Assembly (NCBI GenBank): GCA_947644695.1
Contig: CANSAJ010000004.1
Coordinates: forward strand, 5,750-69,749
Length of the DNA stretch: 64,000 nt
Direction of reading: 5' to 3'
Source: an uncultured Bacillota bacterium
Lineage (GTDB): Bacteria > Bacillota_I > Bacilli_A > RF39 > UBA660
Shown: positions 1 to 64,000 of the stretch, piece after piece
Position numbering within the stretch: position 1 is the first letter of the stretch
Layout of the letters: each line of letters opens with the position of its first letter
Notes under the pieces: generated by a model
Told to the model about the DNA's origin: nothing
The model's database searches: none
What the model saw: the letters and a program-made list of their open reading frames with translations, nothing else
Translations under genes and position numbers: made by a program

Positions 1-185
1 TGTATGCTTTTTAGTAAGTCTTCTATTACTTTTGATTCATTTCGTGCTGGAATTAATATGCAGAAGTTATGATTTTTTTGTCTATATTTTTTGGGATAAT
101 TTCTATTTAGTTTTTGTATTGTTATTTTTGAGAAAAATAGTATGAGTCCTATTATGAGTAATGTTATTCCAAGTTTTAGTATCAT
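1..185 (-). CDS. Glycosyltransferase family 2-like protein, N-terminal part (CDS runs off the window start)
   Basis: Minus-strand ATG at 185-183 overlaps the upstream stop as ATGA. Translation is MILKLGITLLIIGLILFF...NFCILIPARNESKVIEDLLKSI: a TM helix followed by the GT2-type ILIPARNE motif. Confidence 0.5.
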   Translation of the reverse strand, partial: MILKLGITLLIIGLILFFSKITIQKLNRNYPKKYRQKNHNFCILIPARNESKVIEDLLKSI

Positions 186-886
186 TTTTCCACCTTCTCT
201 TCAGGTACTATCATGTTAGGAAATGCTTTTCTTAGTCTTTCATCAGTATATACTTTGTCATAGAATTCACCTAGAATAGTAAATGGTGGATAGTTATTTC
301 TTCTTAATGTTTGTCTTATTAAAGCTGTCCATGATATAAACATGTCAAAGACTAGAAAAACTATAAAAATATTTAGTATTAGTTTGCCTAAATTATATGG
401 TATTTTTTCTATTAAGTTGCTAAGAAAAGGATAAATAAATTGTACAAATATAAGACATATAAATCCCCATATACACATTATTGGAATTGATGTTCTTCCA
501 TTTATGTTTAAAAAGTATGTTGAATAGTCCCAAGATATTGTACCTACAACTGTTTCTTGGAAATATCCAATTAAATATTCACTAATTCCACCTAGTAAAG
601 CTCCATATATGAATGTTTGATACCATTTATGTTTTTTATCTGCTAGAATAGCAGTCATTAGAACAGCACCTATACCATATATAGGACTAAATGGACCATA
701 AATAACGCCTCTTCTAACTTCCCAAAATATTGTTCCATTTTTGATGAAATGTTTTACAAGATTTAGTATCATTTCATAGTAATTTCCAAATATACATCCA
801 ATTATAAATATTATAAATAATTTATCAAAGCATTTTCCTTTAGCAAATATTTTGTCAGTCTCTTTTTTTGTTATCTCCATATACAA
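182..886 (-). CDS. Polytopic membrane protein (paralog of the partial CDS at 63516-64000)
   Basis: 234-aa ORF with several hydrophobic helices. It shares the YGP(F/Y)..(I/V)YGIG motif with the ORF at the other window end. The family name is not certain from memory. Confidence 0.6.
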   Translation of the reverse strand: MYMEITKKETDKIFAKGKCFDKLFIIFIIGCIFGNYYEMILNLVKHFIKNGTIFWEVRRGVIYGPFSPIYGIGAVLMTAILADKKHKWYQTFIYGALLGGISEYLIGYFQETVVGTISWDYSTYFLNINGRTSIPIMCIWGFICLIFVQFIYPFLSNLIEKIPYNLGKLILNIFIVFLVFDMFISWTALIRQTLRRNNYPPFTILGEFYDKVYTDERLRKAFPNMIVPEEKVEK

Positions 887-1019
887 CTCCTAAATATTTC
901 TTTCTATTTAATTATATCATATTATTGTTTTTAAATTTTATTACTTTTTTGTAATATTAATTTTTGTTTAAAAATGGTATGTAAATGTAGTATAATATGA
1001 GAGTAATTTGGAGGCAATT

Positions 1020-1619
1020 ATGAGTAAGGTTTTTACGTTTAGAGTTAGTATTGAAGGTTTGGAGAATAAGATATGGAGAATTATTGAGATTATTGATTTG
1101 AGGACATTGGCTGATCTTGCTTATAGTATTTTAGCTTCTTTTGATTCTCTTGCTTACCATATGTATTCTATTTCATATAAAGAAAGCAAGTATAGTTGTG
1201 TTAATTATGGTTTTGAGCCTTTTATTAATGATGTTTGTTCTTTAGCTTCAAGTGTTAGGTTAAATAAACTTAATTTAAGTAAGAATGATGTTATGGTTAT
1301 GGAATATGATACTGGAAGTCCAACAGATTTTGTAATTGAGTACCTAGGTAATCACGAATTGGAAACTGGTGCTGGAAGACGTTATCCATATATTAAGTCT
1401 GGTATGGGAAGTGGAATGATAGATGATATTAGTGGTCATCACCTATTTGAAATTATAGAAGATATTGATAGAAAAGGTATTTCTGATTACTTTTATACTA
1501 TGGGTTATGAAAGAGAATGTATATATGATTATCGAGTATATGATATAAATTTAGATAATGCTACACTTAAGGAAAAAATAGAAAAGATAAAAGAAGGTTA
1601 TGAAAGTATTTCTAATTAG
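1020..1619 (+). CDS. pRiA4b ORF-3-like (plasmid/IS-passenger type) protein
   Basis: The N-terminus FTFRVSIEGLENKIWRIIEIIDLRTLADLAYSILASFDSLAYHMYSI matches the Y.F.V.L.....IWR...V....TL.dLh pattern of the PRiA4_ORF3 family. GGAGG lies 5 nt upstream of ATG 1020; the ORF track starts at TTG 1008. Confidence 0.55.
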   Translation: MSKVFTFRVSIEGLENKIWRIIEIIDLRTLADLAYSILASFDSLAYHMYSISYKESKYSCVNYGFEPFINDVCSLASSVRLNKLNLSKNDVMVMEYDTGSPTDFVIEYLGNHELETGAGRRYPYIKSGMGSGMIDDISGHHLFEIIEDIDRKGISDYFYTMGYERECIYDYRVYDINLDNATLKEKIEKIKEGYESISN

Positions 1620-1638
1620 TGTTTTTGTTGGTAAAATT

Positions 1639-1647
1639 TGGTATAAT
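1639..1647 (+). promoter_or_regulatory. Extended -10 element (TGgTATAAT) ahead of the radical SAM operon
   Basis: TGGTATAAT sits in the 62-nt gap between 1619 and 1682, about 35 nt upstream of ATG 1682. No good -35 was seen. Confidence 0.3.
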
Positions 1648-1681
1648 GTTTGTGAGTATTTAAATTTAGAGGTTTAATAGT

Positions 1682-2848
1682 ATGAGAAAAAAGTTAGGAA
1701 TAATTGATGCTGATTTGTTAGATAATGGAACTAGACATCCTAATTTGGCGTGTATGAAAATATCTGCTTATTATAAAGATAAGGGATATAATGTATCACT
1801 ATTAGATTCTTATGAGAATTTAGATAGTTATAATTTAGTCTTTATAAGTAAGGTTTTTACTTTTACAAAAGTTCCTATGACTATTTTTAAAAGAGGAATT
1901 TGTAAGGATATAAATCATCCAGAAGATAGTTTAAAGAAGAATATTAGAATAGGTGGTACAGGTTTTTATTATGATAAAGCAGAGGATTTGCCTTATGAAA
2001 TAGAGCATCATATGCCAGATTATAGTTTATATGAAGATTATATTTTGGAAAAGATAAAGAATGGAGAACCTAGGAGTAGGTATGTAGATTATTTAGATTT
2101 TTCTATAGGATTTGCTACTAGAGGTTGTTTTAGAAAATGTGATTTTTGTGTTAATAAAAAATATAATAATGTATTTATAGCATCACCGATTAAAGAATTT
2201 TTTGATGAATCGAAACCTAAGATTTATTTATGGGATGATAATTTTATGGCTTCTCCTGATTTTAATTCTATTTTAGATGATTTAATTGCTACTGGAAAAC
2301 CATTTCAGTTTAGACAAGGTCTTGATATTAGACTTATGACTGGCGAGAAAGCTATGAGGCTTGCAAAGGTTAAGTATTATGGAGATTATATTTTTGCATT
2401 TGATCATATAGAGGATAAGGATATAATTTCTCGTAAATTAGAGTTATGGAGGAGATATTCTAATAAGTCTACTAAACTTTATGTTTTAACGGGTTATGAT
2501 AGCCAAGATGAAGTGGATATAAAGAATACATTTGAGAGAATAAAGATACTTATGAAGTATGGATGTTTACCTTATATTATGAGATATGAAGATTATAAAA
2601 ATTCTAGATTTAAGTCAATGTATATTCAGATTGCTAGGTGGTGTAATCAACCACAGTTTATTAAAAAGCAAAGTTTTAGGCAATATTGTGAGGATAATGA
2701 AAGGTATCATAGGATGAAGAAGAAAGATGTCGTTAAAAATTGTGCGTGTTATCAAACTATGTTAGATTTTGAAGAAGAATTTCCTGATATTGCAAAAGAA
2801 TATTTTGATTTAAGATGGGAAGACTTAAATGAATATTTAAAGAAATGA
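1682..2848 (+). CDS. Radical SAM enzyme with an N-terminal Rossmann/B12-binding-like domain
   Basis: ATRGCFRKCDFCVNKKY carries a canonical CX3CX2C cluster motif (Cys149/153/156, nt 2126-2149). The N-terminus LGIIDADLL...HPNLACMKISAYYKDKGYNVSLLD resembles the cobalamin-binding-like domain of class B radical SAM enzymes. Confidence 0.75.
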   Translation: MRKKLGIIDADLLDNGTRHPNLACMKISAYYKDKGYNVSLLDSYENLDSYNLVFISKVFTFTKVPMTIFKRGICKDINHPEDSLKKNIRIGGTGFYYDKAEDLPYEIEHHMPDYSLYEDYILEKIKNGEPRSRYVDYLDFSIGFATRGCFRKCDFCVNKKYNNVFIASPIKEFFDESKPKIYLWDDNFMASPDFNSILDDLIATGKPFQFRQGLDIRLMTGEKAMRLAKVKYYGDYIFAFDHIEDKDIISRKLELWRRYSNKSTKLYVLTGYDSQDEVDIKNTFERIKILMKYGCLPYIMRYEDYKNSRFKSMYIQIARWCNQPQFIKKQSFRQYCEDNERYHRMKKKDVVKNCACYQTMLDFEEEFPDIAKEYFDLRWEDLNEYLKK

Positions 2849-2849
2849 A

Positions 2850-3539
2850 GTGATAAGTATGAGTTTTTATGAAGAGTGGGAAAAAGTTTATAGTATTGAG
2901 AAGAGTAGTAATTTATATTTTGATGAGTTTTTGAATTTATCTCAAGATTCTTTGAAGTTATTTTTAGAAGGTCCAGATGATAAGCTTGTTCAAATGGTAC
3001 GTTTTTTGGTTAATATACCAATTAAAGAATTTATTTTAAGAATAAATTCATCTAAAGATTATAGTGCTCGAGATATAGTTCAGTTTAGTAATTTAGATAA
3101 TGCAATAATGGGGGTTTCTTCGGCTTTAAAGTTAAAGAAAGTATCTTTGTCTTTTTTGGAGATTGGTAGAATTTTATTTTTTAATAAGAGTGATGTTGCA
3201 TGTAAAAAATATGGAGAGAATCATTCTAAACTTGCAAGAGAACTTTCTATGGTTACTTTTGAAAGAAAGAGAGATGTAAAAATTTCTAATACACCATTTG
3301 GAGTTTTTAGTTTATCACTTGATAATGATGATAAGATTCAGGTAGTGAGAAGATTATTACTTCGTAATCCTTTTATTCAGACTTTTATTTATAATGCAAG
3401 AAACGGAAAAGTTAAGTATAGTGATATGACTAAGTGTTTGGCTTATAAAACATCTTTAAGAAGAAAATCTAATGTAAAAAAAATTATTAATATTATATTA
3501 GAAGGTGAAGAATGCTTGGATAACATTATATGGGAGTAG
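2850..3539 (+). CDS. Hypothetical protein (229 aa), operon member
   Basis: The ORF starts 1 nt after the radical SAM stop (GTG 2850 or ATG 2859) and ends 3 nt before the next ATG. No motif was recognised. Confidence 0.55.
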   Translation: MISMSFYEEWEKVYSIEKSSNLYFDEFLNLSQDSLKLFLEGPDDKLVQMVRFLVNIPIKEFILRINSSKDYSARDIVQFSNLDNAIMGVSSALKLKKVSLSFLEIGRILFFNKSDVACKKYGENHSKLARELSMVTFERKRDVKISNTPFGVFSLSLDNDDKIQVVRRLLLRNPFIQTFIYNARNGKVKYSDMTKCLAYKTSLRRKSNVKKIINIILEGEECLDNIIWE

Positions 3540-3542
3540 TAA

Positions 3543-5618
3543 ATGAGTTTAAGAGAATTAGATATAAAAAATTGTTATGAAACTACTGGAGATAAAATGC
3601 AGTTATTAGAAAAATTTTATATTCCAGTTTTACAAGAAACAGTTATATATTATAGGATAGCTGGATTTTTTAGTAGCAGTAGTTTATTAGTGGCATCTCA
3701 AGGTATAGAGGGATTAATTAAAAATGGTGGTAAGATGTGTTTGTTAATTTCTCCAGAGTTGTCAGAGCAAGACTATTTAATTATAAAGAATTCTCAAGAA
3801 AAGAAGTTAGATGAATCATTAAGTATTTTTTCTCAAATGGATATAAATGATTTTCCTAAAAGTGATAATTTGCAGGCTTTGGCGTGGTTACTAGCAGCAG
3901 GAAGGCTTGAGATAAAAATAGTTGTTCCTAAGAATTCTGCTGATAGTTTATTTCATCAAAAGATAGGCATTTGTTATGATAAAGAAGGTAATATGATTTC
4001 TTTTAGTGGTTCTATAAACGAATCTGCTCGTGCATGGCTTTACAATATAGAGGAATTTAAAGCCTTTAAATCTTGGGCTCCTGGGCAATCAGAATATTTT
4101 TATAATGATTTAAAAAAATTTAATTCTTATTGGAATAATGAGAGAACTGATGTAGCAGATGTTTATGATTTACCTGAATCATTTAAGAAAAAAATAATCG
4201 ATGTTAAACCTAGAGATATAAATGAGCTTTCTATTATGAAAAAGTATAGAGAGAAAGCTTTACAAAAAGATACTTTACTTTCTTTATTTGCTCATCAAAG
4301 ACGAGCTATTGAGATTTGGAAATCTAATAATTATAGACTTTTAATGGAAATGGCTACTGGAACTGGTAAGACTAGAACTGCTATTGGTTGTTTTTTGCAT
4401 TTAAAAGAATCTCTTAATAAATTCTTAGTTATTGTTGCAACTCCATATGATACATTATCTAGGCAATGGGAAAAAGATGTGAATGATTTAAATATTAAAT
4501 TTGATAGAAGTGTTATTGTGGATAGTACTAATTCTAAGTCATATGTTGATTTAGAGAAGATACTTTTGGATTTGAATATAGACTTAATAGATAATGCTAT
4601 TATTTATACTACACATAGAACTGCATCTGGAGATAAATTTATTAATATAGTAAAATCACACAATAGAAATTTAAAAATTTTATTTATTTGTGATGAAGTA
4701 CATGGAATAGGTGCCGATAAGCAAAGGGAAGCTTTGTTAGATATTTATCAATATCGTATAGGATTAAGTGCAACTCCCGAAAGGCTTTATGATGAAGAAG
4801 GGACTAATTTAATACGAAGTTATTTTGGAGATAAGTCATTTGAGTTTACAATTAAAGATGCTTTAAATACTATTAATCCTATAACTGGAAAACCTTTTTT
4901 AAATCCATTTTATTATTATCCATGTTTTGTGGATTTGACAGAAGAGGAGCTAGGAAAGTATAAAGATTATTCTAGAAGGATAGTAATTGAGCAGTCAAAA
5001 GAGAATCCAGATAGAGATATGATTGAAAGCTATTTAATGGAACGTGCTAAAATAGTTAAAAATGCTTGTAATAAATTATCTGTTGTAAAAACAATAATTG
5101 ATAGTATGAATATTAAAGAGAAGATTAAAGATACTATAATTTTTTCTACTAATAAACAACTTGAAGAGGTTATGTTATTTCTAAGTGAAATGAATATTAC
5201 TAGGAGTAAAGTGACTGAAAATGAATCAACTACTAAACGTATGGGTATAAATGATTATACTGAAAGAGAAGAGATAATAGATCAGTTTAGAAAAGGCAAC
5301 ATACAAGTTTTAATTGGAATTAAGTGTTTAGATGAAGGAATAGATATAAAAAATGCTAGAGTGGCAATTTTAATGGCTAGTAGTACTAATCCAAGAGAGT
5401 ATGTGCAAAGAGTAGGTAGAGTTATTAGAACTGATAAAGATAAAGATTTTTCTGTTATATATGATTTAATAGTTAGAACTTATTCTGAAGATAATGTCAA
5501 GAATAGAATTTTAGAAAAAGAAGCAAAAAGAGCTATGTTGATAGCTAGTAATGCAGTTAATTATGAACAGGTTAAAGAAGCTTTTGAGAGGAATGGAGTG
5601 ATTTTAGATGGCAATTAG
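3543..5618 (+). CDS. PLD-like (HKD) nuclease domain fused to an SF2 (ResIII/DEAH-type) helicase
   Basis: N-terminal HKD-type motif FHQKIGICYD...SGSINES (aa 138-160). Helicase motif I is MEMATGTGKTRTA, motif II FICDEVHG, motif III GLSATPER and motif VI QRVGRVIR. GGGAG RBS upstream. Confidence 0.85.
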   Translation: MSLRELDIKNCYETTGDKMQLLEKFYIPVLQETVIYYRIAGFFSSSSLLVASQGIEGLIKNGGKMCLLISPELSEQDYLIIKNSQEKKLDESLSIFSQMDINDFPKSDNLQALAWLLAAGRLEIKIVVPKNSADSLFHQKIGICYDKEGNMISFSGSINESARAWLYNIEEFKAFKSWAPGQSEYFYNDLKKFNSYWNNERTDVADVYDLPESFKKKIIDVKPRDINELSIMKKYREKALQKDTLLSLFAHQRRAIEIWKSNNYRLLMEMATGTGKTRTAIGCFLHLKESLNKFLVIVATPYDTLSRQWEKDVNDLNIKFDRSVIVDSTNSKSYVDLEKILLDLNIDLIDNAIIYTTHRTASGDKFINIVKSHNRNLKILFICDEVHGIGADKQREALLDIYQYRIGLSATPERLYDEEGTNLIRSYFGDKSFEFTIKDALNTINPITGKPFLNPFYYYPCFVDLTEEELGKYKDYSRRIVIEQSKENPDRDMIESYLMERAKIVKNACNKLSVVKTIIDSMNIKEKIKDTIIFSTNKQLEEVMLFLSEMNITRSKVTENESTTKRMGINDYTEREEIIDQFRKGNIQVLIGIKCLDEGIDIKNARVAILMASSTNPREYVQRVGRVIRTDKDKDFSVIYDLIVRTYSEDNVKNRILEKEAKRAMLIASNAVNYEQVKEAFERNGVILDGN

Positions 5619-5802
5619 TGAAAAGATTGTAAGTAGGATAAATGAATTAAATGAAGATGAAAAATTGAAGGAATTGATGTTTACAATTTTGGAGATGGAG
5701 AATTATGGACATTATAGATATATTGATAGATATGATACTTTAATTCAAGAATATATTAGTAAAGAGAAGGTAGGAGAGGATAGTAATGGTCAAGATAAAT
5801 AA
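5608..5802 (+). CDS. Small hypothetical protein (64 aa), operon member
   Basis: ATG is preceded by GGAGTG. It overlaps the helicase stop by 11 nt and the next gene by 17 nt. No motif was recognised. Confidence 0.45.
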   Translation: MAISEKIVSRINELNEDEKLKELMFTILEMENYGHYRYIDRYDTLIQEYISKEKVGEDSNGQDK

Positions 5803-7792
5803 AATTCAGTTTATTAATTATCGTCAGTATAAAAATTATTCTTTGGATTTTAATAGTAATGGAAGTAATAATTTACATATTATTAAAGCAAAGAATGGAA
5901 CTGGAAAGACTACTTTTTTGAATGGTATTTTGTGGTGTCTGTATGGGGAAGAAAAATATATTTCTAATAAAAATAAATCTTTACCAGTTTATAATCAATC
6001 TATTCTTTCGTCTTTTAAGCCATCTAGCAATGTTGAGGTTAGTGTTATTTTAGAAATTAGTGATAAAGATAGTAATATTGTTTTTACTAGGACACAATTA
6101 TTTAATATTGTAGAAGATCCTTTAAATGGTAATAGAAATGCAATTTCTTTAGGTTCGTCAGAATTGAAAGTTTTTGTAACTGAGAAGTCATCAAGCACTA
6201 ATTCTAAAGTTTATGAGGATGTATTGGAAACTGGTAAGTTTGTGAAGAAGTATTTTGATAAGGACATATTTGATTATTATTTCTTTGATGGAGAAAATTT
6301 AAAAGATTATTTTGATGAATCGAGTTCAGAAAGAATAAAGTCTTCTGTTTTTAGTATTTCTCAGGTAACTTTATTAGGTAATACTATTGCTCATTTGAAT
6401 AATTTAATAGATGGTAAGACTAGACAGATATCTAAAATTGGTGATGAAGATGTAAATGTTTATGATAAAGAAAGAAATTTAGAAAGAGAAATTAGAGAAA
6501 AAGAACAAGAAAATGTTAGACTTGCTGGAGAGATTAAGAAGTTACAAGAGGATTTTGAAGAAAAAGATTCTTTACTTAGAAATTATGCTCCCGTTAAACT
6601 TAGACAAGAAAGACGAGAGGTTCTTGATAAAGAACTTTTGGATTTGGAGAGTCAATTTAATGAATTTAAGAAAGATCAATATTCATTTATAAAGAGATAT
6701 TTAGTTTTGTTTAAGTTATATCCTAGAATTAAATCTACATTAAATATGATTAATAAAAAACAGTCAGAAGGGCTTTTGCCTCCTGTTATTGATAGGAATT
6801 TGATTTTGGATTTGGTTGATAAAAAGGTTGATACATGTCCTGTATGTGATAATCATATAGATGAAAAAGCACTTGTTCATTTAAGTGAACTTTTAGGGCA
6901 GCTTAATATTTCAACAGTTGCATCTCATAAATTGATTGAGATTAAAAGTAGTTTAGAGTCAGCGGTTGATGAATGTAAAGAATATAAAGATAAGAAGGCC
7001 AAACTCATTAGTAGAGAGAAGGAATTAAATTTTAAAATAGAAAAAGTAAGGGAAGAATTAAGTGATATTCATTCATATTTATCTACTTATTCTAATATGG
7101 ATTCAAATAGTATTAATGTTTCGCAAATAGAGTTAGATAGGAATCGAGTTAGAGATGAGTTGGATGTTCGTAAAAAGGTGATTGTATTAAATGAGAATAA
7201 TATTGAAATTTGTAAGGAAAAATTAGTTGGTATAAGAAAAGATATTGAAAATATAGAAGCTAGAGATAAGAATAGAACTTTTTTAGGTGAACAGCTTACA
7301 CTTTTGAGGAAGCTTTATGCTAATTTTTCTGGTATTCAAAATGATATTATGTTGGGTATTAGAGATGAAATTATGCGAAAAACTTGGCAAAGATTTGATT
7401 CTATGATTTGGAAAAAGAAGACTTTTAAATATTTAGATATTAATGATTCATATGAAATATCTGTTTATAATATGGAAGGTAATGAGATGACAGCTTCTAT
7501 GAGCGCTACTGAGCATATGGCTTTAGCTTATGCATTTACGTTTGCAATTCATGATGTTTCTGGTATAAATTCCCCTCTTGTTGTTGATTCGCCTTTAGGA
7601 CGTGTTTCTGATGAAAATAGAGAACTTATGGCTAAGGTACTTCTTAATGTGTCTCGTGAGAAGCAAATTATTATGTTGTTTACACCTGATGAGTATTCTA
7701 AAAATGTTGCTAATATTTTTAATGATGCATCTAGTTTAAGAGTTATTGCTTTGGATGGTAATGAAAAGGAAGTTCAGGAGGTTAGTTGTTAA
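5786..7792 (+). CDS. DndD-family SMC/Rad50-like ABC ATPase
   Basis: Walker A is KAKNGTGKTTFLNGILWCLYG. A long central coiled coil contains a CPVC hook-like motif. The C-terminus VVDSPLGRVSDENRELMAKVLLNVSREKQIIMLFTPDEY matches the D(T/S)PLGRLD...Q(V/I)I.L(S/F)T signature of DndD/SspC-type ATPases. Confidence 0.85.
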   Translation: MVKINKIQFINYRQYKNYSLDFNSNGSNNLHIIKAKNGTGKTTFLNGILWCLYGEEKYISNKNKSLPVYNQSILSSFKPSSNVEVSVILEISDKDSNIVFTRTQLFNIVEDPLNGNRNAISLGSSELKVFVTEKSSSTNSKVYEDVLETGKFVKKYFDKDIFDYYFFDGENLKDYFDESSSERIKSSVFSISQVTLLGNTIAHLNNLIDGKTRQISKIGDEDVNVYDKERNLEREIREKEQENVRLAGEIKKLQEDFEEKDSLLRNYAPVKLRQERREVLDKELLDLESQFNEFKKDQYSFIKRYLVLFKLYPRIKSTLNMINKKQSEGLLPPVIDRNLILDLVDKKVDTCPVCDNHIDEKALVHLSELLGQLNISTVASHKLIEIKSSLESAVDECKEYKDKKAKLISREKELNFKIEKVREELSDIHSYLSTYSNMDSNSINVSQIELDRNRVRDELDVRKKVIVLNENNIEICKEKLVGIRKDIENIEARDKNRTFLGEQLTLLRKLYANFSGIQNDIMLGIRDEIMRKTWQRFDSMIWKKKTFKYLDINDSYEISVYNMEGNEMTASMSATEHMALAYAFTFAIHDVSGINSPLVVDSPLGRVSDENRELMAKVLLNVSREKQIIMLFTPDEYSKNVANIFNDASSLRVIALDGNEKEVQEVSC

Positions 7793-7793
7793 T

Positions 7794-8237
7794 ATGAAGG
7801 ATAGAATTTTTATAAATGGTAAATATAGAGATTTTGTAGATGAACTAAAAAATAAGAAAATTTTAGATATTGATAATACTACTGAAAATAAAGATATATT
7901 TATTTTGTTAGCGGCTCTTGGTATTGATTCTCCGAAAGAGATTGATGGAGCAAAGCATGGTTTTATTAGGAAAGAATATCTTCATACTTATGAAATTGCT
8001 TTGATAACTGCTATGACTTTGGGAAATATAAGTGAAAATGAAGATGTGGATAAGTATTTTGTTGGAAATACATTTTATGATAATGCAGAAAAGTTTGTGG
8101 AGGCAGGATTTGGTGTGTTAAAGCAAAAGATAGAAGATGATAGTGCTGATGAAGAGTTGTTTAGAAAAAAATTAATGGAAGAGCTTGAAATACTTTATGA
8201 TGCTAATGTTAAGGCAGATTTAAATGTGGAAGTTTAA
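7794..8237 (+). CDS. Small helical protein (147 aa), possibly related to Dnd-system-associated small proteins
   Basis: ATG 7794 lies 1 nt after the DndD-like stop, with AGGAGG upstream; the ORF-track start 7746 is inside the previous gene. The pattern DIFILLAALGI...IALITAM...AEKFVEAGFGVL recalls small proteins found beside DndD-like genes, but this is recollection only. Confidence 0.45.
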   Translation: MKDRIFINGKYRDFVDELKNKKILDIDNTTENKDIFILLAALGIDSPKEIDGAKHGFIRKEYLHTYEIALITAMTLGNISENEDVDKYFVGNTFYDNAEKFVEAGFGVLKQKIEDDSADEELFRKKLMEELEILYDANVKADLNVEV

Positions 8238-8358
8238 AAAATGAATTAAAAGGAGACTATGATTTTGGGATTCTCGGGCTCTTTTTTTGTGTATTTACTA
8301 GTATAGGGTTTGTTTTTCTGCTATAATTTATTATGAGAAATAATTGGTAGGAGGGATT

Positions 8359-8715
8359 ATGTCAAGGATAGTAAAAAATAAAGAATTGGTAAATACAAGA
8401 TTAGCAACAAATTATGGGGGGTGGATGTATTGTGAAAAGTGTGGCGAAAATATAGGATATTTATGTTATTCAACTTATGATAAGATCGAATTAGATTATA
8501 AATGTAATTGTGGAAATCATGGTAGTGTTTTATTGGATTTTGAAGATAGTAAGGTAGGAAAAAGTAGTACTTCAGAGTTAGTTATGGTGAAAACAAGATT
8601 TTGTTGTCCAAAAGATAATGAGCCTTTAATTACAATACTGGATAAAAAAGTGACTAATTATGATTTGAAGATTACTTGTAAATCTTGTGAAAGTATTTAT
8701 CAGAAGTCAAAATAG
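8359..8715 (+). CDS. Cys-rich protein with two zinc-ribbon-like CxxC pairs
   Basis: CEKCGEN...CNCGNHG and CCPKDN...CKSCES. AGGAGGG lies just upstream of ATG 8359. Confidence 0.5.
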   Translation: MSRIVKNKELVNTRLATNYGGWMYCEKCGENIGYLCYSTYDKIELDYKCNCGNHGSVLLDFEDSKVGKSSTSELVMVKTRFCCPKDNEPLITILDKKVTNYDLKITCKSCESIYQKSK

Positions 8716-8803
8716 AGATTTAACAGTGTGATAATTGATGTTGGGCACCAAAATTGGAAGTTTTCAAAATAATGGGTATAGTATGAATTTGTGAAAGGTT
8801 AGA

Positions 8804-8830
8804 GAGATACTTTGAGAGGAGTGTCTTTTT
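8804..8830 (+). terminator. Hairpin plus T-run; sequence-related to the hairpin at 19013-19040
   Basis: GAGATACTT-N7-AGTGTCTT followed by TTT. The stem needs G:U pairs. Confidence 0.3.
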
Positions 8831-8934
8831 AAGTGAGAAATTATTTTGTAAGTATGTAAGTTTTTTAGCATTATTTAGGCAAACCCAACCGGAAACGTTG
8901 ATAAATGAGCGGTTAATTAGCACGGGTATATAGT

Positions 8935-9100
8935 TATAAGGATAATGATGTTTTAAATAATAAGTTAAATATTACTAATGATTTTTATGAGTCAGAAAAG
9001 AACTCGTTTCTTTAAGAATTTATGAGTTAAATGAAAATCTATTAAAGGGAAATATTAATGAAAGCAATATTTATTTTAAGATGTTTAAAGTATTATTAAG
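8935..9100 (+). pseudogene. Decayed N-terminal fragment of a Fic/DOC-family gene
   Basis: Reads YKDNDVLNNKLNITNDFYESEKNSFL(stop), then after a frameshift SLRIYELNENLLKGNINESNIYFKMFK. This matches the typical Fic N-terminus (vLkNKLgI...E......R..EL...p.kG.fd). The Fic core motif is absent. Confidence 0.45.
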
Positions 9101-9178
9101 TGTAATAAGCTTTGTGAAATGTATTTTAAATTCTAATAAAATAAAGTAGAATAGATTTATAGGTTAGGAAGATGGAAA

Positions 9179-9829
9179 ATGAAATGTGAAAAATGCGGGA
9201 ATATAATTGAAGATAAGTATATTTGGTGTCCAGTTTGTGGTACTAAAAAACCAAAGGGTGTAATAGTTAATAATACTGCTAGTTCTACTCAAGTTGATAA
9301 TAAATCGCAGGAAAATGAAAATATAAGTATATCATGTGGGAAATGTGGTAAAAAAATTAAATTAGGCTGTAATTTTTGTAATAATTGTGGGAATAAATTA
9401 ATAGGTGAAAATATTAGTAGTTATAATGAATCTTTAGTTGTGTATTGTGAGTGTGGACAAAAACTTGAATCAGGATGGAAGTTTTGTTCAAATTGTCAAA
9501 GACCAATCACTGTTGAAATAAGAAATGAAAAAAAGAGTGTTAATGAGAAACAAAATGACGCAAATATATATCTTTTAATATATGCAATTTCTGTTGGTGT
9601 TTATATGTTTGGTGGTCTTATTCCTTTTGTTTCATATAGTTCTTCATTATGCGGATTAGTGGCTTTAGTAACTATTATAACAGGGAAAATAAAATGTCCT
9701 AATAGTGTTATAATTAAAGTATTATTTTGGATTACGATAGTTTATATTATTTGTTTATTTATTTTGATGTTGTGGATGATTGTAGTATGTAATGATATGC
9801 TTGATTCGCTTCAATCTTGTCCAGGGTAG
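9179..9829 (+). CDS. Membrane protein with three N-terminal zinc-ribbon repeats
   Basis: CEKCGN..CPVCG, CGKCGK..CNNCGN and CECGQ..CSNCQ are followed by hydrophobic C-terminal helices. Confidence 0.6.
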   Translation: MKCEKCGNIIEDKYIWCPVCGTKKPKGVIVNNTASSTQVDNKSQENENISISCGKCGKKIKLGCNFCNNCGNKLIGENISSYNESLVVYCECGQKLESGWKFCSNCQRPITVEIRNEKKSVNEKQNDANIYLLIYAISVGVYMFGGLIPFVSYSSSLCGLVALVTIITGKIKCPNSVIIKVLFWITIVYIICLFILMLWMIVVCNDMLDSLQSCPG

Positions 9830-9837
9830 AGGTTATT

Positions 9838-10563
9838 ATGTTTAATACTAAGATATCACTCTATACTATAATGATTTTACTTTCGTTAATTTCTAATATA
9901 ATAGTAGTTATTCTAAGTTATAAAAAATTTAATATTTCTAGAGATGAAATAATTGGAGCATTGGTATATGAAAATGTTGGAATAATTGTAGGTGCTAAGA
10001 TGCTTACTTTCTTACAAAGTTATAGTTCTTATGTTAAATTTGATTTTTTTAGTTTAGGTTTATCATCATATGGTGGAGTAATTGGCGCTATTGTATGTTT
10101 AATAATATTTGCACTACAATTTAGAAAAAGTTTTAAAGATATTTTATTTATTTTTATGCCTTCTATTCCTCTTATGTATGCTTTAGGTAAAGTTGGTTGT
10201 TTTTTGGTTGGTTGTTGCTATGGAATAGAATATAATGGCTTAGGTCATATTGTTTATAGATATTCATTAGCTGCACCTAACGGAGTTAATTTATTTCCAA
10301 TACAAATATTAGAAACATTTTTGTTTATGTTAATATTTATTTATATGATTTACAATATAATAAAAAATGAGTTTAGTTTTAAAACGTTAGGGATAAGTTT
10401 CGTTTTATGTGGTATAGTAAAATTTTTTTTAGATTTTTTAAGAGCAAGTCATATTGGAATTTTTTTATCTTTAAATCAAATTATAAGTATAGTATTTATA
10501 GTTGCTGGAATAATTATAATTAAAAAACAGAAGAATAAGTGGAAGGTATATAGTAAAATGTAA
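9838..10563 (+). CDS. Prolipoprotein diacylglyceryl transferase (Lgt) family membrane protein, probably a paralog
   Basis: Multi-TM protein with LGKVGCFLVGCCYG, resembling the G(R/K).G.F..G...G motif of Lgt. AGAGG RBS precedes ATG 9838. It overlaps the preceding zinc-ribbon gene. Confidence 0.6.
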   Translation: MFNTKISLYTIMILLSLISNIIVVILSYKKFNISRDEIIGALVYENVGIIVGAKMLTFLQSYSSYVKFDFFSLGLSSYGGVIGAIVCLIIFALQFRKSFKDILFIFMPSIPLMYALGKVGCFLVGCCYGIEYNGLGHIVYRYSLAAPNGVNLFPIQILETFLFMLIFIYMIYNIIKNEFSFKTLGISFVLCGIVKFFLDFLRASHIGIFLSLNQIISIVFIVAGIIIIKKQKNKWKVYSKM

Positions 10564-10764
10564 AGATTGTAAAAGCTCTGTGTAAAAGACAATGAAGTAT
10601 TGTCCATATTGTAGTATAGCTTTGAGCTTGGATGTTTTAAAATTTTAAAAAAGCAAAGAACTTTGATGATTAGTGGTGTGATTATTATTTTCGTTTTAAT
10701 TGCAATTTTTAAGTGGAAAGATTGTATTATTTTTTGTCTAGTATTAAAAGAAAAAACTTGCTGA
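10558..10764 (+). pseudogene. Decayed zinc-ribbon plus TM gene fragments
   Basis: KCKDCKSSV(TAA)KTMKYCPYCSIAL is a CxxC-N10-CxxC ribbon broken by a stop. A TM-like piece, LMISGVIIIFVLIAIF, follows in another frame. Confidence 0.3.
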
Positions 10765-10903
10765 AAGAAAGTGAATAAAAAAGTATTTAGTTAAAGACAA
10801 ATTTAAGGAAAATAAAAAAACTTGATGGAGAGGGCATGCTTTAATTGATGATAGATCTTATGTTAAAAAAGTCTTTTATTAAATCATTACCAAACATTTT
10901 TTC

Positions 10904-10932
10904 TTGTGTTTTATTTAATTAAATGTTAGAAT
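10904..10932 (+). promoter_or_regulatory. Possible sigma-A promoter of the jet operon (TTGTGT-17-TAGAAT with TG extension)
   Basis: TGTTAGAAT at 10924-10932, with TTGTGT 17 nt upstream, about 25 nt before ATG 10955. Confidence 0.3.
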
Positions 10933-10954
10933 AATCGCAAGGAAGTGCCAAAAT

Positions 10955-12415
10955 ATGGAAATTTATGAAAAACTTGTTAATCAAATTTCTGAAGTTAAAT
11001 ACTTGTGTACTGAAAATTCTCGTAGATATCGTCCCATAATGAGATGTTTTTTTAATCACTATGAAAGACTTGAGTATTCTTTATATAAAGAAGATGTTTT
11101 TGAAGAATTATGTACAAATGAATTTTTTTATGATTATACTATTAATGAATGTGAAAGAGACCTAGATACTTTAGTGGAATGGATGAGTCTGACTAAAACC
11201 CATGATACTAAAAATGCCACTTCTATAGAAGAATTTAAAAATAAGAAGTTTAGATATCAAATGACTGAGTACGCTATAGAGATCGAAAGACTTGCTATTT
11301 CTCTTGAAGATATGGAAATTAAAACGGCTTCTTTAGAGCCTAAACTTTTTGATCGATTAAGAATGAATATTTCTAAGATGGAAGAAGTAGGTAAATTGTC
11401 ATTAGAAGAAGTGAATGAAGTTTGGAATAATATAAATGATGACTTTACTAAGCTAAATCAAAATTATCAAGATTTTTTGAAAAAGTTTAATGAAGAAAAA
11501 AGCGAAGAACTTATGCAAAGTGTACTGTTTTTACAATTTAAAAGAGATATTGTTAAGTATTTAAGAGAATTTGTTAAAGGATATCAAAAAAATATTTGTT
11601 ATATTAAAGATAGCATCAAAAAAATTAGTAATGCTGATATTAATTTATTTTTAAAAAGTATAGTTGAATATTTAAAAAAGACACCTACAGTTCTTAATAA
11701 TTTTAATTTTGAGTATTTTGAAGAAGTTAATAGAAATAAGATTTATAATATTTTTAAATGGTTTACAGGTACAGAAGTTGAAATGAGTGAAGGGGATAAG
11801 TTAATTGCTGCTACGGATAGTATTATTGTAAAAATAACTAAGTATGCTAATTCTCTTATTGAACTTCATGGTAATTTAACTAATAGAAAAGAAGAGTATA
11901 AGCATCTTTGTAAATTATTTGATAAATTAGATAATGTTAATGAGTGTCATAAATATTCATCTGTAATTTTGGGTATTCATTCTGTTAGACATTATGTTGG
12001 AAATAGTAATATTAATACTGATACTATACCTTGTACTTATGATATACCTTCAACTTCAATTATGCTTTCTTCTAGAACTAAATTTAAAAAAGAGAAAGTT
12101 TTTATGGAGGCTTTAAAAGATAAAAGTGCAGAAAAAAAGAGATTATTAGAAGAGTATAGAAAAGAAGTAGAGGAAAATAAGAGAATTCTTAAAAACTTAG
12201 TTAAGGATAAAAAGATAGAATTAAAAGGGAAAGTAAATTTATCTAAAGTAGAGAGAAGATATATACAAAAGTTACTTGCTTCTTCTTTGAAAAAGGAAAC
12301 AGAGTTTGGACTTACTTACAAAGTAATTAAGCATGATGGAAAGTGCGAAATAAATTCTCCTGATGGTGTTTTTGTAATGAATGAAGTTGAAGTTTTGTTT
12401 GAGGGGGATATTTAA
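10955..12415 (+). CDS. jetA: Wadjet JetA (MksF/kleisin-like; TIGR02677-type)
   Basis: First gene of four overlapping genes of 486, 388, 1359 and 425 aa. That order and those sizes match the TIGR02677/02678/02680/02679 cluster later named Wadjet. The N-terminal YRPIMRCFF motif fits the family as I remember it. Confidence 0.75.
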   Translation: MEIYEKLVNQISEVKYLCTENSRRYRPIMRCFFNHYERLEYSLYKEDVFEELCTNEFFYDYTINECERDLDTLVEWMSLTKTHDTKNATSIEEFKNKKFRYQMTEYAIEIERLAISLEDMEIKTASLEPKLFDRLRMNISKMEEVGKLSLEEVNEVWNNINDDFTKLNQNYQDFLKKFNEEKSEELMQSVLFLQFKRDIVKYLREFVKGYQKNICYIKDSIKKISNADINLFLKSIVEYLKKTPTVLNNFNFEYFEEVNRNKIYNIFKWFTGTEVEMSEGDKLIAATDSIIVKITKYANSLIELHGNLTNRKEEYKHLCKLFDKLDNVNECHKYSSVILGIHSVRHYVGNSNINTDTIPCTYDIPSTSIMLSSRTKFKKEKVFMEALKDKSAEKKRLLEEYRKEVEENKRILKNLVKDKKIELKGKVNLSKVERRYIQKLLASSLKKETEFGLTYKVIKHDGKCEINSPDGVFVMNEVEVLFEGDI

Positions 12416-13581
12416 TGGAAGTTAGAAGTAAAGAATTAAAATATCTTTTAAGTAATTATTGGTGTGTTAAAGAATTTAACACTAAGGAGTATTTTGATAT
12501 AAAAAATAATTTAGATTATTATAGAGAATTTATAAGAGATAAACTTGGTAGTAAGTTAATAGTTAATGATAGGTTTATTAAACTTGAAAAGATTCCATCA
12601 GTTCCTAAAACTTATATGGGAATTCCAAATTTTAATGAAAAGTTAGAGTATGTTTTACTTTTTATAATTTTACTTTTTTTGGAGGATAAACCTAAATCTA
12701 CACAATTTATTTTATCTAGTCTTATTGATTATATTAGTAATACATCTATAAAGTTAGAGATTGATAATGTTCCTAACTGGAATGTTTTACATCATAGAAA
12801 GTGTTTAGTTAACGTTATTAAACATTTATGTTCTGTTGGTGTTATTAAGGCTATAGAAGAAGAAAATTTTGCTGAAGATAGTGCTGCTGAGGCTCTTTAT
12901 GAAACAACTGGATTGTCAAATTATTATGTTAGAGAGTTTAAGGGTAATATTTTAGATTATGAGACACTGGAAGAATATGTTAATGATGAATTTAATAATC
13001 AAAGTATTTTAGTAGGAGATGTTAGGAGATATAAAGTTTTTAGACATTTATTTTATTCTCTTTGTGCATTTAAATGCGATTTAACTATGGCAGAAGAGGA
13101 TTATTTTAAGAAGTTTAGAGGTAGTATTAGTAATGAAATAGGAAAGTATTCATTAAGTGAGTTAGAAATAACAAAAAATATGGTGACATTAGTTAATAGT
13201 AATGAAAGTAGAGAAAAACAAGATTTTCCTAATAATAAAGCGATTAGTGATATAGTTTTACTTTTTAATAATAATGTACTTTCTAAAATAGAATCTGGTG
13301 AAATAAAATTAAATAATGAAGAATGTGCATTTGTTTCAAGAGAAACTGTTGCTAGAATTTTAAAAGAAGTAAGAGAAGACAATGTTATGTATTTTAGTAA
13401 AAATTATAAAGACATGACATTAGATAATTTTATTAGAGAAGTTACTAATTATTTAGTAGAGTATGATTTTGTTAGGAAAAGTGAGTTTGGATATAGTATT
13501 ATGCCAAGTGTTTCTAGATTAATTGGCTATATTCCTAAAGATAGTGAAGTTCAACTTAATTTATTTGGAGGTGAAGAATGA
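12415..13581 (+). CDS. jetB: Wadjet JetB (MksE-like; TIGR02678-type)
   Basis: Called on position and size within the four-gene cluster. Its start overlaps the jetA stop (ATG at 12415). Confidence 0.7.
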   Translation: MEVRSKELKYLLSNYWCVKEFNTKEYFDIKNNLDYYREFIRDKLGSKLIVNDRFIKLEKIPSVPKTYMGIPNFNEKLEYVLLFIILLFLEDKPKSTQFILSSLIDYISNTSIKLEIDNVPNWNVLHHRKCLVNVIKHLCSVGVIKAIEEENFAEDSAAEALYETTGLSNYYVREFKGNILDYETLEEYVNDEFNNQSILVGDVRRYKVFRHLFYSLCAFKCDLTMAEEDYFKKFRGSISNEIGKYSLSELEITKNMVTLVNSNESREKQDFPNNKAISDIVLLFNNNVLSKIESGEIKLNNEECAFVSRETVARILKEVREDNVMYFSKNYKDMTLDNFIREVTNYLVEYDFVRKSEFGYSIMPSVSRLIGYIPKDSEVQLNLFGGEE

Positions 13582-16500
13582 TGAAAAGATTTAGAATTAC
13601 TAAAATAGGACTTTTAAATTTTTGGCTTTATGATGAAGAAGAGTATGATTTTTATGGTGGAAAATTAATTTTAAGAGGTATAAATGGTAGTGGGAAATCA
13701 GTTACTATGCAATCTTTTATTCCTCTTATTTTAGATGGAAATAAAAGTCCTGATAGACTAGATCCTTTTGGTTCTAAAGAAAGAAAAATAGAAGATTATA
13801 TTTTGGGAGACGCTGATGGAGTTCAAAAAGAGGAGTCAATCGCATATTTATATATGGAAACATATTATGAAGAAGAGAATAAATATATAACTATTGGACT
13901 TGGATTTAGAGGGAGAAAAGGAAAGCCAGTGGAATCATGGGGATTTGCTCTTAAAGATGGTAAAAGAGTTTTAAAAGATTTTTATTTATATAAAGATCCT
14001 GTTAATAAGATTCCACTTTCTAAAAATGAACTTAAGAGTAGACTTGGAGATTTTAATGAGTTTACGGATACTATGAAAGATTATAAAGCTATGGTTAACA
14101 GGCTATTATTTGGATTTCCAAATTTAGATGTTTATGATGAATTTATTAAGCTTTTATTACAGTTAAGAAGTAACAAACTTTCAAAAGATTATAAACCTAC
14201 TAATTTAATAGATGTTTTGAATAAAGTTTTACAGCCTTTATCTGAAGAAGATTTAAGACCATTGTCTTTAGCTATAGAGCAAATGAATGGTGCTAAGGAA
14301 AGAATAGAAACTTTAGAAAGTAATTTAAAAAAATTAAATGATTTTTTGAGAGTTTATAGAAATTATAATGAGGCTGTAATTCTTGAAAAAGCAAGAAACT
14401 ATAAGAAAGAAAATGATGAATATAATTTAGAAAAGAAACAACTTTTAGATACAGAAAATGAAATAAATAGTTTGAAAGAAGAATTAGAAAATAAAAATGT
14501 TAGACATGGTGAAGTTTTAGAAGAACTTGATATAAATTTTGAAAATAAGAAACAATTAGATAATACAGATTTAAATAAAAAGGTTGAATCTCTTTCAAGA
14601 ATTAATGAAAGTATTAATGTATTAAATGATAAAGTTAGTGTTTTAGATAAAAATTTAGAAAATGATGAAGAAACTAAACTTGAACTTGATATTAAAATTA
14701 GTGAAGTATCTAATGAGATTTATGGCTTAAAAAAAGATATTACAGATTTGTGTGCTTCATTAAAAGATACTAAAGATGATAGTTATTTTGGTGAAATAGC
14801 GTTTTTTGTGGATGAACTTATGCTTAATATGGATAAAGAATTTTCTTTTGATAGTATTTTTATGTCACTTAGAAGTTATTTAGAGAAAATTAATTTGTTG
14901 ATAACTTATTTTGAAGAACAATCAAAGTTATTTAGTGAGAGTGAAAGTACAAGAATTGAAAGAGAAAAGCTTGAAAGGGATTATAAATTCTTAGAGAGTG
15001 ATATTAAAGGACTTGAGAGTAAACGCAAAGATTCGATTAAAACATGGGAAGAAGATTTTATAAATTTAATAAATAATAATAAATTTTTAAAATTAAGTGA
15101 TTTAAATAAGAAACAGATTTTTGGTTATATTGAAGATTATAGTTTAAGTAATTTTGAAAAAATTGTTAGATTATATAAGTCATGTTCAAATGATTTAATA
15201 AATAATATTATTCGTAATAATTTAATTTTAGATAGTAAGAAAGATAAAAAAAGAGAAGAACTTTCTTTATTAGAAATTCAGTATGATGAAGTTAATAATG
15301 CTGATACTTTAGATCTTCCTACAAATTTAGATACAAACAGAATTCTTGAAGAAAATGGTATTAATAATATACCTTTGTATAAGTGTATTGAATTTAAAAG
15401 TGATGTTAGCGATAATTTTAGAGATAAGATAGAGGCGGCATTATTTAGTTCTAATATTTTGAATGCTAGAGTTATAAATGAAAGTGACTTATCGAGAGTG
15501 AGAAATCTAGATGTTGAAGTTTTATTTCTAACTAAGGCTTCTAAGAAAAAGAATAATTTACTTAAGTATTTTGATGTAAATGCAGATGATGTAAACATTA
15601 ATAAAAAATATATCTGTGAAATTCTAGAAAGCATAAGCGTTAGTGAAGAAGATGAAGTTTCAATTTTAGTAGATGGTATTTCAAAGATAGGCGCACTTAG
15701 AGTAAAAGCTGATAAGAAATATAAGCAAATGTATATTGGTTATAAGAAAAGGCTAGAGCTTAAAAATAAGAAATTAAGTGAACTAAAAGAAAGCATGAAT
15801 TTTATTAAAAACGAAATATCTAAAATTGATGATTTAATTTTGGATGGGAACGCACAAATTTCTGTTATTGAAGAAGAAGAGAGCAATTTACCTAACAATG
15901 ATAATATTAATGAAATAATTGCTAAAATAAATGAATTAAATATTAAGCTTAGTTATAATGATGAAAGACAAAAGGAGTTAGAAAAAGTTCTTTCTTTATT
16001 TGATTTAAAACTAGGTGAGTTAAGGGATAAAATAATGGAAAATAGCAAAGGATTAAGTATTCCGCTTAATTTGGAACAGTATAAGATAGTTTCTAAAGTT
16101 GTTGTCTCTATTAAAGAAAGTTTGCAAGAATTAAAGAATTTACATTCAAATTATGTTAATAAGTTAATAACTATTGAAGGTTTTAAAGAGCGCTTAGATT
16201 ATATTATAAATAATATAGCATTTGTAAAAGCTGAAAGAAATGAAAAAGAGAGAGAATTAAATGTTAATATTGCTTCAAGAGATAAGATAAATGAACTTTT
16301 AAATAGTAAAGAGTATGTAGACGAGAAAGAAAAAATTATAGAATTAGATAGTTTGATTAAAGACCTGTCAAATGAAAAAGAAGACTTGGTTAGAAGTATT
16401 TCTAAATTAGAAGAAAGATTAAAAAATAAAAATGAATTATTTGCTACACTTAAAGAAAGTGTTAACTTTAAAGAAAATCGTTCTAATGTATTTAGAGAAG

Positions 16501-17657
16501 TGTTCTTGAGAGAATATAACTTAGGTTACCTTTATAAGAATGTGGATGACGATATTGATCTAAAAGTTAATAGTGTTATTAGTGATTATGGAAGTAAAAA
16601 GAATATTTCTGTGGTTGAGACTTCAAATAATTTTTGGGCTATGTATAATAAGTATAGTTTGGATTTAGCTGATTATTCGTTTAAAAGTATTACATTATTT
16701 AATGATTACGATGGAGATAATGAAATATTTAAAAAGATATATGATAGTAATGTAAGAATAGATATAACGGCTATGTATCAAGGTGTGTCAGTATCAGCGA
16801 TAGAATTAGCTGATAAGATATATGATGATATTGAAGAAGGAAAATTGCTTATAGATAAAGAAGATAGACATTTATTTGAAGATATTTTACTAAATACTGT
16901 TGGTAATAAGATTAGAGATAGGATACATGCATCAAATGAGTGGGTTAGTAAAATAAATGAAATTATGAGAAAAATGCAAGAAAATAGTGCGCTTAGTTTT
17001 AAGCTTGTGTGGAAAAGTGTTAGTGCAGAGAGCGAAGGAGAATTAGACACTCGAGAAATAGTTAGAATGTTAAAGATGGAACCCGGTCTTTTAAGTGATG
17101 TTGACAGTGTGAAGATAACTAATCATTTTAGAAGTAAACTTAGAAAAGCAGAGGAACTTTATAAGGATAGTTATGTTTCGTTTTATAAGATTGTTGAAGA
17201 TATTTTAGATTATAGAAATTGGTTTTCTTTTATACTTATGTATCAGAGAAAAGGAGATAATTTAAAAGAACTTACTGATAAAACTTTTTCTAAGTTTAGT
17301 GGTGGAGAAAGAGCTAAAAGTATGTATATACCTCTTTTTGCCAGTGTTTTTGCTAAATATAATATGGCAAGAAGTGATGCTCTTAGAATAATCGCCTTAG
17401 ATGAGGCTTTCGCGGGAGTAGATGAAGATAATATTAGAGAAATGTTTGGTATTCTTAAATTTTTAGATATTGATTATATTATTAATTCTCAAGTTCTATG
17501 GGGTGATTACGATACTATTCCCGATATTTCAATATGCGAACTTATTAGACCTGCTAATAGTCAAGTTGTAACTGTAGAAAGATATAGATGGAATGGTAAA
17601 TATAAAGAGATTATTAATAATAGAAAAGAGTATAATGAGGAGTTAGAAAATGCATGA
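13578..17657 (+). CDS. jetC: Wadjet JetC (MksB-like SMC ATPase)
   Basis: 1359 aa. Walker A is LRGINGSGKSVT, followed by about 1000 aa of coiled coil. C-terminal signature FSGGERAKS and Walker B RIIALDEAFAGVDEDN. Confidence 0.9.
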   Translation: MMKRFRITKIGLLNFWLYDEEEYDFYGGKLILRGINGSGKSVTMQSFIPLILDGNKSPDRLDPFGSKERKIEDYILGDADGVQKEESIAYLYMETYYEEENKYITIGLGFRGRKGKPVESWGFALKDGKRVLKDFYLYKDPVNKIPLSKNELKSRLGDFNEFTDTMKDYKAMVNRLLFGFPNLDVYDEFIKLLLQLRSNKLSKDYKPTNLIDVLNKVLQPLSEEDLRPLSLAIEQMNGAKERIETLESNLKKLNDFLRVYRNYNEAVILEKARNYKKENDEYNLEKKQLLDTENEINSLKEELENKNVRHGEVLEELDINFENKKQLDNTDLNKKVESLSRINESINVLNDKVSVLDKNLENDEETKLELDIKISEVSNEIYGLKKDITDLCASLKDTKDDSYFGEIAFFVDELMLNMDKEFSFDSIFMSLRSYLEKINLLITYFEEQSKLFSESESTRIEREKLERDYKFLESDIKGLESKRKDSIKTWEEDFINLINNNKFLKLSDLNKKQIFGYIEDYSLSNFEKIVRLYKSCSNDLINNIIRNNLILDSKKDKKREELSLLEIQYDEVNNADTLDLPTNLDTNRILEENGINNIPLYKCIEFKSDVSDNFRDKIEAALFSSNILNARVINESDLSRVRNLDVEVLFLTKASKKKNNLLKYFDVNADDVNINKKYICEILESISVSEEDEVSILVDGISKIGALRVKADKKYKQMYIGYKKRLELKNKKLSELKESMNFIKNEISKIDDLILDGNAQISVIEEEESNLPNNDNINEIIAKINELNIKLSYNDERQKELEKVLSLFDLKLGELRDKIMENSKGLSIPLNLEQYKIVSKVVVSIKESLQELKNLHSNYVNKLITIEGFKERLDYIINNIAFVKAERNEKERELNVNIASRDKINELLNSKEYVDEKEKIIELDSLIKDLSNEKEDLVRSISKLEERLKNKNELFATLKESVNFKENRSNVFREVFLREYNLGYLYKNVDDDIDLKVNSVISDYGSKKNISVVETSNNFWAMYNKYSLDLADYSFKSITLFNDYDGDNEIFKKIYDSNVRIDITAMYQGVSVSAIELADKIYDDIEEGKLLIDKEDRHLFEDILLNTVGNKIRDRIHASNEWVSKINEIMRKMQENSALSFKLVWKSVSAESEGELDTREIVRMLKMEPGLLSDVDSVKITNHFRSKLRKAEELYKDSYVSFYKIVEDILDYRNWFSFILMYQRKGDNLKELTDKTFSKFSGGERAKSMYIPLFASVFAKYNMARSDALRIIALDEAFAGVDEDNIREMFGILKFLDIDYIINSQVLWGDYDTIPDISICELIRPANSQVVTVERYRWNGKYKEIINNRKEYNEELENA

Positions 17658-18927
17658 TTATACTAAGTTCTTTAAGAGTAATTCGGGCTATAATAGATTT
17701 GTAAAAGGTATTTATGATAAATATAGGTCTTTAGGCAAGTTTGCTGGTGTTGTAAAGTTAAAAAATTTATCTTCTGATGAGGCTAATGTACTTTCAAGAC
17801 TTTTTGGGGTTTCAATGAATTCTTCTGAAAATGTTAATTTGTCTATAAAGAAATTTTTGAAAATTATGAGCGAGTCTAAGTATAATGATTTTGATATTGC
17901 TACTTTTATAAGTGAATATTTTGACATTTCTTTGGAAAGTAAGAGTGCTGAAAAAGCAAAAAAAAGAGAAACTGAAATGGAATTTTATGAGCAATTTTGT
18001 GTTGGTAATTCTCTAGGTAATGCTTGGATGAGAGAAGTGGTTTCTCAACGAGACGTTTCTTTTAAAATTATTCATGAAAGGTATAATAAGGATAAGGTTA
18101 GTTTAGAAAGAGAGATTGTTAATATAATTAGTTGTATTAATAATTTACCTCAAGAGTCTACACTTTTATCTATTTATTCAGCTTCTATAACTGGAGATCC
18201 ACATTATCTTGATTTAGATGGAACCCATTCTTCTCTTTTCTTTTATGCTTTATGCTATTTGGATGAAATTAAATATCCTGTAAGTAGAGAAGATAAAATT
18301 TTGTTATTAAGTAAGTTTAATATTTTGATAGATAATTTATCTAATTCAGTTATTACTTATAAATTGATAAGTGATAGTAATGCTATTAATGAATTTTCAA
18401 AAAATGGTGAGGCCTTAGTTTTGACTATGCAAAATATTATGAATAGAAAGGTCTTTAGTGGAATTAATAATTGTGTGTTTGTTTTTGAAAATCCTTCTAT
18501 ATTATCTTATATAATTGCAAATAAACTTAATATATCAGTTGTCATTGTTGGTGGTTTTCCTAATACATGTGTTTATTTATTGCTAGATAAACTTGTGAAA
18601 AATGGATGTGCACTTTATTATAATGGTGATTTTGATCCAGAAGGGCTTTTGATAGCCCAGATGTTAAAGGATAGATATGAGGATAAGATTAATTTATTAT
18701 GTTATGATAAAGAGAGTTATGTTAAATCTAAATCAAAAAAACTTATAAGTGAGTCTAGATTAAAGAAGTTAGATAAAGTATTCAATCGCGATTTAATAGT
18801 TATGAAAAAATTACTTTATGAAAACTGTATTTCAGGTTATCAAGAGAATTTAATGGAGATATTGAAGATGGAGGTTGAAAAGATTTTAAAATCTAACTTT
18901 TCTATTACTATTTCAGAAGATAGATAA
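17650..18927 (+). CDS. jetD: Wadjet JetD (Toprim/topoisomerase VI-like nuclease subunit)
   Basis: C-terminal Toprim motifs FVFENPS (Glu) and YYNGDFDPEGLLIA (DxD). It overlaps the jetC stop by 8 nt. Confidence 0.85.
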   Translation: MHDYTKFFKSNSGYNRFVKGIYDKYRSLGKFAGVVKLKNLSSDEANVLSRLFGVSMNSSENVNLSIKKFLKIMSESKYNDFDIATFISEYFDISLESKSAEKAKKRETEMEFYEQFCVGNSLGNAWMREVVSQRDVSFKIIHERYNKDKVSLEREIVNIISCINNLPQESTLLSIYSASITGDPHYLDLDGTHSSLFFYALCYLDEIKYPVSREDKILLLSKFNILIDNLSNSVITYKLISDSNAINEFSKNGEALVLTMQNIMNRKVFSGINNCVFVFENPSILSYIIANKLNISVVIVGGFPNTCVYLLLDKLVKNGCALYYNGDFDPEGLLIAQMLKDRYEDKINLLCYDKESYVKSKSKKLISESRLKKLDKVFNRDLIVMKKLLYENCISGYQENLMEILKMEVEKILKSNFSITISEDR

Positions 18928-18929
18928 AC

Positions 18930-18998
18930 TATATATTATGTAGATGATGGTATTATGAATGAAATGCGAACTTAATTAGGGTTGAATATTGTTGAAGT
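18930..18998 (+). repeat. Degenerate duplicate of the amidase RBS and 5' coding end (partner at 19155-19222)
   Basis: ATATATTATGTAGATGATGGTATTATGAATGAAATGCGAACTTAATTAGGGTTGAATATTG aligns with ATATATTATTATAGGTGATGATACTATGAATGAAATGCGAGCATTAACAGGGGTTGTAATTG. The copy reads MNEMRT(stop). Confidence 0.6.
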
Positions 18999-19012
18999 TA
19001 TAAAAAGTGTAA

Positions 19013-19040
19013 GAGATACTTTATTTGAAGTGTCTTTTTT
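19013..19040 (+). terminator. Hairpin plus T-run after the jet operon
   Basis: GAGATACTT-TATTTG-AAGTGTCTT followed by TTTT. It uses the same stem sequence as 8804-8830. Confidence 0.4.
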
Positions 19041-19179
19041 GGTTGTTTATTTATTTGATTTTTAAGTAAGATTGCTCATGATATTTGATAAATTTTAGAG
19101 TTTGTACTTAATAAATTATATTTGAAAAATAATTAACACTTATTGTGAATTTTCATATATTATTATAGGTGATGATACT

Positions 19180-19454
19180 ATGAATGAAATGCGAGCATTA
19201 ACAGGGGTTGTAATTGATGCAGGGCATGGAGGTGCTGATCCTGGCGCTAGTGGCAACGGAATTATAGAAAAGGATTTGACTTTATTAATTAGTAAGTATA
19301 TGTATGATAGGCTTAGAGAAATGGGAGTGCCTGTTAAGATGACAAGAAGTGGTGATGAAACTTTAGATAGTACAGTTAGATCAAAAAGGATTACAGATGC
19401 GTATGGTACTGGAAAAGATGTACTTGTAATATCGAATCACATAAATGCAGGAGG
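19180..19454 (+). pseudogene. N-acetylmuramoyl-L-alanine amidase (Amidase_3), 5' segment of a gene split by a mobile element
   Basis: GVVIDAGHGGADPGASGNG...VISNHINAGG is the Amidase_3 N-terminal half. After GG the frame runs into element sequence (ATFA-stop at 19470). The reading frame resumes at 30745. Confidence 0.8.
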
Positions 19455-19464
19455 TGCTACATTC
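19455..19464. repeat. Left terminal inverted repeat of the element (TGCTACATTC)
   Basis: Exact reverse complement of 30735-30744. It is preceded by GG (19453-19454). Confidence 0.75.
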
Positions 19465-19540
19465 GCATGATGTGATTAAATTAAAATGTTTAATATATGT
19501 ATTTATATTAACTAAGAATAATTCAATTAAAATTAATTAA

Positions 19541-19565
19541 GAGAACTTTGTTGTTCTCATTTTTG
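19541..19565 (+). terminator. Hairpin plus T-run just inside the element's left end
   Basis: GAGAAC-TTTGTT-GTTCTC followed by ATTTTTG. It would stop read-through from the truncated amidase 5' segment. Confidence 0.4.
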
Positions 19566-19672
19566 TGTTTAAGATTTTTTATCAGTTACTATAAGGTTTA
19601 AAAAATAGATTATATGTCCATATTCTAGAATAATTAATTTTTTTAATTTGTATCATGAATCAAACACGATAT

Positions 19673-19718
19673 TTTAAAGTGCAAAATAACAGTTTAAAGT
19701 GCAAATTTTGCACTTTAA
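19673..19718. promoter_or_regulatory. Direct repeat plus perfect palindrome upstream of the Fic gene (candidate operator)
   Basis: TTTAAAGTGCAAA occurs twice (19673-19685, 19693-19705). The second copy is part of the palindrome TTAAAGTGCAAA-T-TTTGCACTTTAA (19694-19718), about 55 nt upstream of ATG 19775. Confidence 0.4.
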
Positions 19719-19774
19719 GAGTATGAAAAAGTTGCAATGTATGTTATAATGTATATAGTTAGGAGGACTTAGTT

Positions 19775-20833
19775 ATGACCAAAAAAGAAGAATGGAATAT
19801 TGAATTATCACAATATATAAAACAAGGTGAACCAAGTAAAATTGAAAAAGCAAAAAATTGGGAAACTGCTATTGGGTTACAGAAGGTAGATGGTCTTAAT
19901 CCCTCTAAATATTTAATTGGAACTGCTAAAGAACATATTGAAGGAAATATAGATATTAAAGAAGTAGAAAGCAGAATAAATAATTATTATAAGGTTCTTA
20001 ATGAAAGAAAAATAGAAGAACAAGAAAGTACTGAAGAAGCAGATAAAGTATCAGTAAGAATAACTGAGATTTTAAGTGAAAATTCATTTAATTTTAATCC
20101 TACAGAACTTATTAGTATTCATGCAAGATTATTTAAAGGTGTATATAAACATGCTGGTCAATTAAGAGATTATGATATGACAAAGAATGAATGGGTGTTA
20201 AATGATGACACAGTAACTTACGCTCCATATGGAACGCTTATGGCAGCTTTACAATATGATTTTGAACAAGAAAAAAATTTTTCATATAAAGATTTATCAT
20301 TTGATGAATCAATAAAACATTTATGTAAATTTACTTCAAATATTTGGCAAGTTCATCCGTTTTGTGAAGGTAATACGAGAACAACAGCTGTATTTGTTAT
20401 TAAATATTTAAGAACATTTGGATTTAAAATTAATAATGATGTCTTTGCAGAAAATTCTTGGTATTTTAGAAATGCTTTGGTAAGAGCTAATTATAAAAAC
20501 TTTGAAAAAAATGTATTCGAAGATATATCATTTTTAGAAAAATTTTTTTATAATCTTTTATCTAATGCAAATTATGAATTAAAAAATAGATATGTTCATA
20601 TTGATTATGAACAGGAAAATAATCAAGAAAAGACGATACATAACGAATATACATTGGAAGAACAAGCTATTATTAATATTATCAAAAACAATCCAACAAT
20701 TAAACAAGAGGAGATTGCTAAAGAAATTAATAAATCAGTAAGGACTGTAAAAAATAGAATGATAGATATGCAGGAAAAAGGAATAATAGAAAGAAAAAAT
20801 GGGAAAAGAAATGGTGAATGGATTATTTTATAA
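19775..20833 (+). CDS. Fic-domain protein with a C-terminal winged-helix DNA-binding domain
   Basis: Fic core motif HPFCEGNTRTTAVF (HPFx[D/E]GNxR). C-terminal wHTH-like IKQEEIAKEINKSVRTVKNRMIDMQEKGIIERKNGKRNGEW. AGGAGG RBS. Confidence 0.85.
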   Translation: MTKKEEWNIELSQYIKQGEPSKIEKAKNWETAIGLQKVDGLNPSKYLIGTAKEHIEGNIDIKEVESRINNYYKVLNERKIEEQESTEEADKVSVRITEILSENSFNFNPTELISIHARLFKGVYKHAGQLRDYDMTKNEWVLNDDTVTYAPYGTLMAALQYDFEQEKNFSYKDLSFDESIKHLCKFTSNIWQVHPFCEGNTRTTAVFVIKYLRTFGFKINNDVFAENSWYFRNALVRANYKNFEKNVFEDISFLEKFFYNLLSNANYELKNRYVHIDYEQENNQEKTIHNEYTLEEQAIINIIKNNPTIKQEEIAKEINKSVRTVKNRMIDMQEKGIIERKNGKRNGEWIIL

Positions 20834-20859
20834 TAAAAATAATTTAGTTAGGAAGTGAA

Positions 20860-21003
20860 ATGATGGGAAATTTTTATAGGAAATCAATGTTGAAAAAGTG
20901 TAATTTACATATTCATACAATAAAATCGGTATATGATAATGGCAAATATGGTGATGAAGAAAAGTATAATGGTTTATTAAAAAAACTAATAGGTGGTGAA
21001 TAG
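20860..21003 (+). CDS. 47-aa micro-ORF, possibly a remnant of a PHP-domain gene
   Basis: AGGAAGTGA RBS. Its stop lies 1 nt before the hsdR ATG. CNLHIHTIKSVYDNG resembles the N-terminal (D/N)LHxHTxxSxxDG motif of PHP phosphoesterases. Confidence 0.25.
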   Translation: MMGNFYRKSMLKKCNLHIHTIKSVYDNGKYGDEEKYNGLLKKLIGGE

Positions 21004-21004
21004 T

Positions 21005-24000
21005 ATGGAGTTTAGTGAAAATACAAGAGTTAAAATACCAGCTTTAGTACATGCTACAAGGCTTGGCTATAAATACTTATCTTTAAAAGAAGTAAAAGAA
21101 CAATTAGATTCTAGAATGAATATTTTTAAAATTATATTTAAAGATAGCATAAATAAAATTAATAATACTGATTTAAAAGAAAGTGATATTGATAGAATAC
21201 TTGATGAAATAGATATTGAATTAAATAATAAAGATTTAGGTAGAAAATTTTATAAAACATTATTAGATGGATTGGATGGAATTAAATTAATTGATTTCGA
21301 TAATGCTGAGAGAAATACTTTAAATGTTCTGACTGAATTACCATATGAAAATGGAGAAGATAATTTTAGACCAGATGTAATTATGCTTATTAATGGTATG
21401 CCACTAGGGTTTATTGAAGTAAAAAAGCCAAATAATAGAGACGGTATATTAGCTGAGAGAAATAGAATTAATGATAGGTTTCATAACGAAAAATTTAGAA
21501 AATTTATGAATATTACTCAATTATTAGTGTTTTCTAATAATCAAGATTATAATAATGATTCTATTGTACCAATAGAAGGAGCTTTTTATGGTACTCCAAG
21601 TGATAAAAGTGTTTTCTTTAACTGTTTTAGAGAAGAAGAGCCATCTATTTTTGATAAGATTGGTGATATATCAGATTCCGAAGAAAACTTTATATTGAAA
21701 GATAACAATTATGTTTCAATAAAAGGAACTAATGAATATAGTACTAATTTAAGTAGAATGACACCCACAAACAAATTGATAACATCATTATTTCACAAGA
21801 ATAGAATATTTAAATTGTTAAGATATGGAATAACTTATGTAGAAAAAGCTAATAAGAATGGTGTTGTTGAAATACAAAAACATATTATGAGATATCAACA
21901 ATTATTTGCAACTTTTGCTATTGAAAATAAAATATCAGAAGGAGTTAAAAAAGGCATTATTTGGCATACTCAAGGTTCTGGTAAAACTGCATTAGCATAT
22001 TTTAATGTTAAATATTTAACTGATTATTATGCAAAACAATCTAAAGTCGCTAAATTCTATTTTATAGTTGATAGACTTGACTTATTAAAACAAGCTTCTG
22101 AAGAATTTGAAGCTAGAGGTTTAAATGTTGTTAAAGTTAATTCTAGAGAAGACTTTAAGAAAAATATTGCAATGACTGGCGAGGTATCTAAAACAGGCAA
22201 ATTAACTATCAATGTTGTTAATATTCAAAAGTTTTCTGAAGATTCAACTGTAAAAGATTCTGATTATAATATTGATGTACAAAGAATTTACTTTTTAGAT
22301 GAAGCTCATAGGGACTATAATCCTAGAGGAAATTTCTTAGCTAATTTAATGGCATCTGATAGAAATTCAATTAAAATAGCATTAACAGGCACACCTTTAG
22401 TAAATCAAGAAATAGATGGTATTAAATATTCTTCAAAGGATATTTTTGGAGATTATATTCACAAATATTATTATAATAAATCTATTATGGATGGATATAC
22501 TTTAAAATTAATTAGAGAAGGTGTACAAGCTGAATACAAAGTTAAAATAGCTGAAGCACTAGATCAAGTTAGAAAAATATTAAAAGATGCAAAAGAAAGT
22601 GATATAGTATCTCATCCAGTTTACACAGAAGCATTAGCTGAATACATAACAAATGATTTTGGGGCTTCTAGAGTTAGATTTGGTGATGATACTATAGGTG
22701 CTATGATTGTCTGTGATTCACAAGCACAAGCTAGAAATCTATTTAAATCATTAGATAAATATGATTTTTCAAAAATTCTTATTCTTTATAATGAAGATAA
22801 TAAACAAGTTAGAGAAGAAGAAATAAAAGCTTATAAAGAAGGAAAAATAGATATTTTAGTGGTTGATAATATGTTATTAACTGGATTTGATGCACCTAGA
22901 CTTAAAAAATTATATTTAGGAAGAGTAATTAGAGCTCATAACTTATTACAAGCATTAACGAGAGTTAATAGACCATATAAAAATTTTAGACATGGATATG
23001 TTGTTGATTTTGCAGATATTAGAGATGAATTTGATAAAACAAATCAGATATATTTTAATGAATTACAAGAAGAATTAGGAGAAGACTTTGAACATTATTC
23101 AAGTATCTTTGTATCAAGTGAAGATGCTGAAAAAAGAATTTGCGAAATAAAAGATAAATTATTTTTATTTGATTTTTCAAATAAGGAAATATTAAGTTCT
23201 CAAATTAGTTCTTTAGGGAAAAAAGATTTAATTGATTTAAGAAGGTTAGTTAGGGATTATAAAGATTTATATAATATAATTAAATCTTTAAATTATACTG
23301 ATTTGATTGAAAAAGTCGATATATCTAGTGTTGATAATATGTCTAGAGAAATTAATAGAAGATTAGATATTCTTAATTTATCAGAAGATGTTAATAGTAA
23401 TGATGGATCTAATCTCCTAAATACTGTGTTCGAAAATTTGGATATTAAATTTAGGAAAATTAATGAGGGTGAACTCGTTATATCTGATAAATATTTAGAT
23501 AAAATAGAGGAAGTACGAAAAAAGTTTATTGATAATATTGATAAAGATGATAAATACTATACTTCATTAGCGAATGAATTTAATAATTTATTTAAAATGA
23601 AAAACATAGAAGAATTAACCATTGATGATATTAATGATAATATGGAAAAATTAACTGAAATTGAAAAGAGTATTGATCAATTGAATTTAAAGAATAGTAT
23701 GCTTCTTAATAAATTACTTGGTGATGAAAAGTATGTAAAAATTTATAAAAGGGTTAAAGATAGAATATCAGATTTTAGCGATTTAAAATTGGTAGAAATC
23801 CTTTTAAAAATTAAAAATCAAGTTGATGATTTGATTTTAAGAAGAAATGATGTTTTGGATAATGTTGAATTCTTTAAAAGCGAAGTTGGTAGATGTGTTT
23901 ATATGACATCTAATGAAGAAACAAAGATTATTGATGAAATAGATTTCTTTGTAGACTTAATAGTAACAATGTATGAATTTGAAAGGAGGGTAAGTAATAA

Positions 24001-24007
24001 TGGATAA
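21005..24007 (+). CDS. hsdR: Type I restriction enzyme, R subunit
   Basis: About 1000 aa. The N-terminal nuclease region contains the motif GFIEVKKP. Helicase motif I is HTQGSGKTALA, motif II YFLDEAHR, and a later motif is LTGFDAPRL. Confidence 0.9.
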   Translation: MEFSENTRVKIPALVHATRLGYKYLSLKEVKEQLDSRMNIFKIIFKDSINKINNTDLKESDIDRILDEIDIELNNKDLGRKFYKTLLDGLDGIKLIDFDNAERNTLNVLTELPYENGEDNFRPDVIMLINGMPLGFIEVKKPNNRDGILAERNRINDRFHNEKFRKFMNITQLLVFSNNQDYNNDSIVPIEGAFYGTPSDKSVFFNCFREEEPSIFDKIGDISDSEENFILKDNNYVSIKGTNEYSTNLSRMTPTNKLITSLFHKNRIFKLLRYGITYVEKANKNGVVEIQKHIMRYQQLFATFAIENKISEGVKKGIIWHTQGSGKTALAYFNVKYLTDYYAKQSKVAKFYFIVDRLDLLKQASEEFEARGLNVVKVNSREDFKKNIAMTGEVSKTGKLTINVVNIQKFSEDSTVKDSDYNIDVQRIYFLDEAHRDYNPRGNFLANLMASDRNSIKIALTGTPLVNQEIDGIKYSSKDIFGDYIHKYYYNKSIMDGYTLKLIREGVQAEYKVKIAEALDQVRKILKDAKESDIVSHPVYTEALAEYITNDFGASRVRFGDDTIGAMIVCDSQAQARNLFKSLDKYDFSKILILYNEDNKQVREEEIKAYKEGKIDILVVDNMLLTGFDAPRLKKLYLGRVIRAHNLLQALTRVNRPYKNFRHGYVVDFADIRDEFDKTNQIYFNELQEELGEDFEHYSSIFVSSEDAEKRICEIKDKLFLFDFSNKEILSSQISSLGKKDLIDLRRLVRDYKDLYNIIKSLNYTDLIEKVDISSVDNMSREINRRLDILNLSEDVNSNDGSNLLNTVFENLDIKFRKINEGELVISDKYLDKIEEVRKKFIDNIDKDDKYYTSLANEFNNLFKMKNIEELTIDDINDNMEKLTEIEKSIDQLNLKNSMLLNKLLGDEKYVKIYKRVKDRISDFSDLKLVEILLKIKNQVDDLILRRNDVLDNVEFFKSEVGRCVYMTSNEETKIIDEIDFFVDLIVTMYEFERRVSNNG

Positions 24008-25652
24008 GGAAAGACAATTAATAGTTAAAACATCAAGAATGATAGATGATCTAAAAGCAGTATGTGGTGAATATGGATTATCTAATACGGGAAATGAATA
24101 CAAAATTATTGCTGATTCTTTCCTTTATAAATATTTAAATGATAAATTCTTATATGAATTTAAAAGAATAGATAAAAATCTATCTAAGGGTTCTACAACA
24201 AAAGAAGTAGAAGAAGAAATAATGAAACTTAGTCCTGTAGAAATGTCTAAATATAGATATGGATTAGGTGCAAATGTAGCATATATTAGAAAGGAATTTT
24301 TGGTTAGTTATTTATTTAATAACAAAAATTCAACTACTCCTAAGTTTTATGAATTGTTTGATAATGCTTTAGATGGAATTTCAAACGATAATATTGATAT
24401 ATTCTCAGTAAGAACTGGTAGTAAAGAAAAAATAAAATTATTTAGTCCTATTTCTCAATATATTATTGAATCAAATAAGAAGAATGATTTTGCTAAAGCT
24501 ATAATTGATAAATTAGTAGAATTTTCTTTTGATGAAGTATTTGAAGAAAAATATGATTTCTTTGCAACTATATTTGAATATTTAATTAAAGATTATAATA
24601 AAGATTTTGGTAAGTATGCAGAATACTATACACCTAATTCAATTGCTAGAATTATTGCTAAAATATTAGTACCTGATACTGACAAAGTAAGAAATGTATC
24701 TATATATGATCCAGCAGCTGGATCTGGTACATTATTATTAGCTTTAGCACATGAAATAGGTGAAGAAGACTGCACATTATATACTCAAGATATTTCTCAA
24801 AAATCAAATGAATTTTTAAGATTAAACTTGATATTAAATAATTTAGTACATTCATTGGATAATGTTGTACATGGTAATACATTATTAAATCCTGCGCATT
24901 TAAATAAAGAAGGGAATAAATTAGCACAATTTGATTACATAGTAAGTAATCCGCCTTTTAAAACTGATTTTAGTGATTATAGAGATAAGTTAGAGGATGA
25001 TAAATATTCAGATAGATTTTTTGCTGGTGTTCCAACAATACCAAAAAAAGAAAAAGATAAAATGTCGATATATCTTCTTTTTATACAGCATATAATTTAT
25101 TCTTTAAAAGACAATGGGAAAGCTGCTATAGTTGTTCCAACTGGTTTTTTGACAACTCAAAATAAAATAGAATTCAAAATAAGAAAATATTTAATAGAGA
25201 ATAATTACATTGAAGGAATCATTTCAATGCCATCTAATATTTTTGCCAACACAGGAACGAATGTTTCGATTATATTTATTAGTAGAATTAAAATTAATCA
25301 TAATGTATTTATGCTAGATGTTACATCTTTTGGAAAAAAAGAAAAAGATGGAAAAAATCAAAGAACAATATTATCAAAAAACGAACTAAATACAATTGTG
25401 GATTTATATACAAAACAAGAAGTCAATAAAAAAATTAGTGTCTTAACAGATACTGATACAATAAAAAATAATAAATTTTCATATGCACCTAATCAATATT
25501 TTGTTGTGGACATAGTCAAAGATAATATTTCAAAAGAAAGATTTAAACTGGATATGTCGAATTTTAGAAGAGAATTAAAGGATAGCTTATCTAAATCAGA
25601 AAAATTATATAAAGAGTTGCTTGAGGAATTGGAGAAAATAAAATATGAATAA
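24000..25652 (+). CDS. hsdM: Type I R-M N6-adenine DNA methyltransferase, M subunit
   Basis: SAM-binding motif IYDPAAGSGTLL and catalytic VSNPPFK. It overlaps hsdR by 8 nt. Confidence 0.9.
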   Translation: MDKERQLIVKTSRMIDDLKAVCGEYGLSNTGNEYKIIADSFLYKYLNDKFLYEFKRIDKNLSKGSTTKEVEEEIMKLSPVEMSKYRYGLGANVAYIRKEFLVSYLFNNKNSTTPKFYELFDNALDGISNDNIDIFSVRTGSKEKIKLFSPISQYIIESNKKNDFAKAIIDKLVEFSFDEVFEEKYDFFATIFEYLIKDYNKDFGKYAEYYTPNSIARIIAKILVPDTDKVRNVSIYDPAAGSGTLLLALAHEIGEEDCTLYTQDISQKSNEFLRLNLILNNLVHSLDNVVHGNTLLNPAHLNKEGNKLAQFDYIVSNPPFKTDFSDYRDKLEDDKYSDRFFAGVPTIPKKEKDKMSIYLLFIQHIIYSLKDNGKAAIVVPTGFLTTQNKIEFKIRKYLIENNYIEGIISMPSNIFANTGTNVSIIFISRIKINHNVFMLDVTSFGKKEKDGKNQRTILSKNELNTIVDLYTKQEVNKKISVLTDTDTIKNNKFSYAPNQYFVVDIVKDNISKERFKLDMSNFRRELKDSLSKSEKLYKELLEELEKIKYE

Positions 25653-26817
25653 AATATCTGTTGGCAAAGATTTATATGTTAAAGGAAGAATTGGATGGAG
25701 AGGTCTTAATAAAGATGAATATTTAGATCAAGGTGATTATAAAATAATAAATGGAACTGCATTAATGGATGGATTTATTGATTGGAATAAATGTGGCTAT
25801 ATTACAAAGAAAAGATATGACGAATCTCCTGAAATAATGTTAGAAGAAAATGATATTTTAATAACAAAAGATGGTACAATTGGGAAAATAGGATATGTTA
25901 AAAAAATTGCATGTAAATGTAGCGTGGCATCCGGAATATTTGTTGTAAGAAATACCAAAAAAGATATTTTGGATACTGATTATTTATATCACTTATTAAA
26001 TAGCCATATCTTTAAAGATTTTGTTTTTAGAAATAAAGCAGAAGGCAGTACTATTAATCACTTATATCAAAGGGAGTTAGATAAGTTTGTTATTGAGTTG
26101 CCAAGTATAGATATACAAAGAAAAGTATCGTCAATACTAAATAAAATAGATGACCTTATAAACAATAATATATATACAAATAGAATAATTGTTAATAGTA
26201 TTAAAGAAAAGTATGATTATATTTTTTATAACCTTGATAATAAATATAACGATTTGGTATTTTCTAAGGAATTAAATAGAAATATTATAAAATCATGGAA
26301 AGTAGTAAAATTAGATGCAGTATTAAAAAAAATTCCAAAGAATAAGCAGTATAAAGTAAGTGAATATTTAGATCATGGTGAATACCCCATAATGGATCAA
26401 AGTTCAGACTATATATGTGGCTTTTGTAATGAAAAAGAAAATTTATTGGATTTAGGAGATTGTGTTATATTTGGAGATCATACTAGAAAATTAAAATATG
26501 TGAATTTTCCATTTGCTCGAGGTGCTGATGGAACAAAGATATTGTGTTCTAGTGAAAAAAATCTTAGTAATTATCTTATGTACCTTCAATTATTAGATTA
26601 TAATATATCTAATCAGGGTTACTCAAGATATTATAAGTATTTAAAGGAAAAATATGTATTTATACCAGATGATTATACTTCAAATATATTTAATAAAGGA
26701 ATTAGACAGCATATGAATGTTTTAAGGAATAACATTGAATTGAATATAGCATTAGGTAGATTAAAAATGTATATTTTACCGTTATTGATGAATGGTCAGT
26801 TAAAAATAGAAGATTAA
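25645..26817 (+). CDS. hsdS: Type I R-M specificity subunit (two target-recognition domains)
   Basis: 390 aa. Central conserved spacer LPSIDIQRKVSSILNKIDDLINNN and a C-terminal coiled region. It overlaps hsdM by 8 nt. Confidence 0.85.
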   Translation: MNKISVGKDLYVKGRIGWRGLNKDEYLDQGDYKIINGTALMDGFIDWNKCGYITKKRYDESPEIMLEENDILITKDGTIGKIGYVKKIACKCSVASGIFVVRNTKKDILDTDYLYHLLNSHIFKDFVFRNKAEGSTINHLYQRELDKFVIELPSIDIQRKVSSILNKIDDLINNNIYTNRIIVNSIKEKYDYIFYNLDNKYNDLVFSKELNRNIIKSWKVVKLDAVLKKIPKNKQYKVSEYLDHGEYPIMDQSSDYICGFCNEKENLLDLGDCVIFGDHTRKLKYVNFPFARGADGTKILCSSEKNLSNYLMYLQLLDYNISNQGYSRYYKYLKEKYVFIPDDYTSNIFNKGIRQHMNVLRNNIELNIALGRLKMYILPLLMNGQLKIED

Positions 26818-26903
26818 TTTCGAAGTTATAAGATAAAAGTAGCCGCAAAAATGATATGGTTTCTTTTATTGACAAGTTCAATGATCTTCTTTTTGTTTAT
26901 TTG

Positions 26904-26912
26904 TGGTATAAT
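26904..26912 (+). promoter_or_regulatory. Extended -10 (TGgTATAAT) placed to start transcription at the candidate retron a1 repeat
   Basis: TGGTATAAT ends 4 nt before the a1 repeat (26917). A TTGACA at 26869 is too far away (32 nt) to pair with it. Confidence 0.35.
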
Positions 26913-26916
26913 TCTA

Positions 26917-27063
26917 TTAAGGGATTTGCATATCACGAGCGATACGCAGTGTGCTTAACAATGGTTACATTGTTAAATATAATATTTTAGGACCTGTGAC
27001 ATATTATATATTAACTTTTAAATAATTATTCAATAACTATAAATGTTAGAAATCCCTTCTTAA
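26917..27063 (+). ncRNA. Candidate retron msr-msd non-coding RNA
   Basis: Inverted repeats TTAAGGGATTT (26917-26927) and AAATCCCTT(CT)TAA (27050-27063) bracket the region just upstream of the RT gene. A G (26928) follows a1. Perfect 9-bp hairpin TTAACAATG-GTTA-CATTGTTAA (26955-26976), a second 9-bp stem ATATAATAT/ATATTATAT (26977-27009), and a locally GC-richer segment at 26921-26955. Confidence 0.45.
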
Positions 27064-27075
27064 GTTGGTGGTAGG

Positions 27076-28737
27076 ATGTATAATGAATTTGGGCGAATTC
27101 AACACTTTAAAAATATTGAAACAAAATATGATTTACTATATGTTTTAAATGTAAGTTCTAAAAAATATAACTATTTGATTTATCAGAAAAAAAATTTATA
27201 TACATCATTTTATATAAATAAAAAACAAGGTGGATTTAGAAAAATTCTATCTCCGTGTTTTGATTTAAAGAAAATTCAAAAAGAATTAAACATAATATTG
27301 AGAAATAATTATGAGTTTAATAAGGAAACTGTTCATGGTTTTGTTAAAGATCATAGTATAAAAACTAATGCAAATGTTCATAAAGAGGCTAATTATGTAG
27401 TAAATATCGATTTAAAAAACTTTTTTGATACTATTCATTTTGGAAGAGTTAGAGGAATGTATATGAAATCACCCTTTAATTTTTCAGACTATATTGCAAC
27501 AAATTTAACAAAAGTAGTATGCTATGAAAAGAAATTACCACAAGGTGCTCCAACATCTCCAACAATTTCTAACATTATTTGTTATAGAATGGATAGAGAA
27601 CTAGCACATTTATGTAATAAATATAATTGTAGATATACACGGTATGCTGATGATATTACGATTTCAACAAAAATGCTTTATTTACCAAAGGAAATAGCTA
27701 AGTTCAGTAATGGACAAGTAATTTTGTCTAATAATATTATAGATATAATAAAAAAAGAAGGGTTTATTATTAATTATGATAAACTTAAGATTAGCCCTAA
27801 ATCTAATAGGCAAGAGGTAACAGGATTAATTGTGAATAAAAAGGTAAATGTTCAAAAGGTATATATTAAAAAATTAAGAGCATTATTAAATAATGTTTCA
27901 AAATATGGTTTTTATTTAGAAGGATGTAAATATTTTAAAAAAAGTTTGAATGATTGTTCAAAAAAGGAGTTTGTAGAACATAAATTTATTAATGTATTAA
28001 AAGGCAAAATTGAATTTTTAAAAATGGTAAGAGGTCTTGATGATTATGTATATATAAAATACGCATCTTTATTTAATGAATTAATTGATTATGATTATTT
28101 TGATACCGATTATGGATTGACTATGAAAGAATTTATAGAGAAAAGGGTATATCCGTTGATAAGTTATGATGAAATGGTACAAGGTACGTGCTTTATGGTG
28201 GATGAAATTGGTATGATTACATCGACTCATGTATTAATTTCACCACAATCTTTTATTAATGAAAAAAAATATAAAGAAATAGAATTAAAAGATAAATTTA
28301 ATTTTTGTGATGTAGGAAGTAAGCCTTTCTATATTTTTGATCATTATAATAGAAAATATATAATAAACCCTGAAATAACAAGGGAACAAATAAATTCAGA
28401 TATACTATTTTATAATTGTCTACCTTCTAAAAAAAGATTTAAAATTAATACGAATTATGAACCCAAAATTGGAGAGAAGGTTTATATTGCAGGATATGGA
28501 GAATTTAAGGATTTTAAAACATCGTCAATTAATTATATTGAAAGTAATGTAACAGGCTATACAGAGTTTTTAGGAAGAAAGGTCGTGTGTATTAATAGTA
28601 AAATATATCATGGTATGAGCGGAGGGCCAGTATTAAATTCTAATCGTGAAGTAATTGGAATAATATATGCAGGACTTAATTTGGATGATAATGATAAAGT
28701 TATTTCTAAAACAAATGGTTTTGTATTATTTCAATAA
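27076..28737 (+). CDS. Retron-type reverse transcriptase fused to a C-terminal trypsin-like serine protease domain
   Basis: RT motifs NIDLKNFFDTI, LPQGAPTSP and YADD (aa 190-193), plus the retron-typical RQEVTGLIVN. C-terminal region (aa ~355-553) has TSTHVL (His385), SDILF (Asp442) and HGMSGGPVL (Ser515). Confidence 0.85.
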   Translation: MYNEFGRIQHFKNIETKYDLLYVLNVSSKKYNYLIYQKKNLYTSFYINKKQGGFRKILSPCFDLKKIQKELNIILRNNYEFNKETVHGFVKDHSIKTNANVHKEANYVVNIDLKNFFDTIHFGRVRGMYMKSPFNFSDYIATNLTKVVCYEKKLPQGAPTSPTISNIICYRMDRELAHLCNKYNCRYTRYADDITISTKMLYLPKEIAKFSNGQVILSNNIIDIIKKEGFIINYDKLKISPKSNRQEVTGLIVNKKVNVQKVYIKKLRALLNNVSKYGFYLEGCKYFKKSLNDCSKKEFVEHKFINVLKGKIEFLKMVRGLDDYVYIKYASLFNELIDYDYFDTDYGLTMKEFIEKRVYPLISYDEMVQGTCFMVDEIGMITSTHVLISPQSFINEKKYKEIELKDKFNFCDVGSKPFYIFDHYNRKYIINPEITREQINSDILFYNCLPSKKRFKINTNYEPKIGEKVYIAGYGEFKDFKTSSINYIESNVTGYTEFLGRKVVCINSKIYHGMSGGPVLNSNREVIGIIYAGLNLDDNDKVISKTNGFVLFQ

Positions 28738-28918
28738 TTTTTTTGTTTACTTCTTGGTGTATAAACTTGTAATTTTAGAAATATGCAAGTCCTTTTTTGC
28801 GAACTTTTACATTTTATAAATATGTCAAATTGTAATTAGGTTGCTTATTTGAAGAGAATAAATTATCTAATAAAATAGTATTTTAAATCATACCTTTTAA
28901 ATAGGAGGTATGTTTTTT

Positions 28919-29044
28919 ATGCCAATAAATAAACAATTAAAAATAAATAATGAATATTTTAGTGATAAAGATTTTCAAGATATTATATATAATTATTTAA
29001 TAAAAATGTTTAAAATATCAAATAATGATTTTGAATTATTCTAA
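28919..29044 (+). CDS. 41-aa micro-ORF between the RT and the recombinase
   Basis: AGGAGG lies 11 nt upstream of ATG 28919. No motif was recognised. Confidence 0.25.
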   Translation: MPINKQLKINNEYFSDKDFQDIIYNYLIKMFKISNNDFELF

Positions 29045-29092
29045 AAATGTGTTATAAATATAATGTCTTGGAGAATATTTCATATGAACTAA

Positions 29093-30700
29093 ATGGATAG
29101 GAGGAATATGTATAACAATTTAGTTAGTCCTACAAATTATAAAGTAGGAATATATATAAGATTGTCTCAAGAAGATTCTGATAAAAAATATGAATCAGAT
29201 AGTGAGAGCGTTGTTAATCAAAGAAATATATTAACATCTTATTTAAAAGCTAATAATTATATTTTAATAGAGGAATATATAGATGATGGATATTCAGGAA
29301 CAAATTTTGATAGACCTGGATTTCATAAATTAATTGAAGATATTAACGATAAAAAAATAAATATGGTAATAGTAAAAGATTTATCTAGGCTAGGTAGAGA
29401 TCATGTTATGACAGGATATTATATAGAAACGTTTTTTCCAGAAAATGATGTTAGGTTTATTTCAATAATGGAAAGCTATGATAGTGCTAAAAGGCAAGCA
29501 AGTAATGACTCATCAACTTTTATTGTTGCTTGTAATGATTATTATAGTAAGCAAAATTCTTATAAAATTAGAGATGTATTGCATTCTAAAAAAGTTGCAG
29601 GTCAATTTGTTGGAAGCAAACCATCTTATGGATATATGAGAGATTCTAATGATAAAGGACATTTAATACCTGATCCAAAAGTTGCTGATAATGTTAGAAA
29701 TATATTTAAATGGTTTTCTGAAGGATTAAATCTAAAAGAAATAGCAGATAAATTAAATGATTTAGGAATTCAAACGCCTAGTACTTATAAAAATAGTCCT
29801 AATAAAATAGAAAAGTGGAATTATGATACTGTTAAGTCGATATTGCAAAATAGGATTTATACAGGTGATATGATCCAGAATAAGGAAATGAAAATAAATT
29901 ATAAATCTAAAAAGCGAATACATTTAGATGAGCAAAATTGGATAATAGTTGAAAATACTCATGAGCCTTTAATTGATAAAGCAACTTTTTTTGAAATAAA
30001 TAATAAAGGTAGATATACAATACCTAAAACAAAAACAAAGAGAGAAAAAAGATTATTAGAAAATTTATTTGTTTGTAAAGAATGTGGTAATAGCCTAACA
30101 ATTAATTACCGAGAATCAAAAGATTGTTGGAGTATTAATTGTAATAGATTTACTAGATATTCTGTCAATAATAGATGTGTTTCACATTATATGCTTTATA
30201 ATCCATTAGAAGAGTTAATCCTAAAAAGAGTAAAATCTACTTTAGATAAATTTATGAAGAAATTAGATATAGATAATTTAGCTAATGAAGTTTATAAAAG
30301 ATTAAGTAATGAAAGTAATAATAACTTTAAGGAGTTAGATAAACTTGTTGAAAAAAGAGAAAAATGTCATAAAAAGCTAGTAATAATGTATAATGATAAA
30401 CTTGAAAACAAAATTGAATCTTATACTTATGAAATACTTAAAGAAAGCATAGAAAAAGAAATACAAGAATTAACTTCCAAAATAGAAAAGTTAGAAAATC
30501 TTAAAAGTCAAAAAGTAGTATATAATACTAAATTATCAGATGTCGTTGATAAAATAAAAAAATTATTGGATTTGGATCATCCAACTCGAGAACTTTTATT
30601 AGATGTTATAGATAAAATTGTGATAGATAAAGATAGAAATATAGAAATTTTCTACAAATTTGGTATTGCTAAAACTGATAAATTAAATAATAAAAATTGA
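29093..30700 (+). CDS. Large serine recombinase
   Basis: N-terminal resolvase-type catalytic region VGIYIRLSQED (Ser), DDGYSGTNFDRPGF and KDLSRLGRD. Recombinase domain, zinc ribbon CKECGN...C and C-terminal coiled coil. ATG 29108 is an alternative start. Confidence 0.9.
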   Translation: MDRRNMYNNLVSPTNYKVGIYIRLSQEDSDKKYESDSESVVNQRNILTSYLKANNYILIEEYIDDGYSGTNFDRPGFHKLIEDINDKKINMVIVKDLSRLGRDHVMTGYYIETFFPENDVRFISIMESYDSAKRQASNDSSTFIVACNDYYSKQNSYKIRDVLHSKKVAGQFVGSKPSYGYMRDSNDKGHLIPDPKVADNVRNIFKWFSEGLNLKEIADKLNDLGIQTPSTYKNSPNKIEKWNYDTVKSILQNRIYTGDMIQNKEMKINYKSKKRIHLDEQNWIIVENTHEPLIDKATFFEINNKGRYTIPKTKTKREKRLLENLFVCKECGNSLTINYRESKDCWSINCNRFTRYSVNNRCVSHYMLYNPLEELILKRVKSTLDKFMKKLDIDNLANEVYKRLSNESNNNFKELDKLVEKREKCHKKLVIMYNDKLENKIESYTYEILKESIEKEIQELTSKIEKLENLKSQKVVYNTKLSDVVDKIKKLLDLDHPTRELLLDVIDKIVIDKDRNIEIFYKFGIAKTDKLNNKN

Positions 30701-30734
30701 TTTTTTTTAGTTAGTCTACCTACCTATGCACCTA

Positions 30735-30744
30735 GAATGTAGCA
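30735..30744. repeat. Right terminal inverted repeat of the element (GAATGTAGCA)
   Basis: Exact reverse complement of 19455-19464. It is followed by GG (30745-30746). Confidence 0.75.
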
Positions 30745-31887
30745 GGTGGCGATGGTGCAGAAGTAATATATGCCCTTCGTAATAATTCTAGATTTTCTGA
30801 TTTAATTTTAGAAGAACTAGCTAATGAAGGACAGAATATTAGAAAAAATTTTCAACAACGACTTCCTTCTAATCCAATAAAAGACTACTATTTTATACAT
30901 CGTAATACTCCTGATACAGAAGCTGTGATAGTGGAATATGGTTTTCTTGATAGTACTAAAGATGATGTGAATCAGCTTAAAAATGATTGGAAGGATTATG
31001 CTGAAGCTGTTGTGAGAGCTATTGCTAAATATAAGAATATTTCATATACAGCGCCTTCTGGAGGGGATTATTATACAGTTCAAAAGGGAGATTCATTATG
31101 GAGTATTGCTACTAAATATGGTTTAACAGTTAACGAACTTAAAGAACTTAATGGTATTACTAATAATGTAATACATGTTGGACAGAATCTTAAAGTTAAA
31201 GTTGAGAGTGAAAAACCTGTTGAAGATTATCTTGTTTATACAGTAAAGAGTGGAGATTCATTATGGAAAATAGCAAGTAAATATGATACAACTGTAGCTA
31301 CACTTAAAAGTATAAATAATTTAAAAAGCGATAATTTAACAATTAATCAACAGTTATTAGTTCCTAAAAATAAAGATATGGATATAACTATAGATCAAGA
31401 TGATAAAGGTATAACCTATGTGGTAAAAAGTGGAGATTCACTATGGAAGATAGCTAATAGTTATGGGGTTAGTGTTGATAAAATAAAAAGTGCTAATAAT
31501 TTGAAAAGTGATGTATTAAGTGTTGGTCAGAAATTATTGATACCAGTAAGTGACGTGAATGTTGAAGAAAAACCTACTGAACCAACAAGTGGAGTTAGTT
31601 ATGTAGTTGTTAGTGGAGATAATTTATATTCTATAGCTAATAAATATGGTGTTAGTGTAGATGATATAAAAAGACTTAATAATCTTAGTAGTAATACACT
31701 TAAAATAGGTCAAGTTTTAAAAATTCCTGGAACAGATCAGTATGTAACTTATACAGTAAAGAGTGGAGATTCATTATGGAGTATTGCTAATAAATACGGT
31801 GTTAGTGTAAATGAACTTAAAAATATTAATAATTTAGAAGGAAGTTTATTAAGTATTGGTCAAAAGTTATTAATTCCAACAAAATAA
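30745..31887 (+). pseudogene. N-acetylmuramoyl-L-alanine amidase, 3' segment (rest of Amidase_3 plus five LysM repeats)
   Basis: The frame is open from 30745: GGDGAEVIYALRNNSRF...VIVEYGFLDS. Five LysM units follow (Y.V..GDSLW.IA.KYG..V..LK..N.L....L..GQ.L.IP). It is in frame with the ORF-track start 30925. Confidence 0.8.
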
Positions 31888-31949
31888 TAGGGTGACATAT
31901 AAATGTTACTCTTTTTATATTTAATAAAAAAAACTCCGAAAAACGGAAT

Positions 31950-32372
31950 TTAATATATTTGTGGACAAATGCCAGGATCTGGTTGATAGAAGCAGTGGTT
32001 CTTATATCTTCCAGCAAAAGCTTGGTCATACCAAGTATTTTTACAAGAGGCTCCACTTGCAGGTGCATAGAACCATAAAGCATTAGTTGCTGGATGATAA
32101 TATTCACCTCTTAAAACTCTTTTAGCTAGTTCTTTTTCTTTAGTAGTAGCCCCTTTATAAAATAGTGAACTTTGTGTACCGCTGAATTGGTTTTTCTGGT
32201 ATACAGCATCTGTAACAGACCTTATATTTTTAAAGGTTAAGCAGTTCGCAAGTGCTCGGTTAACAATAACATTCCCTACCATTAACATACCTAAATCTCC
32301 TTCACCCACAGCTTCAGCGCGCATAAGTCTTGCACATAAATCTAATTCTTTATCTGTATAATTTAATAACAT
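31950..32372 (-). CDS. SleB-type cell wall hydrolase domain protein
   Basis: ARLMRAEAVGEGDLGMLMVGNVIVNR...AVYQKNQFSG matches the Hydrolase_2 (SleB/CwlJ) domain. Confidence 0.8.
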   Translation of the reverse strand: MLLNYTDKELDLCARLMRAEAVGEGDLGMLMVGNVIVNRALANCLTFKNIRSVTDAVYQKNQFSGTQSSLFYKGATTKEKELAKRVLRGEYYHPATNALWFYAPASGASCKNTWYDQAFAGRYKNHCFYQPDPGICPQIY

Positions 32373-32493
32373 AATTTCACCTATATTATTATATGATTTT
32401 AGAAAGTAGTTATTTACACTATTTGATACTTTAATAATTTTATTTTGCTTTAAAACGATTTAAGTATGGTAGAATATATAATGAGGAGGCGTT

Positions 32494-33543
32494 ATGGAGA
32501 AGATAAGAGTATTTCAGTATGGATGCGGTAAAATGAGCGTTTATACTATGAAATACGCATTAGAAAGTGGAATGGAATTAGTAGGAGCAGCTGATGTAAA
32601 TCCAGCTATTATAGGAAAAGATATTTCTTTCCTTATTGGTGGAGAAAATAGAAATATTACAATTTCGTCAGCTGAAGATGTAGAACAAGATCTTTTAAAG
32701 AGTAATCCAGATATATGTATTATTACAACTATGAGTTTGCTAAGTGATTGTGAAGATATTTTGCTATTATGTGCTAAGTTAGGTATTAATGCTATTACTA
32801 CTTGTGAAGAAGCATTTTATCCGTTTAATTCTAATCCAAATTTGACTAATAGAATTGATTTATTAGCTAAAGAAAATAATTGTACTATTACAGGTAGTGG
32901 TTATCAAGATGCTTTTTGGGGTAATTTAGTTTCTACTATTTGTGGAGCAACACATAATATTACTAAAATTAAAGGAAGTAGTAGTTATAATGTTGAAGAT
33001 TATGGTATAGCTTTAGCTAAAGCGCATGGAGCAGGTTTATCAGTTTCAGATTTTGAAAGAGAAGTAGCCAGTGCTGATAATATAAGTCAAGAAGAAAGAA
33101 ACAAATTGATTCAAAATGGTGAATTTCTTCCATCTTATATGTGGAATGTTAATGGGTGGCTTTGTGATAAATTAAAGTTACATGTTAAGACTCAGAGTCA
33201 GAAGTGTATTCCTACTTTTAATGAAGATGATATATTTTCTGAAACTTTAGGAATGACAGTAGAAAAAGGTAATTGCACTGGAATGAGTGCAGTAGTTACA
33301 ACTGAGACTGAAGAGGGAGTAGTCTTGGAGACTGAGTGTATTGGAAAAATATATTCAGATAAAGATTTTGATAGTAATGAGTGGACTGTGTGTGGAGAGC
33401 CAGATACTACGATGGTTATTAATAGACCAGGAACAGTATGGCTTACGTGTGCGACCGTTGTGAATAGAATTCCTGATGTGCTTAATGCACCTAGTGGGTA
33501 TGTTCCTACTAGTAGAATGGGTGAACTTAAAAAATTATGTTAA
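32494..33543 (+). CDS. DapB-like NAD(P)-binding oxidoreductase (amine dehydrogenase family candidate)
   Basis: N-terminal IRVFQYGCGKMS Rossmann-type loop. Size and layout resemble 2,4-diaminopentanoate dehydrogenase-type enzymes. The assignment is tentative. Confidence 0.45.
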   Translation: MEKIRVFQYGCGKMSVYTMKYALESGMELVGAADVNPAIIGKDISFLIGGENRNITISSAEDVEQDLLKSNPDICIITTMSLLSDCEDILLLCAKLGINAITTCEEAFYPFNSNPNLTNRIDLLAKENNCTITGSGYQDAFWGNLVSTICGATHNITKIKGSSSYNVEDYGIALAKAHGAGLSVSDFEREVASADNISQEERNKLIQNGEFLPSYMWNVNGWLCDKLKLHVKTQSQKCIPTFNEDDIFSETLGMTVEKGNCTGMSAVVTTETEEGVVLETECIGKIYSDKDFDSNEWTVCGEPDTTMVINRPGTVWLTCATVVNRIPDVLNAPSGYVPTSRMGELKKLC

Positions 33544-33582
33544 AAGGGTTTTTATTTAAACTCTTTTTTGTTATTATAATTA

Positions 33583-34068
33583 TTGGTGATGTGGATGAGA
33601 CAAGAGCATACTTTAGAGCCTGTTTATTATAAAGATTCAAAGGTTTTGATTTTAGGATCTTTTCCTAGTATAGTTTCTAGAAAGAATTTGTTTTATTATG
33701 CTCATCCTCAAAATCGTTTTTGGAAAGTTATGTCAATTATTTTTGATGAGGAGATCATTGATAGAAAAGAATTTTTGAAAAGTCATAAAATAGCTTTGTG
33801 GGATGTTATATCTTCTTGTGAAATTAATGGTTCAAGTGATAGTTCAATTAAGAATGTTATTCCTAATGATATTAGTTTAATATTGGAGAATACTAATGTT
33901 AAATGTATATTTACTGTAGGTAGAACAGCTTATAATTTATATAATAAATATATATTTAAAGATGTTAATGTGGAAGCCATGCTTTTACCAAGTACGTCAC
34001 CTGCAAATGCACAGAAAAAATTAGAAGATTTGGTGCAAGATTTTAGGATAATACTTGATTATTTATAA
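33583..34068 (+). CDS. Hypoxanthine/deoxyinosine DNA glycosylase (UDG superfamily)
   Basis: VLILGSFPS..S.....YYAHPQNRFW and the C-terminal LPSTSPAN are typical of this UDG family. The start may be ATG 33595. Confidence 0.65.
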   Translation: MVMWMRQEHTLEPVYYKDSKVLILGSFPSIVSRKNLFYYAHPQNRFWKVMSIIFDEEIIDRKEFLKSHKIALWDVISSCEINGSSDSSIKNVIPNDISLILENTNVKCIFTVGRTAYNLYNKYIFKDVNVEAMLLPSTSPANAQKKLEDLVQDFRIILDYL

Positions 34069-34105
34069 AGTTATTTGATATAATGATTTTGGTAGCACAG
34101 ATTAT

Positions 34106-34179
34106 AGAGGATTAGTTAAATGGTATAATAATGGTCTCCAAAACCACTGTTGGGAGTTCGATTCTCTCATCCTCTGCCA
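34106..34179 (+). tRNA. tRNA-Trp (anticodon CCA), CCA-end encoded
   Basis: Acceptor stem AGAGGAT/ATCCTCT, anticodon arm TGGT-CTCCAAA-ACCA, T-arm GGAGTTCGATTCTC, 3' GCCA. Confidence 0.9.
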
Positions 34180-34257
34180 ATTGAATGAATCAAATATTAT
34201 GTTTGTTTAAATACAACTTATATATTTTGAGGTGAATTTTGTATTGAAAAAAGAAAT

Positions 34258-34728
34258 ATGGTTAGGCGTCCTCCGGGTATAAGAGCTTTAATTGTGAATA
34301 ATGATAATCAAATATTATTGTCGAAAGAGTTTAGATATGAATTAAATGATTGGGATTATCGATTATCTGGTGGGAAAGTTTTTGAGTCACTTAATGATTA
34401 TAAGGTTGCCTTAGAAAATAATACAGTTATGGAAAATGTTTTAGAAACTGTTCCTAAATAAGTTTTAGAGGAAGTAGGATTAATAGTTAATAATCCTAAG
34501 CTTTTAAAAGTATCTTTGGCTGGTGCAGGTGTTATATGGGATTTATACTATTTTGAGATAAAAGATTACGTTAAGTCAGAAAATGGACCGCAATTAGAAG
34601 AAGAAGAAATTATAAATGGATATAAATGGTATGAATTTAATGAAATAGTTAATATGTGTCAAAATAATAAAATTCAAGAAGATAGAACTGTTGGAGTGTT
34701 GTTAACTTATATTTTGAATCATTCATAA
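34258..34728 (+). pseudogene. Nudix hydrolase gene with an in-frame TAA inside the Nudix box
   Basis: The two ORFs 34258-34461 and 34516-34728 share one frame. The sequence reads SGGKV...ETVPK(TAA)VLEEVGL, so the stop (34459-34461) sits at the conserved Glu of the RE..EE.G box, consistent with GAA to TAA. Confidence 0.65.
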
Positions 34729-34768
34729 AATTAAACTTAATATTTATTTAGATGTTATAGGAATAAAT

Positions 34769-35098
34769 ATGGAAATTGTGTATAATAAATTAGTTCGTGA
34801 TAATATTCCTGACATTTGTAAATCTAATGGAGATGAACCTTTTATTAGAGTTTTAAATGATGAAGAATATTGGGAATATTTACTTAAAAAAGATAATGAG
34901 GAATTAGAAGAAGTTAGAACTGCTAAATCTTTGGATGAAAGAAAAAAGGAATTAGCAGATAAATTAGAGTTAATTAAAGCTATGGCAGAATTTAGTGGTT
35001 TTAGTTTAGATGATATTCTTGAAGAGGCTGCTAGAAAGAGACAAAAAAATGGCGGTTTTGATAAAAGATTATTGTTGGAAAAAGTGCTAAAAAGATAG
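34769..35098 (+). CDS. MazG-like / PRA-PH-like all-alpha NTP pyrophosphohydrolase
   Basis: The N-terminus MEIVYNKLVRDNIPDI and EELEEV...ELADKLELIKAMA are typical of the family. Confidence 0.65.
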   Translation: MEIVYNKLVRDNIPDICKSNGDEPFIRVLNDEEYWEYLLKKDNEELEEVRTAKSLDERKKELADKLELIKAMAEFSGFSLDDILEEAARKRQKNGGFDKRLLLEKVLKR

Positions 35099-35109
35099 TA
35101 AAATAAGTA

Positions 35110-35157
35110 GAATCAATATTATATTAAGAACTGATTAATATGATATTGATTCTTTTT
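35110..35157 (+). terminator. Hairpin plus T-run
   Basis: GAATCAATAT (35110-35119) pairs with ATATTGATTC (35143-35152), followed by TTTTT. The loop is long. Confidence 0.35.
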
Positions 35158-35195
35158 AAGTTTAATAAATGAAAATATTTTTATCCAAGATTTAA

Positions 35196-36008
35196 TTATT
35201 GTGTTAAAGTCCTTTTTGCTGTATCATCTTTTTCAAAAATGATATCTTTTAGTTTTTCATTTTCTTCTTCTAATATTGGAGAAGTATAATCAAGTAAATC
35301 ATCATGTGAATAACCTTTATCAAAATTTAATAAATAATTCTTACATTTTATTAAGTTACTTATCCTTTGATTATAATTATATTTTTTTTCTCTATTTTTG
35401 CTTATTTCATCTGTTATTTGTTGAAAGAAAGTAAAAGATTCTTGTTGTATTGTTATTGATGTTGCTCTTGCTTCGAAACAAAATAATGGGTATATGCTTA
35501 TTCTTTCGTTGTGTATAATTCCTTTATATGGCACAGATGTAAGTAAGCTTTCTAATTCTTGATAGCCTTTTTGATTTGGAAGATTCCTTCTATAAAGGTT
35601 CCTATTATAGAATTCTAATGCTTTTTTTATGTAATTTAATTTTTGTATAGCAGTAGCGTCATATAAAGTTCCATAGGGTATTCTAAATTCTACATATAGT
35701 CTTCCATAGAAACCTACGCCAATATATCTTTTTAGGATTTCATTAGGTATGTCAATTTCTATTATTGTATTTGAGCCAAAATGTGGATCACTTATAAATC
35801 TTAAAGTGTCAGTTAGGCTTAGAAAAAAGTATTTAAACATTTCATGTTCTTTTGGAAAAGTATTTATACCTTCATTTAATACATGAGGTTTTTTCCATAA
35901 ATATTCATAAGAAGGCGAAATTAATCCTAGTTGTTGATGGTTTTGAAATTCATTAAAAGAACCATCTTTATTACTTTTGGACCAATTTAGGAATCTATAT
36001 ATTTTCAT
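35196..36008 (-). CDS. Hypothetical protein (270 aa), no recognisable motif
   Basis: Long ORF with a GGAGGAAG RBS on the minus strand upstream of ATG 36008. It is the only minus-strand gene in this local block. Confidence 0.55.
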   Translation of the reverse strand: MKIYRFLNWSKSNKDGSFNEFQNHQQLGLISPSYEYLWKKPHVLNEGINTFPKEHEMFKYFFLSLTDTLRFISDPHFGSNTIIEIDIPNEILKRYIGVGFYGRLYVEFRIPYGTLYDATAIQKLNYIKKALEFYNRNLYRRNLPNQKGYQELESLLTSVPYKGIIHNERISIYPLFCFEARATSITIQQESFTFFQQITDEISKNREKKYNYNQRISNLIKCKNYLLNFDKGYSHDDLLDYTSPILEEENEKLKDIIFEKDDTAKRTLTQ

Positions 36009-36165
36009 AATTATCTTCCTCCTTTTTAAGTTGTTATTTTAACATAAAAATATTTAGATATAAAGTAGATAATTTGTTTATTGATATATATATAAATAAT
36101 TATTATAATATTATTAGTATTTTTTACAAAATGTTAATGAGTAAAATTTATTAAGGAGGAATTTT

Positions 36166-36582
36166 ATGTTAGAAGTAGTAGGAACTATGTTTTTTAAAGA
36201 AGGAAAGCTTTTAATAGATAAACCAAGGAAGCGACCTACTTATCAGATGATAGGAGGTTCGGTTGAAAAAGGTGAGACACCATTAGAAGCTGCGATACGA
36301 GAGTGTCATGAAGAATTAGGAGAACATGTAGTAATTGATGAGAAGTGTTTTGAATTGGTAATGGATTTTAATGAGATAGCAACTAGTGACCAAAAGACGG
36401 AGATACATTTTTATGTTTTTAAATATAATGGTGTGTTAGAAGGTGAACTTACTGTTTCAGAAGAAATTGAGAGTTTTATGTGGTTTGGCGAAAATGATGA
36501 TTTAAATTTGTTATCAAATACTTTGAAAAATGAAGTTATTCCATATTGTATAGAGCATAAGTTAGTGAGAAAAAATGATTAG
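36166..36582 (+). CDS. Nudix (MutT-like) hydrolase
   Basis: Intact Nudix box GGSVEKGETPLEAAIRECHEELG. Confidence 0.8.
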   Translation: MLEVVGTMFFKEGKLLIDKPRKRPTYQMIGGSVEKGETPLEAAIRECHEELGEHVVIDEKCFELVMDFNEIATSDQKTEIHFYVFKYNGVLEGELTVSEEIESFMWFGENDDLNLLSNTLKNEVIPYCIEHKLVRKND

Positions 36583-36611
36583 TAACATTAAATTTAGTGT
36601 TACTTTTTTTT
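36582..36611 (+). terminator. Rho-independent terminator
   Basis: GTAACA-N10-TGTTAC followed by TTTTTTTT. Confidence 0.5.
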
Positions 36612-36658
36612 CTTATTATGAAGATTATTTCATATAATTATTTATAAGGGAGTAGTAT

Positions 36659-37006
36659 ATGGTTAATGATGCTTATGAAGATTTTATGTCTCAGGATTTT
36701 TCTTGTTTAGCTGATTGGATTTATTCACTTAATGCTTATGAATTTACTTTAGTTGCTACATTAATTGGTTTTATAATTGCTCCATCTTTATCTATTAATC
36801 AACAGAATTCTTTGGGTAACTTTTTTGAGCAAATTGGGCAGACTTTGTTAACAATAACATCTCAAAATCAAACTATTAAACATAAGAAAAAGCAGTTTTC
36901 TACTATTAATACTGATAAAGAGACAGATTTAGAGGTCGAGATAGAAAGAATAAAGGCGGAATTATTACAACTAAGAAGAGATAGTTTGATGAATGATAAT
37001 ATATAA
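36659..37006 (+). CDS. Small membrane-associated hypothetical protein
   Basis: 115-aa ORF with one hydrophobic helix (FTLVATLIGFIIAPSL) and a charged C-terminus. Confidence 0.45.
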   Translation: MVNDAYEDFMSQDFSCLADWIYSLNAYEFTLVATLIGFIIAPSLSINQQNSLGNFFEQIGQTLLTITSQNQTIKHKKKQFSTINTDKETDLEVEIERIKAELLQLRRDSLMNDNI

Positions 37007-37092
37007 ATGTTAAGTTTAGTTGACATATTTCCAAGTGCTATTGCTGGATTTTTTAAATAGTGTTTTGTATAATTTGTACATGAGGTGAGAGA

Positions 37093-37734
37093 ATGAATAT
37101 AGGTGATAAGATTTTAGAATTTAGAAAATCTAAGGGGTATTCTCAAGAAGATATTGCTAATAAATTGAATGTATCTAGACAAACAATATCTAAGTGGGAA
37201 ACTAATCAAAGTACGCCAGATTTTGATAAAATAGTACCGCTTTGTCAATTGTTTGATATAACTACAGATGAGTTATTAATGAATAGTAAAGTTTCAAGTA
37301 AAAAAATAAAACTATCAAATAATGAAGGGAATCTTAGTTATGAACAGCAAGAAGATATTAAGAAAAGAAAGTTTGCTTTTAGTTTAAGTATTTCAATATT
37401 TTTGTATTTTTTATCAGTGATGTGGGTTATTTTTTCTGAATTTATTAAAGTAGATGAAAATATAATGGTTTTAATATTTTTAGGAATAGTAGGAATAGCA
37501 ACTGTAATAATTGTGTATTCTTCTATGGTAAATAAAAGTAGAAAAGAAGAATTAGAAAAAGAAAAAGTTAATCCTATAGTTAAGAAAATTAATAATATTT
37601 TAGCTTTAGTATTTTTAGTTGTTTATTTATTTGTAAGTTTTATAACTAATGCGTGGTATATAACTTGGATTTTATGGGTGGTATATTCACTTGTTGTAGA
37701 AATTGTTAAAGTTTTGTATGAATTGGAGAGATAA
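37093..37734 (+). CDS. XRE-family HTH regulator with C-terminal transmembrane segments
   Basis: LEFRKSKGYSQEDIANKLNVSRQTISKWETNQSTPD is a Cro/C1 HTH. Hydrophobic helices follow. Confidence 0.8.
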   Translation: MNIGDKILEFRKSKGYSQEDIANKLNVSRQTISKWETNQSTPDFDKIVPLCQLFDITTDELLMNSKVSSKKIKLSNNEGNLSYEQQEDIKKRKFAFSLSISIFLYFLSVMWVIFSEFIKVDENIMVLIFLGIVGIATVIIVYSSMVNKSRKEELEKEKVNPIVKKINNILALVFLVVYLFVSFITNAWYITWILWVVYSLVVEIVKVLYELER

Positions 37735-37736
37735 AA

Positions 37737-38576
37737 ATGAATGATAATGGTAATAAAATTTTAAAAATAACACTTTTATCAATTTTAAGTGTGTTTTTGA
37801 TAGGAATAATGATATTTGTAATTGTAGCTAAATGGTCTTTTGAAAGTTTTTCAAATGTTTTTAAGGATAAAAATAATTATGAGTTAATTTATTCTGAGAT
37901 TTTTGATGATGTTAATAATGTTAATTTTGATTTAGTTAATGCAGATTTAGATATTAGATATAGTAATGATGATAAAGTTAAGTTAGAAATTTATGATAAT
38001 AATAAAGAGTCTTTTGATGTTAATTTTTCAGAAAGTAGTTTAAGTGTGAAGTTTAAATCATTTAAGGCATTTTGTATAGGATTTTGTTTTTCAAATAGGA
38101 GAGCTGTTCTATATTTGCCACAAGATTATAGTGGGAAGATAGATGTTTATTCTGCAAGTGGTGAGATAGAGTCTAAGAGTTTTAAATCTTCTAATATATT
38201 AATATCTACAGTAAGTGGTGACGTTTTTCTAGAAGGAGCAAAGGATACTAATATTAAAACTGTAAGTGGAGATATTACTATTTATGATGCAGATTCTCTT
38301 CTTGGTAGTTCTACAAGTGGAAGTTTAGAAGTTTATAATTTATTAAGTTATATTGATTATAGTTCTGTAAGTGGAGATATAGATATTTATAACTTTAAGG
38401 TTCTTTCAAATTCTAATATTTCAACTATAAGTGGAGATGTAAATATTGAGGGTATTAATCCAGTTAATATAAATACATCAACTGTATCAGGAGAGGTAGA
38501 AGTTAATACAAAAGATATAAATAGTGAAATAAAATTATCTATAAAAACTACTTCTGGAGATATAGAAATTGATTAA
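37737..38576 (+). CDS. DUF4097-like repeat (putative adhesin/beta-helix) membrane-anchored protein
   Basis: N-terminal TM helix, then repeated (V/I)SGD(I/V) units (TVSGDV, TVSGDIT, SVSGDID, TISGDVN, TVSGEVE, TTSGDIE). Confidence 0.6.
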   Translation: MNDNGNKILKITLLSILSVFLIGIMIFVIVAKWSFESFSNVFKDKNNYELIYSEIFDDVNNVNFDLVNADLDIRYSNDDKVKLEIYDNNKESFDVNFSESSLSVKFKSFKAFCIGFCFSNRRAVLYLPQDYSGKIDVYSASGEIESKSFKSSNILISTVSGDVFLEGAKDTNIKTVSGDITIYDADSLLGSSTSGSLEVYNLLSYIDYSSVSGDIDIYNFKVLSNSNISTISGDVNIEGINPVNINTSTVSGEVEVNTKDINSEIKLSIKTTSGDIEID

Positions 38577-38692
38577 AGAATTCTTAAGGGAATTCTTTTT
38601 TCATAAAAATATCATTATTAAATTTCTTTTTTGAGTTTAAAAAATATTATCTCATGATATAATAATATTGTAAATTATTGGAGGAGTTATAA

Positions 38693-39271
38693 ATGAAGAA
38701 AATATTAATAATATTATTAAGTGTTTGTTTAGTTTTGTTTCCAGCAGTATTAAATGCTTCTGAGATAGAATCTTTAAATTTAGAAGAGGTTCTTAAAAGT
38801 GAGGGAATTGTGCCTTCTTTTGATAAATATAAAGAAAGCGAAAAGCAAACTACAATATATTTTTTTAGAACTGCAGGAGATAGTAATTCAATTAGTTTTT
38901 TAAATTACTTGAATAGTATATATAATGATTATGGTGAATTTTTTAAAGTAAAGACTTACGAAGTAGGGGCTAATTCTGAAAATAAAAAGCTTATGGATAA
39001 TACTATAGATTATCTTAATAGCGATGTAACTTCTACTCCATTTATTATAATAGGAGATGTTCATTTTATTTCATATGATGAGGGAGTTAATGAAAACATT
39101 ATTAAAGCTATCGTAATGGATTATGAGAGTGAAGAAAAAGTAGATATTATTGACGAAGTATTAGTTAGATATTATAGAAATTATGATTTGTATATTGGTA
39201 TTATTCTGATACTTGTTATAGGATTAATTGGTGCATTTGTTTATGCTTCTTTAAAGGGAAGTAAAGAATAG
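38693..39271 (+). CDS. Exported protein with a C-terminal membrane anchor
   Basis: Signal peptide MKKILIILLSVCLVLFPAVLNA and a C-terminal TM helix. No catalytic motif. Confidence 0.5.
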   Translation: MKKILIILLSVCLVLFPAVLNASEIESLNLEEVLKSEGIVPSFDKYKESEKQTTIYFFRTAGDSNSISFLNYLNSIYNDYGEFFKVKTYEVGANSENKKLMDNTIDYLNSDVTSTPFIIIGDVHFISYDEGVNENIIKAIVMDYESEEKVDIIDEVLVRYYRNYDLYIGIILILVIGLIGAFVYASLKGSKE

Positions 39272-39280
39272 AATAAAAAA

Positions 39281-39300
39281 AGTGGTTTGTTTAGACCACT
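39281..39300. terminator. Bidirectional terminator between convergent genes
   Basis: AGTGGT-TTGTTTAG-ACCACT, flanked by an A-run upstream and a T-run downstream. Confidence 0.5.
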
Positions 39301-39301
39301 T

Positions 39302-39706
39302 TTAATTTTCTAAGTTAGTTAATATTTCTTCAGAAATTTCTGAAGCTTTTTCTTTTAGATCTTCAATTAAATCTTCAAATTCATCCATTCCTTTTTTCTT
39401 TGTGTAGCTTATTAATTTGTTGATTTTTTTGATTACTTTTTTAGCTTGTTTTTTAGCCTTTTTGTATTCTTCTATTGTATCAAGTTTAGCAATTTCGATA
39501 TCTAAGTCATCTAGTTTTTTTTCTATGTATTTTTTGATGTCTTTTTTATCTAGTCCTTGAAGTTTAATTTTTAAATCAATAAAGCTTTCTTTAATTTTTT
39601 CTCTAGTTTCGCTTCCTTTTCTAGGAGCAAATAGTATTCCTACAATACTTCCAATAACAGCGCCTGTACCTAATGCTGTTAATATTTTAAGTTTTTCCTT
39701 TTTCAT
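39302..39706 (-). CDS. YtxH-like general stress protein
   Basis: The N-terminus LGTGAVIGSIVGILFAPRKGSETREKI is typical of YtxH. The rest is charged helical. Confidence 0.7.
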   Translation of the reverse strand: MKKEKLKILTALGTGAVIGSIVGILFAPRKGSETREKIKESFIDLKIKLQGLDKKDIKKYIEKKLDDLDIEIAKLDTIEEYKKAKKQAKKVIKKINKLISYTKKKGMDEFEDLIEDLKEKASEISEEILTNLEN

Positions 39707-39801
39707 TTGTTCACCTTCTTATTAATATTATATCACTTAAATTGGAATTTATTAACATTTTAGTGATTATATTTACATACAAAAAACGAGAAATTTCTCG
39801 T

Positions 39802-40404
39802 TTAGCAACTTGTACATACATTATTTTCAAGTTTATTAAAGCTTTCTTTTAATTTATTTTTTAAGTTTGATATTCTTTCGTTATTCCAATATGTTTCTGG
39901 TGTTAGTGTATCGTCAGTTATTACAGAACTTTCGTTATCGTGTCCAATTATATTTCCTTTGTTTACTATGGTTACATCAGGAACATAGATTCTATGATTA
40001 CCTTCATCATCATAAAGTAGATTATCATTTAATATTTCAATTAATTTTTTATAGTTTTTTGTATTATTTTTTCTATCTTCAAGTATATTTACATAGTATA
40101 TTTTCTCTATATTATTTTCTTTAGCAGTTTCGTTTAATATTTTTACGTATGATTGGCACCATTGGCATTCAGGAAATCCTAGATATATTACTCCAGTACC
40201 ATTTTCAAGTATTTTTATAACACTTTCTATATTAGAATATACGAATACATTATTATCTGATACTCCAGAATATTCTTTTTTAAATTTTTCTGCATCTGTT
40301 AATATAGTGTTGTTGTTTTCAAATTTTTTATAAATTAGTATAGATATAGAAATAATCCCTATTAATACTATACTACCAATTAAAATTTTTTTTATTTTTT
40401 TCAT
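39802..40404 (-). CDS. Membrane-anchored thioredoxin-fold protein
   Basis: MKKIKKILIGSIVLIGIISISIL anchor and CxxC motif FPECQWCQ. AGGAG RBS precedes the internal ATG at 40404; the ORF track starts at 40443. Confidence 0.6.
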   Translation of the reverse strand: MKKIKKILIGSIVLIGIISISILIYKKFENNNTILTDAEKFKKEYSGVSDNNVFVYSNIESVIKILENGTGVIYLGFPECQWCQSYVKILNETAKENNIEKIYYVNILEDRKNNTKNYKKLIEILNDNLLYDDEGNHRIYVPDVTIVNKGNIIGHDNESSVITDDTLTPETYWNNERISNLKNKLKESFNKLENNVCTSC

Positions 40405-40517
40405 TTTACATCTCCTGATATTATTATACATAATAAAAAGCAAAACAGAAAGAAATATATTCTTTGTTTACTAAAAAGTTACAAAATATAGCATATTATG
40501 GTAAAATTTAGTAAGAG

Positions 40518-41255
40518 ATGATAGGTATGGTTTTTAGAAAAGCAATTTTAATTATTCATGGTTTTGCTGGTGGTACTTTTGATTTAGAGTATTTAGCGAA
40601 TAGTTTAGAGTTTCAAAGAAATTTTGATGTTTTCAGTTTTACATTGCCAGGTCATGATTATGGTTTAGGTTCTGTTAAGAAAGGTGAATGGATCAACAGT
40701 GCTGAAGAGCATATTCTAAATCTTATTAATAATGGATATAAAAGTATTTATGTAGTAGGGCATAGTATGGGTGGGGTAATTGGAACTTATCTTGCTAGTA
40801 AGTATAAAGAGGTAAAGAAACTTGTTTTGGTGGCGCCTGCATTTCATTCGTTTATGTATAAAGATACTAAGTTTAATATTTTTGATTCTTTAAAAACAGG
40901 ATTAAAAAATATTAGAGATTATAAAGTTTCGGCTGTGTTTGCAAGGCTTAGAAAGTTGCCTAGACATTCTTTTGTAGAATTTAGATCTTTGGTTAAAACA
41001 TGTTATAATTCTCCTTCTTTTGTGTATGTTCCTACTTTGATTATTCAAGGGAATAAGGATAATATTGTACCTATTAGTAGTGTTAATTATGTTTTTAGAA
41101 CGTTGAAGAGCAAATATAAAGAAATGATTTTTGTGAGAGATACAGGTCATGATATTTTTAGAGGTAAGAGAAATGATGATGTTACTAAAGAAATAATAAA
41201 GTTTTTAAAGCATAAAAATAGAAGAATAGAAAAAGAGGAAAAAAGAGAGATATAA
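40518..41255 (+). CDS. Alpha/beta hydrolase (esterase/lipase type)
   Basis: IIHGFAGG and the nucleophile elbow GHSMGG. C-terminal His motif GHDIF. Confidence 0.8.
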   Translation: MIGMVFRKAILIIHGFAGGTFDLEYLANSLEFQRNFDVFSFTLPGHDYGLGSVKKGEWINSAEEHILNLINNGYKSIYVVGHSMGGVIGTYLASKYKEVKKLVLVAPAFHSFMYKDTKFNIFDSLKTGLKNIRDYKVSAVFARLRKLPRHSFVEFRSLVKTCYNSPSFVYVPTLIIQGNKDNIVPISSVNYVFRTLKSKYKEMIFVRDTGHDIFRGKRNDDVTKEIIKFLKHKNRRIEKEEKREI

Positions 41256-41258
41256 GTT

Positions 41259-43610
41259 ATGATAGATGTTAGTGTAGAAAGTGTAAAAGATGATTATTTA
41301 AAGTTGCTTTCAGATAATGAATATATATCTTTTAGAATGTATAATGAATTTTTAGAAAAATATAGTGATCTTTTTATTAATCAAAGTGATAATGATATTA
41401 TTAAGTATATTTCTAATAAGGGTTATTCAGAGATTGAAAATCATAATGATAGAGTTATAGATAAAGAACTAGTAAAATATAAAGATTATTTTGATAATAT
41501 GTTTAATTCGATTGATGATAAAATAATCTTAGATGATGAACAGAGAAAAGCAATTTTAAATAAAGAAGATTATTCTTTAATTATAGCAGGTGCTGGTGCC
41601 GGAAAGACTACTACTATGGCAGCAAAAGTAAAGTATTTGATAGAAAAATGTAATGTGGATCCTAGAAAAATTGCAGTTATATCTTTTACTAATAAGGCTA
41701 CTGAAGAATTGGAAGATAGAATTAAATTTGAGTTTGGATTACCAGTAGATGTTATGACATTTCATTCTTTAGGAATTAAAATAGTTAGAAGAATGTTTGA
41801 TAATCCGCTTAAGCCGCTTTCTAATAATGAACAAAGGGAAATTATTATTAATTTTGTAAAAGATTATTTGTTTAAGAATAAAAGATTATTAAAAAAATAT
41901 GTAGAAGTTTTTAAGAATTTTAGATTTGATGGAAAGCCTATGTTTTCAAAAGGTTTTTTAGAAAATTATTTGAAGTTTGATAGTTTTGCTGATTATTTTA
42001 ATGATTATAAAGCAAGAAAACAAGCTCAAGATAGAGATAATTTAGTAGAAATTATTCATAATAAGACAACACATTATATTAGACAAACTACTCCTAGAAG
42101 TATTAAGAACGAACAAATGAGGTCTAGAGCTGAGGCTAGGATTGCAAATTTTCTGTTTGTTAATGGAATAGATTATAAGTATGAAGAAGTATATCCGGAA
42201 AAAGTTGATTATGAACTTACATATTTGCCTGATTTTACTTTAGAAGTTAATGGTGAGCTTATATATATTGAGTATTTTGGATTGTCTGGTTTTTATGAGA
42301 ATGGAAGTATAAGTGAAAAAAATCAGAAGAAGTATAATTATTTGAGAGAGAAAAAATATCAATTTCATAAATTAAAGAATAATAAGTATATAGAGTTAGA
42401 TTATAAGAAAGAAAAAGATGGTGTAACTATTGATTATTTGAGTAATTTAGAGAATAAATTGAAAGCTTATGGTGTTAGGTTTAATAAGATTTCTAATGAG
42501 GAGATTTATAATCAGTTTTTAGATAATAATATGTCTGCAGAGTTTTATAATTTCGTTGATTTTTTTATTGATGTTATAGATAAGTTAAAAGCTACAGATG
42601 CAAGGGAGCATTATGTTGATTTATTAAGTAAGTATATTTCTAATATTCCAGATGGCGAAGATATTAAAGAATCGAGGAAATTAGAAGCTAATCTTTTTAT
42701 ACATGTTTATAAGTATTACCAGAATGAATTAATGCCTAAACATAAAGTGGATTTTTCTGATATGATTTATTATGCAAATAAGTATATTAAGACTATTCCA
42801 TCAGTAAAGAATGTTTTAGAATATGAATATTTGATTATAGATGAGTATCAAGATATATCTATAGATAGGTATTTGTTTGCTAGAAATATTTCGATGATTT
42901 CTAATGCAAAAGTAATTAGTGTTGGAGATGATTGGCAGACTATTTTTTCATTTGCTGGTTCTAGAATAGATTTATTTTTTAAATATAATATGTTATTTCC
43001 GGGTGCGAGACAGTTATTTATAAATAATACTTATAGGAATAGTCAAGAACTTATAGATAAAGCAGGGAGTTTTGTAATGAAGAATCCTTTTCAGATTAAA
43101 AAACAATTGTTTTCAAATAAAGTTAGAGAAGATCCTATTAAAGTAGTTTTTTATGAGGATAATCAATTTGAAAGGGTTTCTAAAATATTAGATTTTATTT
43201 ATAGTAAAGATAATATTAGTAATGTACTTATATTGGCAAGGCGTAATAAGATTATAGATAGATTAATTGATAGTGAGTTTTTTAGTCAGGGAGTTGATAC
43301 AAGGGTTATTTATAATAAGTATCCTAATTTAATAATAGATGCGATGAGTATTCATAGTGCTAAAGGTTTAGGTGCTGATTATGTTATAATTTTAAATGTT
43401 ACAAATAATGATTTTCCACTTCATGAAAGAATAGATAATTGGTTAGTTGAGCTTTTTAAACCACATGGTTTTTATGAAAATTTTAGTGATGCTGAAGAAA
43501 GGCGAGTATTTTATGTTGCTCTTACAAGGGCTAAGAAGGATGTTTATTTATTAAGTCCACTTTCATCTAATAAAAGGTCACCGTTTTTAAATGAATTAGA
43601 TGTTTTTTAA
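41259..43610 (+). CDS. UvrD/Rep-family helicase (helicase IV-like) with an embedded PD-(D/E)xK-like segment
   Basis: Walker A AGAGAGKTTT, motif II IIDEYQD and C-terminal SIHSAKGLGADYV. The inserted YLPDFTL...IYIEYFG resembles a restriction-endonuclease-fold module. Confidence 0.75.
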   Translation: MIDVSVESVKDDYLKLLSDNEYISFRMYNEFLEKYSDLFINQSDNDIIKYISNKGYSEIENHNDRVIDKELVKYKDYFDNMFNSIDDKIILDDEQRKAILNKEDYSLIIAGAGAGKTTTMAAKVKYLIEKCNVDPRKIAVISFTNKATEELEDRIKFEFGLPVDVMTFHSLGIKIVRRMFDNPLKPLSNNEQREIIINFVKDYLFKNKRLLKKYVEVFKNFRFDGKPMFSKGFLENYLKFDSFADYFNDYKARKQAQDRDNLVEIIHNKTTHYIRQTTPRSIKNEQMRSRAEARIANFLFVNGIDYKYEEVYPEKVDYELTYLPDFTLEVNGELIYIEYFGLSGFYENGSISEKNQKKYNYLREKKYQFHKLKNNKYIELDYKKEKDGVTIDYLSNLENKLKAYGVRFNKISNEEIYNQFLDNNMSAEFYNFVDFFIDVIDKLKATDAREHYVDLLSKYISNIPDGEDIKESRKLEANLFIHVYKYYQNELMPKHKVDFSDMIYYANKYIKTIPSVKNVLEYEYLIIDEYQDISIDRYLFARNISMISNAKVISVGDDWQTIFSFAGSRIDLFFKYNMLFPGARQLFINNTYRNSQELIDKAGSFVMKNPFQIKKQLFSNKVREDPIKVVFYEDNQFERVSKILDFIYSKDNISNVLILARRNKIIDRLIDSEFFSQGVDTRVIYNKYPNLIIDAMSIHSAKGLGADYVIILNVTNNDFPLHERIDNWLVELFKPHGFYENFSDAEERRVFYVALTRAKKDVYLLSPLSSNKRSPFLNELDVF

Positions 43611-43670
43611 GTCAATTACCCATTCCAAGTTAGTGTATATATCATAGATTAATATTGGGTTGGTGTTTAT

Positions 43671-44471
43671 ATGATTGATAAGTTAATGGAAATTAATCCT
43701 GTGATACTAAGTGTGTTTGCAACTTTATTTACTTGGGGAGTTACAGCCTTAGGTGCGTCTTTAGTTTTCTTTTTTAAAAAAACTAATAGAAATGTTATGG
43801 ATGCTATGCTTGGTTTTGCGGCTGGAGTTATGATTGCTGCTTCATTTTGGTCTCTTTTAGATCCTGGTATTTCTTTGGCAGAAGAATTAGGAAAGTGTGC
43901 CTGGTTAATAGCGCTTGTAGGATTTCTAAGTGGTGGGATTGTGTTATTTTTAGGTGATAAAGTTTGTAATTTATTTATGAAAAAATCTAAAAATACAAAG
44001 AATAGTGGTTTTAAGAGATGTTTATTGTTAATAACTAGTATTACTTTACATAATATTCCTGAAGGTTTAGCAGTTGGTGTTGCATTTGGCTCTTTGGCTT
44101 ATAATATGACTGAATCTTCATTGCTTGCAGCTTTAGTACTTGCTTTGGGTATAGGACTTCAAAATTTTCCAGAAGGAAGTGCTGTTAGTTTACCTTTGAG
44201 AAGAGAAGGATATAGTAGAAGTAAATCTTTTATGTATGGACAGTTTAGTGGAATAGTGGAGCCTATAGCTGGGGTTATAGGAGCTATATTAGTAACAAGA
44301 ATTCAAAATATATTACCATTCTTTTTAAGTTTTGCTGCAGGTGCGATGATTTATGTTGTAGTAGAAGAGTTAATTCCTGAGAGTCAAAGTAATAAGTCTA
44401 AGGATTTGATGGCATTTTTTACACTTATAGGATTTTCTATTATGATGGTTTTAGATGTCGCTTTAGGTTAG
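43671..44471 (+). CDS. ZIP-family divalent metal transporter
   Basis: The conserved motifs HNIPEGLAVG and QNFPEG, plus multiple TM helices. Confidence 0.85.
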   Translation: MIDKLMEINPVILSVFATLFTWGVTALGASLVFFFKKTNRNVMDAMLGFAAGVMIAASFWSLLDPGISLAEELGKCAWLIALVGFLSGGIVLFLGDKVCNLFMKKSKNTKNSGFKRCLLLITSITLHNIPEGLAVGVAFGSLAYNMTESSLLAALVLALGIGLQNFPEGSAVSLPLRREGYSRSKSFMYGQFSGIVEPIAGVIGAILVTRIQNILPFFLSFAAGAMIYVVVEELIPESQSNKSKDLMAFFTLIGFSIMMVLDVALG

Positions 44472-44545
44472 TGGGTTATCCCACTTTTTTTGATATATTT
44501 TGCATTTTAAATATGATAAAATATTATTAGAATAGAGGTGAAAAT

Positions 44546-45295
44546 ATGAAATGTTTAATAACAGGGGCATCATCTGGTATTGGTAAGGATATGGCGATTT
44601 ATTTTTCAAGTTTAGGACATCAAGTTATAATGGTTTCAAGTAATAAAGAAAAGCTTATGAATGCTAGTAAAGAAGTATCTAATTCAGTTATTTATGTGGC
44701 TGATTTAGCTAATCCAGAGGATGTTGATTCTTTGTGTGATTATATTTTAGAAGAGAAGCCTCATATAGTAATTAATAATGCTGGATTTGGTGCTTTTGGT
44801 TTTTCTGATGAGATAAGTTTAGATAGAGAAATAGAAATGATTAATGTTAATGTAATTTCTCTTCATAAAATTACAAGAACTTGCTTAAAATATATGGAAG
44901 GGGTGAGTAACTCATATATTTTAAATGTTTCTTCTTCTGCAGGCCTTATGCCTGGAGGGCCACTTCTAAGTGCTTATTATGCAACTAAGAGTTACGTTAG
45001 AAGTTATAGTCTTGGTATTTATGAGGAGTTAGTAAAAAAGAAAAGTAGTATTAATTTATCGGTTTTGTGTCCTGGACCAGTACATACGAATTTTAATAAA
45101 GTAGCTGGAGGGCATTTTAGTGTTAAGTCTCTTAGTAGTGAATATGTCGCTAAATATGCGATTGATAAGATGTTTAAGCATAAGCTAATTATTGTACCAG
45201 GATTTAGTATGAAGTTTGGTGTATTTTTTAGTAGATTTCTTCCTATAAAAGCTTTACTTGCTATTACGTTTTCAATACAGCATAAAAAGAGGTGA
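44546..45295 (+). CDS. Short-chain dehydrogenase/reductase
   Basis: ITGASSGIGKD cofactor motif, NNAG, and the catalytic YxxxK (YYATK). Confidence 0.85.
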   Translation: MKCLITGASSGIGKDMAIYFSSLGHQVIMVSSNKEKLMNASKEVSNSVIYVADLANPEDVDSLCDYILEEKPHIVINNAGFGAFGFSDEISLDREIEMINVNVISLHKITRTCLKYMEGVSNSYILNVSSSAGLMPGGPLLSAYYATKSYVRSYSLGIYEELVKKKSSINLSVLCPGPVHTNFNKVAGGHFSVKSLSSEYVAKYAIDKMFKHKLIIVPGFSMKFGVFFSRFLPIKALLAITFSIQHKKR

Positions 45296-45846
45296 TAAGT
45301 ATTATGAAGGTTAAAGTTAGACATGAATTTTTTACTTTTTCACCTTATTATTTAGGTTCTATTATGTTGTTTATTTGTTCAGTTATGTTGCTTTGTTTTA
45401 ATGGTTTAAACTTTTATTCATTTGCTGTTATATTTTGTTTTGCTTTTTATAGTTTAAGAGTTTTTTCTGTGATTTTTAGGGTTTCTATAAATGTTGATGA
45501 AGAAAAAATAGTTGCAAGATATTTAATAAAGAAAAAAGAACCAAGTTTATTTAAACGTATTTTTAATCCTTTTAGAATTGCTAAAGGAGGGCGTTATTCG
45601 TATTCTGATTATTGTTATTTTCTTACAGAAAGTTTAATCATATTAGAGGATATAAAAGAATATTATTTTTTTAAGGATAAAGGAAATGGAAAAAGTGAAG
45701 ATATTATAATAGTTAAAAAATCGGGTAAAAAAACTAGAATACCTATAAGTCAGTTTAGAAAAAAAGATTTAAAATTAATGATTAACGACATTTATAATAA
45801 AACTGGTGTTTTGCCAACAGGATCTTTGAGTAGCTTTATTAATTAA
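45292..45846 (+). CDS. Membrane hypothetical protein
   Basis: Two N-terminal TM helices. It overlaps the SDR stop by 4 nt. Confidence 0.45.
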   Translation: MISIMKVKVRHEFFTFSPYYLGSIMLFICSVMLLCFNGLNFYSFAVIFCFAFYSLRVFSVIFRVSINVDEEKIVARYLIKKKEPSLFKRIFNPFRIAKGGRYSYSDYCYFLTESLIILEDIKEYYFFKDKGNGKSEDIIIVKKSGKKTRIPISQFRKKDLKLMINDIYNKTGVLPTGSLSSFIN

Positions 45847-45881
45847 TTTGTATTCATGTTATAATAATTATAGGAGGATTA

Positions 45882-46751
45882 ATGAAACGATTTGGTGATA
45901 GAAGAGATGGTATAAAAGTTAGAGACAAAGATGCAATGCATAAGCTTATTAATCATATTAAACCTAATAGATGTGATAGTGATGTGTTTATTAACAAGAA
46001 GATGGATGTTACTTTATTAGTGAAATATATGGAAAATAAGAAAAGACAAGAAAAAGATTTAACGTATTATCATTTGTTCTTAACTGTAATTGCTAAAACA
46101 ATTTATAATAAGCCACTTTTGAATAGGTTCGTGATTAATAAGGATCTATATGATAGGAATGAGGTCTCTATTGGTTTTACTGCAAAATCTGATTATAGTG
46201 ATGAGTCTAGAGATATTCTTTCTATAGTAAAAGTTTTACCTGATGATACACTCGAAAATGTTAAAGCTAGTGTTATTAGATCTGTTAAGAAAGTTAGAAA
46301 TAATGAAGAAAGTGGTACTAATAAAGTTATTTCTATTTTAGGAAAATTTCCTAAGTTTATGATTTCATTAATTGTAAAGATTGTTAAGTTTATGGATAGG
46401 CATGATATGTTACCTAAGTCTATGATTGAAGATAATCTTTATTATAGTAGCGTTATAGTTTCAAATTTAGGAAGTATTCATAGTGGTGCGATTTATCATA
46501 ATTTAACAGATTTTGGGACTAGTTCCATTTTAGTTACTATAGGAGAAATACAATTAGAGAAAACTATTATTAATAATAAAGAAGAAGAAAGATATATGTG
46601 TGAATTTGGTATTAATATTGATGAAAGAATTGCAGATGGTGTTTACTTTGTTAAGTCTATAAACTTAATGCAAGATATTTTAAATAAACCTGAGTTACTG
46701 GAAAGGAGAGTAAGTGAAAAAGTTGAAGAAACAACAAAATATAAATATTGA
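45882..46751 (+). CDS. 2-oxoacid dehydrogenase acyltransferase catalytic-domain-like protein
   Basis: C-terminal INIDERIADG resembles the DHRxxDG active-site motif, with Glu in place of His. The size fits the catalytic domain only. Confidence 0.45.
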   Translation: MKRFGDRRDGIKVRDKDAMHKLINHIKPNRCDSDVFINKKMDVTLLVKYMENKKRQEKDLTYYHLFLTVIAKTIYNKPLLNRFVINKDLYDRNEVSIGFTAKSDYSDESRDILSIVKVLPDDTLENVKASVIRSVKKVRNNEESGTNKVISILGKFPKFMISLIVKIVKFMDRHDMLPKSMIEDNLYYSSVIVSNLGSIHSGAIYHNLTDFGTSSILVTIGEIQLEKTIINNKEEERYMCEFGINIDERIADGVYFVKSINLMQDILNKPELLERRVSEKVEETTKYKY

Positions 46752-48453
46752 TAAACCTTGGATAAAGTTTTATGATCCTGGGGTTCCTTTGACAATTGAT
46801 TACCCGAATAGTATGTTGTGGGAAATGGTTAGGGATGCTTCTTTAAAGTATCCTACTAAGCTTGCTTATGAATATTATGGAACTAGTGTGACTTTTAGAA
46901 AATTTATGAGTGAGATAGAAGAAGCAGCGATGGGACTTAAAGCTATAGGTGTAGAGAAAGATGATGTGGTTACTATATGTGCACCTAATATTCCTCAAGC
47001 TATTGTTATTTTTTATGCTATTAATATGGTTGGTGCGATTGCAAATATGATACATCCTTTAAGTGCGGAAAAAGAGATAGAGCATTATTTGGTTTTGTCT
47101 AAGAGTAAGTATGTTTTTACAATTGATATTGCAGTAAATAAGATTATGAATATAATAGATAGTACAGTTGTTAAGAAAGTTGTGGTTATGAGTGCTAGTG
47201 AGAAAATGAATAAGTTTGTTAAGGCTGCTTATATTTTGACACAAGGCAGAAAGATAAAAGTTCCATATGATAAAGATAATGTGTTTTCTTGGGCTTCATT
47301 TTTAGATTTTGGATATATGTATGATGGAGAATGTGTTTGTAAAAGAGATACTAATGATCCAGCTGTTATTTTATATAGTGGAGGGACTACAGGTAGTCCT
47401 AAAGGAATACTTTTATCAAATAAGAATTTTAATGCTGCGACATTACAGACGACATCTATGATCCAGCCTGTGAATCCTGGAGATACTATTTTGACTATAA
47501 TGCCTATATTTCATGCGTTTGGTTTAAATGTCTGTATTCATACACCTTTATGTGCAGGGGTTAAGTGTATTTTGATACCTATATTTAATTATAAAAAGTT
47601 TGGTAGATTAATAAAGCAATATAAACCTAATTTTATTGTAGGAGTTCCTACTTTGCTTGAGACTATGATTAGTGATGAGGGTCTTAAATATATGGATTTA
47701 TCTTTTATAAAAGATATTATTACAGGTGGAGATGTTATTAGTATACCTTTAAAAAAACGTGTAGATTTATTTATGAAGGAGCATGGTAGTAATGCGACTG
47801 CTAGACCAGGTTATGGTCTTACTGAGGGAAGTGGTGCTAGTTGTCTGCTTCCTGTAAAAAATCAACCTGAAGGTAGTATAGGAGTTCCATGTCAAGATAT
47901 ATTTTATAGAATTGTTGATCCAGTGACTAAAGAAGTTTTACCTTATGGTAAAGAAGGAGAAATATGTATAAGTGGTACTTGCGTAATGCTTGGATATTTA
48001 GATAATGAGGAGGAAAATAAAAAGACTTTAGTTCCTGATGAAAATGGTGTTTTGTGGCTTTATACTGGTGATATAGGAAGAATGGACGAGAATGGATTTG
48101 TTTATTTTGTTCAAAGGATTAAAAGAATTATTATATCTTCTGGTTATAATTTGTATCCGACTCATATTGAAAATGTTATTGAGTTGCACCCAGATGTAGA
48201 GACCGCTTGTGTTATAGGAGTACCTCATCCTTATAAAGGACAAGTTGCAAAGGCTTTTATTGTTTTGTCTCCAGGAGTGGATAGTTCAGATTCAGAAGTA
48301 ATTATTAAAGAAATAAAGAAGTTGTGTAGTGTTTATTTAGCTAAATATTCTATTCCATATGAATATGAATTTAGAGATGAACTTCCTAAAACTATGATAG
48401 GGAAGGTAGCTTATAAAATTTTAGAGGATGAGGAAGAAAGTAAGAGGGTATAA
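46714..48453 (+). CDS. AMP-dependent acyl-CoA synthetase/ligase
   Basis: AMP-binding motif ILYSGGTTGSPKGI, YGLTE, and GDIG...DENGF. The true start may be downstream of 46714, which overlaps the previous gene by 38 nt. Confidence 0.85.
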   Translation: MKKLKKQQNINIDKPWIKFYDPGVPLTIDYPNSMLWEMVRDASLKYPTKLAYEYYGTSVTFRKFMSEIEEAAMGLKAIGVEKDDVVTICAPNIPQAIVIFYAINMVGAIANMIHPLSAEKEIEHYLVLSKSKYVFTIDIAVNKIMNIIDSTVVKKVVVMSASEKMNKFVKAAYILTQGRKIKVPYDKDNVFSWASFLDFGYMYDGECVCKRDTNDPAVILYSGGTTGSPKGILLSNKNFNAATLQTTSMIQPVNPGDTILTIMPIFHAFGLNVCIHTPLCAGVKCILIPIFNYKKFGRLIKQYKPNFIVGVPTLLETMISDEGLKYMDLSFIKDIITGGDVISIPLKKRVDLFMKEHGSNATARPGYGLTEGSGASCLLPVKNQPEGSIGVPCQDIFYRIVDPVTKEVLPYGKEGEICISGTCVMLGYLDNEEENKKTLVPDENGVLWLYTGDIGRMDENGFVYFVQRIKRIIISSGYNLYPTHIENVIELHPDVETACVIGVPHPYKGQVAKAFIVLSPGVDSSDSEVIIKEIKKLCSVYLAKYSIPYEYEFRDELPKTMIGKVAYKILEDEEESKRV

Positions 48454-48481
48454 AAAAATCCCAGTTTAGATTGGGATTTTT
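48454..48481. terminator. Bidirectional terminator between convergent genes
   Basis: AAAAATCCCA-GTTTAGAT-TGGGATTTTT. Confidence 0.55.
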
Positions 48482-48484
48482 TGT

Positions 48485-48868
48485 TTATTTTATTTCGATT
48501 GATTTTTTCGTACTTTTTTCCTCTTCTTTAGGTACTGTTATTTTTAGTGTTCCATGATTGAATTCAGCATTTATAGATTCGTGTTCAACATTTCCAATAT
48601 AAAATTGTCTTTTGAATGAACCGTAAAATCTTTCTCTTTTGATGTAATGTTTACTATCATTGTTTTCTTCTAAGCTTCTTGAAGCTTCTATGGTAAGGTA
48701 TCCGTCTTCAACATCGATATTAATGTCTTTTTTGTCAAATCCTGGGATATCAATTACTATATTATATTTACCGTCCTCTTCATAAATGTCGCAGTTCATC
48801 ATTTTTTTATCTGCTTCAAAGTCATCGAAAAAGTTATCTAAATAAAATCTTCCTGGTAATAAACTCAT
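48485..48868 (-). CDS. Hsp20/alpha-crystallin small heat-shock protein
   Basis: DIPGFDKKDINIDVEDGYLTIEA...RERFYGSFKRQF...NHGTLKITVPK is a typical alpha-crystallin domain. Confidence 0.9.
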   Translation of the reverse strand: MSLLPGRFYLDNFFDDFEADKKMMNCDIYEEDGKYNIVIDIPGFDKKDINIDVEDGYLTIEASRSLEENNDSKHYIKRERFYGSFKRQFYIGNVEHESINAEFNHGTLKITVPKEEEKSTKKSIEIK

Positions 48869-48892
48869 AATTATTTCCTCCTTACGTTTATT

Positions 48893-48921
48893 ATGATAAC
48901 ACTTTGATTAGCACTTGTCAA
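48893..48921 (-). promoter_or_regulatory. Sigma-A-type promoter of hsp20 (TTGACA-17-TATCAT) overlapping CIRCE
   Basis: On the minus strand, TTGACA (48921-48916) is separated by 17 nt from TATCAT (48898-48893). An AAGGAGG RBS follows. Confidence 0.45.
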
Positions 48922-48934
48922 TATTGAGTGCTAA
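48908..48934. promoter_or_regulatory. CIRCE element (HrcA operator)
   Basis: TTAGCACTT-N9-GAGTGCTAA differs at one position from the consensus TTAGCACTC-N9-GAGTGCTAA. It lies 40 nt upstream of the hsp20 start. Confidence 0.75.
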
Positions 48935-48964
48935 CTATTATTATTTTATACAAAAAAAGAGGTT

Positions 48965-49216
48965 TTATTCCTCAAAAAATTCTCCTAGCTTAACTTCTAA
49001 TTTGTCAGCTATAAGTTTTAAAGTTTCTATAGATATTGTTGCATATACTTTTTGTGATTCTAAATTCTTAACATATCCATATGATAAGTTACATAGTTCA
49101 GCTAATTCTTCACCTGTGTAACCGCGAAGTTTTCTAAATTTTTGTATATTTCTTCCAACTACATTATAGATGTTACTAGATGTAACTTCTTCTTTGATGT
49201 ATACCATACTGTTCAC
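48965..49216 (-). CDS. XRE-family HTH transcriptional regulator (83 aa)
   Basis: VGRNIQKFRKLRGYTGEELAELCNLSYGYVKNLE is a Cro/C1 HTH. Confidence 0.75.
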   Translation of the reverse strand: MNSMVYIKEEVTSSNIYNVVGRNIQKFRKLRGYTGEELAELCNLSYGYVKNLESQKVYATISIETLKLIADKLEVKLGEFFEE

Positions 49217-49460
49217 CCGTTTTTATTTTCTCATAATTTATCATTTTAGTTAGTCATTTCATATATGACTTATATATATAAATAATTAACCATATTTTAC
49301 CATTTTTTCATTTATCTTTATATAAAAAATTAATAAAAGTTTTGTATTTATTTAAGTATTATTATTATAAATATATAAAGTTGTTATATTAGTAATTTTT
49401 TAGTATATGCTTTTACTAATTTATTTATTATGATATAATTTTTACTGGAGGTATTTAATT

Positions 49461-50000
49461 ATGGAATTAAAAGGTAGTAAAACTGAAGCTAATTTGATGG
49501 CTGCATTTGCAGGTGAGAGTCAAGCTAGAAACAAATATACTTATTATGAAAGTCAGGCAAAGAAAGAAGGATATGAACAAATAGCAGCTATTTTTAGAGA
49601 AACAGCTGATAACGAAAAAGAGCATGCTAAATTATGGTTCAAATTATTAAATGATGGAAATATTCCAAATACAGTTAGTAATTTAAAAGATGCAGCTAGT
49701 GGAGAAAATTATGAATGGACTAATATGTATAAAGAATTTGCAGAAGTTGCTCGTGAAGAAGGATTTGATGATATTGCAGCTTTATTTGATGGAGTAAATC
49801 AAATAGAGAAAGAACATGAAGAAAGATATCTTAAATTATTAAAGAATATTGAAGATGATATGGTTTTTGTTAGTGAAGAGGAAACTATATGGGTTTGTAG
49901 AAATTGTGGTCATGTTTATAGAAGTAAAGAAGCACTTGAAGTATGTCCAGTTTGTAAACATGGTAAAGCTTATCAAGAAAGAAGAGCTACAAATTATTAA
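49461..50000 (+). CDS. rbr: Rubrerythrin
   Basis: Ferritin-like diiron motifs (E..A...[17 protein letters not shown]) plus a C-terminal rubredoxin-like CRNCGH...CPVCKH. Confidence 0.9.
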
Positions 50001-50055
50001 TTATATGGCTTTAGTAGAAATGCTAAAGTTTTTATATTTAGAAAAAACAAAAAAA

Positions 50056-50075
50056 CTCGTAAAATACGAGCTTTT
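50056..50075 (+). terminator. Rho-independent terminator
   Basis: CTCGTA-AAA-TACGAG followed by CTTTT. Confidence 0.45.
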
Positions 50076-50222
50076 CTGTGTGTTTCGTTGAACACATTTG
50101 TGAATATTTATTCCTTTTACAGGAACGATTAAATTGTACTATAAAATTTTAAAATTGTAAATAGAAAATTTTAAAAAACATAAAAAAAATTCCTAAATTT
50201 ATAGGAATTAATATACTTTAGA

Positions 50223-50298
50223 TGGCGCCCGATGCAGGACTCGAACCTGCGACCTAACGGTTAACAGCCGTGCGCTCTACCGACTGAGCTAATCGGGC
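50223..50298 (-). tRNA. tRNA-Asn (anticodon GTT), CCA-end encoded
   Basis: The reverse complement reads GCCCGATTAGCTCAGTCGGTAGAGCGCACGGCTGTTAACCGTTAGGTCGCAGGTTCGAGTCCTGCATCGGGCGCCA. It has a 7-bp acceptor stem, anticodon loop CTGTTAA and T-arm GGTTCGAGTCC. Confidence 0.9.
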
Positions 50299-50387
50299 AA
50301 CTGCAATTAGTATTTTATAATATATCATATGCAAAGTCAATAAAAATTATACAAAAATATGGTAAAAAGTTGAAATAAATTCAATTT

Positions 50388-51740
50388 TTACCACATATAT
50401 GTGTAATTTCCTTCAGATTTATATACATTATCCATAGTATTTATGAATTCGTATAGTTCATATAATTTTGAACCTGTTTTAGAGAATTCTTTAATTACAA
50501 GACCACCTATTAAGCTTTCTGCAACATATATATTGTTATCGTCTATGCCTGCGATTAATCCTATATGACCATCCCATCCTATTAAATCACCAGGTTTGTA
50601 ATTCCCTTCTAGTACAAACTCTCTTGTAAGTGGGTGGTGTTCACCTAGGTCTCCAATATCATCATCTCTTTCTGTATTACCAGAGCCAGAATCACCTACA
50701 TCGAATCCTGCATTTAATAGAGCCCAGGAAACGAAACCACTGCAGTCTAATCCATTAGGGTATTTTACGCCATAGTGATAAGTATATTCTTCATGCCAAT
50801 TCATAAGTGGACAACCCCATATTGCTGGTCCTGAAAATGTTGCTTTAATATCATTAAATTTACTTTCGTTTAAGTAAAGTCCTTTTTTGTAATATCTTCC
50901 TTCTCCATCTACATAGTCTATACCTTCATAATTGTTTAAGCGTCCGTTTTCAAAGAAGTATGGTATTCTGTACGGAAATTCAAGGATCAAAAATCTTAAA
51001 GATGCTATTACTGCACCTCTGGTTTGATATCCTGCTTCGTTAATTTTGTATTCTAGCACTTCATCTAAAATTTTATTTTCTTCTTCAGTATATCTTCTGC
51101 ATGTGAGAAATTCTTTATTGTTATCTAGACTTGCTTTTTTATAGAGATTAGATGTAGTGACATTTATTTCTTTTGATATTCCATTTGTAGTTGTTACAGT
51201 TATTATAGCTTTTCCTGGATTTTTAGGTATAATTGTTTGTTCGTTAATTACTGCAATATTTTCATCTGATGAATGGTATGTTAAAGTATTATCTGTATTT
51301 CCTAAGCTTATTATTTCTGGTTTTATTTCAAATGTTTCTTCAAGATTTAAATATATTTTTTCTTTATTAAGTTTTAAGTCTAGTATTTTATCTATATTTA
51401 TTTCATTAGATTTTATTTCTTTTATATTATTTTTATCATCTTTTATATATATATAATAAGAGCCAGCATTAACGTTAAAGGTGCATTTGTTGTTATCAGA
51501 TGGTGTCCACGTTAGGGTGTCATTGACTTTATTTTCAGTATTTATCGCGCAGTATATGTTTTTATTTAGTTTATTTATAATTTTTACAGTTAATGTTTTT
51601 GTGTTATCATCATTAATATTTTCGTTTATTATTATGTTTTCAATTTCTATTTTTGATATGTCTTTGTAAAATATAAAAAGGCATATTCCTATTAAAAGAA
51701 TAATTGTAGAACTTAAAAAGATTAATAAAAATTTTTTCAT
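50388..51740 (-). CDS. Secreted NlpC/P60-type (C40) peptidoglycan peptidase with a Big_2-like domain
   Basis: N-terminal TM/signal anchor. Ig-like segment TLTYHSSDENIAVINEQTIIPKNPGKAIITVTT. Catalytic Cys motif NGLDCSGFVSWAL and a downstream His (DGHIGLIAG). Confidence 0.8.
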   Translation of the reverse strand: MKKFLLIFLSSTIILLIGICLFIFYKDISKIEIENIIINENINDDNTKTLTVKIINKLNKNIYCAINTENKVNDTLTWTPSDNNKCTFNVNAGSYYIYIKDDKNNIKEIKSNEINIDKILDLKLNKEKIYLNLEETFEIKPEIISLGNTDNTLTYHSSDENIAVINEQTIIPKNPGKAIITVTTTNGISKEINVTTSNLYKKASLDNNKEFLTCRRYTEEENKILDEVLEYKINEAGYQTRGAVIASLRFLILEFPYRIPYFFENGRLNNYEGIDYVDGEGRYYKKGLYLNESKFNDIKATFSGPAIWGCPLMNWHEEYTYHYGVKYPNGLDCSGFVSWALLNAGFDVGDSGSGNTERDDDIGDLGEHHPLTREFVLEGNYKPGDLIGWDGHIGLIAGIDDNNIYVAESLIGGLVIKEFSKTGSKLYELYEFINTMDNVYKSEGNYTYMW

Positions 51741-51878
51741 GCAATCACCTATTTTGTTTTAATTATAACAAAACTATTATTATTCTGCTATTTAAATCTA
51801 AAAATATTTGTGTAAACTTTTTTTTAAATATTAGTTTTTTATAAATAAATGTTATATAATTGTTTTAAGGTGGTTCTT

Positions 51879-52835
51879 ATGGATAAAGAAATGGAAGTTG
51901 TTAATTTTGATGATATGAATAATAAGTTTAGTGTATTAGAAACTTATGGAGAGAATTTAAGTAAGAAAGAATATATTACTAATCCTGCGATTGGTAGGGA
52001 TGAAGAAATTAAGAATACTATGCTAATTTTACTTACTCCTGAGAAGAGTGCAATGTTAGTAGGTAAGCCTGGTATAGGTAAAACTGCAATTGTAGAAGGT
52101 ATTGGTTATAGAATGCAAAGAGGATTAATTCCTGATGCATTAAAGAATTATGAACTTATTAAAATCAATGTATCAAGTCTTTTAGGTAATATTCAAAACG
52201 ATAAGGGTGTTAGTGAAAATAAGTTACAAATTCTTGTAAGTGAATTAAAAGATAAAGAAAATATAATTTTATTTATAGATGAAGCTCATTTACTTGTTAG
52301 TAGAAATACTTCTAATTTAAATGTGGATTTTGCTAATATGTTAAAACCTGGTTTAGATAGAGGTAGTATTAAGATGATAGGTGCTACTACTACAGAGGAA
52401 TATGATGCGTATATTTTAAGAGATAGAGCATTTTTAAGAAGATTTCAAAAAGTTGATGTACTTGAACCTACTATAGATGAAACTGTGCAAATATTACTTG
52501 GAACTTACCCTAAATTAGAGAAACAAAGTGGTGTGAAAATTCCTTATAGTGATTATCAAAAGGAAAAGTTATTTAGGTTTTTAGTTGAGTATACTGATGA
52601 GTATAAGAGAATTTATGAAATTGGTAATAGATATCCTGATATAGCAATTACTTTACTTGGTAATGCTTTTAGTAATGCAGTTTATGAAAACAAGAATGTA
52701 TTAGATATTACACATATTTATAAAGCAATAAAAAATACTAAGAATGTGTATGAAGATGCTAAGAGAAAAGGAATAGTAGAGTTTATGGAAATTTTTAAGG
52801 ATATTATTGAAGAAGAAAATGCAGTTTTAGATTAA
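51879..52835 (+). CDS. Stand-alone Clp/Hsp100 D1-like AAA+ ATPase
   Basis: GRDEEIKNTMLILLTPEKSAMLVGKPGIGKTAIVEG, Walker B ILFIDEAH, and IGATTTEEY...D.AF.RRFQ. No N-domain, M-domain or second AAA module. AAGGTGG RBS precedes ATG 51879. Confidence 0.7.
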   Translation: MDKEMEVVNFDDMNNKFSVLETYGENLSKKEYITNPAIGRDEEIKNTMLILLTPEKSAMLVGKPGIGKTAIVEGIGYRMQRGLIPDALKNYELIKINVSSLLGNIQNDKGVSENKLQILVSELKDKENIILFIDEAHLLVSRNTSNLNVDFANMLKPGLDRGSIKMIGATTTEEYDAYILRDRAFLRRFQKVDVLEPTIDETVQILLGTYPKLEKQSGVKIPYSDYQKEKLFRFLVEYTDEYKRIYEIGNRYPDIAITLLGNAFSNAVYENKNVLDITHIYKAIKNTKNVYEDAKRKGIVEFMEIFKDIIEEENAVLD

Positions 52836-53042
52836 ATTATAGTAAATAAGTGTAAAGTTTTTAGAAAAAAGTTTAGAGTAAAATTTAATATTGGAGTATT
52901 GTTTTTTTTAAATTGATAAAAAATGATACTTTTTTTATATGTAAAATGATATTTTTTTAAGAAATTAGTGTTTAAATTTGAATTTTTAGGATGTTTGCTT
53001 TTCCTTGTTTGTTATGTTACTTTGATATTGAAGGAGGAGTTT

Positions 53043-53903
53043 ATGTATTCATTAGAATTGAAAAATGTCACAAAGGTAATAGGGAAAAACCTTATTATAG
53101 ATGATGTTAGTTTTAAATTAGAGAAAGGGAAGATATATGGTTTAGTAGGTGCTAACGGAAGTGGTAAGTCAACTATTCTTAAGATTATTATGGGTCTTTA
53201 TAGTTCAACTGGAGAAGTTTTTATTAATGGTAATAATATTAAAAGGAGTTATAAAGAGGTTCTTTCTTGTATAGGGGGTATAGTGGACTATGTTAGTTTT
53301 TATGATTTTTTGACAGCTTATGAAAATTTGCGTTATTTTGCTTTAATTTATGAGGTTCCATTAAATAGAGTCGATGATGTTATGAAGTTAGTTGGTCTTG
53401 TTAAAGATAAGAAAAATGTTAAAAACTTTTCTTTAGGGATGAAGCAAAGATTGGGGATTGCAATAGCACTTCTTAAAGACCCGGATATTCTTATTTTGGA
53501 TGAGCCTACTAATGGTTTGGATCCTAAGGGTATAGTAGAGTTTAGAGAATTACTTCTTAGTTTGGAAGATAAAACTATTATTGTGTCATCTCATATTATT
53601 TCTGAAATAGAAAAAATTGCATCAGAGATTTTATTTATTCATAATAAGAAGATATATCAAAAAAGTATTGTTAGTAATAATGCTAAAAAGAGTGTTAAGT
53701 TTTCGTTAACGGATTATGAGAAAGCTAGTCGTATTTTGAATGTACCATCTTTGGCTGAAGACAAAAGTGTATTTATGACTGATGAAGAAGTTATTGATAG
53801 TGTTAATAAATTATCTAAGGAATCAGTAGGAGTGTATAGAATAAATGATAATAATTCATTAGAAGAAATGCTTATTTCGATGATGGGAGATGATGAAAAG
53901 TGA
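53043..53903 (+). CDS. ABC transporter ATP-binding protein
   Basis: Walker A GANGSGKST, signature FSLGMKQRL, Walker B ILILDEPTNGLD. AGGAGG RBS precedes ATG 53043. Confidence 0.85.
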   Translation: MYSLELKNVTKVIGKNLIIDDVSFKLEKGKIYGLVGANGSGKSTILKIIMGLYSSTGEVFINGNNIKRSYKEVLSCIGGIVDYVSFYDFLTAYENLRYFALIYEVPLNRVDDVMKLVGLVKDKKNVKNFSLGMKQRLGIAIALLKDPDILILDEPTNGLDPKGIVEFRELLLSLEDKTIIVSSHIISEIEKIASEILFIHNKKIYQKSIVSNNAKKSVKFSLTDYEKASRILNVPSLAEDKSVFMTDEEVIDSVNKLSKESVGVYRINDNNSLEEMLISMMGDDEK

Positions 53904-54850
53904 TTAATTTAGTCAGGGCAGATTTATATAAAGAAGTTAAAAAGAAAAGTTTTTTATTTAGTATTATGTTGATTGTATTTGTGAGTATTTTTTCTTTAAT
54001 TATAATTGCTAAAAATATAGATTTAAAAAGTGAGTTAAATAGTGTTTATCCACTTTTTAGTGAAGAAGAGTATAAAGATGTTAATAAGTATGGTAGTTAT
54101 CTACAATATAAAAATGATTATGATAAATATTTAAAGGTTGTTAACATAGAGAATGAGGTTATTCAAAAAAATAAACTAAGTAATTCACATTATTTACTTA
54201 GTTATACACATAATTTTGTTTTTATGTTAGGTGTTTTAATTATATTTATTTCTTTTCATAGTTTTAGTTATGATTTTCAAAAAGATTCTTTAAGATATGT
54301 TTTTATGAGTAGACATAGTAGAAGAAAAATATTATTTTCAAAAGTGTTTTCTAATTTTATTATAAGTTTATTATTTCTTTTAATTTTACTTGTTACAATT
54401 TTTATTACTACTTCTTTTATTACTAGTGAGAACGTTTTTTTAAAAAAAGTGTTTGTTAATATAAATGAAAATATAAAAGAAGTTTATGTAGTGTATAATT
54501 ATTTTAGGATAAGTATTTTGTATTTAATTCCATTTTTATTTATATCTATATTTAGTATGTTTCTTAGTATATTGTTTAGAGGTAATAGTATAGGACTTGT
54601 TATAAGCGGTATTTTATATTTTATTTCTTTAGTGGTTAGTCAAATATGTTTTAAATATGGTCTAGATTTTGTTAAATATACATTTTTGCCTTATATAGAT
54701 TTTACTTTTCTTAGTGATAAAGTTAATGTTTCTTTTAATAATTTAATTTATAATATGAATTTTTCTTATAAGGTTTCAATAATGTTTTTATTATTATATG
54801 TATTTTTATTTTTAATTTTGTCTTCTAAGTTACTTAAAAGAGATGTTTAA
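53900..54850 (+). CDS. ABC-2-type transporter permease
   Basis: Overlaps the ATPase gene by 4 nt. Six or so hydrophobic helices. Confidence 0.6.
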   Translation: MINLVRADLYKEVKKKSFLFSIMLIVFVSIFSLIIIAKNIDLKSELNSVYPLFSEEEYKDVNKYGSYLQYKNDYDKYLKVVNIENEVIQKNKLSNSHYLLSYTHNFVFMLGVLIIFISFHSFSYDFQKDSLRYVFMSRHSRRKILFSKVFSNFIISLLFLLILLVTIFITTSFITSENVFLKKVFVNINENIKEVYVVYNYFRISILYLIPFLFISIFSMFLSILFRGNSIGLVISGILYFISLVVSQICFKYGLDFVKYTFLPYIDFTFLSDKVNVSFNNLIYNMNFSYKVSIMFLLLYVFLFLILSSKLLKRDV

Positions 54851-54852
54851 AA

Positions 54853-54870
54853 AAACTCCTTTTGGAGTTT
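54853..54870. terminator. Bidirectional terminator
   Basis: AAACTCC-TTTT-GGAGTTT with flanking A and T runs, between convergent genes. Confidence 0.5.
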
Positions 54871-54873
54871 AAT

Positions 54874-55464
54874 TTAGTAACCTTTTTTCTTATATTCATC
54901 ATGTAATTCTTTAAATCTATTAAAGTGTATTACTTCTCTTTGTCTTAAAAAACTAAGAGGTGCGAGTAAGTCTGGATCAGTAGTTAAATCCATTAGGTTT
55001 TCATAAGTTGCACGTGCTTTTTGTTCGGCTGCCATATCTTCTTGTAAGTCAGCTATTGGGTCACCTGTTATAGATATGTAAGCAGTAGTAAATTGAACTC
55101 CATTAGCATCTACAGGCGCGATTCCTTTTTTGTGACCTGCATAATATGAAGCAAGCCCAGCATTTTTAATTTCATCTATAGTTGCATCTTTTATTAGTTG
55201 TCTTATCATAGTAGATATCATTTCTACATGTCCTAGTTCTTCTGTTGCAATATCAGATAATAACGCGCGTCCTTTTTCATCTGGCATAGAAAATCTTTGA
55301 CATAAATATCTTAGAGATGCACCAAGTTCTCCATTGGCTCCTCCTAATTGTTCATTTAGAATTTTTGCCATTTTTATGTCTTTTTTTCTAATATTAATTG
55401 GGTATTCTAACATTTTTTCATATTTAAACATTATTTTAAACCTCCTTCGTTCATCCAAGGCCAT
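54874..55464 (-). CDS. cotJC: Spore coat protein CotJC (manganese catalase family)
   Basis: LGGANGELGASLRYLCQRF and EELGHVEMI are the ferritin-like/Mn-catalase motifs typical of CotJC. It sits immediately downstream of cotJB. Confidence 0.85.
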   Translation of the reverse strand: MALDERRRFKIMFKYEKMLEYPINIRKKDIKMAKILNEQLGGANGELGASLRYLCQRFSMPDEKGRALLSDIATEELGHVEMISTMIRQLIKDATIDEIKNAGLASYYAGHKKGIAPVDANGVQFTTAYISITGDPIADLQEDMAAEQKARATYENLMDLTTDPDLLAPLSFLRQREVIHFNRFKELHDEYKKKGY

Positions 55465-56042
55465 GGGTCATTAGTCCATTTGTAGTTGTCATAAAATGAA
55501 GTATCAGTTACACATAGTGGACCATAATTTTTTTCATATATTTCTTTATATTTTTTTAATTCATTGCTAGCATTTTTAAATTCATTAAACATTTCTTTAT
55601 CAAATGGATAGATATCAAGATATAGATTTAGGTCTATTGTTCTAAATGTTAGTTCTTGAATTTTAAGAAGAAGTTCATCTTTTTCACCTTTTACAACAAC
55701 TCTATAGATGTAGTTTTTGTAAGGAATATATTCATTTTTAAAAGAATTTCCTTTATTTAAAGATTCTTTTGTACTATATAATTCTCTTTTTTCATTTTTT
55801 CTAAAGTTATTTATATTAATATTATTTATGTCAAACTTAATATCATTATCCCATTTTTTTAAGTTATTATTTATATAGTTGTTTTCATAATTATTTGTTT
55901 CTTTATTCTCAGTTGAAAATTCATAATTATTAATTTCTTTATTATCATAGTCATAATTGTTTAATTCTTTATTATCATAATTGTTTAATTCTTGACTTTC
56001 GTCTTTATATTTTAGATGATTATGTCTTTCATCATAATACAT
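55431..56042 (-). CDS. cotJB: Spore coat protein CotJB with a low-complexity Asn/Tyr-rich N-terminal extension
   Basis: The C-terminal half LLLKIQELTFRTIDLNLYLDIYPFDKEMFNEFK matches the CotJB domain. The N-terminal half carries repeated (K)E(L/I/T)NNY(D/E) units. Confidence 0.75.
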   Translation of the reverse strand: MYYDERHNHLKYKDESQELNNYDNKELNNYDYDNKEINNYEFSTENKETNNYENNYINNNLKKWDNDIKFDINNININNFRKNEKRELYSTKESLNKGNSFKNEYIPYKNYIYRVVVKGEKDELLLKIQELTFRTIDLNLYLDIYPFDKEMFNEFKNASNELKKYKEIYEKNYGPLCVTDTSFYDNYKWTNDPWPWMNEGGLK

Positions 56043-56206
56043 TTTTATCCCCTCCTAGTTTTATTCTATGTTAGTTTATGTACCCTGAACGGGCTTATGT
56101 ACATTTTGTTTTTTTTAATTAGTTACTTTTAAGTGTAAATAATTATGTTTATGTACTTGAATATAAATAACTCCTGATGTTAAAATTAAGCGTAGGTGAT
56201 AAGTAT

Positions 56207-56656
56207 ATGAATTATAAAATTACATCAAACTCTGATATGGATACAATAGAGTTGGCTCAAAATATTGAGAGTGAAAAATTTCCAAATATGGTTATATGTC
56301 TAGAAGGAGATTTAGGAAGTGGTAAAACATTGTTTACTAAAGCTTTTGCTAAATCTATGGGTATAGATGATAACATTACTTCTCCAACTTTTAATATTAT
56401 TAAAGAGTATGAGGGAGAAATGAAATTGTTTCACATGGATGTTTATAGGCTTAGTGAAGTTAAAGAAGATTTAGGAATAACTGAATATTTTAAAAAGAAG
56501 GGTGTTACTATTATTGAATGGTCTGATTTGATTCAGGATATTTTACCTAAGAAACGTTTAGATATAAAGATAAAGATTGTTGGGGAAAATAAAAGAATTT
56601 TTCAAATTATTCCTAGAGGAGAAGAGTATGAAGATTTATGTGAGAGAGTGCTTTAG
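56207..56656 (+). CDS. tsaE: tRNA t6A37 biosynthesis ATPase TsaE
   Basis: LEGDLGSGKTLFTKAFAKSMGI...SPTFNI...HMDVYRL is typical of TsaE/YjeE. AGGTGA RBS precedes ATG 56207. Confidence 0.85.
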   Translation: MNYKITSNSDMDTIELAQNIESEKFPNMVICLEGDLGSGKTLFTKAFAKSMGIDDNITSPTFNIIKEYEGEMKLFHMDVYRLSEVKEDLGITEYFKKKGVTIIEWSDLIQDILPKKRLDIKIKIVGENKRIFQIIPRGEEYEDLCERVL

Positions 56657-56712
56657 AAATTCTCTTTTTTTTTATTTGTAAAAATGTTAAAATATACATA
56701 GGATGTGATTAA

Positions 56713-57267
56713 ATGTTTACTTTATTTTTAGATACTCATGGGGAAATTATTACAATTAGTCTGTATAATGAAGAAAAGATTATTACAAAAACACAAGAGA
56801 GTGAATATAGTCATGCAGTGTATGTAGTTCCAATGATAAAAAGTATTCTGGAGGAAAATAATATTACAGTTAAAGATATTAAAAATATAGTAGCAGTTAA
56901 TGGACCAGGAAGTTTTACAGGACTTAGAATTGGACTTAGTGTTGCCAAAACAATGGCATATTCTTTAGGAATTCCTATTTATTTGATTTCCAGTTTAAGT
57001 GCTTATTTAGTTAGTGATGAAAGTGATCGTGATAAAGCTTGTATATTAGAAGATAATAAAGGATATTATATAAGTGTTTTTAATAAGGATAATGAATGTT
57101 TAGTTGATGAATGTTATGTTGAAAATAAAGATAAATATAAAGATATATATAGTGTGCCACTTGTGATTGATGTTAAGAAAGTAATTGATTTTGCATTAAA
57201 AGATCAAGCAGTGGATGCTCATTTGGTTAGAGCTAATTATGTGAAAAAGATAGAGGTTGAAAAGTGA
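56713..57267 (+). CDS. tsaB: tRNA t6A37 biosynthesis protein TsaB
   Basis: NGPGSFTGLRIGLSVAKTMAYSLGIP. Short form of 184 aa. Confidence 0.85.
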   Translation: MFTLFLDTHGEIITISLYNEEKIITKTQESEYSHAVYVVPMIKSILEENNITVKDIKNIVAVNGPGSFTGLRIGLSVAKTMAYSLGIPIYLISSLSAYLVSDESDRDKACILEDNKGYYISVFNKDNECLVDECYVENKDKYKDIYSVPLVIDVKKVIDFALKDQAVDAHLVRANYVKKIEVEK

Positions 57268-57602
57268 TAAAGATAGAAGAATTAGAAAATAGTAAAGTTA
57301 AATTTTATTATGAAATTAATTATGTTGAAGTTGGTTATGTTTTAGTTGAAGATGTAATAGATGTAATTAATATAGTAGATGTTAAAGTTGTAGATGAGCA
57401 TAGGAGAAAGGGTATTGCTCGAGAATTATTTAAGTATATTTTTAATTACTATAAAGATAGAGAGCTTAGATATATGTTAGAGGTAAGAAAAGATAATTTA
57501 CCTGCGATTAGTTTGTATGATAGCTTAGGCTTTAATAAGATATATGTCAGAAATAAATATTATAAAGATGTGGATGCTATTATAATGGAGTATAAAAATT
57601 AG
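57264..57602 (+). CDS. rimI: GNAT acetyltransferase, RimI-like (short)
   Basis: Positioned between tsaB and tsaD. HRRKGIARELF matches the acetyl-CoA-binding Q/RxxGxG/A motif. At 112 aa it is shorter than a typical RimI. Confidence 0.6.
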   Translation: MIKIEELENSKVKFYYEINYVEVGYVLVEDVIDVINIVDVKVVDEHRRKGIARELFKYIFNYYKDRELRYMLEVRKDNLPAISLYDSLGFNKIYVRNKYYKDVDAIIMEYKN

Positions 57603-57615
57603 AGGGAGTGGTATT

Positions 57616-58635
57616 TTGAAAGATGTATATATATTAGCTATTGAATCAAGTTGTGATGAAACTAGTGTAAGTATTGTTAAAAATGGAAAAGAAGATATAG
57701 CAACTACAATTAATTCTCAAATAGATACTCATAAATTATATGGTGGTGTTGTGCCAGAAGTTGCTAGTAGACTTCATTTGGAAAACATAACTTTAGTTAT
57801 TGAGGAAACGTTAAATAAAGCTAATATGAGTGTATCTGATATGGATGCTGTTGCTTGTACATATAGTCCAGGGCTTTTAGGAAGTTTGTTAGTTGGACTT
57901 GAAAGTGCAAAGACACTTAGTTTAGTTTATGATAAACCTTTTATTAAAGTAAATCATATGATGGGGCATATAGTTGCTAATAATATAGATCAAACTTTAG
58001 AATATCCTTTAATTTCTTTAATTATAAGTGGTGGACATACTGATTTAATTTATATGGAGAATGAAAATAGTTTTAAATATGTTGGTCAAACATTAGATGA
58101 TGCTGTTGGTGAATGTTATGATAAGGTTGCTAGAATATTAAATATGCCTTATCCTGGAGGGCCTAATGTTGAAAAACTTGCTTTAAAAGGAAAAGATAGT
58201 TATAGTATGCCTAATATTTTAAATGATGATAGTTGTAATTTTAGTTTTAGTGGTATTAAGAGTCATGTTAATAATTTAGTTCATAATTCTAGACAAAGAG
58301 GAGAAGATATTATAAAAGAGGATGTTGCTTGTTCGTTTCAGAATGCAGTTACTAATTGTTTAGTTAATAAAACTCTTTTGGCTTTGAAAAAATATAATGT
58401 TAGTAATTTAAGTATTGCAGGAGGTGTTGCATCTAATTCTTTTATTAGGAAAGCTTTAACTAACATGTGTAATGAGAATGGTATTAAAGTTTTTATACCT
58501 AATAAAAAATATTGTACAGATAATGCCACCATGATTGGTGCGGCAGCTTATATTTTATATAAAAATAATCAGTTTAGTTCTTTAGATGTTAATGCAAGTA
58601 GTCATGAAGAGCTTAATTTTAAGGAGAAAGAATAA
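57616..58635 (+). CDS. tsaD: tRNA N6-adenosine threonylcarbamoyltransferase TsaD
   Basis: ILAIESSCDETSVSIV, MMGHI and GGVASN motifs. TTG start with a GGGAG RBS. Confidence 0.95.
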   Translation: MKDVYILAIESSCDETSVSIVKNGKEDIATTINSQIDTHKLYGGVVPEVASRLHLENITLVIEETLNKANMSVSDMDAVACTYSPGLLGSLLVGLESAKTLSLVYDKPFIKVNHMMGHIVANNIDQTLEYPLISLIISGGHTDLIYMENENSFKYVGQTLDDAVGECYDKVARILNMPYPGGPNVEKLALKGKDSYSMPNILNDDSCNFSFSGIKSHVNNLVHNSRQRGEDIIKEDVACSFQNAVTNCLVNKTLLALKKYNVSNLSIAGGVASNSFIRKALTNMCNENGIKVFIPNKKYCTDNATMIGAAAYILYKNNQFSSLDVNASSHEELNFKEKE

Positions 58636-59189
58636 TGTTAAGTTTTTTAAAAGAATATATTATGCATCCTAGAAGTGTAGGTGCGGTTGCTCCAAGTGGT
58701 AAGAATTTGTCTATAAAAATGATGGAACCTATTAATTTTGAAAAAGCAGATGTGATTGTGGAATATGGTCCTGGTACTGGTTCTTTTTCTAGAGAGTTAG
58801 TTAAGAGTAAAAAGGAGGGGACTGTTTTAATTTTAATCGAGCAGAATGAGAAGTTTTGTGAGATTTTAAATCATGAATTTAAAGATATTAAAAATGTACA
58901 TATAGTAAAAGATAGTGCAGAGAATGTTATAGAAATTTTAAAATTTTTAGGTTTTGATCATGCTGATTATATAGTTTCTGGCTTACCTTTTATATCATTA
59001 CCTAAAAATGTGTCTTTAAAAATCTTTAATGAGACTAAGAAGATAATTAATAAAGGATATTTTATAACATTTCAGTATTCAAAGGTTAAGAGACATTTTT
59101 TTGAGAAATATTTTGATTTTCAAGATATTTTACGTGTTTTAAAGAATTTACCTCCTGCATACGTTTTTGTCCTTAAGAATAAAAAGTAA
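58635..59189 (+). CDS. Class I SAM-dependent methyltransferase
   Basis: Motif I VEYGPGTGSFS. Overall it resembles phospholipid/rRNA-adenine N-methyltransferase-like proteins. Confidence 0.65.
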   Translation: MLSFLKEYIMHPRSVGAVAPSGKNLSIKMMEPINFEKADVIVEYGPGTGSFSRELVKSKKEGTVLILIEQNEKFCEILNHEFKDIKNVHIVKDSAENVIEILKFLGFDHADYIVSGLPFISLPKNVSLKIFNETKKIINKGYFITFQYSKVKRHFFEKYFDFQDILRVLKNLPPAYVFVLKNKK

Positions 59190-59281
59190 TAAGTGTTAAT
59201 GATATATAGATTTTATTGAAAGTTATTGAAATAACTTTCTTTTTGTTATAAAATTGTTTTATAGAATATCGGAGGATAGTT

Positions 59282-59896
59282 ATGGAAAAAGAATCTAATA
59301 AAAGTTATATTATTACTATGATTGTTGGAGTTTTGTGTTTAATAGTAGTGGTATTTTCAGTAACTTATGCTTATTTTAGGCCTAGAATTACTGGAGAAGG
59401 AAAGCCTATAGAAGCTATTGCGGGGACTGTGAAGCTTAGTATTTCTGAATCTAAGATAACAGCTAATGCTTTGGCGCCTATTAGGGATACATCTAAGGAT
59501 ACAAAGGCTCAGAAGAATACTTTTACTATTTCACGTACAGAAGATAGTAATTTGGGAGCTTGTTATGCTTTATATTTAGTGGTAGATGAAATAGGTTCAG
59601 CTATGCAGAATGAATATTTTAAATATGAACTTGATTATGGAGCAGATACTCCTATAAGTGGAGATTTTTCTAATTTAACTTTTGATGATGAAGGTAAAGC
59701 TAGTATTGGTCTTTTGGTAAATCAAGAGATTACAGATTCTAAACCGCAGAATAGTTATACATTACGTTTGTGGTTAAGTTATGATCCTGATGTTGATCAA
59801 ACTAGTTTAATAACAGGAGATGCTACTACTAGAACTTTTAAGGGGCATGTATATGCGTCTGGTAAAAGTGGAGTGTGTGAAGTACAAGGTAATTAA
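59282..59896 (+). CDS. Membrane-anchored hypothetical protein
   Basis: N-terminal TM helix YIITMIVGVLCLIVVVFSV and a beta-rich extracellular part. No motif was recognised. Confidence 0.5.
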   Translation: MEKESNKSYIITMIVGVLCLIVVVFSVTYAYFRPRITGEGKPIEAIAGTVKLSISESKITANALAPIRDTSKDTKAQKNTFTISRTEDSNLGACYALYLVVDEIGSAMQNEYFKYELDYGADTPISGDFSNLTFDDEGKASIGLLVNQEITDSKPQNSYTLRLWLSYDPDVDQTSLITGDATTRTFKGHVYASGKSGVCEVQGN

Positions 59897-59967
59897 TATC
59901 TTGTATTTTTTTTTGATTTAATTCATAAAGACTAATATTTTTTAATATACTTTTACAGGTGAATATT

Positions 59968-62550
59968 ATGTTTAATATTAAGGGTCTTACAGAAGAAGAA
60001 GCAGTAAAGTCTCGTGAAAAAAATGGTAGTAATTCTATAACTCATTATAAAAAGCATACGTTATTTAATTTAATATTAGAGTCATTAAATGATCCAATAA
60101 TTAAGATATTATTAATAGCTCTTGGTATTAAAATATTATTTCTTTTTCATGATAGTGATGTTTATGAGACTATTGGTATTATAGTAGCTATTATTTTAGC
60201 AAGTGTTATTAGTAGTTTAAGTGAGTATGGAAGTGAGAAGGCATTTGAGAAGCTTTCAAGTGAGACTTCTAAGATTAGTGCTAAAGTTATTAGGAATTCA
60301 AAACTTATTAATATTCCTATTGATGATGTGGTTGTTGGGGATATGGTATTTTTAGAAAGTGGGGATAAAGCACCTGCTGATGGTGTAATGGTTGAAGGGA
60401 ATATATCTGCTGATGAGTCTATGTTAACGGGTGAAACTAAAGAAAAGTATAAAAATCCAAATGATGAGGTTTTTAGAGGTAGTGTTATTACAAGTGGTAG
60501 TGGTATTCTTAAAGTGTCTAAAGTTGGGAATGAAACTTTTTATGGAAAGATAGCTAAGGATATTCAAGAAAAGACTCCAGAAAGTCCTCTTAAAAATAGG
60601 CTTAGAGTTCTTGCTACTTTTATAAGTAAGATTGGTTATTTTTGTGCTTTTTTGGTTATACTTTCTTATCTTTTTAGTGTGATATTTATTAATAATAACT
60701 TTGATATGGATAAGATTATTCCTATGATTAGTAGTTTTAAAGTTATGGGGCCTCATTTACTTTATGCACTTACATTAGGTGTCACTATTATAGTTGTTGC
60801 AGTTCCAGAAGGACTACCTATGATGATTACTTTAGTTTTATCTTCAAATATGAAAAGGCTTCTTAAGAATAATGTTTTAGTTAGAAAACTTGTAGGGATA
60901 GAGTCTAGTGGTAGTTTAAATATTTTATTTAGTGATAAGACTGGTACAATTACTAAAGGTAAGTTAGATGTTGTAGGGTTTGTTGATTATAATGGGAAAA
61001 AGTATAAATCTTTTAATGAGGTTTCTTCTTTAAAATTAGGTGAAATTTTAAAAGTTGGCCTGGTTTATAATAATGCCTCTTCTTTTTCTGGAGATTCTAT
61101 TATAGGTGGAAATATTACAGACAGAGCGATTTTGTCTTTTGTTAAAAGTGATGATAAGTCTAAATATAAGATTCTGGATAAAGAGGATTTTGATAGTAAG
61201 CGCAAATATTCTAGTGTTACTTTAAATTATGAAAATAAAACAGTTTTTTATAAGGGTGCTTATGAGATTCTTATTGATAAGTGTACAAATTATTGCAGAA
61301 CTGATGGATCTAAGATGCTTATAAAAGATAAGAAGGAATTGATAAAATTAGGTAATAAATATACAGAAGAAGGTTTTCGTGTGTTGGCAGTTGCTATTTC
61401 TAAGGATAATAATTTTACTAATTTATCTTTTGTTGGAATGTTATTAATTAAAGATGAGGTTAGAGAGGAAGCTATTAAGGGTATTGAATTAGTAAAAAAG
61501 GCAGGTATTCAAACAGTCATGATAACTGGAGATAATGCTTTAACTGCTAAAGTTATTGCTGAAGAAGTAGGGCTAGTGGAAAGTGATAGTGATTTGGTTA
61601 TAACTAGTGAAGAATTAAGAGGTATGACTGATTTTGATGTTAAAAGAATTCTTCCTAATTTGAGAGTTGTTGCTAGAAGTTTACCAGAGGATAAAAAAAG
61701 ACTTGTGTATTTAAGTCAGGAAATGGGACTTGTTGTAGGAATGACAGGTGATGGTGTAAATGATGCTCCAGCTTTAAAGAGAGCCGATGTTGGTTTTGCC
61801 ATGGGAAGTGGTACAGAGGTTGCAAAAGAAGTTAGTGATATTATTATACTTGATGATAATTTTCTTAGTATAGCTAAGACTGTACTTTTTGGTAGGACCA
61901 TATTTAAAAGTATAAGAAAGTTTATTATTTTTCAGTTAACAGTAAATATTACAGCTGTCAGTCTTTCTGTAATAGGTCCATTTTTTGGAATAATAGCTCC
62001 TGTAACAGTAATTCAAATGCTTTGGATTAATATGGTTATGGATACGTTAGCGGGCGTTGCATACGCGTTTGAACCTCCTTTACTTGAATACATGGAAGAA
62101 AAGCCTAAGAGGCGTGATGAGAAAATTATGAATTCTTATATGGTAAATGAAATTTTGATTACAGGGGCTTATCTTAGTTTATTATGTATGTGGTTTTTAA
62201 AGTCTAAGTTTATTGGAGAAATTTATAGAATAGGTGAGGATTCTAAATATTTAATGACTGCATTTTTTGGGCTATTTATATTTATGACTATTTTTAATAC
62301 TTTTAATGCAAGGACACATAGATTGAATATATTTGGTAATATTTTAAGGAATAAAGTTTTTTTAATAATAATTCTGTTTGTTGTTATTATTCAAGTTTGT
62401 ATGATTTATTTTGGTGGAAGTATTTTTAGAACTACTGGTCTTACATTTTTAGAGTTTGATGTTATGTTAGTTTTAGCTTTTAGTGTTATTCCTTTTGATT
62501 TCATAAGAAAAGTAATTCTTAAGAGATTAGGAAGATCTATAGGGGTATAA
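59968..62550 (+). CDS. P-type (Ca2+-type, P2) cation-transporting ATPase
   Basis: TGES-like LTGET, phosphorylation site SDKTGTITKG, and the hinge motif GMTGDGVNDAPALKRADVGFAMG, plus PEGLP. AGGTGA RBS precedes ATG 59968. Confidence 0.9.
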   Translation: MFNIKGLTEEEAVKSREKNGSNSITHYKKHTLFNLILESLNDPIIKILLIALGIKILFLFHDSDVYETIGIIVAIILASVISSLSEYGSEKAFEKLSSETSKISAKVIRNSKLINIPIDDVVVGDMVFLESGDKAPADGVMVEGNISADESMLTGETKEKYKNPNDEVFRGSVITSGSGILKVSKVGNETFYGKIAKDIQEKTPESPLKNRLRVLATFISKIGYFCAFLVILSYLFSVIFINNNFDMDKIIPMISSFKVMGPHLLYALTLGVTIIVVAVPEGLPMMITLVLSSNMKRLLKNNVLVRKLVGIESSGSLNILFSDKTGTITKGKLDVVGFVDYNGKKYKSFNEVSSLKLGEILKVGLVYNNASSFSGDSIIGGNITDRAILSFVKSDDKSKYKILDKEDFDSKRKYSSVTLNYENKTVFYKGAYEILIDKCTNYCRTDGSKMLIKDKKELIKLGNKYTEEGFRVLAVAISKDNNFTNLSFVGMLLIKDEVREEAIKGIELVKKAGIQTVMITGDNALTAKVIAEEVGLVESDSDLVITSEELRGMTDFDVKRILPNLRVVARSLPEDKKRLVYLSQEMGLVVGMTGDGVNDAPALKRADVGFAMGSGTEVAKEVSDIIILDDNFLSIAKTVLFGRTIFKSIRKFIIFQLTVNITAVSLSVIGPFFGIIAPVTVIQMLWINMVMDTLAGVAYAFEPPLLEYMEEKPKRRDEKIMNSYMVNEILITGAYLSLLCMWFLKSKFIGEIYRIGEDSKYLMTAFFGLFIFMTIFNTFNARTHRLNIFGNILRNKVFLIIILFVVIIQVCMIYFGGSIFRTTGLTFLEFDVMLVLAFSVIPFDFIRKVILKRLGRSIGV

Positions 62551-62564
62551 AAAAAACAGCTGTA

Positions 62565-63002
62565 TTATAGATAAGCTTCTAATAATTCAGTTTGTTTTTT
62601 TCCAAAGTTTAATATTTCTTCAGCTAGTTTTAAAGTTTCTTTACTAGCTTCTTTTTTATATTTTTTAATTTTTGCTTCTATATCAATGTTTCCCATGTTA
62701 AATCCTCTTATGAGAATACTTGCTATTTTAGAGTCGCTGTTGTCTTTTTTTACTTCCATTTTCATGGCTGTGTCAGCTGTTAGTTTTTTAAGTAAACCAC
62801 TGGTTGCAGGTTCTAATTTTTCTTTTTTCATTAATTTTTTACATTTTTTATAAAAGCTTTCATATCTTTGTAATTCTTCTTCTAGGAGAAATTTAATTTT
62901 ATTGTTTTTTTCTTTTATTAATTCTAATAGTTTTTTAGCACTAGATAAACCCATTTTTGTATTGTCATGTATAAGTGTTAATAGTTCTTCATTTTCATTC
63001 AT
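62565..63002 (-). CDS. Helical hypothetical protein (145 aa)
   Basis: Lys/Glu-rich predicted helical ORF. No motif was recognised. Confidence 0.5.
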   Translation of the reverse strand: MNENEELLTLIHDNTKMGLSSAKKLLELIKEKNNKIKFLLEEELQRYESFYKKCKKLMKKEKLEPATSGLLKKLTADTAMKMEVKKDNSDSKIASILIRGFNMGNIDIEAKIKKYKKEASKETLKLAEEILNFGKKQTELLEAYL

Positions 63003-63126
63003 AAAATCACCTGTTTTTATTATTAACCTGTTTGTTTAAATATATACTCTTAGTATTTTTATTAGTTTAAATTAAACTTTAAATTTTATTTTAAAAGATG
63101 TATAATATTAGAAAGGGAGGTTCGAT

Positions 63127-63519
63127 ATGAATAGGTTTATTAAGTACTTCTATGTGTTTATAACAGCGTTGTTTGCATTACTTACTGCATATGAAATATA
63201 TATGTATATGAAAATTGATTCTAACTATATTGGCATTTTTTATTTATTTTTTAATTTCTTTGTTATGTTTTTATTGTTTACAATTACGTTTAATTATAAG
63301 ACTGCTAATAAGAATATTAGATTTAGTAAAAATATAGTAGTTATTATTGTTGGTATATTTTCTAGTTTTGTATTAGCACTTTTATTACCAAATATTTTTC
63401 ATTATACAGATGATTCATTTTTGTTTGAAAATTCGATTTATGTAATTAGTAAAATAATAAAACCTATAATATATATTAGTTTAGGTGCAGTTAGTGCACT
63501 TGAAATGAAGAGGCGTTAA
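63127..63519 (+). CDS. Membrane hypothetical protein
   Basis: Four hydrophobic helices. GGGAGG RBS upstream. Confidence 0.5.
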   Translation: MNRFIKYFYVFITALFALLTAYEIYMYMKIDSNYIGIFYLFFNFFVMFLLFTITFNYKTANKNIRFSKNIVVIIVGIFSSFVLALLLPNIFHYTDDSFLFENSIYVISKIIKPIIYISLGAVSALEMKRR

Positions 63520-64000
63520 ATAAAAGCATTTATAGATGTTATAATAAGATCAATGATCATTATTATGAAGATACCTAAGAATAAAGTTTTAGGTATTTTT
63601 TTTATGATTTTATCTGTAATTGGTTTTATATAGTAATATACAAGCATTGAACCTATAGTCCATATGGTAGTTACTTCTACACTAATGAATTCGCCGATGT
63701 TTAATGGAAGTTTTTTGTAGTTCCACATTTTTACATGATATATGTTTTTAAGCATAATGCCTCCGATAAATTCTAATATCATTAAAGATATGAAAGCTGT
63801 TATAAACATATAAAATATTTTTTTGTAGTCAGGTTTAACTTTAGTAAATTTTTTGAAAAGTAAGAACATTAAAGTTAATCCTATACCATATACAATTGTA
63901 TATGGACCATACATAAATCCACTTTCACTGTTGATGTGAAATATGAAAGCAGTTAATGTTTCAAAGATATATCCGATTATTGAATAAAAAACAAAATTAT
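63516..64000 (-). CDS. Polytopic membrane protein, paralog of 182-886 (5' end beyond the window)
   Basis: The frame stays open upstream of the track's Met (63914) to the window end. IGYIFETLTAFIFHINSESGFMYGPYTIVYGIG aligns with FGNYYEMILNLV...RRGVIYGPFSPIYGIG of the ORF at 182-886. Confidence 0.55.
   Translation of the reverse strand, partial: NFVFYSIIGYIFETLTAFIFHINSESGFMYGPYTIVYGIGLTLMFLLFKKFTKVKPDYKKIFYMFITAFISLMILEFIGGIMLKNIYHVKMWNYKKLPLNIGEFISVEVTTIWTIGSMLVYYYIKPITDKIIKKIPKTLFLGIFIIMIIDLIITSINAFI

What the first reader, a model, noticed from the sequence alone, without database searches (positions are those of the whole stretch)
1682..8237. Six-gene translationally coupled operon (radical SAM, unknown, PLD-nuclease/SF2-helicase, micro-ORF, orphan DndD-like ATPase, small helical protein): candidate undescribed defence system
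Seen in sequence: six + strand ORFs are joined by gaps of 1, 3, -11, -17 and 1 nt. An extended -10 lies upstream of the first gene, and the next ORF starts only after a gap of about 120 nt. The recognisable parts are a CX3CX2C radical SAM enzyme, an HKD-nuclease fused to a DEVH helicase, and a Walker A / coiled-coil / D-S-P-L-G-R ATPase of the DndD type. Established knowledge: PLD nucleases, SF2 helicases and DndD/SMC-like ATPases recur as building blocks of defence systems (DISARM, Mokosh, Dnd/Ssp, Lamassu), and such systems cluster in islands. Here a Wadjet system and an R-M/retron element lie directly downstream. Inference: I know of no named system with this gene set. There is no methyltransferase, no DndA/C/E and no SspA/B/D, and the radical SAM enzyme sits where a self-marking or signal-producing enzyme would be expected. 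It could also be two adjacent three-gene modules (1682-5618 and 5608-8237).
Basis: partly seen in the sequence, partly recalled or inferred. Interest (0 to 1): 0.88.

Follow-up and report, generated by a model that had tools for sequence, protein, structure and literature searches.

The report
Radical SAM partner of PbeABCD defence
Four of the six genes are the already named PbeABCD anti-virus system, but in place of the usual DNA-sulfur marking genes the operon carries an uncharacterised radical SAM enzyme plus a DNA-binding partner, a pair that recurs with several restriction modules and in phages and probably installs an unknown DNA mark.

Summary
The six tightly packed + strand genes exist as described. 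Genes 3-6 are not new. They are PbeA (HKD nuclease fused to an SF2 helicase), PbeB (64 aa), PbeC (DndD-sister ABC ATPase with a CxxC hook) and a PbeD-sized protein, which together make up the named PbeABCD system. No Dnd or Ssp modification genes were detected among the window ORFs tested. The only methyltransferase found is the HsdM of a separate type I R-M system about 16 kb downstream.

Genes 1-2 are the new part. G1 is a divergent radical SAM enzyme: its CX3CX2C motif is invariant in all 152 homologs aligned. G2 is a fast-evolving winged-helix protein and is often fused to G1. In 78 species genomes from at least five phyla, G1(+G2) directly abuts PbeABCD (30), a ParB/SNF2 cassette (18), GmrSD-family enzymes (7), DndFGH (4) or a small PD-(D/E)XK nuclease (4). 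Only 1 of the 80 loci fetched holds a DNA methyltransferase. In phage contigs G1 occurs alone among DNA methyltransferases and SAM-synthetase-like genes.

My best reading is a 2+4 modification-restriction system in which G1/G2 installs an unidentified radical-SAM-dependent DNA mark. I found no description of this pairing in the literature I could search.

The parts
1639..1647 (+). Extended -10 promoter element TGgTATAAT upstream of gene 1, followed by an AGAGG ribosome-binding site near 1668
   Evidence: Read directly. The consensus scan did not call it because the -35 is poor, so this is a sequence match only.
1682..2848 (+). G1: divergent radical SAM enzyme (388 aa) with an N-terminal Rossmann-like domain, an rSAM core and CX3CX2C at residues 149-156. 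Predicted DNA-modifying enzyme.
   Evidence: The CX3CX2C motif is invariant in 152/152 homologs. PHROG phrog_9298 'radical SAM domain protein' hits at E 2e-54. Pfam Radical_SAM gives sub-threshold hits in 14/20 homologs. The AF2 model has pLDDT 87.7. Foldseek against BFVD finds viral rSAM/COG1032 proteins at E 3.6e-6 to 1e-4. Against PDB, rSAM enzymes reach probability 0.9 or more but E about 0.02.
2850..3539 (+). G2: winged-helix-containing partner of G1 (226-229 aa; the likely start is the ATG at 2859). It is fused to the C-terminus of G1 in many homologs. Predicted nucleic-acid-binding or specificity subunit.
   Evidence: The fused ~630-aa homologs carry the same KYGENHxK motif. The AF2 model has pLDDT 96 with a winged-helix element; Foldseek finds only weak ROQ, MukE and MarR matches. 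G2 is 25-41% identical where G1 is 48-76% identical. G2 co-evolves with G1.
3543..5618 (+). PbeA: HKD (PLD-type) nuclease fused to a DEVH SF2 helicase (691 aa)
   Evidence: PADLOC PbeA hits at E 2.6e-195 over the full length. Pfam finds ResIII, Helicase_C and a weak PLDc_2 match. H138, K140, D146, the GSxN motif and helicase motifs I, II, III and VI are at least 95% conserved in 33 homologs.
5608..5802 (+). PbeB-position small protein (64 aa), overlapping PbeA by 11 nt and PbeC by 17 nt
   Evidence: It matches PbeB in position and size (66 aa). Homologs occupy the same position in 11 loci. No profile hit was found.
5786..7792 (+). [quoted passage not shown]
   Evidence: PADLOC PbeC hits at E 5e-83. 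TIGR03185 DndD scores only 98.8 bits against a cutoff of 245.85. Walker A, C351/C354, the signature motif and Walker B are at least 95% conserved.
7794..8237 (+). PbeD-position protein (147 aa), the presumed DndE cognate
   Evidence: It matches PbeD in position and size (152 aa). Homologs follow PbeC in 22 loci. Only 2/19 family members hit PADLOC PbeD (best E 9.4e-5), and the window protein itself gives no hit.

Best explanation
The operon is a two-module, restriction-modification-like defence system. Module 2 (3543-8237) is PbeABCD. By analogy with published work, the PbeC/PbeD pair (an ABC ATPase with a zinc hook plus a DndE-like DNA binder) scans DNA. PbeA (an HKD nuclease fused to an SF2 translocase) then acts on DNA that lacks the host mark, and the small PbeB protein regulates the system. 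Module 1 (1682-3539) takes the place of the DndCDEA phosphorothioation genes of the founding Pbe system. G1 is a radical SAM enzyme that uses a [4Fe-4S] cluster and SAM, and G2 is a winged-helix protein that directs it to DNA. Together they are predicted to place an as yet unidentified covalent mark on host DNA, most likely a radical-mediated base modification such as C-methylation. That mark would tell Pbe what is self. Phages carry G1 alone, next to their DNA methyltransferases, presumably to put the same kind of mark on their own DNA and escape. What is shown: the gene identities, the intact catalytic motifs, the conserved synteny and the exchange of modules. What is inferred: that DNA is the substrate, what the mark is, and that Pbe reads it.
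For: (1) PbeA and PbeC are assigned full-length by PADLOC, with catalytic motifs conserved.
(2) The order G1-G2-PbeA-(B)-C-D recurs in 30 of 78 species genomes across Bacillota, Actinomycetota, Bacteroidota, Chloroflexota and Lentisphaerota. The median gap from G1 to the next gene is 9.5 nt.
(3) The same G1(+G2) unit abuts other nuclease or helicase modules: a ParB-like/SNF2 cassette (18 loci), GmrSD-family enzymes (7), DndFGH (4; PADLOC DndF 4e-144, DndG 3e-116, DndH E 0), a small PD-(D/E)XK nuclease (4) and AIPR (1).
(4) G1 proteins that sit next to different partners are up to 84% identical, and a phage orphan is 94% identical to a Pbe-linked G1. Co-evolution separates {G1, G2} from {PbeA, C, D}.
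(5) Only 1 of 80 bacterial loci contains a DNA methyltransferase. No other gene family recurs in more than 7 loci, and the two families that reach 7 are ABC-transporter ATPases and phage-type integrases. G1/G2 is therefore the only candidate modifier.
(6) In 75 IMG/VR contigs with a G1 call, G1 mostly lacks G2. A DNA methyltransferase is immediately adjacent in 26 and within two genes in 38. SAM-synthetase-like genes occur in 22 of the 80 viral loci. GenBank phages show the same arrangement.
(7) G2 evolves like a specificity subunit.
(8) A Cro/C1-type HTH gene lies just upstream of G1 in 5 loci, as in controller-regulated R-M systems.
(9) The literature records many 'solitary' Pbe loci with no known modifier, including Clostridium strains, and asks which mark they use.
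Against: Nothing here shows that G1 acts on DNA, and no modification has been measured. G1 fails the Pfam Radical_SAM threshold (best E 0.017) and has no PDB sequence relative. Three Pbe-linked loci lack G2 (L014, L034, L050). GmrSD-family partners normally attack modified DNA, which fits a self-marking role only if they behave like SspE. Rakesh et al. argue that DndFGH, and possibly Pbe, can work without a cognate modification. The window covers only 64 kb, so Dnd or Ssp genes elsewhere in this genome cannot be excluded. Xiong et al. saw no DNA cleavage by Pbe, so the effector step is itself unsettled. The residual G2-PbeC/D co-evolution signal is weak (partial rho 0.21-0.25).
Confidence: 0.6

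Rival explanations
1. G1/G2 installs phosphorothioate, or another backbone mark read like it, by a radical SAM route that replaces DndACDE or SspABCD. This would be a third pathway to the mark that Pbe, DndFGH and SspE-type enzymes are known to use.
For: Reviews list three restriction branches tied to phosphorothioation: pbeABCD, dndFGH and the DUF262-DUF1524 protein SspE. G1(+G2) is found directly next to members of all three kinds, with no Dnd or Ssp modification genes alongside.
Against: No cysteine desulfurase or PP-loop sulfur carrier recurs in the loci. Apart from the rSAM triad, no cysteines are conserved; C336 and C354 are lost in most phage copies. There is therefore no MiaB- or LipA-type auxiliary cluster to donate sulfur. 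Pbe-type systems also pair with cytosine methylases, so these partners are not specific to phosphorothioate. The GmrSD-like partner did not hit the PADLOC SspE models.
Confidence: 0.1
2. PbeABCD here is a stand-alone, modification-independent system. G1/G2 would then be an accessory sensor, regulator or back-up effector, for example one that alters nucleotides or a small molecule as viperin-like rSAM enzymes do, rather than a self-marking enzyme.
For: Rakesh et al. propose stand-alone or suicidal modes for DndFGH and the CxC systems. Other rSAM enzymes act in defence without modifying host DNA (Ophion). Some Pbe-linked loci lack G2.
Against: An antiviral effector would not be expected as a solitary gene inside phage methyltransferase clusters next to SAM-synthetase-like genes. 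A fast-evolving winged-helix partner fits sequence recognition. The pairing with a minimal PD-(D/E)XK nuclease looks like a type II R-M pair.
Confidence: 0.15
3. G1 matures or modifies a protein or RNA, for example the small PbeB peptide or a tRNA, and G2 is an RNA-binding adaptor.
For: Many rSAM enzymes modify peptides or RNA. The weak fold matches of G2 include the RNA-binding ROQ domain. A 64-aa protein is encoded in the operon.
Against: G1 keeps 58-84% identity when it is paired with modules that have no small peptide (DndFGH, GmrSD, PD-(D/E)XK) and in phages. There is no SPASM or twitch cysteine cluster. All partners are DNA-acting enzymes.
Confidence: 0.05
4. The six genes are two unrelated systems that only happen to be neighbours in a defence island.
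For: The window is a defence island, and unrelated systems do cluster in such islands.
Against: The same order, with overlapping or near-abutting reading frames, recurs in 30 or more species from at least five phyla. In another architecture the partner cassette is inserted between G1 and G2.
Confidence: 0.03

Closest known systems
DndCDEA-PbeABCD of Haloterrigena jeotgali A29 (Xiong et al. 2019, PMC6459918)
   Same: The four-gene cassette is the same, in the same order and with the same sizes: an HKD-SF2 helicase, a ~65-aa protein, a coiled-coil ABC ATPase and a ~150-aa protein. PADLOC gives full-length PbeA and PbeC matches.
   Different: There is no dndCDEA next to it or among the window ORFs tested. 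A radical SAM enzyme plus a winged-helix protein sit upstream instead. The host is a low-GC bacterium, not a haloarchaeon.
CxC ABC ATPase-DndE systems coupled to cytosine methylases or MTaX1 (Krishnan 2020, as summarised in Rakesh 2024, PMC10853773)
   Same: The core is the same (HKD-SF2, small protein, CxC ATPase, DndE cognate), paired with a modification enzyme other than the phosphorothioation genes.
   Different: The partner here is not a methyltransferase but a radical SAM enzyme. That partner is not mentioned in the 2024 paper or in its held supplement. The 2020 paper could not be read.
DndABCDE-DndFGH and SspABCD-SspE phosphorothioate systems
   Same: The logic is modular: one modification module is exchanged among several restriction modules. 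G1/G2 is itself found next to DndFGH and next to DUF262/GmrSD-family proteins.
   Different: There is no cysteine desulfurase, PP-loop DndC/SspD, DndD/SspC or DndE/SspB in the module. The chemistry is unknown.
Two-domain radical SAM enzymes of the COG1032 / B12-binding-domain type, and rSAM nucleic-acid methylases such as RlmN and Cfr (from my own knowledge)
   Same: G1 has an N-terminal Rossmann-like domain followed by an rSAM core with CX3CX2C. Foldseek matches viral COG1032 'Fe-S oxidoreductase' and methylthiotransferase models over the full length and the Mmp10 core.
   Different: G1 is below the Pfam threshold, has no PDB sequence relative and has no conserved auxiliary-cluster cysteines. 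Cobalamin binding was not tested. The predicted substrate is DNA.
Phage orphan DNA methyltransferases (anti-restriction)
   Same: Solitary G1 copies sit in the same phage gene clusters as N6/N4 and C5 methyltransferases and SAM-synthetase-like genes.
   Different: The enzyme superfamily is different, and no modification has been demonstrated.

Membership tests
PbeABCD (CxC ABC ATPase-DndE system) | PbeA: an HKD/PLD nuclease domain fused to an SF2 helicase | tested here: met
   PADLOC PbeA hits at E 2.6e-195 over residues 2-679. Pfam finds ResIII, Helicase_C and a weak PLDc_2 match. H138, K140, D146, GSxN and DEVH are conserved.
PbeABCD (CxC ABC ATPase-DndE system) | PbeC: an ABC ATPase of the CxC clade, with a coiled-coil insert and a Cys zinc hook at its apex | tested here: met
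   PADLOC PbeC hits at E 5e-83. CPVC lies at residues 351-354, mid-protein, and is at least 95% conserved. Walker A, signature and Walker B motifs are conserved. The DndD equivalog model scores below its cutoff.
PbeABCD (CxC ABC ATPase-DndE system) | PbeB: a small, rapidly evolving protein encoded between pbeA and pbeC | tested here: met
   A 64-aa ORF overlaps both neighbours. Founding PbeB is 66 aa. Support comes from position and size only; no profile hit was found.
PbeABCD (CxC ABC ATPase-DndE system) | PbeD: a DndE cognate (two ribbon-helix-helix domains) downstream of pbeC | tested here: inconclusive
   The 147-aa protein is in the right position (founding PbeD is 152 aa). The window protein gives no PADLOC or Pfam hit, and 2/19 family members hit PADLOC PbeD at 9.4e-5.
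PbeABCD (CxC ABC ATPase-DndE system) | An adjacent DndCDEA phosphorothioation module, as in the experimentally validated system | tested here: not met
   The PADLOC scans returned no Dnd or Ssp modification assignment for the operon proteins or for the other window ORFs scanned, which were 19 in all including every ORF of 450 aa or more; PbeC's secondary DndD matches reflect its being a DndD sister. The founding paper itself found only 42% of PbeAC pairs near dndCD.
PbeABCD (CxC ABC ATPase-DndE system) | Antiviral activity that depends on the host DNA mark | not testable with these tools
   This needs plaque or transformation assays.
Radical SAM superfamily (G1) | A CX3CX2C motif that ligates the [4Fe-4S] cluster, after the first core strand | tested here: met
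   C149, C153 and C156 are invariant in 152/152 homologs. In the AF2 model the motif follows strand 140-143.
Radical SAM superfamily (G1) | A partial TIM-barrel rSAM fold | tested here: met
   Foldseek against BFVD finds a viral methylthiotransferase, COG1032 and 'Radical SAM' proteins at E 3.6e-6 to 1.1e-4. Against PDB, SuiB, BlsE, HemN, HydE and Mmp10 reach probability 0.89-0.96 but E about 0.02-0.06.
Radical SAM superfamily (G1) | A match to Pfam PF04055 above the gathering score | tested here: not met
   The window protein gives no hit. Among homologs, 14/20 give sub-threshold hits, best E 0.017. PHROG phrog_9298 'radical SAM domain protein' hits at E 2e-54.
Radical SAM superfamily (G1) | Reductive cleavage of SAM | not testable with these tools
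   This needs anaerobic biochemistry.
Dnd / Ssp phosphorothioate modification module | A cysteine desulfurase (DndA/SspA), a PP-loop sulfur transferase (DndC/SspD), an ATPase (DndD/SspC) and a DNA binder (DndE/SspB) | tested here: not met
   G1 and G2 have no PADLOC, NCBIfam or Pfam hits to these families. No such gene family recurs in the 80 related loci.
Classical R-M (methyltransferase-based) | A DNA methyltransferase in the operon | tested here: not met
   There is none among the six genes. Only 1 of 80 related bacterial loci has a methyltransferase detectable with four phage methyltransferase queries and one HsdM query. The type I HsdM at 24000-25652 belongs to its own system.
   Only weak secondary hits were found (DrmD 1.7e-6, LmuB 3e-30, PLD_Helicase 5.8e-18), far below the PbeA and PbeC scores.

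The most novel reading that the evidence does not exclude
G1/G2 is a previously unrecognised, radical-SAM-based DNA modification module. It would make a new kind of epigenetic mark, possibly a carbon-centred base modification, in anaerobic bacteria and archaea. That mark would serve as the 'self' label for at least five different restriction modules (PbeABCD, DndFGH, GmrSD-like, ParB/SNF2 and small PD-(D/E)XK nucleases), and phages would have captured the enzyme as an anti-restriction tool.
Probability: 0.5. Interest if true: 0.9.

Novelty: new variant of a known kind. Interest (0 to 1): 0.8.

Why it matters
Two groups have left the same question open: what do the many Pbe (and DndFGH) loci that lack Dnd genes and methyltransferases use to tell self from non-self? 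This operon offers a concrete, testable answer, a radical SAM enzyme with a DNA-binding partner. If that is right, it adds a new enzyme class, and probably a new chemical mark, to prokaryotic DNA epigenetics. It would also explain a conserved 'radical SAM domain protein' seen in gut, rumen and archaeal phages. Several cultured strains carry the module and could be used to find the mark: Enorma massiliensis phI, Mitsuokella jalaludinii DSM 13811, Peptacetobacter hominis, Collinsella spp. and Clostridium cavendishii DSM 21758. An unknown DNA mark in abundant gut anaerobes and their phages would also matter for sequencing-based methylome work and for making such organisms genetically tractable.

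Tried and rejected
- Sequence searches of G1 against PDB found nothing, even at E 10.
- Pfam, NCBIfam and PADLOC gave no hits for G1, G2, PbeB or PbeD of the window.
- The Foldseek PDB search for G2 gave only weak winged-helix matches.
- I considered a MiaB- or LipA-type sulfur-inserting enzyme and down-weighted it, because the extra cysteines are not conserved.
- I considered RiPP-type maturation of PbeB and rejected it, because G1 pairs with modules that have no peptide.
- I considered that the 379- and 500-aa genes upstream of a G1-DndFGH locus might be DndA and DndC. The 500-aa one is Stk2 and the other has no hit.
- No intrinsic terminator was found after 8237.
- Attempts to identify the source organism or replicon failed: the look-up of encoding contigs returned only short metagenomic contigs, and there was no plasmid match.
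- The mirror-tree test for G2-PbeC/D co-evolution gave only a weak residual signal.
- Krishnan et al. 2020 (PMC7544218), which first described the CxC systems, is not held. Prior mention of this partner there cannot be excluded.
- Ophion, a published rSAM defence system, has a different gene set.

Full report
**Observation.** The region holds six + strand ORFs: 1682-2848 (388 aa), 2850-3539 (229 aa), 3543-5618 (691 aa), 5608-5802 (64 aa), 5786-7792 (668 aa) and 7794-8237 (147 aa). The junctions are +1, +3, -11, -17 and +1 nt. Homologs of gene 2 start at the ATG at 2859, so that gap is more likely 10 nt. An extended -10 (TGgTATAAT, 1639-1647) and a ribosome-binding site precede gene 1. This is a sequence match only, because promoter-like matches in the region are no more frequent than in shuffles. 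The next ORF begins more than 100 nt after 8237, and no convincing terminator lies in between. The window has about 26% G+C with a strong positive GC skew.

**What genes 3-6 are.** PADLOC assigns the 691-aa protein to PbeA (E 2.6e-195, end to end) and the 668-aa protein to PbeC (E 5e-83). NCBIfam's 'DNA phosphorothioation system restriction enzyme' and DndD models match only below their cutoffs. PbeABCD was defined by Xiong et al. 2019. It is a four-gene cassette next to dndCDEA, and all four genes are needed to stop a haloarchaeal virus. PbeB and PbeD there are 66 and 152 aa. Rakesh et al. 2024 reannotated the four proteins as follows:
- PbeA is an HKD endonuclease fused to an SF2 helicase.
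- PbeB is a rapidly evolving small protein.
- PbeC is a 'CxC' ABC ATPase, sister to DndD.
- PbeD is a DndE cognate.

The window proteins fit this picture:
- PbeA has H138, K140, D146, GSxN and DEVH.
[quoted passage not shown] All of these are at least 95% conserved in relatives.
- The 64-aa and 147-aa proteins fit by size and position. For the PbeD-like family only 2 of 19 members reach the PADLOC PbeD model, so that assignment is positional.

**What is missing.** No Dnd or Ssp modification gene was found among the operon proteins or among the 19 other ORFs of the 64-kb window that were scanned, which include every ORF of 450 aa or more. The rest of the window is a defence island: type II Wadjet, a PDC-S72 protein, a type I R-M system and a type XI retron RT.

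**Genes 1-2.** Neither protein hits Pfam, NCBIfam or PADLOC.

G1 belongs to a large unnamed family. More than 6,698 clusters at 90% identity match it, as do 169, 921 and 1,863 clusters at 50% identity at E of 1e-30, 1e-10 and 1e-3. The evidence that G1 is a radical SAM enzyme is as follows:
- The CX3CX2C motif is invariant in 152 of 152 aligned homologs, and 74 positions are at least 95% conserved.
- PHROGs calls the family 'radical SAM domain protein' (E 2e-54).
- Among homologs, 14 of 20 give sub-threshold Pfam Radical_SAM hits and no other recurrent family.
- The AlphaFold model (pLDDT 87.7) matches viral radical SAM, COG1032 and methylthiotransferase models over its whole length (E 3.6e-6 to 1e-4).
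- The same model matches solved rSAM enzymes only weakly.

Cysteines other than the triad are not conserved in phage copies, so there is no conserved auxiliary cluster.

G2 is homologous to the C-terminal half of the ~630-aa fused forms of G1. It models at pLDDT 96 as a helical protein with a winged-helix element. It evolves much faster than G1, with mean pairwise identity 0.35 against 0.60, but keeps a KYGENHxK motif and a basic STxxRRKSNV motif.

**Comparative genomics.** A scan of one genome per species found G1 in 211 genomes, and I analysed 80 loci. I searched them with the six window proteins, clustered all neighbouring ORFs and annotated the recurrent families. In the 78 loci that had a G1 gene call, the partners were:
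- PbeA-(B)-C-D directly downstream in 30 loci, plus 2 truncated at a contig end
- a cassette of ParB-like, 137-aa, SNF2 helicase and ParB-like genes in 18 loci, often inserted between G1 and G2
- GmrSD-family (DUF262) proteins in 7 loci
- DndFGH in 4 loci (PADLOC DndF 4e-144, DndG 3e-116, DndH E 0)
- a small PD-(D/E)XK nuclease in 4 loci
- AIPR in 1 locus
- nothing recognisable in 13 loci, which are mostly prophage regions or short contigs

The Pbe-linked loci come from Bacillota, Actinomycetota, Bacteroidota, Chloroflexota and Lentisphaerota. The hosts are almost all anaerobes, which fits an oxygen-labile enzyme.

G1 proteins attached to different partners are up to 84% identical. A pairwise-distance analysis separates two co-evolving blocks, {G1, G2} and {PbeA, C, D}. 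The unit structure is therefore 2 + 4, not 3 + 3.

Only one of the 80 bacterial loci contains a recognisable DNA methyltransferase. No other gene family recurs in more than seven loci, and the two families that reach seven are ABC-transporter ATPases and phage-type integrases.

**Phages.** IMG/VR holds at least 156 G1 relatives. In the 80 loci examined, G1 is usually alone, without G2 or Pbe. It sits among ParB_N-N6/N4 and C5 DNA methyltransferases and SAM-synthetase-like genes. The counts are:
- A methyltransferase is present in 53 of the 80 loci.
- A methyltransferase is immediately adjacent to G1 in 26 of the 75 loci with a G1 call.
- A SAM-synthetase-like gene is present in 22 of the 80 loci.

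GenBank phages show the same arrangement. The contrast is what one expects of a DNA-protective modification enzyme: bacterial copies sit with nucleases and no methyltransferase, and phage copies sit with methyltransferases and no nuclease.

**Interpretation.** The best-supported model is an R-M-like system in which G1/G2 replaces DndCDEA as the self-marking module of PbeABCD. The published restriction branches linked to phosphorothioation are dndFGH, sspE (DUF262-DUF1524) and pbeABCD, and G1/G2 is found next to members of all three kinds. That keeps open the reading that the mark is phosphorothioate or resembles it. Against it are the absence of any sulfur-mobilising partner and of an auxiliary cluster. 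CxC systems also pair with cytosine methylases. I therefore favour an unknown radical-mediated base modification. The effector mechanism of Pbe itself is unsettled, since the published views are replication arrest without cleavage and HKD-mediated cleavage.

**Novelty.** I found no paper that links this radical SAM/winged-helix pair to Pbe, DndFGH or any defence system. The one published rSAM defence system the searches turned up, Ophion, is unrelated. Xiong et al. list Clostridium PbeAC loci as having neither DndCD nor a methyltransferase nearby, and both groups ask what such systems use. One caveat remains: the 2020 paper that first described the CxC systems could not be read.

**Verdict.** This is a new variant of a known kind, with a well-supported and directly testable hypothesis of a new DNA modification enzyme. 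The function of G1/G2 is inferred entirely from sequence, structure prediction and gene context.

Noticed in passing
window 10955-18927: A complete type II Wadjet system (JetA, JetB, JetC, JetD), with PADLOC E values from 1e-97 down to 0.
   Followed up: partly
window 19775-20833: A 352-aa protein that matches the PADLOC candidate PDC-S72 (E 5e-124), with weaker Fic-like (SoFic) and CARF-like hits.
   Followed up: no
window 20993-26817 and 27076-28737: A type I R-M system (hsdR, hsdM, hsdS), followed by a retron-type reverse transcriptase whose best match is RT-Protease type XI (E 4e-149).
   Followed up: partly
window 1008-1619 and 8344-8715: The flanking ORFs are a PRiA4_ORF3-family protein upstream and a 123-aa protein rich in CxxC pairs downstream, the latter with its own TGcTATAAT. 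Neither is conserved next to G1 or Pbe in other genomes.
   Followed up: partly
L010:11159-15034 (also L011, L013, L065, L076, L078, L079, L061, L008, L019, L026, L041): An uncharacterised four-gene cassette (ParB-like 336 aa, 137 aa, SNF2 helicase ~490 aa, ParB-like ~325 aa) sits between G1 and G2, or just upstream of fused G1G2, in 18 species. It has weak PD-Lambda-5_A, PDC-M38A and ZorD/DpdE-type hits only.
   Followed up: partly
L020, L022, L025, L033 (Clostridium cavendishii, C. hydrogeniformans and two Clostridium MAGs): Fused G1G2 is directly followed by dndF, dndG and dndH, with no dnd modification genes in the flanks held. In L020 the defence kinase Stk2 lies upstream.
   Followed up: partly
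L113:4519-5349 and 21 other IMG/VR loci: Phage contigs with G1 often also encode a short SAM-synthetase-like protein (Pfam S-AdoMet_synt_N) beside the methyltransferases. This suggests that these phages boost the SAM supply.
   Followed up: partly
P0169, P0171, P0172, P0175; plasmid hit LC711081.1: Some G1 homologs are 680-692 aa long and match the query in two or three separate stretches. An archaeal record annotates a 'radical SAM enzyme with an N-terminal intein'. This suggests intein insertions in this family.
   Followed up: no
L014, L034, L050: In these loci G1 (367-382 aa) is followed directly by PbeA with no G2 gene or domain, so G2 is not universal in Pbe-linked loci.
   Followed up: no
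alignment A1, columns ~460-560 (fused homologs such as P0045, P0063): Fused G1G2 proteins carry a Cys-rich linker (CxxC...C...C, possibly a zinc ribbon) that the split window form lacks.
   Followed up: no
L006, L067, L069, L072, L078 (about 75-107-aa ORF just upstream of G1): A Cro/C1-type HTH protein (Pfam HTH_26, E 7e-20) precedes G1 in five loci. This is reminiscent of the controller proteins of R-M systems.
   Followed up: partly
window 9179-10563: Two overlapping ORFs (216 and 248 aa) lie between the Pbe operon and Wadjet and have no PADLOC hits. Their function is unknown.
   Followed up: no

Follow-up and report, generated by a model that had tools for sequence, protein, structure and literature searches.

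Why should a nuclease/helicase operon begin with the gene of a radical SAM enzyme? The question is raised by a locus of an uncultured Bacillota bacterium (GTDB lineage RF39, UBA660; assembly GCA_947644695.1, contig CANSAJ010000004.1), which was analysed in a window of 64,000 nucleotides, meaning the whole stretch of DNA to which all positions refer. The original prediction had left the choice between a self-marking DNA modification, a modified nucleotide and a signal. Comparative evidence, in which the function is read from gene context, favours the first of these over the other two: the radical SAM enzyme (R) and a partner protein (X) may well constitute a module that marks DNA for self/non-self discrimination, with PbeABCD as the restriction half, and the probability of this can be put at roughly 55%. 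No publication describing the R enzyme or the R-X module was found in the literature.

Table 1. Features of the R-X-Pbe operon, with positions counted from the first letter of the window
Feature	Position	Strand	Basis or remark
Putative extended -10 promoter, TGgTATAAT	1639..1647	+	read from the sequence
RBS, AGAGG	1668-1672	+	9 nt upstream of the R ATG
R, radical SAM enzyme, 388 aa	1682..2848	+	ATG start; ORF, motif, conservation, AF2, Foldseek, PF04055 in relatives, PHROG 9298
X, 226 aa	2859..3539	+	homologues and fusions, AF2; 229 aa if translated from an alternative GTG at 2850
PbeA, HKD (PLD) endonuclease + SF2 helicase	3543..5618	+	PADLOC PbeA 2.6e-195, full length; TIGR04095 dnd_restrict_1 1.6e-93
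PbeB-position small protein, 64 aa	5608..5802	+	position and size; overlaps PbeA end and PbeC start
PbeC, CxC-clade ABC ATPase	5786..7792	+	PADLOC PbeC 5.1e-83 over residues 3-636
PbeD-position protein, presumed DndE cognate, 147 aa	7794..8237	+	ATG at 7794; ORF caller started at TTG 7746

The cluster motif of R is a CX3CX2C triad (C149/C153/C156) within FATRGCFRKCDFCVNKKY in the ORF translation. Its letters, GCFRKCDFC, are present as had been predicted, and the three cysteines are kept in 100% of 82 homologues from 80+ loci and are invariant also across a separate alignment of 43 sequences. The AlphaFold2 model of the protein is confident (pLDDT 90.7, pTM 0.84), and the only poorly defined part is the cluster loop (residues 150-158), as is expected for a model that does not contain the metal cluster. 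The N-terminal Rossmann-like domain that had been placed ahead of the triad is seen in this model as a beta-alpha-beta domain of the Rossmann/flavodoxin-like type (residues ~1-110), and it is followed by the triad, a partial TIM barrel and a C-terminal helical region that is basic and contains cysteines (RWCNQPxFxKKxSFRxxC). Among the 82 homologues, conservation of the C-terminal cysteines amounts to 100% for C336, 95% for C321, 84% for C354 and 80% for C295, a pattern that hints at a Zn or Fe-S site, and an auxiliary Fe-S cluster in this region is a mere candidate.

In a Foldseek comparison of the R model with the PDB, all matches at E<=0.001 are radical SAM enzymes. The nearest are MiaB (1.6e-7), AprD4 (8e-5) and TsrM (1.2e-3), and the N-terminal domain falls inside the matches to all three; RimO follows at 0.03. 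In sequence searches, R itself matches neither PF04055 nor any other Pfam family even at E<=10, no NCBIfam model at E<=0.01, which includes the TIGR03916-type "DNA modification/repair radical SAM protein", and no PADLOC model, and no PDB sequence is matched by R (phmmer) or by the R family profile. PF04055 (Radical_SAM) is weakly matched by 22 of 33 more distant family members (best 9e-5), and PHROG 9298, a "radical SAM domain protein", matches at 2e-54. The modelled structure confirms for R the radical SAM fold and the Rossmann-like domain at the N-terminus, and SAM cleavage is predicted for it.

Two closer assignments were rejected. R cannot be placed among the MiaB/RimO methylthiotransferases, as it has neither the N-terminal Cys triad of the UPF0004 auxiliary cluster nor a TRAM domain: the only cysteines of the N-terminal domain are C24 and C74, neither of which is conserved in the 82 homologues, and the C-terminus is helical in the model and gives no TRAM match in Pfam. 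Nor is R a prokaryotic viperin (pVip), in agreement with the original prediction, since there is no PADLOC match, the triad is located at residues 149-156 and the architecture differs. The suggested resemblance to class B enzymes, those with a cobalamin-binding domain, stands at the level of the fold only. The N-terminal domain aligns structurally with TsrM and with AprD4, which itself possesses a domain of the cobalamin-binding type and does not use cobalamin, yet it has no match to the B12-binding family PF02310, and the nearest structure, MiaB, is a methylthiotransferase and not a cobalamin enzyme. The R family is patchy, as it occurs in 318 of 185,579 species representatives, with identities of 48-80%, but within anaerobes of gut, rumen and sediment and their phages it is widespread. 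Carriers include Clostridium cavendishii DSM 21758, C. hydrogeniformans DSM 21757, Flavonifractor plautii ATCC 29863 and Enorma massiliensis.

Two aspects of the locus had escaped the original prediction, namely that the operon is of the PbeABCD type and that the ORF at 2859-3539 encodes a partner of R. The R stop codon (2846-2848) is followed by the ATG of X at 2859. X is present in 56 of 84 related loci, in 27 of the 84 (about one third of the homologues) it is fused C-terminally to R, and in most loci both are adjacent or fused. Judged from this arrangement, R and X are one functional unit. The two halves evolve differently, as the conservation of R is strong, with a median pairwise identity of 57.7%, and X is fast-evolving (31.3%) around an invariant polar motif; the invariant elements of X are QFS, KYGENHxK, R and T..RR..N.

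X has no match in Pfam (to E<=10), NCBIfam or PADLOC, and a profile search retrieves only unnamed proteins of about 226 aa. Its AlphaFold2 model (pLDDT 96.4) is all-alpha with beta-hairpin wings in the manner of winged-helix repeats. An assignment to a known domain was rejected, as Foldseek finds no significant fold match in PDB or BFVD and none at E<0.05; there are weak winged-helix matches only (ROQ, MukE, MarR, ArsR), with the RNA-binding ROQ winged-helix domain non-significantly on top. Fusions of X to an HKD nuclease are found in some loci, and in one locus X is joined to an S24 LexA-type peptidase, where it takes the place of the DNA-binding domain. Because of the winged-helix fold and both kinds of fusion, X is by its model a novel winged-helix protein and a domain of the DNA-binding type. 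The idea of X as a simple variable specificity subunit is weakened, as the putative recognition helix of the model carries the invariant KYGENHxK, and invariance at that place argues against a variable sequence-specificity function. Two X copies within one locus are only 27-41% identical and thus are not recent duplicates.

The operon includes a nuclease-helicase, as had been proposed, and R is its first gene. It is tightly packed, with genes that overlap or abut, and has its own promoter-like site. This site was missed by the consensus scan because it has no good -35 element, and in the AT-rich DNA the promoter and terminator scans were uninformative (52 promoter-like sites vs 55 expected). 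The nuclease-helicase is PbeA by its profile matches (Table 1), with Pfam matches to ResIII, Helicase_C and PLDc_2 and an HxKx4D...GSxN motif in the translation, and the PbeC ORF matches DndD more weakly (1e-29) and also the Pfam families AAA_23 and SMC_N. The two small ORFs (5608-5802 and 7794-8237) have no HMM match in Pfam, PADLOC or NCBIfam. Homologous ORFs of 55-65 aa are found at the PbeB position in 5 loci, and PbeB corresponds to the "small protein" of CxC systems (PMC10853773); a homologous ORF of 137-170 aa lies directly 3' of PbeC in 25 loci, and the role at the PbeD position was assigned after the same paper. With PbeB and PbeD placed by size and position, the genes 3' of R-X (3543-8237) make up, as far as profiles and gene order tell, the whole of a PbeABCD (CxC-ABC/DndE) restriction module. 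Neither the scanned ORFs of the window nor the flanks of related loci yielded Dnd/Ssp modification genes.

For the comparison, 84 non-redundant R loci with flanks of up to 10 kb were used, which stem from Bacillota, Bacteroidota, Actinomycetota, Chloroflexota, Lentisphaerota and one Thermoplasmata archaeon. R is not found in a housekeeping family with non-defence neighbourhoods: in 66 of the 84 loci it lies beside defence nucleases/helicases, with a same-strand, abutting order kept across phyla, and the window itself is a defence island. There are five alternative nuclease/helicase modules that adjoin R-X. PbeABCD is the most frequent (29 loci), followed by two ParB-like proteins with an SNF2 helicase and a 137-aa protein (type C, 18 loci), a GmrSD-type nuclease of the DUF262-DUF1524 architecture (9 loci plus L087, thus about 10), an HKD-X fusion with a PD-(D/E)xK protein (6 loci), and DndF/G/H (4 loci; PADLOC E 6e-146, 1e-115 and 0). 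The SNF2 helicase of the type C module resembles DpdE (PADLOC 5e-38), and the GmrSD-type proteins match the SspE model of PADLOC at only 8e-4, on the HNH end. All four DndFGH loci belong to Clostridium and may stem from one event. In 12 loci with adequate flanks, at least one of which (L010) is a prophage, all five modules are absent.

R also stands alone, accompanied neither by X nor by a nuclease, in 17 phage records and the prophages L010 and L028, and X has no tblastn match in phages. The phage copies sit among DNA replication and methylation genes. In PV036431, R lies between a ParB-methyltransferase and another methyltransferase, and in BK063680 it adjoins a ParB-like gene. The R of prophage L010 is 80% identical to that of the window and is located upstream of HNH/TerS/TerL, and in L028 it lies between TerL and the portal gene. 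By analogy, these positions are those that are usual for orphan DNA methylases.

The exchange of R-X among many nuclease modules is the pattern that is known from modification modules. Pbe, DndFGH and the SspE-type DUF262-DUF1524 proteins have been described as the three restriction branches that partner phosphorothioate modification (PMC12707154), and beside them R-X stands where Dnd/Ssp or methylase genes would otherwise be. From this context we infer that DNA is the substrate of R, that the mark protects self, and also the roles of X and of each Pbe protein. R would bind a [4Fe-4S] cluster via its triad and cleave SAM reductively, and the 5'-deoxyadenosyl radical would serve to put a covalent mark on chromosomal DNA. 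X would tether R to the DNA, may choose the sites or read the mark, and would link R with the nuclease module. PbeC and PbeD would scan the DNA, and the HKD-helicase PbeA would act on DNA that carries no mark.

A bolder form of this proposal, to which slightly less than even odds can be given, makes R the founder of a hitherto undescribed class of epigenetic DNA writers that place a chemically new mark directly on DNA. The mark made by R together with X would stand in for phosphorothioation or methylation and be read as the self-tag by Pbe, DndFGH, SspE-type and two further nuclease modules, and the writer alone would have been captured by phages as an anti-restriction gene. Such a mark would be, for example, a C-alkyl or methyl group at an unactivated carbon, or a modification of the sugar or backbone.

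Some points speak against self-marking. No radical SAM enzyme is known to us that puts a self-mark of the host on DNA directly. It has been argued by Rakesh et al. that DndFGH and CxC/Pbe systems can act alone (PMC10853773), and adjacency to R-X is therefore no proof that they depend on a mark. The GmrSD family is classically modification-dependent (type IV), and it would fit a self-marking neighbour only through the analogy to SspE.

Among the other explanations, the one that survives best has R-X as a sensor or regulator, in which the product of R would be a signal (a small molecule or a nucleotide) or a modified protein or peptide belonging to the system, such as PbeB or the nuclease, and would switch the nuclease module on or off during infection. 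One conserved module that is swapped among effectors is typical also of sensor-effector defence, peptides or small molecules are frequent substrates of radical SAM enzymes with a Rossmann-like N-terminal domain (the structural matches of R include AprD4 and TsrM), and X could form a ligand pocket with its invariant polar motif. Nevertheless this is unlikely, as the orphan copies beside DNA methyltransferases and packaging genes are hard to square with an alarm signal of the host, CxC systems without R do have PbeB and modules without PbeB are found with R, and X has a DNA-binding type of fold and fusions to HKD nucleases.

It is quite improbable that R modifies tRNA or rRNA in the manner of MiaB/RimO, be it as a housekeeping function that mobile elements carry or as a defence or counter-defence aimed at translation. 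With the tRNA methylthiotransferase MiaB as the nearest structure, an RNA substrate is conceivable from the model, and the top fold matches of X, although not significant, are RNA-binding domains, but R has neither the auxiliary-cluster triad nor the TRAM domain of these enzymes, its partners are all directed at DNA (HKD, HNH and PD-(D/E)xK nucleases, SF2 and SNF2 helicases, DndFGH, ParB-like proteins), and the phage copies keep company with genes of DNA replication and methylation.

A shade more doubtful still is a role of R as the effector, in which radical damage or tagging of invading DNA (strand break, crosslink or adduct) would be guided by X and finished by the nuclease modules. Radical SAM chemistry can abstract hydrogen atoms from deoxyribose, spore photoproduct lyase is a radical SAM enzyme that acts on DNA, and R is associated with the DNA-binding X and with nucleases. 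An uncontrolled DNA damager would be costly, however, to the phages and prophages that carry R alone with up to 80% identity, and it is harmless modification enzymes that typically occur as orphans without any gene for immunity or regulation.

The synthesis of an antiviral nucleotide analogue is very improbable: the defence radical SAM enzymes known so far, the pVips and the rSAM of Ophion, do act on nucleotides, but R has no PADLOC pVip match and no viperin among its fold neighbours, its triad lies in the middle of the protein after a Rossmann-like domain, it is paired with a protein of the DNA-binding type, and a chain-terminator synthase would be self-defeating for a phage. That R is a housekeeping or biosynthetic radical SAM gene that came to lie in a defence island by coincidence, as such islands gather unrelated genes and R has no family annotation, is by comparison of the loci effectively refuted by the gene order kept across phyla, the R-X and HKD-X fusions and the patchy distribution.

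If R-X marks DNA, radical SAM chemistry joins methylation, phosphorothioation and 7-deazaguanine as a route of genome self-tagging, and a DNA modification not yet seen would probably be revealed. It would also be explained how Pbe, DndFGH and GmrSD-type modules sense self and non-self without Dnd/Ssp or methylase partners, a matter that is openly debated (PMC10853773, PMC12707154). As the R family carries no annotation, thousands of genes would gain a function. The anaerobes and phages in which they are found are missed by the screens in E. coli and Bacillus from which most defence systems stem. A sequence-directed radical modifier of DNA and a reader domain for its mark could become tools.

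Among known systems, the pVips and Ophion share with R that radical SAM enzymes are encoded in anti-phage systems, but architectures and partners differ, and nucleotides are made by them or proposed as their substrate, whereas R is associated with a DNA-binding protein and DNA nucleases. Ophion consists of an rSAM, a PHP and a PRTase protein (bioRxiv 10.1101/2025.09.30.679545), an architecture unrelated to R-X. MiaB/RimO, TsrM and AprD4 have the same domain order, an N-terminal Rossmann/flavodoxin-like domain and then a radical SAM partial barrel with CX3CX2C, but there is no similarity to R at the sequence level, and the basic helical C-terminal domain of R is specific to its family. In the Dpd 7-deazaguanine system, the radical SAM enzyme QueE makes a free base precursor, which is inserted by the transglycosylase DpdA. 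There is no tgt/DpdA-like gene beside R-X, but Dpd is similar in that a non-methyl DNA modification is coupled to helicase and nuclease restriction genes, and DpdE resembles the SNF2 helicase of the type C module, which includes the ParB-like proteins.

The phosphorothioate systems DndABCDE-DndFGH and SspABCD-SspE are resembled in that R-X lies beside DndF/G/H or proteins of SspE architecture at the position of the phosphorothioate writer. Unlike there, no cysteine desulfurase, PAPS-reductase-like DndC/SspD or DndD/E is found beside R-X, the GmrSD-type proteins are no orthologues of SspE, and the mark need not involve sulfur. CxC systems reportedly were first described in a 2020 paper on ABC ATPases. 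The window is closest to DndCDEA-PbeABCD (Xiong et al. 2019, PMC6459918) and to the CxC ABC ATPase-DndE systems (Rakesh, Aravind and Krishnan 2024, PMC10853773), as DndCDEA-PbeABCD has PbeA (HKD and SF2 helicase), a small protein at the PbeB position, PbeC (CxC-clade ABC ATPase) and the PbeD-position protein in the same order. The partner in the window, however, is a radical SAM enzyme with a novel winged-helix protein instead of dndCDEA, and such a partner is mentioned in neither of the two papers; a cytosine C5/N4 methylase and MTaX1 are listed for CxC systems (PMC10853773), and the partner module in the window is not this set either. Finally, R is a radical SAM enzyme and not an SN2-type SAM methyltransferase, and X is unrelated to known target-recognition domains, but like in classical restriction-modification systems and the orphan methyltransferases of phages, the nucleases are exchanged around one conserved writer, which is found alone in phages and prophages near replication and packaging genes.

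The putative radical SAM protein R (388 aa) contains the motif GCFRKCDFC (Cys149/153/156), and as the triad is invariant in an alignment of 43 sequences and in 82 homologues drawn from related loci, and the model is confident, the motif of the original prediction is real and no chance match. The AlphaFold2 model from the 43-sequence alignment (pLDDT 90.7, pTM 0.84), in which the cluster loop 150-158 alone is undefined, has an N-terminal beta-alpha-beta domain (residues ~1-110), then a core resembling a barrel and a helical part at the C-terminus. In a Foldseek search of the PDB, every match at E<=0.001 is a radical SAM enzyme with an N-terminal Rossmann-like domain (MiaB, 1.6e-7; AprD4, 8e-5), and TsrM (1.2e-3) and RimO (0.03) come next. 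The Rossmann-like domain predicted ahead of the triad is thus seen in the model and in its neighbours MiaB and AprD4. At the sequence level R is an orphan, with no match in Pfam (up to E<=10), NCBIfam or PADLOC, none among PDB sequences searched with the protein and its family profile, and no name in any source looked up. PHROG 9298 ('radical SAM domain protein') matches R (2e-54) and 22 of 33 more distant relatives weakly match PF04055, and a place in the radical SAM superfamily is recoverable from sequence only transitively, via these relatives and the PHROG. R is no methylthiotransferase, because the N-domain has no conserved Cys and a TRAM domain is absent; a DNA-repair-type protein of TIGR03916 was rejected as NCBIfam gives no match, and a viperin as PADLOC gives none, so that R is, as had been claimed, no viperin look-alike.

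More than 6,600 proteins in a collection of 5.8 billion sequences match R, and many of these are ~630 aa long, being fusions of R to a homologue of X, the product of the next gene, recognised by the motifs KYGENHSK and RRKxN. Judged by sequence, R and X are one unit. In the predicted model of X alone (pLDDT 96.4), helices are combined with beta-hairpin wings, a pattern that points to winged-helix repeats; no structure in the PDB or BFVD matches it significantly, the weak matches being ROQ, MukE, MarR and ArsR winged helices, and no Pfam domain or name for X was found anywhere looked. The sequence of X changes quickly (median pairwise identity 31%, versus 58% for R), and the two copies present in nine loci are just 27-41% identical within one locus, while Q78, S80, K120-Y-G-E-N-H125, K127, R172, T201, R204, R205 and N208 form the invariant polar set of X. 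X is also found fused to an S24 peptidase (LexA/CI-type, GNSMEP; locus L060, 5864-7012), replacing the DNA-binding domain, and in Bacteroidales to ~580 C-terminal residues in which no domain is recognised (loci L062, L064 and L066, ~15130-17540).

In the window, the start of R is preceded by an extended -10 element (TGgTATAAT) and a ribosome-binding site (AGAGG), and the genes downstream abut or overlap. Rakesh, Aravind and Krishnan (PMC10853773), who re-described PbeABCD, see in it an ABC ATPase of the CxC clade and the DndE cognate to it (PbeD), joined by an HKD-SF2 helicase (PbeA) and by PbeB, which is small and evolves fast; as modification partners they name either dnd genes or MTaX1 together with cytosine C5/N4 methylases. 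None of these partners was found within the window, and R and X occupy their slot. The gene directly upstream of R was not seen in that position in any of the related loci. About 30 kb around the operon are a defence island, which may be a mobile element.

Features of the R-X-Pbe operon and its surroundings in the window (E-values of PbeA, PbeC, Wadjet and PDC-S72 from PADLOC unless stated)
Feature	Position	Remarks
pRiA4b ORF-3-like protein	1008-1619	PF07929, 2.7e-15; same strand as R
R	1682-2848	+ strand
X	2859-3539	
PbeA	3543-5618	2.6e-195; TIGR04095 ('DNA phosphorothioation system restriction enzyme') 1.6e-93
64-aa ORF	5608-5802	PbeB position
PbeC	5786-7792	5.1e-83
147-aa ORF	7794-8237	PbeD position
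Small Cys-rich protein	8344-8715	multiple CxxC, zinc-ribbon; between Pbe operon and Wadjet
Small Cys-rich protein	9179-9829	as previous; C-terminal membrane helices
Wadjet type II, complete	10955-18927	JetA2 1.8e-140, JetB2 1e-96, JetC2 0, JetD2 1e-109; directly downstream of Pbe operon
Fic/DOC and winged-helix (wHTH) protein	19775-20833	candidate system PDC-S72, 4.7e-124
Type I R-M system	20993-26817	HsdR 1004 aa, HsdM 550 aa, HsdS 390 aa
Reverse transcriptase	27076-28737	retron-type RT-protease (type XI), 3.6e-149
Large serine recombinase	29093-30700	Resolvase, Recombinase, Zn ribbon; end of defence gene run

With one genome taken per species, R is present in 318 of 185,579 species at 48-80% identity, mostly in gut, rumen and sediment anaerobes (Bacillota, Bacteroidota, Actinomycetota, Chloroflexota, Lentisphaerota, Melainabacteria and one Thermoplasmata archaeon). 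ORFs were called in 89 loci, neighbours clustered and representatives annotated, and among the 84 non-redundant loci R, fused to X or not, directly adjoins one of five modules: PbeA-B-C-D as in the window (type A, 29 loci); a DUF262-DUF1524 (GmrSD-type) nuclease (type B, 9 loci, plus L087); two ParB-like proteins with a 137-aa protein and a 489-aa SNF2 helicase (DpdE/ZorD-like), X usually being last (type C, 18 loci); DndF, DndG and DndH (PADLOC 6e-146, 1e-115 and 0), accompanied by another X encoded on the opposite strand (type D, 4 loci, all Clostridium); or an HKD(PLD)-X fusion with a PF20472 PD-(D/E)xK protein (type E, 6 loci). The other 18 carry none of these, the flank being too short to judge in 6. 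For phosphorothioate systems, a 2025 review (PMC12707154) lists exactly three restriction branches, dndFGH/sspFGH, sspE (DUF262-DUF1524) and pbeABCD, and R-X occurs with all three kinds. The type C module (ParB-like 336 aa, 137 aa, helicase 489 aa and ParB-like 327 aa at 11159-15034 of locus L020; also in 17 others, e.g. L021, L023, L052, L084) has only weak N-terminal PADLOC matches (PD-Lambda-5_A, PDC-M38A) and looks like an independent helicase/nuclease system that is as yet undescribed. In single loci, and judged by eye from motifs, R-X adjoins other defence-like genes, one for a 615-aa AIPR/Abi-like protein (L039, 11931-13778) and one for a 908-aa protein of SIR2-like and HATPase appearance (L029, 11829-14555).

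R homologues are also encoded in 17 phage records (tblastn, 30-46% identity). In phage PV036431, R is flanked by a ParB-methyltransferase fusion on one side and another DNA methyltransferase on the other, in a Methanomassiliicoccales virus it adjoins a ParB-like gene, and further copies sit within replication modules. Two genomic loci are prophages: in L010, R (80% identical to that of the window) follows replication genes and precedes HNH, TerS and TerL, and in L028 it lies between TerL and portal. The phage and prophage loci described have neither X nor a nuclease, X has no match in phages, and this distribution is that of orphan DNA methyltransferases, which argues that R would by itself suffice for catalysis, do no harm and be of use to a phage. 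PV036431 also carries a 'phosphoadenosine phosphosulfate reductase' gene directly after the terminase (12425-13077); this DndC/SspD-like family is often linked to phage DNA modification.

Read most simply, the operon, the unity of R and X, the exchange of partner modules and the phage data suggest that R-X serves as a modification module, a reading for which we put the probability at about 0.55. R, as we infer, would by [4Fe-4S]/SAM radical chemistry write a covalent, protective mark on DNA; X would bind DNA and couple R to the nuclease module, in the role of a shared specificity factor or in that of a mark reader, the latter being suggested by its invariant pocket-like motif; PbeCD would scan DNA and PbeA would cut it where the mark is missing. 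It is a weakness of this reading that GmrSD enzymes are usually modification-dependent. Another is that DndFGH and CxC systems have been argued to be able to act without a mark (PMC10853773).

That R-X serves in signalling or regulation is unlikely. That R acts on RNA, as its closest structural neighbour MiaB does, is improbable, and that it is a DNA-damaging effector is slightly more so. A viperin-like nucleotide analogue synthase, for which PADLOC gives no match, is very doubtful; a coincidental position beside defence genes is the least likely of all.

For the modification module, the Pbe restriction half and the logic of modification plus restriction are of known kinds, and the proposed writer R and its partner domain X are new; that their chemistry is categorically new is a tentative view, at slightly less than even odds. 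Full-text literature searches turned up no paper in which Pbe, DndFGH or GmrSD modules are linked with an enzyme of the radical SAM kind, and PMC10853773 and PMC12707154, which dissect these restriction systems, mention no radical SAM partner. R-X differs in architecture from both viperins and Ophion, the latter consisting of rSAM, PHP and PRTase and neither being related to it in this respect. Apart from these two, no further defence system with a radical SAM enzyme was found or is known to us.

What the first reader, a model, noticed from the sequence alone, without database searches (positions are those of the whole stretch)
19180..31887. Cell-wall amidase gene split by a serine-recombinase element with a near-perfect palindromic attP core; precise excision would restore the ORF
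Seen: the Amidase_3 ORF stops making sense after ...NHINAGG (19454) and resumes in frame at 30745 (GGDGAEVIYAL...), followed by five LysM repeats. The junctions read GCAGGA-GG-TGCTACATTC on the left and GAATGTAGCA-GG-TGGCGAT on the right. The circularised element would therefore carry GAATGTAGCA-GG-TGCTACATTC, which is 10-nt perfect inverted arms around a non-palindromic GG. The restored host site would read AAT GCA GGA GGT GGC GAT GGT (NAGGGDG), in frame. Established: large serine recombinases cut at a central dinucleotide between inverted half-sites. In Bacillus and Clostridium, elements with such recombinases (skin and related intervening elements) interrupt sporulation genes and excise in the mother cell. 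Inference: this may be a similar developmentally excised element, since the gene neighbours a SleB-type hydrolase. Alternatively it is simply an integrated island that inactivated the amidase.
Basis: partly seen in the sequence, partly recalled or inferred. Interest (0 to 1): 0.78.

Follow-up and report, generated by a model that had tools for sequence, protein, structure and literature searches.

The report
Recombinase island splitting a sporulation amidase gene
An 11.3-kb mobile island carrying anti-phage defence genes sits exactly inside a cell-wall amidase gene of an uncultured gut bacterium, and its promoter signals suggest it is cut out during spore formation to restore the gene, as the known skin, SPbeta and gin elements are.

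Summary
An 11,292-bp element (19455-30746) splits a 471-aa Amidase_3 + 5xLysM gene at codon 92. Joining the two GG cores restores ...SNHINAGGGDGAEVIYAL, exactly as in intact orthologues.

The element encodes a large serine recombinase (LSR) and only defence cargo: a Fic/PDC-S72 protein, a type I restriction-modification system and a type XI retron.

It belongs to a large family. I found 36 more loci, in uncultured gut Bacilli related to order RF39, split at the same codon. Each has a 45-59% identical LSR upstream of the 3' fragment. About 100 more distant LSRs show no such link. One relative is split at a second site by an unrelated LSR.

All 37 readable 3' fragments have open reading frames, and dN/dS in a 16-sequence subset is 0.04-0.15, as for intact genes.

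The amidase has no signal peptide. It carries a conserved sigmaK-type promoter motif (AC-N16/17-CATAnAnTA) and lies next to a cwlJ-like gene, with cotJB/cotJC in the same window. A conserved 28-44-aa ORF just upstream of the LSR carries a sigmaE-type motif (ATA-N16-CATAnnnT), like the excision factors SprB and CD1234.

Mother-cell excision is therefore the best reading (about 0.6), but it is inferred, not shown. This is a new member of a known kind.

The parts
19136..19162 (+). SigmaK-type promoter motif of the amidase gene: AC (19136-7), 16-nt spacer, CATATATTA (19154-62), then RBS AGGTGAT
   Evidence: AC-N16/17-CATAnAnTA is present upstream of all 10 orthologues examined. CATAnAnTA+RBS occurs 3 times in the window against 0.28 expected. 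Consensus taken from PMC3789822.
19180..19454 (+). 5' fragment of the amidase gene (codons 1-91 plus GG of codon 92); no signal peptide
   Evidence: The Amidase_3 domain starts at residue 10.
19424..19485 (+). attL (core GG at 19453-19454)
19455..30746 (+). Integrated element, 11,292 bp, 24.2% GC, all genes on the + strand
19775..20833 (+). Fic domain + winged-helix protein (PADLOC candidate defence family PDC-S72)
   Evidence: Pfam Fic 1.4e-11 and HTH_24; PDC-S72 4.7e-124.
20993..26817 (+). Type I restriction-modification system: hsdR 20993-24007, hsdM 24000-25652, hsdS 25645-26817
27076..28737 (+). Retron-type reverse transcriptase fused to a trypsin-like protease (PADLOC RT-Protease_XI)
   Evidence: RVT_1 + Trypsin_2; PDLC02959 3.6e-149. 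No ncRNA was identified.
28870..28896 (+). SigmaE-type promoter motif upstream of the small ORF: ATA (28870-2), 16-nt spacer, CATACCTT (28889-96)
   Evidence: ATA at spacer 16 in 12/19 non-redundant family members, against 0-3 at other spacers. It overlaps a hairpin + T-run at 28889-28912.
28919..29044 (+). Conserved small ORF (41 aa, MPINKQ...DFQDIIYNYLIKMF...); candidate recombination directionality factor
   Evidence: The F-x-D/E-L-I-x-x-Y-L-I motif ORF is found 41-84 nt upstream of the LSR in 42/53 clade loci against 2/106 outside the clade. Alignment A1. Only synonymous changes among close copies.
29093..30700 (+). Large serine recombinase, 535 aa
   Evidence: Resolvase + Recombinase + Zn_ribbon_recom. 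Nearest solved structures: TnpX N-terminal domain and SPbeta SprA/YokA, residues 14-496, E 2.5e-20. Weak NCBIfam matches to CcrB and XisF.
30716..30777 (+). attR (core GG at 30745-30746)
   Evidence: The same ...GGT|GGn GAn GG junction is seen in 36 other split loci.
30747..31887 (+). 3' fragment of the amidase gene (rest of Amidase_3 + 5 LysM)
31950..32372 (-). cwlJ/sleB-family cell-wall hydrolase (140 aa, no signal peptide); conserved neighbour of the amidase, with CATATAATA+RBS upstream at 32395

Best explanation
This is a gene-intervening genomic island of the skin / SPbeta / gin kind.

Shown: an 11.3-kb element inserted by a large serine recombinase (LSR) at a GG crossover. The site lies inside the conserved NHINAGG|GDGAE-coding stretch of a chromosomal Amidase_3-LysM gene of an uncultured, predicted spore-forming gut Bacilli lineage related to RF39. 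The element carries only the recombination module and anti-phage cargo (a Fic/PDC-S72 protein, a type I R-M system, a type XI retron). attL x attR recombination at the GG would remove it without scar and rebuild the 471-aa ORF.

Inferred:
1. The amidase is a late mother-cell product. It has no signal peptide, a conserved sigmaK-type promoter motif, and is linked to a cwlJ-like gene. It would act like CwlC in mother-cell lysis, or as a spore-associated lytic enzyme.
2. The 41-aa ORF upstream of the LSR is the excision (directionality) factor, transcribed from a sigmaE-type promoter, possibly together with the LSR.
3. The element would therefore be excised only in the terminal mother cell, before sigmaK expresses the rebuilt gene. 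The forespore chromosome would keep the island and its defence genes.

The island is one of a horizontally exchanged family whose LSR clade is dedicated to this attB.
For: Structure:
- Exact junctions, 10-nt perfect attP arms and in-frame restoration.
- Amidase_3 spans the junction and 5 LysM repeats follow.
- Intact orthologues read NAGGGDG across the join.
- LSR domains and full-length similarity to SprA.
- A second element with both ends available (L014, 9,626 bp) has an attP symmetric about the same GG.

Family:
- Eight species-representative genomes and 28 metagenome or IMG/VR loci are split at the same codon. Where it is on the contig, an LSR 45-59% identical to this one lies upstream of the 3' fragment.
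- About 100 loci with LSRs below 40% identity show no adjacent downstream 3' fragment.
- The LSR tree does not follow the host gene tree. L002 and L028 have about 100% identical LSRs but 89% identical amidases; L002 and L011 have 99% identical amidases but 56% identical LSRs.

The gene stays functional:
- All 37 readable 3' fragments (36 relatives plus the window) are open frames of 249-428 codons.
- In 10 split and 6 intact sequences, dN/dS is 0.04-0.15 for split-split pairs (excluding pairs with the 47%-identical L024, where dS is saturated) and 0.03-0.16 for intact-intact pairs.
- 9 of 21 species representatives are split.

Sporulation link:
- AC-N16/17-CATAnAnTA lies upstream of 10/10 orthologues.
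- CATAnAnTA+RBS occurs only 3 times in the window (0.28 expected): at the amidase, the cwlJ-like gene and the cotJ operon.
- CotJB and a CotJC-like Mn catalase are encoded in the window.
- The cwlJ-like gene is linked to the amidase in most relatives, usually with a CATAnAnTA or GAATAnAnTA element before its RBS.
- RF39 is predicted to form spores (PMC10868615).

Excision control:
- The conserved small ORF is found in 42/53 clade loci against 2/106 outside and behaves as coding sequence.
- ATA-N16-CATAnnnT precedes it in 12/19 non-redundant members.
- SigmaE and sigmaK share the -10 element and differ in -35: ATA for sigmaE, AC for sigmaK (PMC3789822).

Precedents:
- SprB is 58 aa and has a mother-cell promoter directly upstream (PMC4191935).
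- CD1234 is controlled by sigmaE and SpoIIID (PMC5025042).
- gin is a non-phage island with an R-M system in gerE (PMC5595907).

Convergence: an unrelated LSR (28% identity, with DUF4368) splits the same gene at codon ~14 in L007.
Against: - No excision product was seen. The exact attP junction is absent from the metagenome and IMG/VR collections searched. This is a weak negative.
- The host is uncultured. Its sporulation is a published prediction for RF39, and I assign the window to that lineage only through amidase relatives. No sigE, sigK or spo0A gene lies in the window.
- Promoter assignments rest on analogy with B. subtilis and C. difficile. The -10 motifs sit only 4-6 nt from the RBS, which implies very short leaders.
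- 7 of 19 small-ORF promoters lack ATA at spacer 16.
- In the window, the small ORF's -10 and RBS also form a terminator-like hairpin, so that stretch has a second possible reading.
- The amidase -10 also scores as a sigma-70-like promoter (TTAACA-17-TATATT, 10/12).
- The elements move horizontally and turn over fast. Low dN/dS and open frames could therefore reflect recent insertions rather than selection on a split gene.
- From my own knowledge: LSR phages often integrate inside genes with no developmental role, for example Bxb1 in groEL1.
Confidence: 0.6

Rival explanations
1. This is an ordinary integrative, mobilisable defence island. The LSR clade happens to use a conserved amidase sequence as attB. 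Carriers simply lack the amidase, and excision occurs only sporadically or on transfer, unconnected with development.
For: LSR and host gene phylogenies are discordant, and near-identical LSRs occur in different host species, which shows active horizontal movement. The cargo is defence genes, typical of mobile islands. No excision junction was found. From my own knowledge, many LSR elements integrate inside ORFs without any developmental role.
Against: The target gene is under purifying selection yet split in 9 of 21 species representatives, with no decayed 3' fragment among 37. Conserved mother-cell-type promoter motifs lie on both the gene and the element's small ORF. A second, unrelated LSR has converged on the same gene. 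Every LSR element described in the papers read here that lies within a mother-cell sporulation gene excises during sporulation.
Confidence: 0.26
2. This is a reversible switch of the 'active lysogeny' type, triggered by a cue other than sporulation, such as DNA damage, phage attack or a host-gut signal. Excision would restore the amidase in a subpopulation.
For: The Listeria comK prophage precedent is cited in PMC4191935. SprB is also induced by mitomycin C. The hairpin at 28889-28912 could gate read-through from the retron module into the small ORF and LSR.
Against: The window element has no recognisable repressor or SOS module. The conserved motifs match mother-cell sigma factors. The amidase has no export signal, so restoring it in a growing cell has no obvious use (inference).
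Confidence: 0.1
3. This is an artefact: the two fragments belong to different genes, the contig is an assembly chimera, or the amidase is a prophage endolysin remnant.
For: Amidase_3 + LysM without a signal peptide is also an endolysin architecture (my own knowledge). The source is probably a metagenome assembly.
Against: One Amidase_3 domain spans the junction. 36 independent loci from different assemblies show the same junction. The gene keeps its synteny with the cwlJ-like gene across hosts with 42-100% amidase identity, and no phage genes lie around it.
Confidence: 0.02

Closest known systems
gin element in gerE of Bacillus cereus ATCC 10987 (PMC5595907)
   Same: A non-prophage genomic island with lower GC, carrying a restriction-modification system and serine recombinase(s). 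It is inserted inside the coding sequence of a mother-cell sporulation gene and is excised precisely to rebuild it.
   Different: gin is 28.6 kb with three serine recombinases and interrupts a 225-bp regulator gene. This element is 11.3 kb with one LSR and interrupts a peptidoglycan amidase. It adds a retron and a Fic protein, lives in an uncultured RF39-like host, and its excision has not been observed.
SPbeta prophage in spsM of B. subtilis, with SprA (LSR) and SprB (58-aa RDF) (PMC4191935, PMC5499854)
   Same: An LSR homologous over its full length, plus a very small accessory ORF with a mother-cell sigmaE/sigmaK-type promoter directly upstream. The interrupted gene acts late in the mother cell.
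   Different: SPbeta is a 134-kb active phage (size from my own knowledge). The small ORF here is 28-44 aa, shows no detectable similarity to SprB, and sits immediately upstream of the LSR. Its RDF function is untested.
skin elements in sigK (B. subtilis SpoIVCA; C. difficile CD1231 + RDF CD1234, PMC5025042)
   Same: LSR-mediated excision in the terminal mother cell. In C. difficile, timing is set by a sigmaE/SpoIIID-dependent RDF while the LSR is expressed constitutively. sigK-intervening elements are reported across many Bacilli and Clostridia.
   Different: The target is a sigma factor gene, so excision there gates a whole regulon. Here the target is a single lytic enzyme. The window element has no phage genes, whereas skin elements are phage remnants.
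XisF / fdxN element of Anabaena heterocysts (NCBIfam NF041201, weak match)
   Same: An LSR removes an intervening element from a gene in a terminally differentiated cell (my own knowledge).
   Different: A cyanobacterial system in a different developmental programme. Sequence similarity is weak (84 bits against a cut-off of 375).
CwlC of B. subtilis (mother-cell lysis amidase; my own knowledge)
   Same: An N-terminal Amidase_3 domain without a signal peptide, C-terminal wall-binding repeats, and a sigmaK-type promoter.
   Different: CwlC uses SPOR-type repeats, not LysM, and orthology was not tested. The best NCBIfam amidase match here is CwlD, below its cut-off.

Membership tests
Large serine recombinase (LSR) integrative element | The recombinase has an N-terminal resolvase catalytic domain, a recombinase domain and a zinc-ribbon domain | tested here: met
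   PF00239 2.8e-21, PF07508 1.5e-23, PF13408 7.8e-06. Aligns with SprA over residues 14-496.
Large serine recombinase (LSR) integrative element | att sites share a 2-bp non-palindromic crossover flanked by inverted half-sites in attP, with no target duplication beyond the core | tested here: met
   GG in attL and attR, with 10/10 inverted arms in the predicted attP. The attP of L014 is symmetric about the same GG. All other readable junctions end in GGT.
Large serine recombinase (LSR) integrative element | The recombinase catalyses attP x attB integration alone and attL x attR excision with an RDF | not testable with these tools
   Needs an in vivo or in vitro recombination assay.
Sporulation gene-intervening element (skin / SPbeta / vfbin / vrin / gin / yin) | Inserted within the coding sequence, and precise excision rebuilds an intact ORF | tested here: met
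   In-silico restoration gives 471 aa matching intact orthologues across the join.
Sporulation gene-intervening element (skin / SPbeta / vfbin / vrin / gin / yin) | The interrupted gene is a mother-cell-expressed sporulation gene | tested here: inconclusive
   A sigmaK-type motif is conserved in 10/10 orthologues. The same -10+RBS arrangement occurs only at the cwlJ-like gene and the cotJ operon in the window. The protein has no signal peptide and the gene is linked to cwlJ. No expression data exist.
Sporulation gene-intervening element (skin / SPbeta / vfbin / vrin / gin / yin) | The host forms endospores | tested here: inconclusive
   CotJB, CotJC-like and CwlJ-like genes lie in the window. 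RF39 is predicted to sporulate (PMC10868615). The host is uncultured, and no sigE, sigK or spo0A gene lies within the window.
Sporulation gene-intervening element (skin / SPbeta / vfbin / vrin / gin / yin) | Excision occurs during sporulation, in the mother cell only | not testable with these tools
   No attP junction was found in public contigs. This needs junction PCR or read mapping in sporulating against vegetative cells.
Sporulation gene-intervening element (skin / SPbeta / vfbin / vrin / gin / yin) | The element encodes an excision factor or recombinase under a mother-cell sigma factor | tested here: inconclusive
   A conserved small ORF lies upstream of the LSR (42/53 clade loci against 2/106 outside), preceded by ATA-N16-CATAnnnT in 12/19 non-redundant members. 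Its function and promoter use are untested.
Prophage | Structural, packaging or lysis genes | tested here: not met
   The window element encodes only Fic, HsdRMS, a retron RT-protease, the small ORF and the LSR. Relatives show repressor, replication and methylase genes but no structural genes in the stretches held.
Retron type XI (RT-protease) defence system (cargo) | A reverse transcriptase fused to a trypsin-like protease, plus an msr/msd ncRNA | tested here: inconclusive
   The protein matches PDLC02959 at 3.6e-149 over its full length. No ncRNA was identified: Rfam finds nothing there. A sigma-70-like promoter lies at 26955-26983.
Type I restriction-modification system (cargo) | Adjacent R, M and S subunit genes | tested here: met
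   HSDR_N/SWI2_SNF2, N6_Mtase and Methylase_S. PADLOC REase_I, MTase_I (6e-208) and Specificity_I.

The most novel reading that the evidence does not exclude
The LSR clade and its 28-44-aa upstream ORF form a previously undescribed excision module. The ORF would be the smallest known recombination directionality factor, switched on by sigmaE. With it, a widespread and interchangeable family of anti-phage defence islands rides in the germ line of uncultured RF39-like gut spore-formers. The islands are parked inside a late mother-cell amidase gene and are removed only in the disposable mother cell. Two unrelated recombinase lineages have converged on this gene as a safe harbour.
Probability: 0.35. 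Interest if true: 0.72.

Novelty: new member of a known kind. Interest (0 to 1): 0.62.

Why it matters
If the inference holds, four things follow.

1. The gene-intervening-element phenomenon would extend beyond cultured Bacillus and Clostridium to the uncultured, genome-reduced RF39-like gut Bacilli. It would also supply indirect genomic evidence that these organisms run a sigmaE-to-sigmaK mother-cell programme.
2. A peptidoglycan amidase would join the list of target genes. I found no such report in the papers searched.
3. A sporulation gene would be shown to act as a shared docking site for swappable defence islands carrying a retron, an R-M system, a Fic protein and other cargo.
4. There would be dozens of natural LSR variants that all use one conserved attB with different attP arms, plus a candidate mini-RDF. 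That is useful raw material for studying LSR site recognition and directionality.

A practical point also follows. Many 'LysM proteins' of 361-403 aa in protein databases are 3' fragments of this split gene.

Tried and rejected
- An exact search for the predicted attP junction in metagenome contigs and IMG/VR found nothing, so there is no direct evidence of a circular or free form.
- The window's LSR is not on record as an exact protein in the contig index, so the source contig and other copies of this very element could not be traced.
- Rfam found only two tRNAs in the window and no retron ncRNA or other RNA in the element.
- Co-divergence of LSR and host gene, which would show long vertical inheritance, is rejected. 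The trees disagree and turnover is fast. This weakens the dN/dS argument, because insertions may be recent.
- AC-N16/17-CATAnnnTA counted over the whole window is not enriched (8 found, 8.0 expected). Only the conservation across orthologues and the -10+RBS arrangement are informative.
- The prophage-endolysin reading of the amidase is rejected because of conserved chromosomal synteny with the cwlJ-like gene and the absence of phage neighbours.
- A sigmaA reading of the amidase promoter (TTAACA-17-TATATT) was considered. Across orthologues the invariant bases are AC and CATA, not TTG, so the sigmaK reading fits better. It is not excluded.
- The small ORF was not searched against the large protein databases or modelled. 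It is too short, and complexes cannot be predicted with the tools at hand.

Full report
**1. The observation**

- The window reads GCAGGA-GG-TGCTACATTC at 19447-19464 and GAATGTAGCA-GG-TGGCGAT at 30735-30753. The two GG cores are at 19453-4 and 30745-6.
- The ORF starting at 19180 encodes ...VISNHINAGG and then runs into four foreign codons and a stop.
- Joining the sequence at the GG gives a 1416-nt ORF of 471 codons, reading ...NHINAGGGDGAEVIYAL....
- Pfam places a single Amidase_3 domain over residues 10-185, across the junction at residue 92, followed by five LysM repeats.
- The predicted attP has 10/10 complementary arms around GG. The attB is only weakly symmetric.
- The intervening 11,292 bp (24.2% GC) carry six large genes, all on the + strand.

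**2. Contents of the element**

- 19775-20833: Fic + winged-helix protein, PADLOC PDC-S72, 4.7e-124.
- 20993-26817: a complete type I R-M system (R, M and S subunits).
- 27076-28737: reverse transcriptase fused to a trypsin-like protease, PADLOC RT-Protease_XI, 3.6e-149.
- 29093-30700: a 535-aa large serine recombinase (LSR) with Resolvase + Recombinase + Zn-ribbon domains.
- The LSR aligns over residues 14-496 with SPbeta SprA (9dxh, E 2.5e-20). Its N-terminal domain aligns with TnpX.
- There are no phage structural genes, so this is a small defence island with a recombination module, not a prophage.

**3. The host gene is real and is usually intact**

- A search with the restored protein returned many full-length orthologues of 467-471 aa at 74-77% identity, and closer ones at 86-90%. 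The intact ones I retrieved read NHINAGGGDGAEVIYAL.
- In GTDB species-representative genomes the gene occurs in 21 loci. All come from uncultured 'Bacilli', 'Clostridiales' or 'Firmicutes' MAGs and from Clostridium sp. CAG:628. CAG:628 is GTDB order RF39, family UBA660.
- A cwlJ/sleB-family gene is linked to the amidase in most of them.

**4. The element is one of a family dedicated to this site**

- Several database 'proteins' are 3' fragments that begin exactly at the junction behind different leader peptides: MQGHSG|GGDGAEV, MNSS|GGDGAEV, MIKEF...YPSP|GGDGAEV and MR|GGDGAEV.
- Their contigs show an LSR directly upstream of the fragment, with different cargo.
- Of the 21 species-representative loci, 8 are split at this codon (L011-L016, L023, L024).
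- A profile of eight of these LSRs recovered 48 more loci with LSRs of at least 45% identity from metagenome and IMG/VR contigs. In 28 of them the amidase 3' fragment starts at residue 93 downstream of the LSR, with the junction ...GGT|GGn GAn GG. Most of the rest lack downstream sequence. A few with 6 kb of downstream DNA show no fragment there, and two carry the 5' fragment on the other strand.
- None of about 100 loci with LSRs below 40% identity has such an adjacent downstream fragment.
- Element-side arms fall into several sequence types, as expected for diverged LSRs using one attB.
- For L014 both ends are present. The element is 9,626 bp and its attP is symmetric about the same GG.
- LSR and host-gene relationships disagree. 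L002 and L028 have about 100% identical LSRs in hosts whose amidases are 89% identical. L002 and L011 have 99% identical amidases but 56% identical LSRs. A strain whose amidase is 98% identical to the window's carries a different element (L028). The elements are therefore mobile and replace one another at this hot spot.
- In L007 the same gene is split at a second site, codon ~14 (the HGG motif). The 9.1-kb element there has an LSR only 28% identical to the window's and carries a DUF4368 tail.

**5. Is the split gene dead?**

- All 37 readable 3' fragments (36 relatives plus the window) are uninterrupted frames of 249-428 codons. The differences reflect LysM copy number.
- I compared 10 split and 6 intact sequences. 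dN/dS is 0.04-0.15 for split-split pairs, leaving out pairs with the 47%-identical L024 where dS is saturated, and 0.03-0.16 for intact-intact pairs.
- This includes close pairs that are both split: L002/L011 at 0.040 and L014/L015 at 0.051.
- Because turnover is fast, this does not prove selection in the split state.
- Even so, a conserved gene that is interrupted in 9 of 21 species representatives without any visible decay argues that interruption does not cost the function.

**6. The sporulation link**

- The amidase has no room for a signal peptide.
- Upstream of all 10 orthologues examined (50-100% identity) lies AC, then 16 nt (9/10) or 17 nt (1/10), then CATAnAnTA, then 4-6 nt and the RBS.
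- In C. difficile and B. subtilis, sigmaE and sigmaK promoters share the -10 element (for example CATATAAT). They differ at -35: ATA for sigmaE and AC for sigmaK (PMC3789822).
- In the 64-kb window, CATAnAnTA followed by an RBS occurs three times (0.28 expected): before the amidase, before the cwlJ-like gene, and before an operon encoding CotJB and a CotJC-like Mn catalase.
- Most cwlJ-like genes of the relatives carry a CATAnAnTA or GAATAnAnTA element at the same place.
- RF39 genomes are predicted to be capable of sporulation (PMC10868615).
- The amidase is thus best read as a late mother-cell product. It would be a CwlC-like lysis enzyme or a LysM-anchored spore lytic enzyme. This is inference.

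**7. A conserved small ORF with a sigmaE-type motif**

- A short ORF of 28-44 aa ends 41-84 nt upstream of the LSR start. It has the core motif F-x-D/E-L-I-x-x-Y-L-I. In the window it is at 28919-29044.
- It is found in 42 of 53 clade loci but in only 2 of 106 loci with more distant LSRs.
- Close copies differ only by synonymous changes, and codon position 2 is the most conserved.
- It is preceded by CATAnnnT a few bases before its RBS, or in some members directly before its ATG.
- ATA lies exactly 16 nt upstream of that -10 in 12 of 19 non-redundant sequences, against 0-3 at any other spacing. AC never occurs at spacer 16 or 17.
- The relaxed pattern CATAnnnT + RBS + start occurs five times in the window (0.84 expected): at the three host genes above, this ORF, and one unknown ORF at 36659.
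- The arrangement matches SPbeta SprB (58 aa, with a mother-cell promoter directly upstream while sprA is expressed vegetatively; PMC4191935). It also matches C. difficile CD1234 (controlled by sigmaE and SpoIIID, with a constitutively expressed LSR; PMC5025042).
- In the window, the -10 and RBS also form a hairpin followed by a T-run (28889-28912; -12.8 kcal/mol for the 66-nt stretch folded, z = -2.5). It could terminate read-through from the retron gene and would be absent from a transcript starting at the proposed promoter. This last point is speculation.

**8. Mechanism proposed**

- Shown: an LSR element integrated at a GG core within the amidase ORF; an attB shared by a whole LSR clade; in-silico scarless restoration.
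- Inferred: during sporulation, sigmaE in the mother cell drives the small ORF, and perhaps the LSR with it. The ORF acts as the directionality factor, and the LSR recombines attL x attR. The 11.3-kb circle is lost with the mother cell, and sigmaK then expresses the rebuilt amidase. The forespore keeps the island and hence its retron, R-M and Fic defences.
- I put this at about 0.6. I put plain inactivation by an ordinary island at about 0.26, a non-sporulation switch at about 0.1, and an artefact at about 0.02.

**9. Comparison with what is known, and verdict**

- The closest known case is the gin element in B. cereus gerE, a non-phage island with an R-M system and serine recombinases that is excised during sporulation (PMC5595907).
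- Other members of the kind are skin in sigK, SPbeta in spsM, vfbin, vrin and yin.
- The features that could be tested in silico are met: insertion within a coding sequence, an LSR, a 2-bp core with inverted arms, and exact restoration.
- The defining behaviour, excision in the mother cell, is untestable here. The status of the host and of the gene rests on motifs and on a published prediction.
- I found no report of an amidase as a target gene in the papers searched.
- Verdict: a new member of a known kind. It is interesting for its host lineage, its prevalence, its defence cargo, the candidate mini-RDF, and the convergence of two recombinase lineages on one gene.

Noticed in passing
window 18931-18991 vs 19155-19216: An 81% identical copy (63 nt) of the amidase -10 region, RBS and first ~12 codons lies directly after the jetD stop codon, 224 bp upstream of the real gene start. 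It may be a relic of another insertion or duplication at the 5' end of the same gene.
   Followed up: partly
window 10955-18927: A complete type II Wadjet system lies immediately upstream of the amidase: JetA-like TIGR02677, JetB-like TIGR02678, JetC (1359 aa) and JetD. The amidase locus is therefore flanked by defence genes on the outside as well.
   Followed up: partly
window 3543-7792: A PLD-nuclease/helicase protein (partial match to dnd_restrict_1) is followed by a DndD/SMC-like ATPase. This is probably another defence pair, and the neighbouring ORFs at 1008-3539 have no family match.
   Followed up: no
L007 764-852 and 9999 onward (element ~853-9998): The same amidase gene is split at a second site (codon ~14, the HGG motif) by a 9.1-kb element. 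Its LSR is only 28% identical to the window's and carries DUF4368, and a DUF4160 ORF follows it. A 47-aa ORF (MEVVYNVKYKF...ELKDLFNRKLLNIIIK...) lies upstream of that LSR, with no CATA motif.
   Followed up: partly
window 36631-37006: A 115-aa ORF with no family match carries the same CATATAAT-type motif + RBS as the amidase, cwlJ-like and cotJ genes. It is a candidate uncharacterised mother-cell or spore protein.
   Followed up: no
window 54874-56070 (- strand): A cotJ-like operon: a 203-aa protein with a C-terminal CotJB domain, then a CotJC-like Mn catalase, preceded by CATAGAATA + RBS at 56070. It is a marker of spore-coat genes in this host.
   Followed up: partly
window 28889-28912: A hairpin + T-run (terminator-like) is formed by the small ORF's -10 motif pairing with its own RBS. 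It lies 150 nt downstream of the retron RT gene and may insulate the recombination module from cargo transcription.
   Followed up: partly
L002 5410, L028 4287, L036, L070 (element right ends): In one element subfamily the attP arm supplies an in-frame ATG (MQGHSG...). Gene callers therefore annotate 386-aa 'LysM proteins' that are really 3' fragments of the split amidase. Such fragments of 361-403 aa are common in the protein database.
   Followed up: partly
L002 vs L028; L002 vs L011: LSRs about 100% identical sit in hosts whose amidases are only 89% identical, and LSRs 56% identical sit in hosts with 99% identical amidases. This indicates recent horizontal transfer and replacement at one site.
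   Followed up: yes
window 26955-27075: The best sigma-70-like promoter of the region (TTAACA-17-TATAAT, 11/12) lies about 90 nt upstream of the retron RT gene. No msr/msd RNA was identified, and Rfam finds nothing there.
   Followed up: no
L017, L024 (record titles): Two loci with this Bacilli-type amidase/cwlJ pair are labelled as Muribaculaceae MAGs. These contigs are probably mis-binned.
   Followed up: no
L014 attP vs window attP: Both attP sites contain the 8-mer GAATGTAG / CTACATTC in inverted pairs. In the window it abuts the GG core. In L014 it lies 11-22 nt out and in swapped orientation. The significance is unknown.
   Followed up: no
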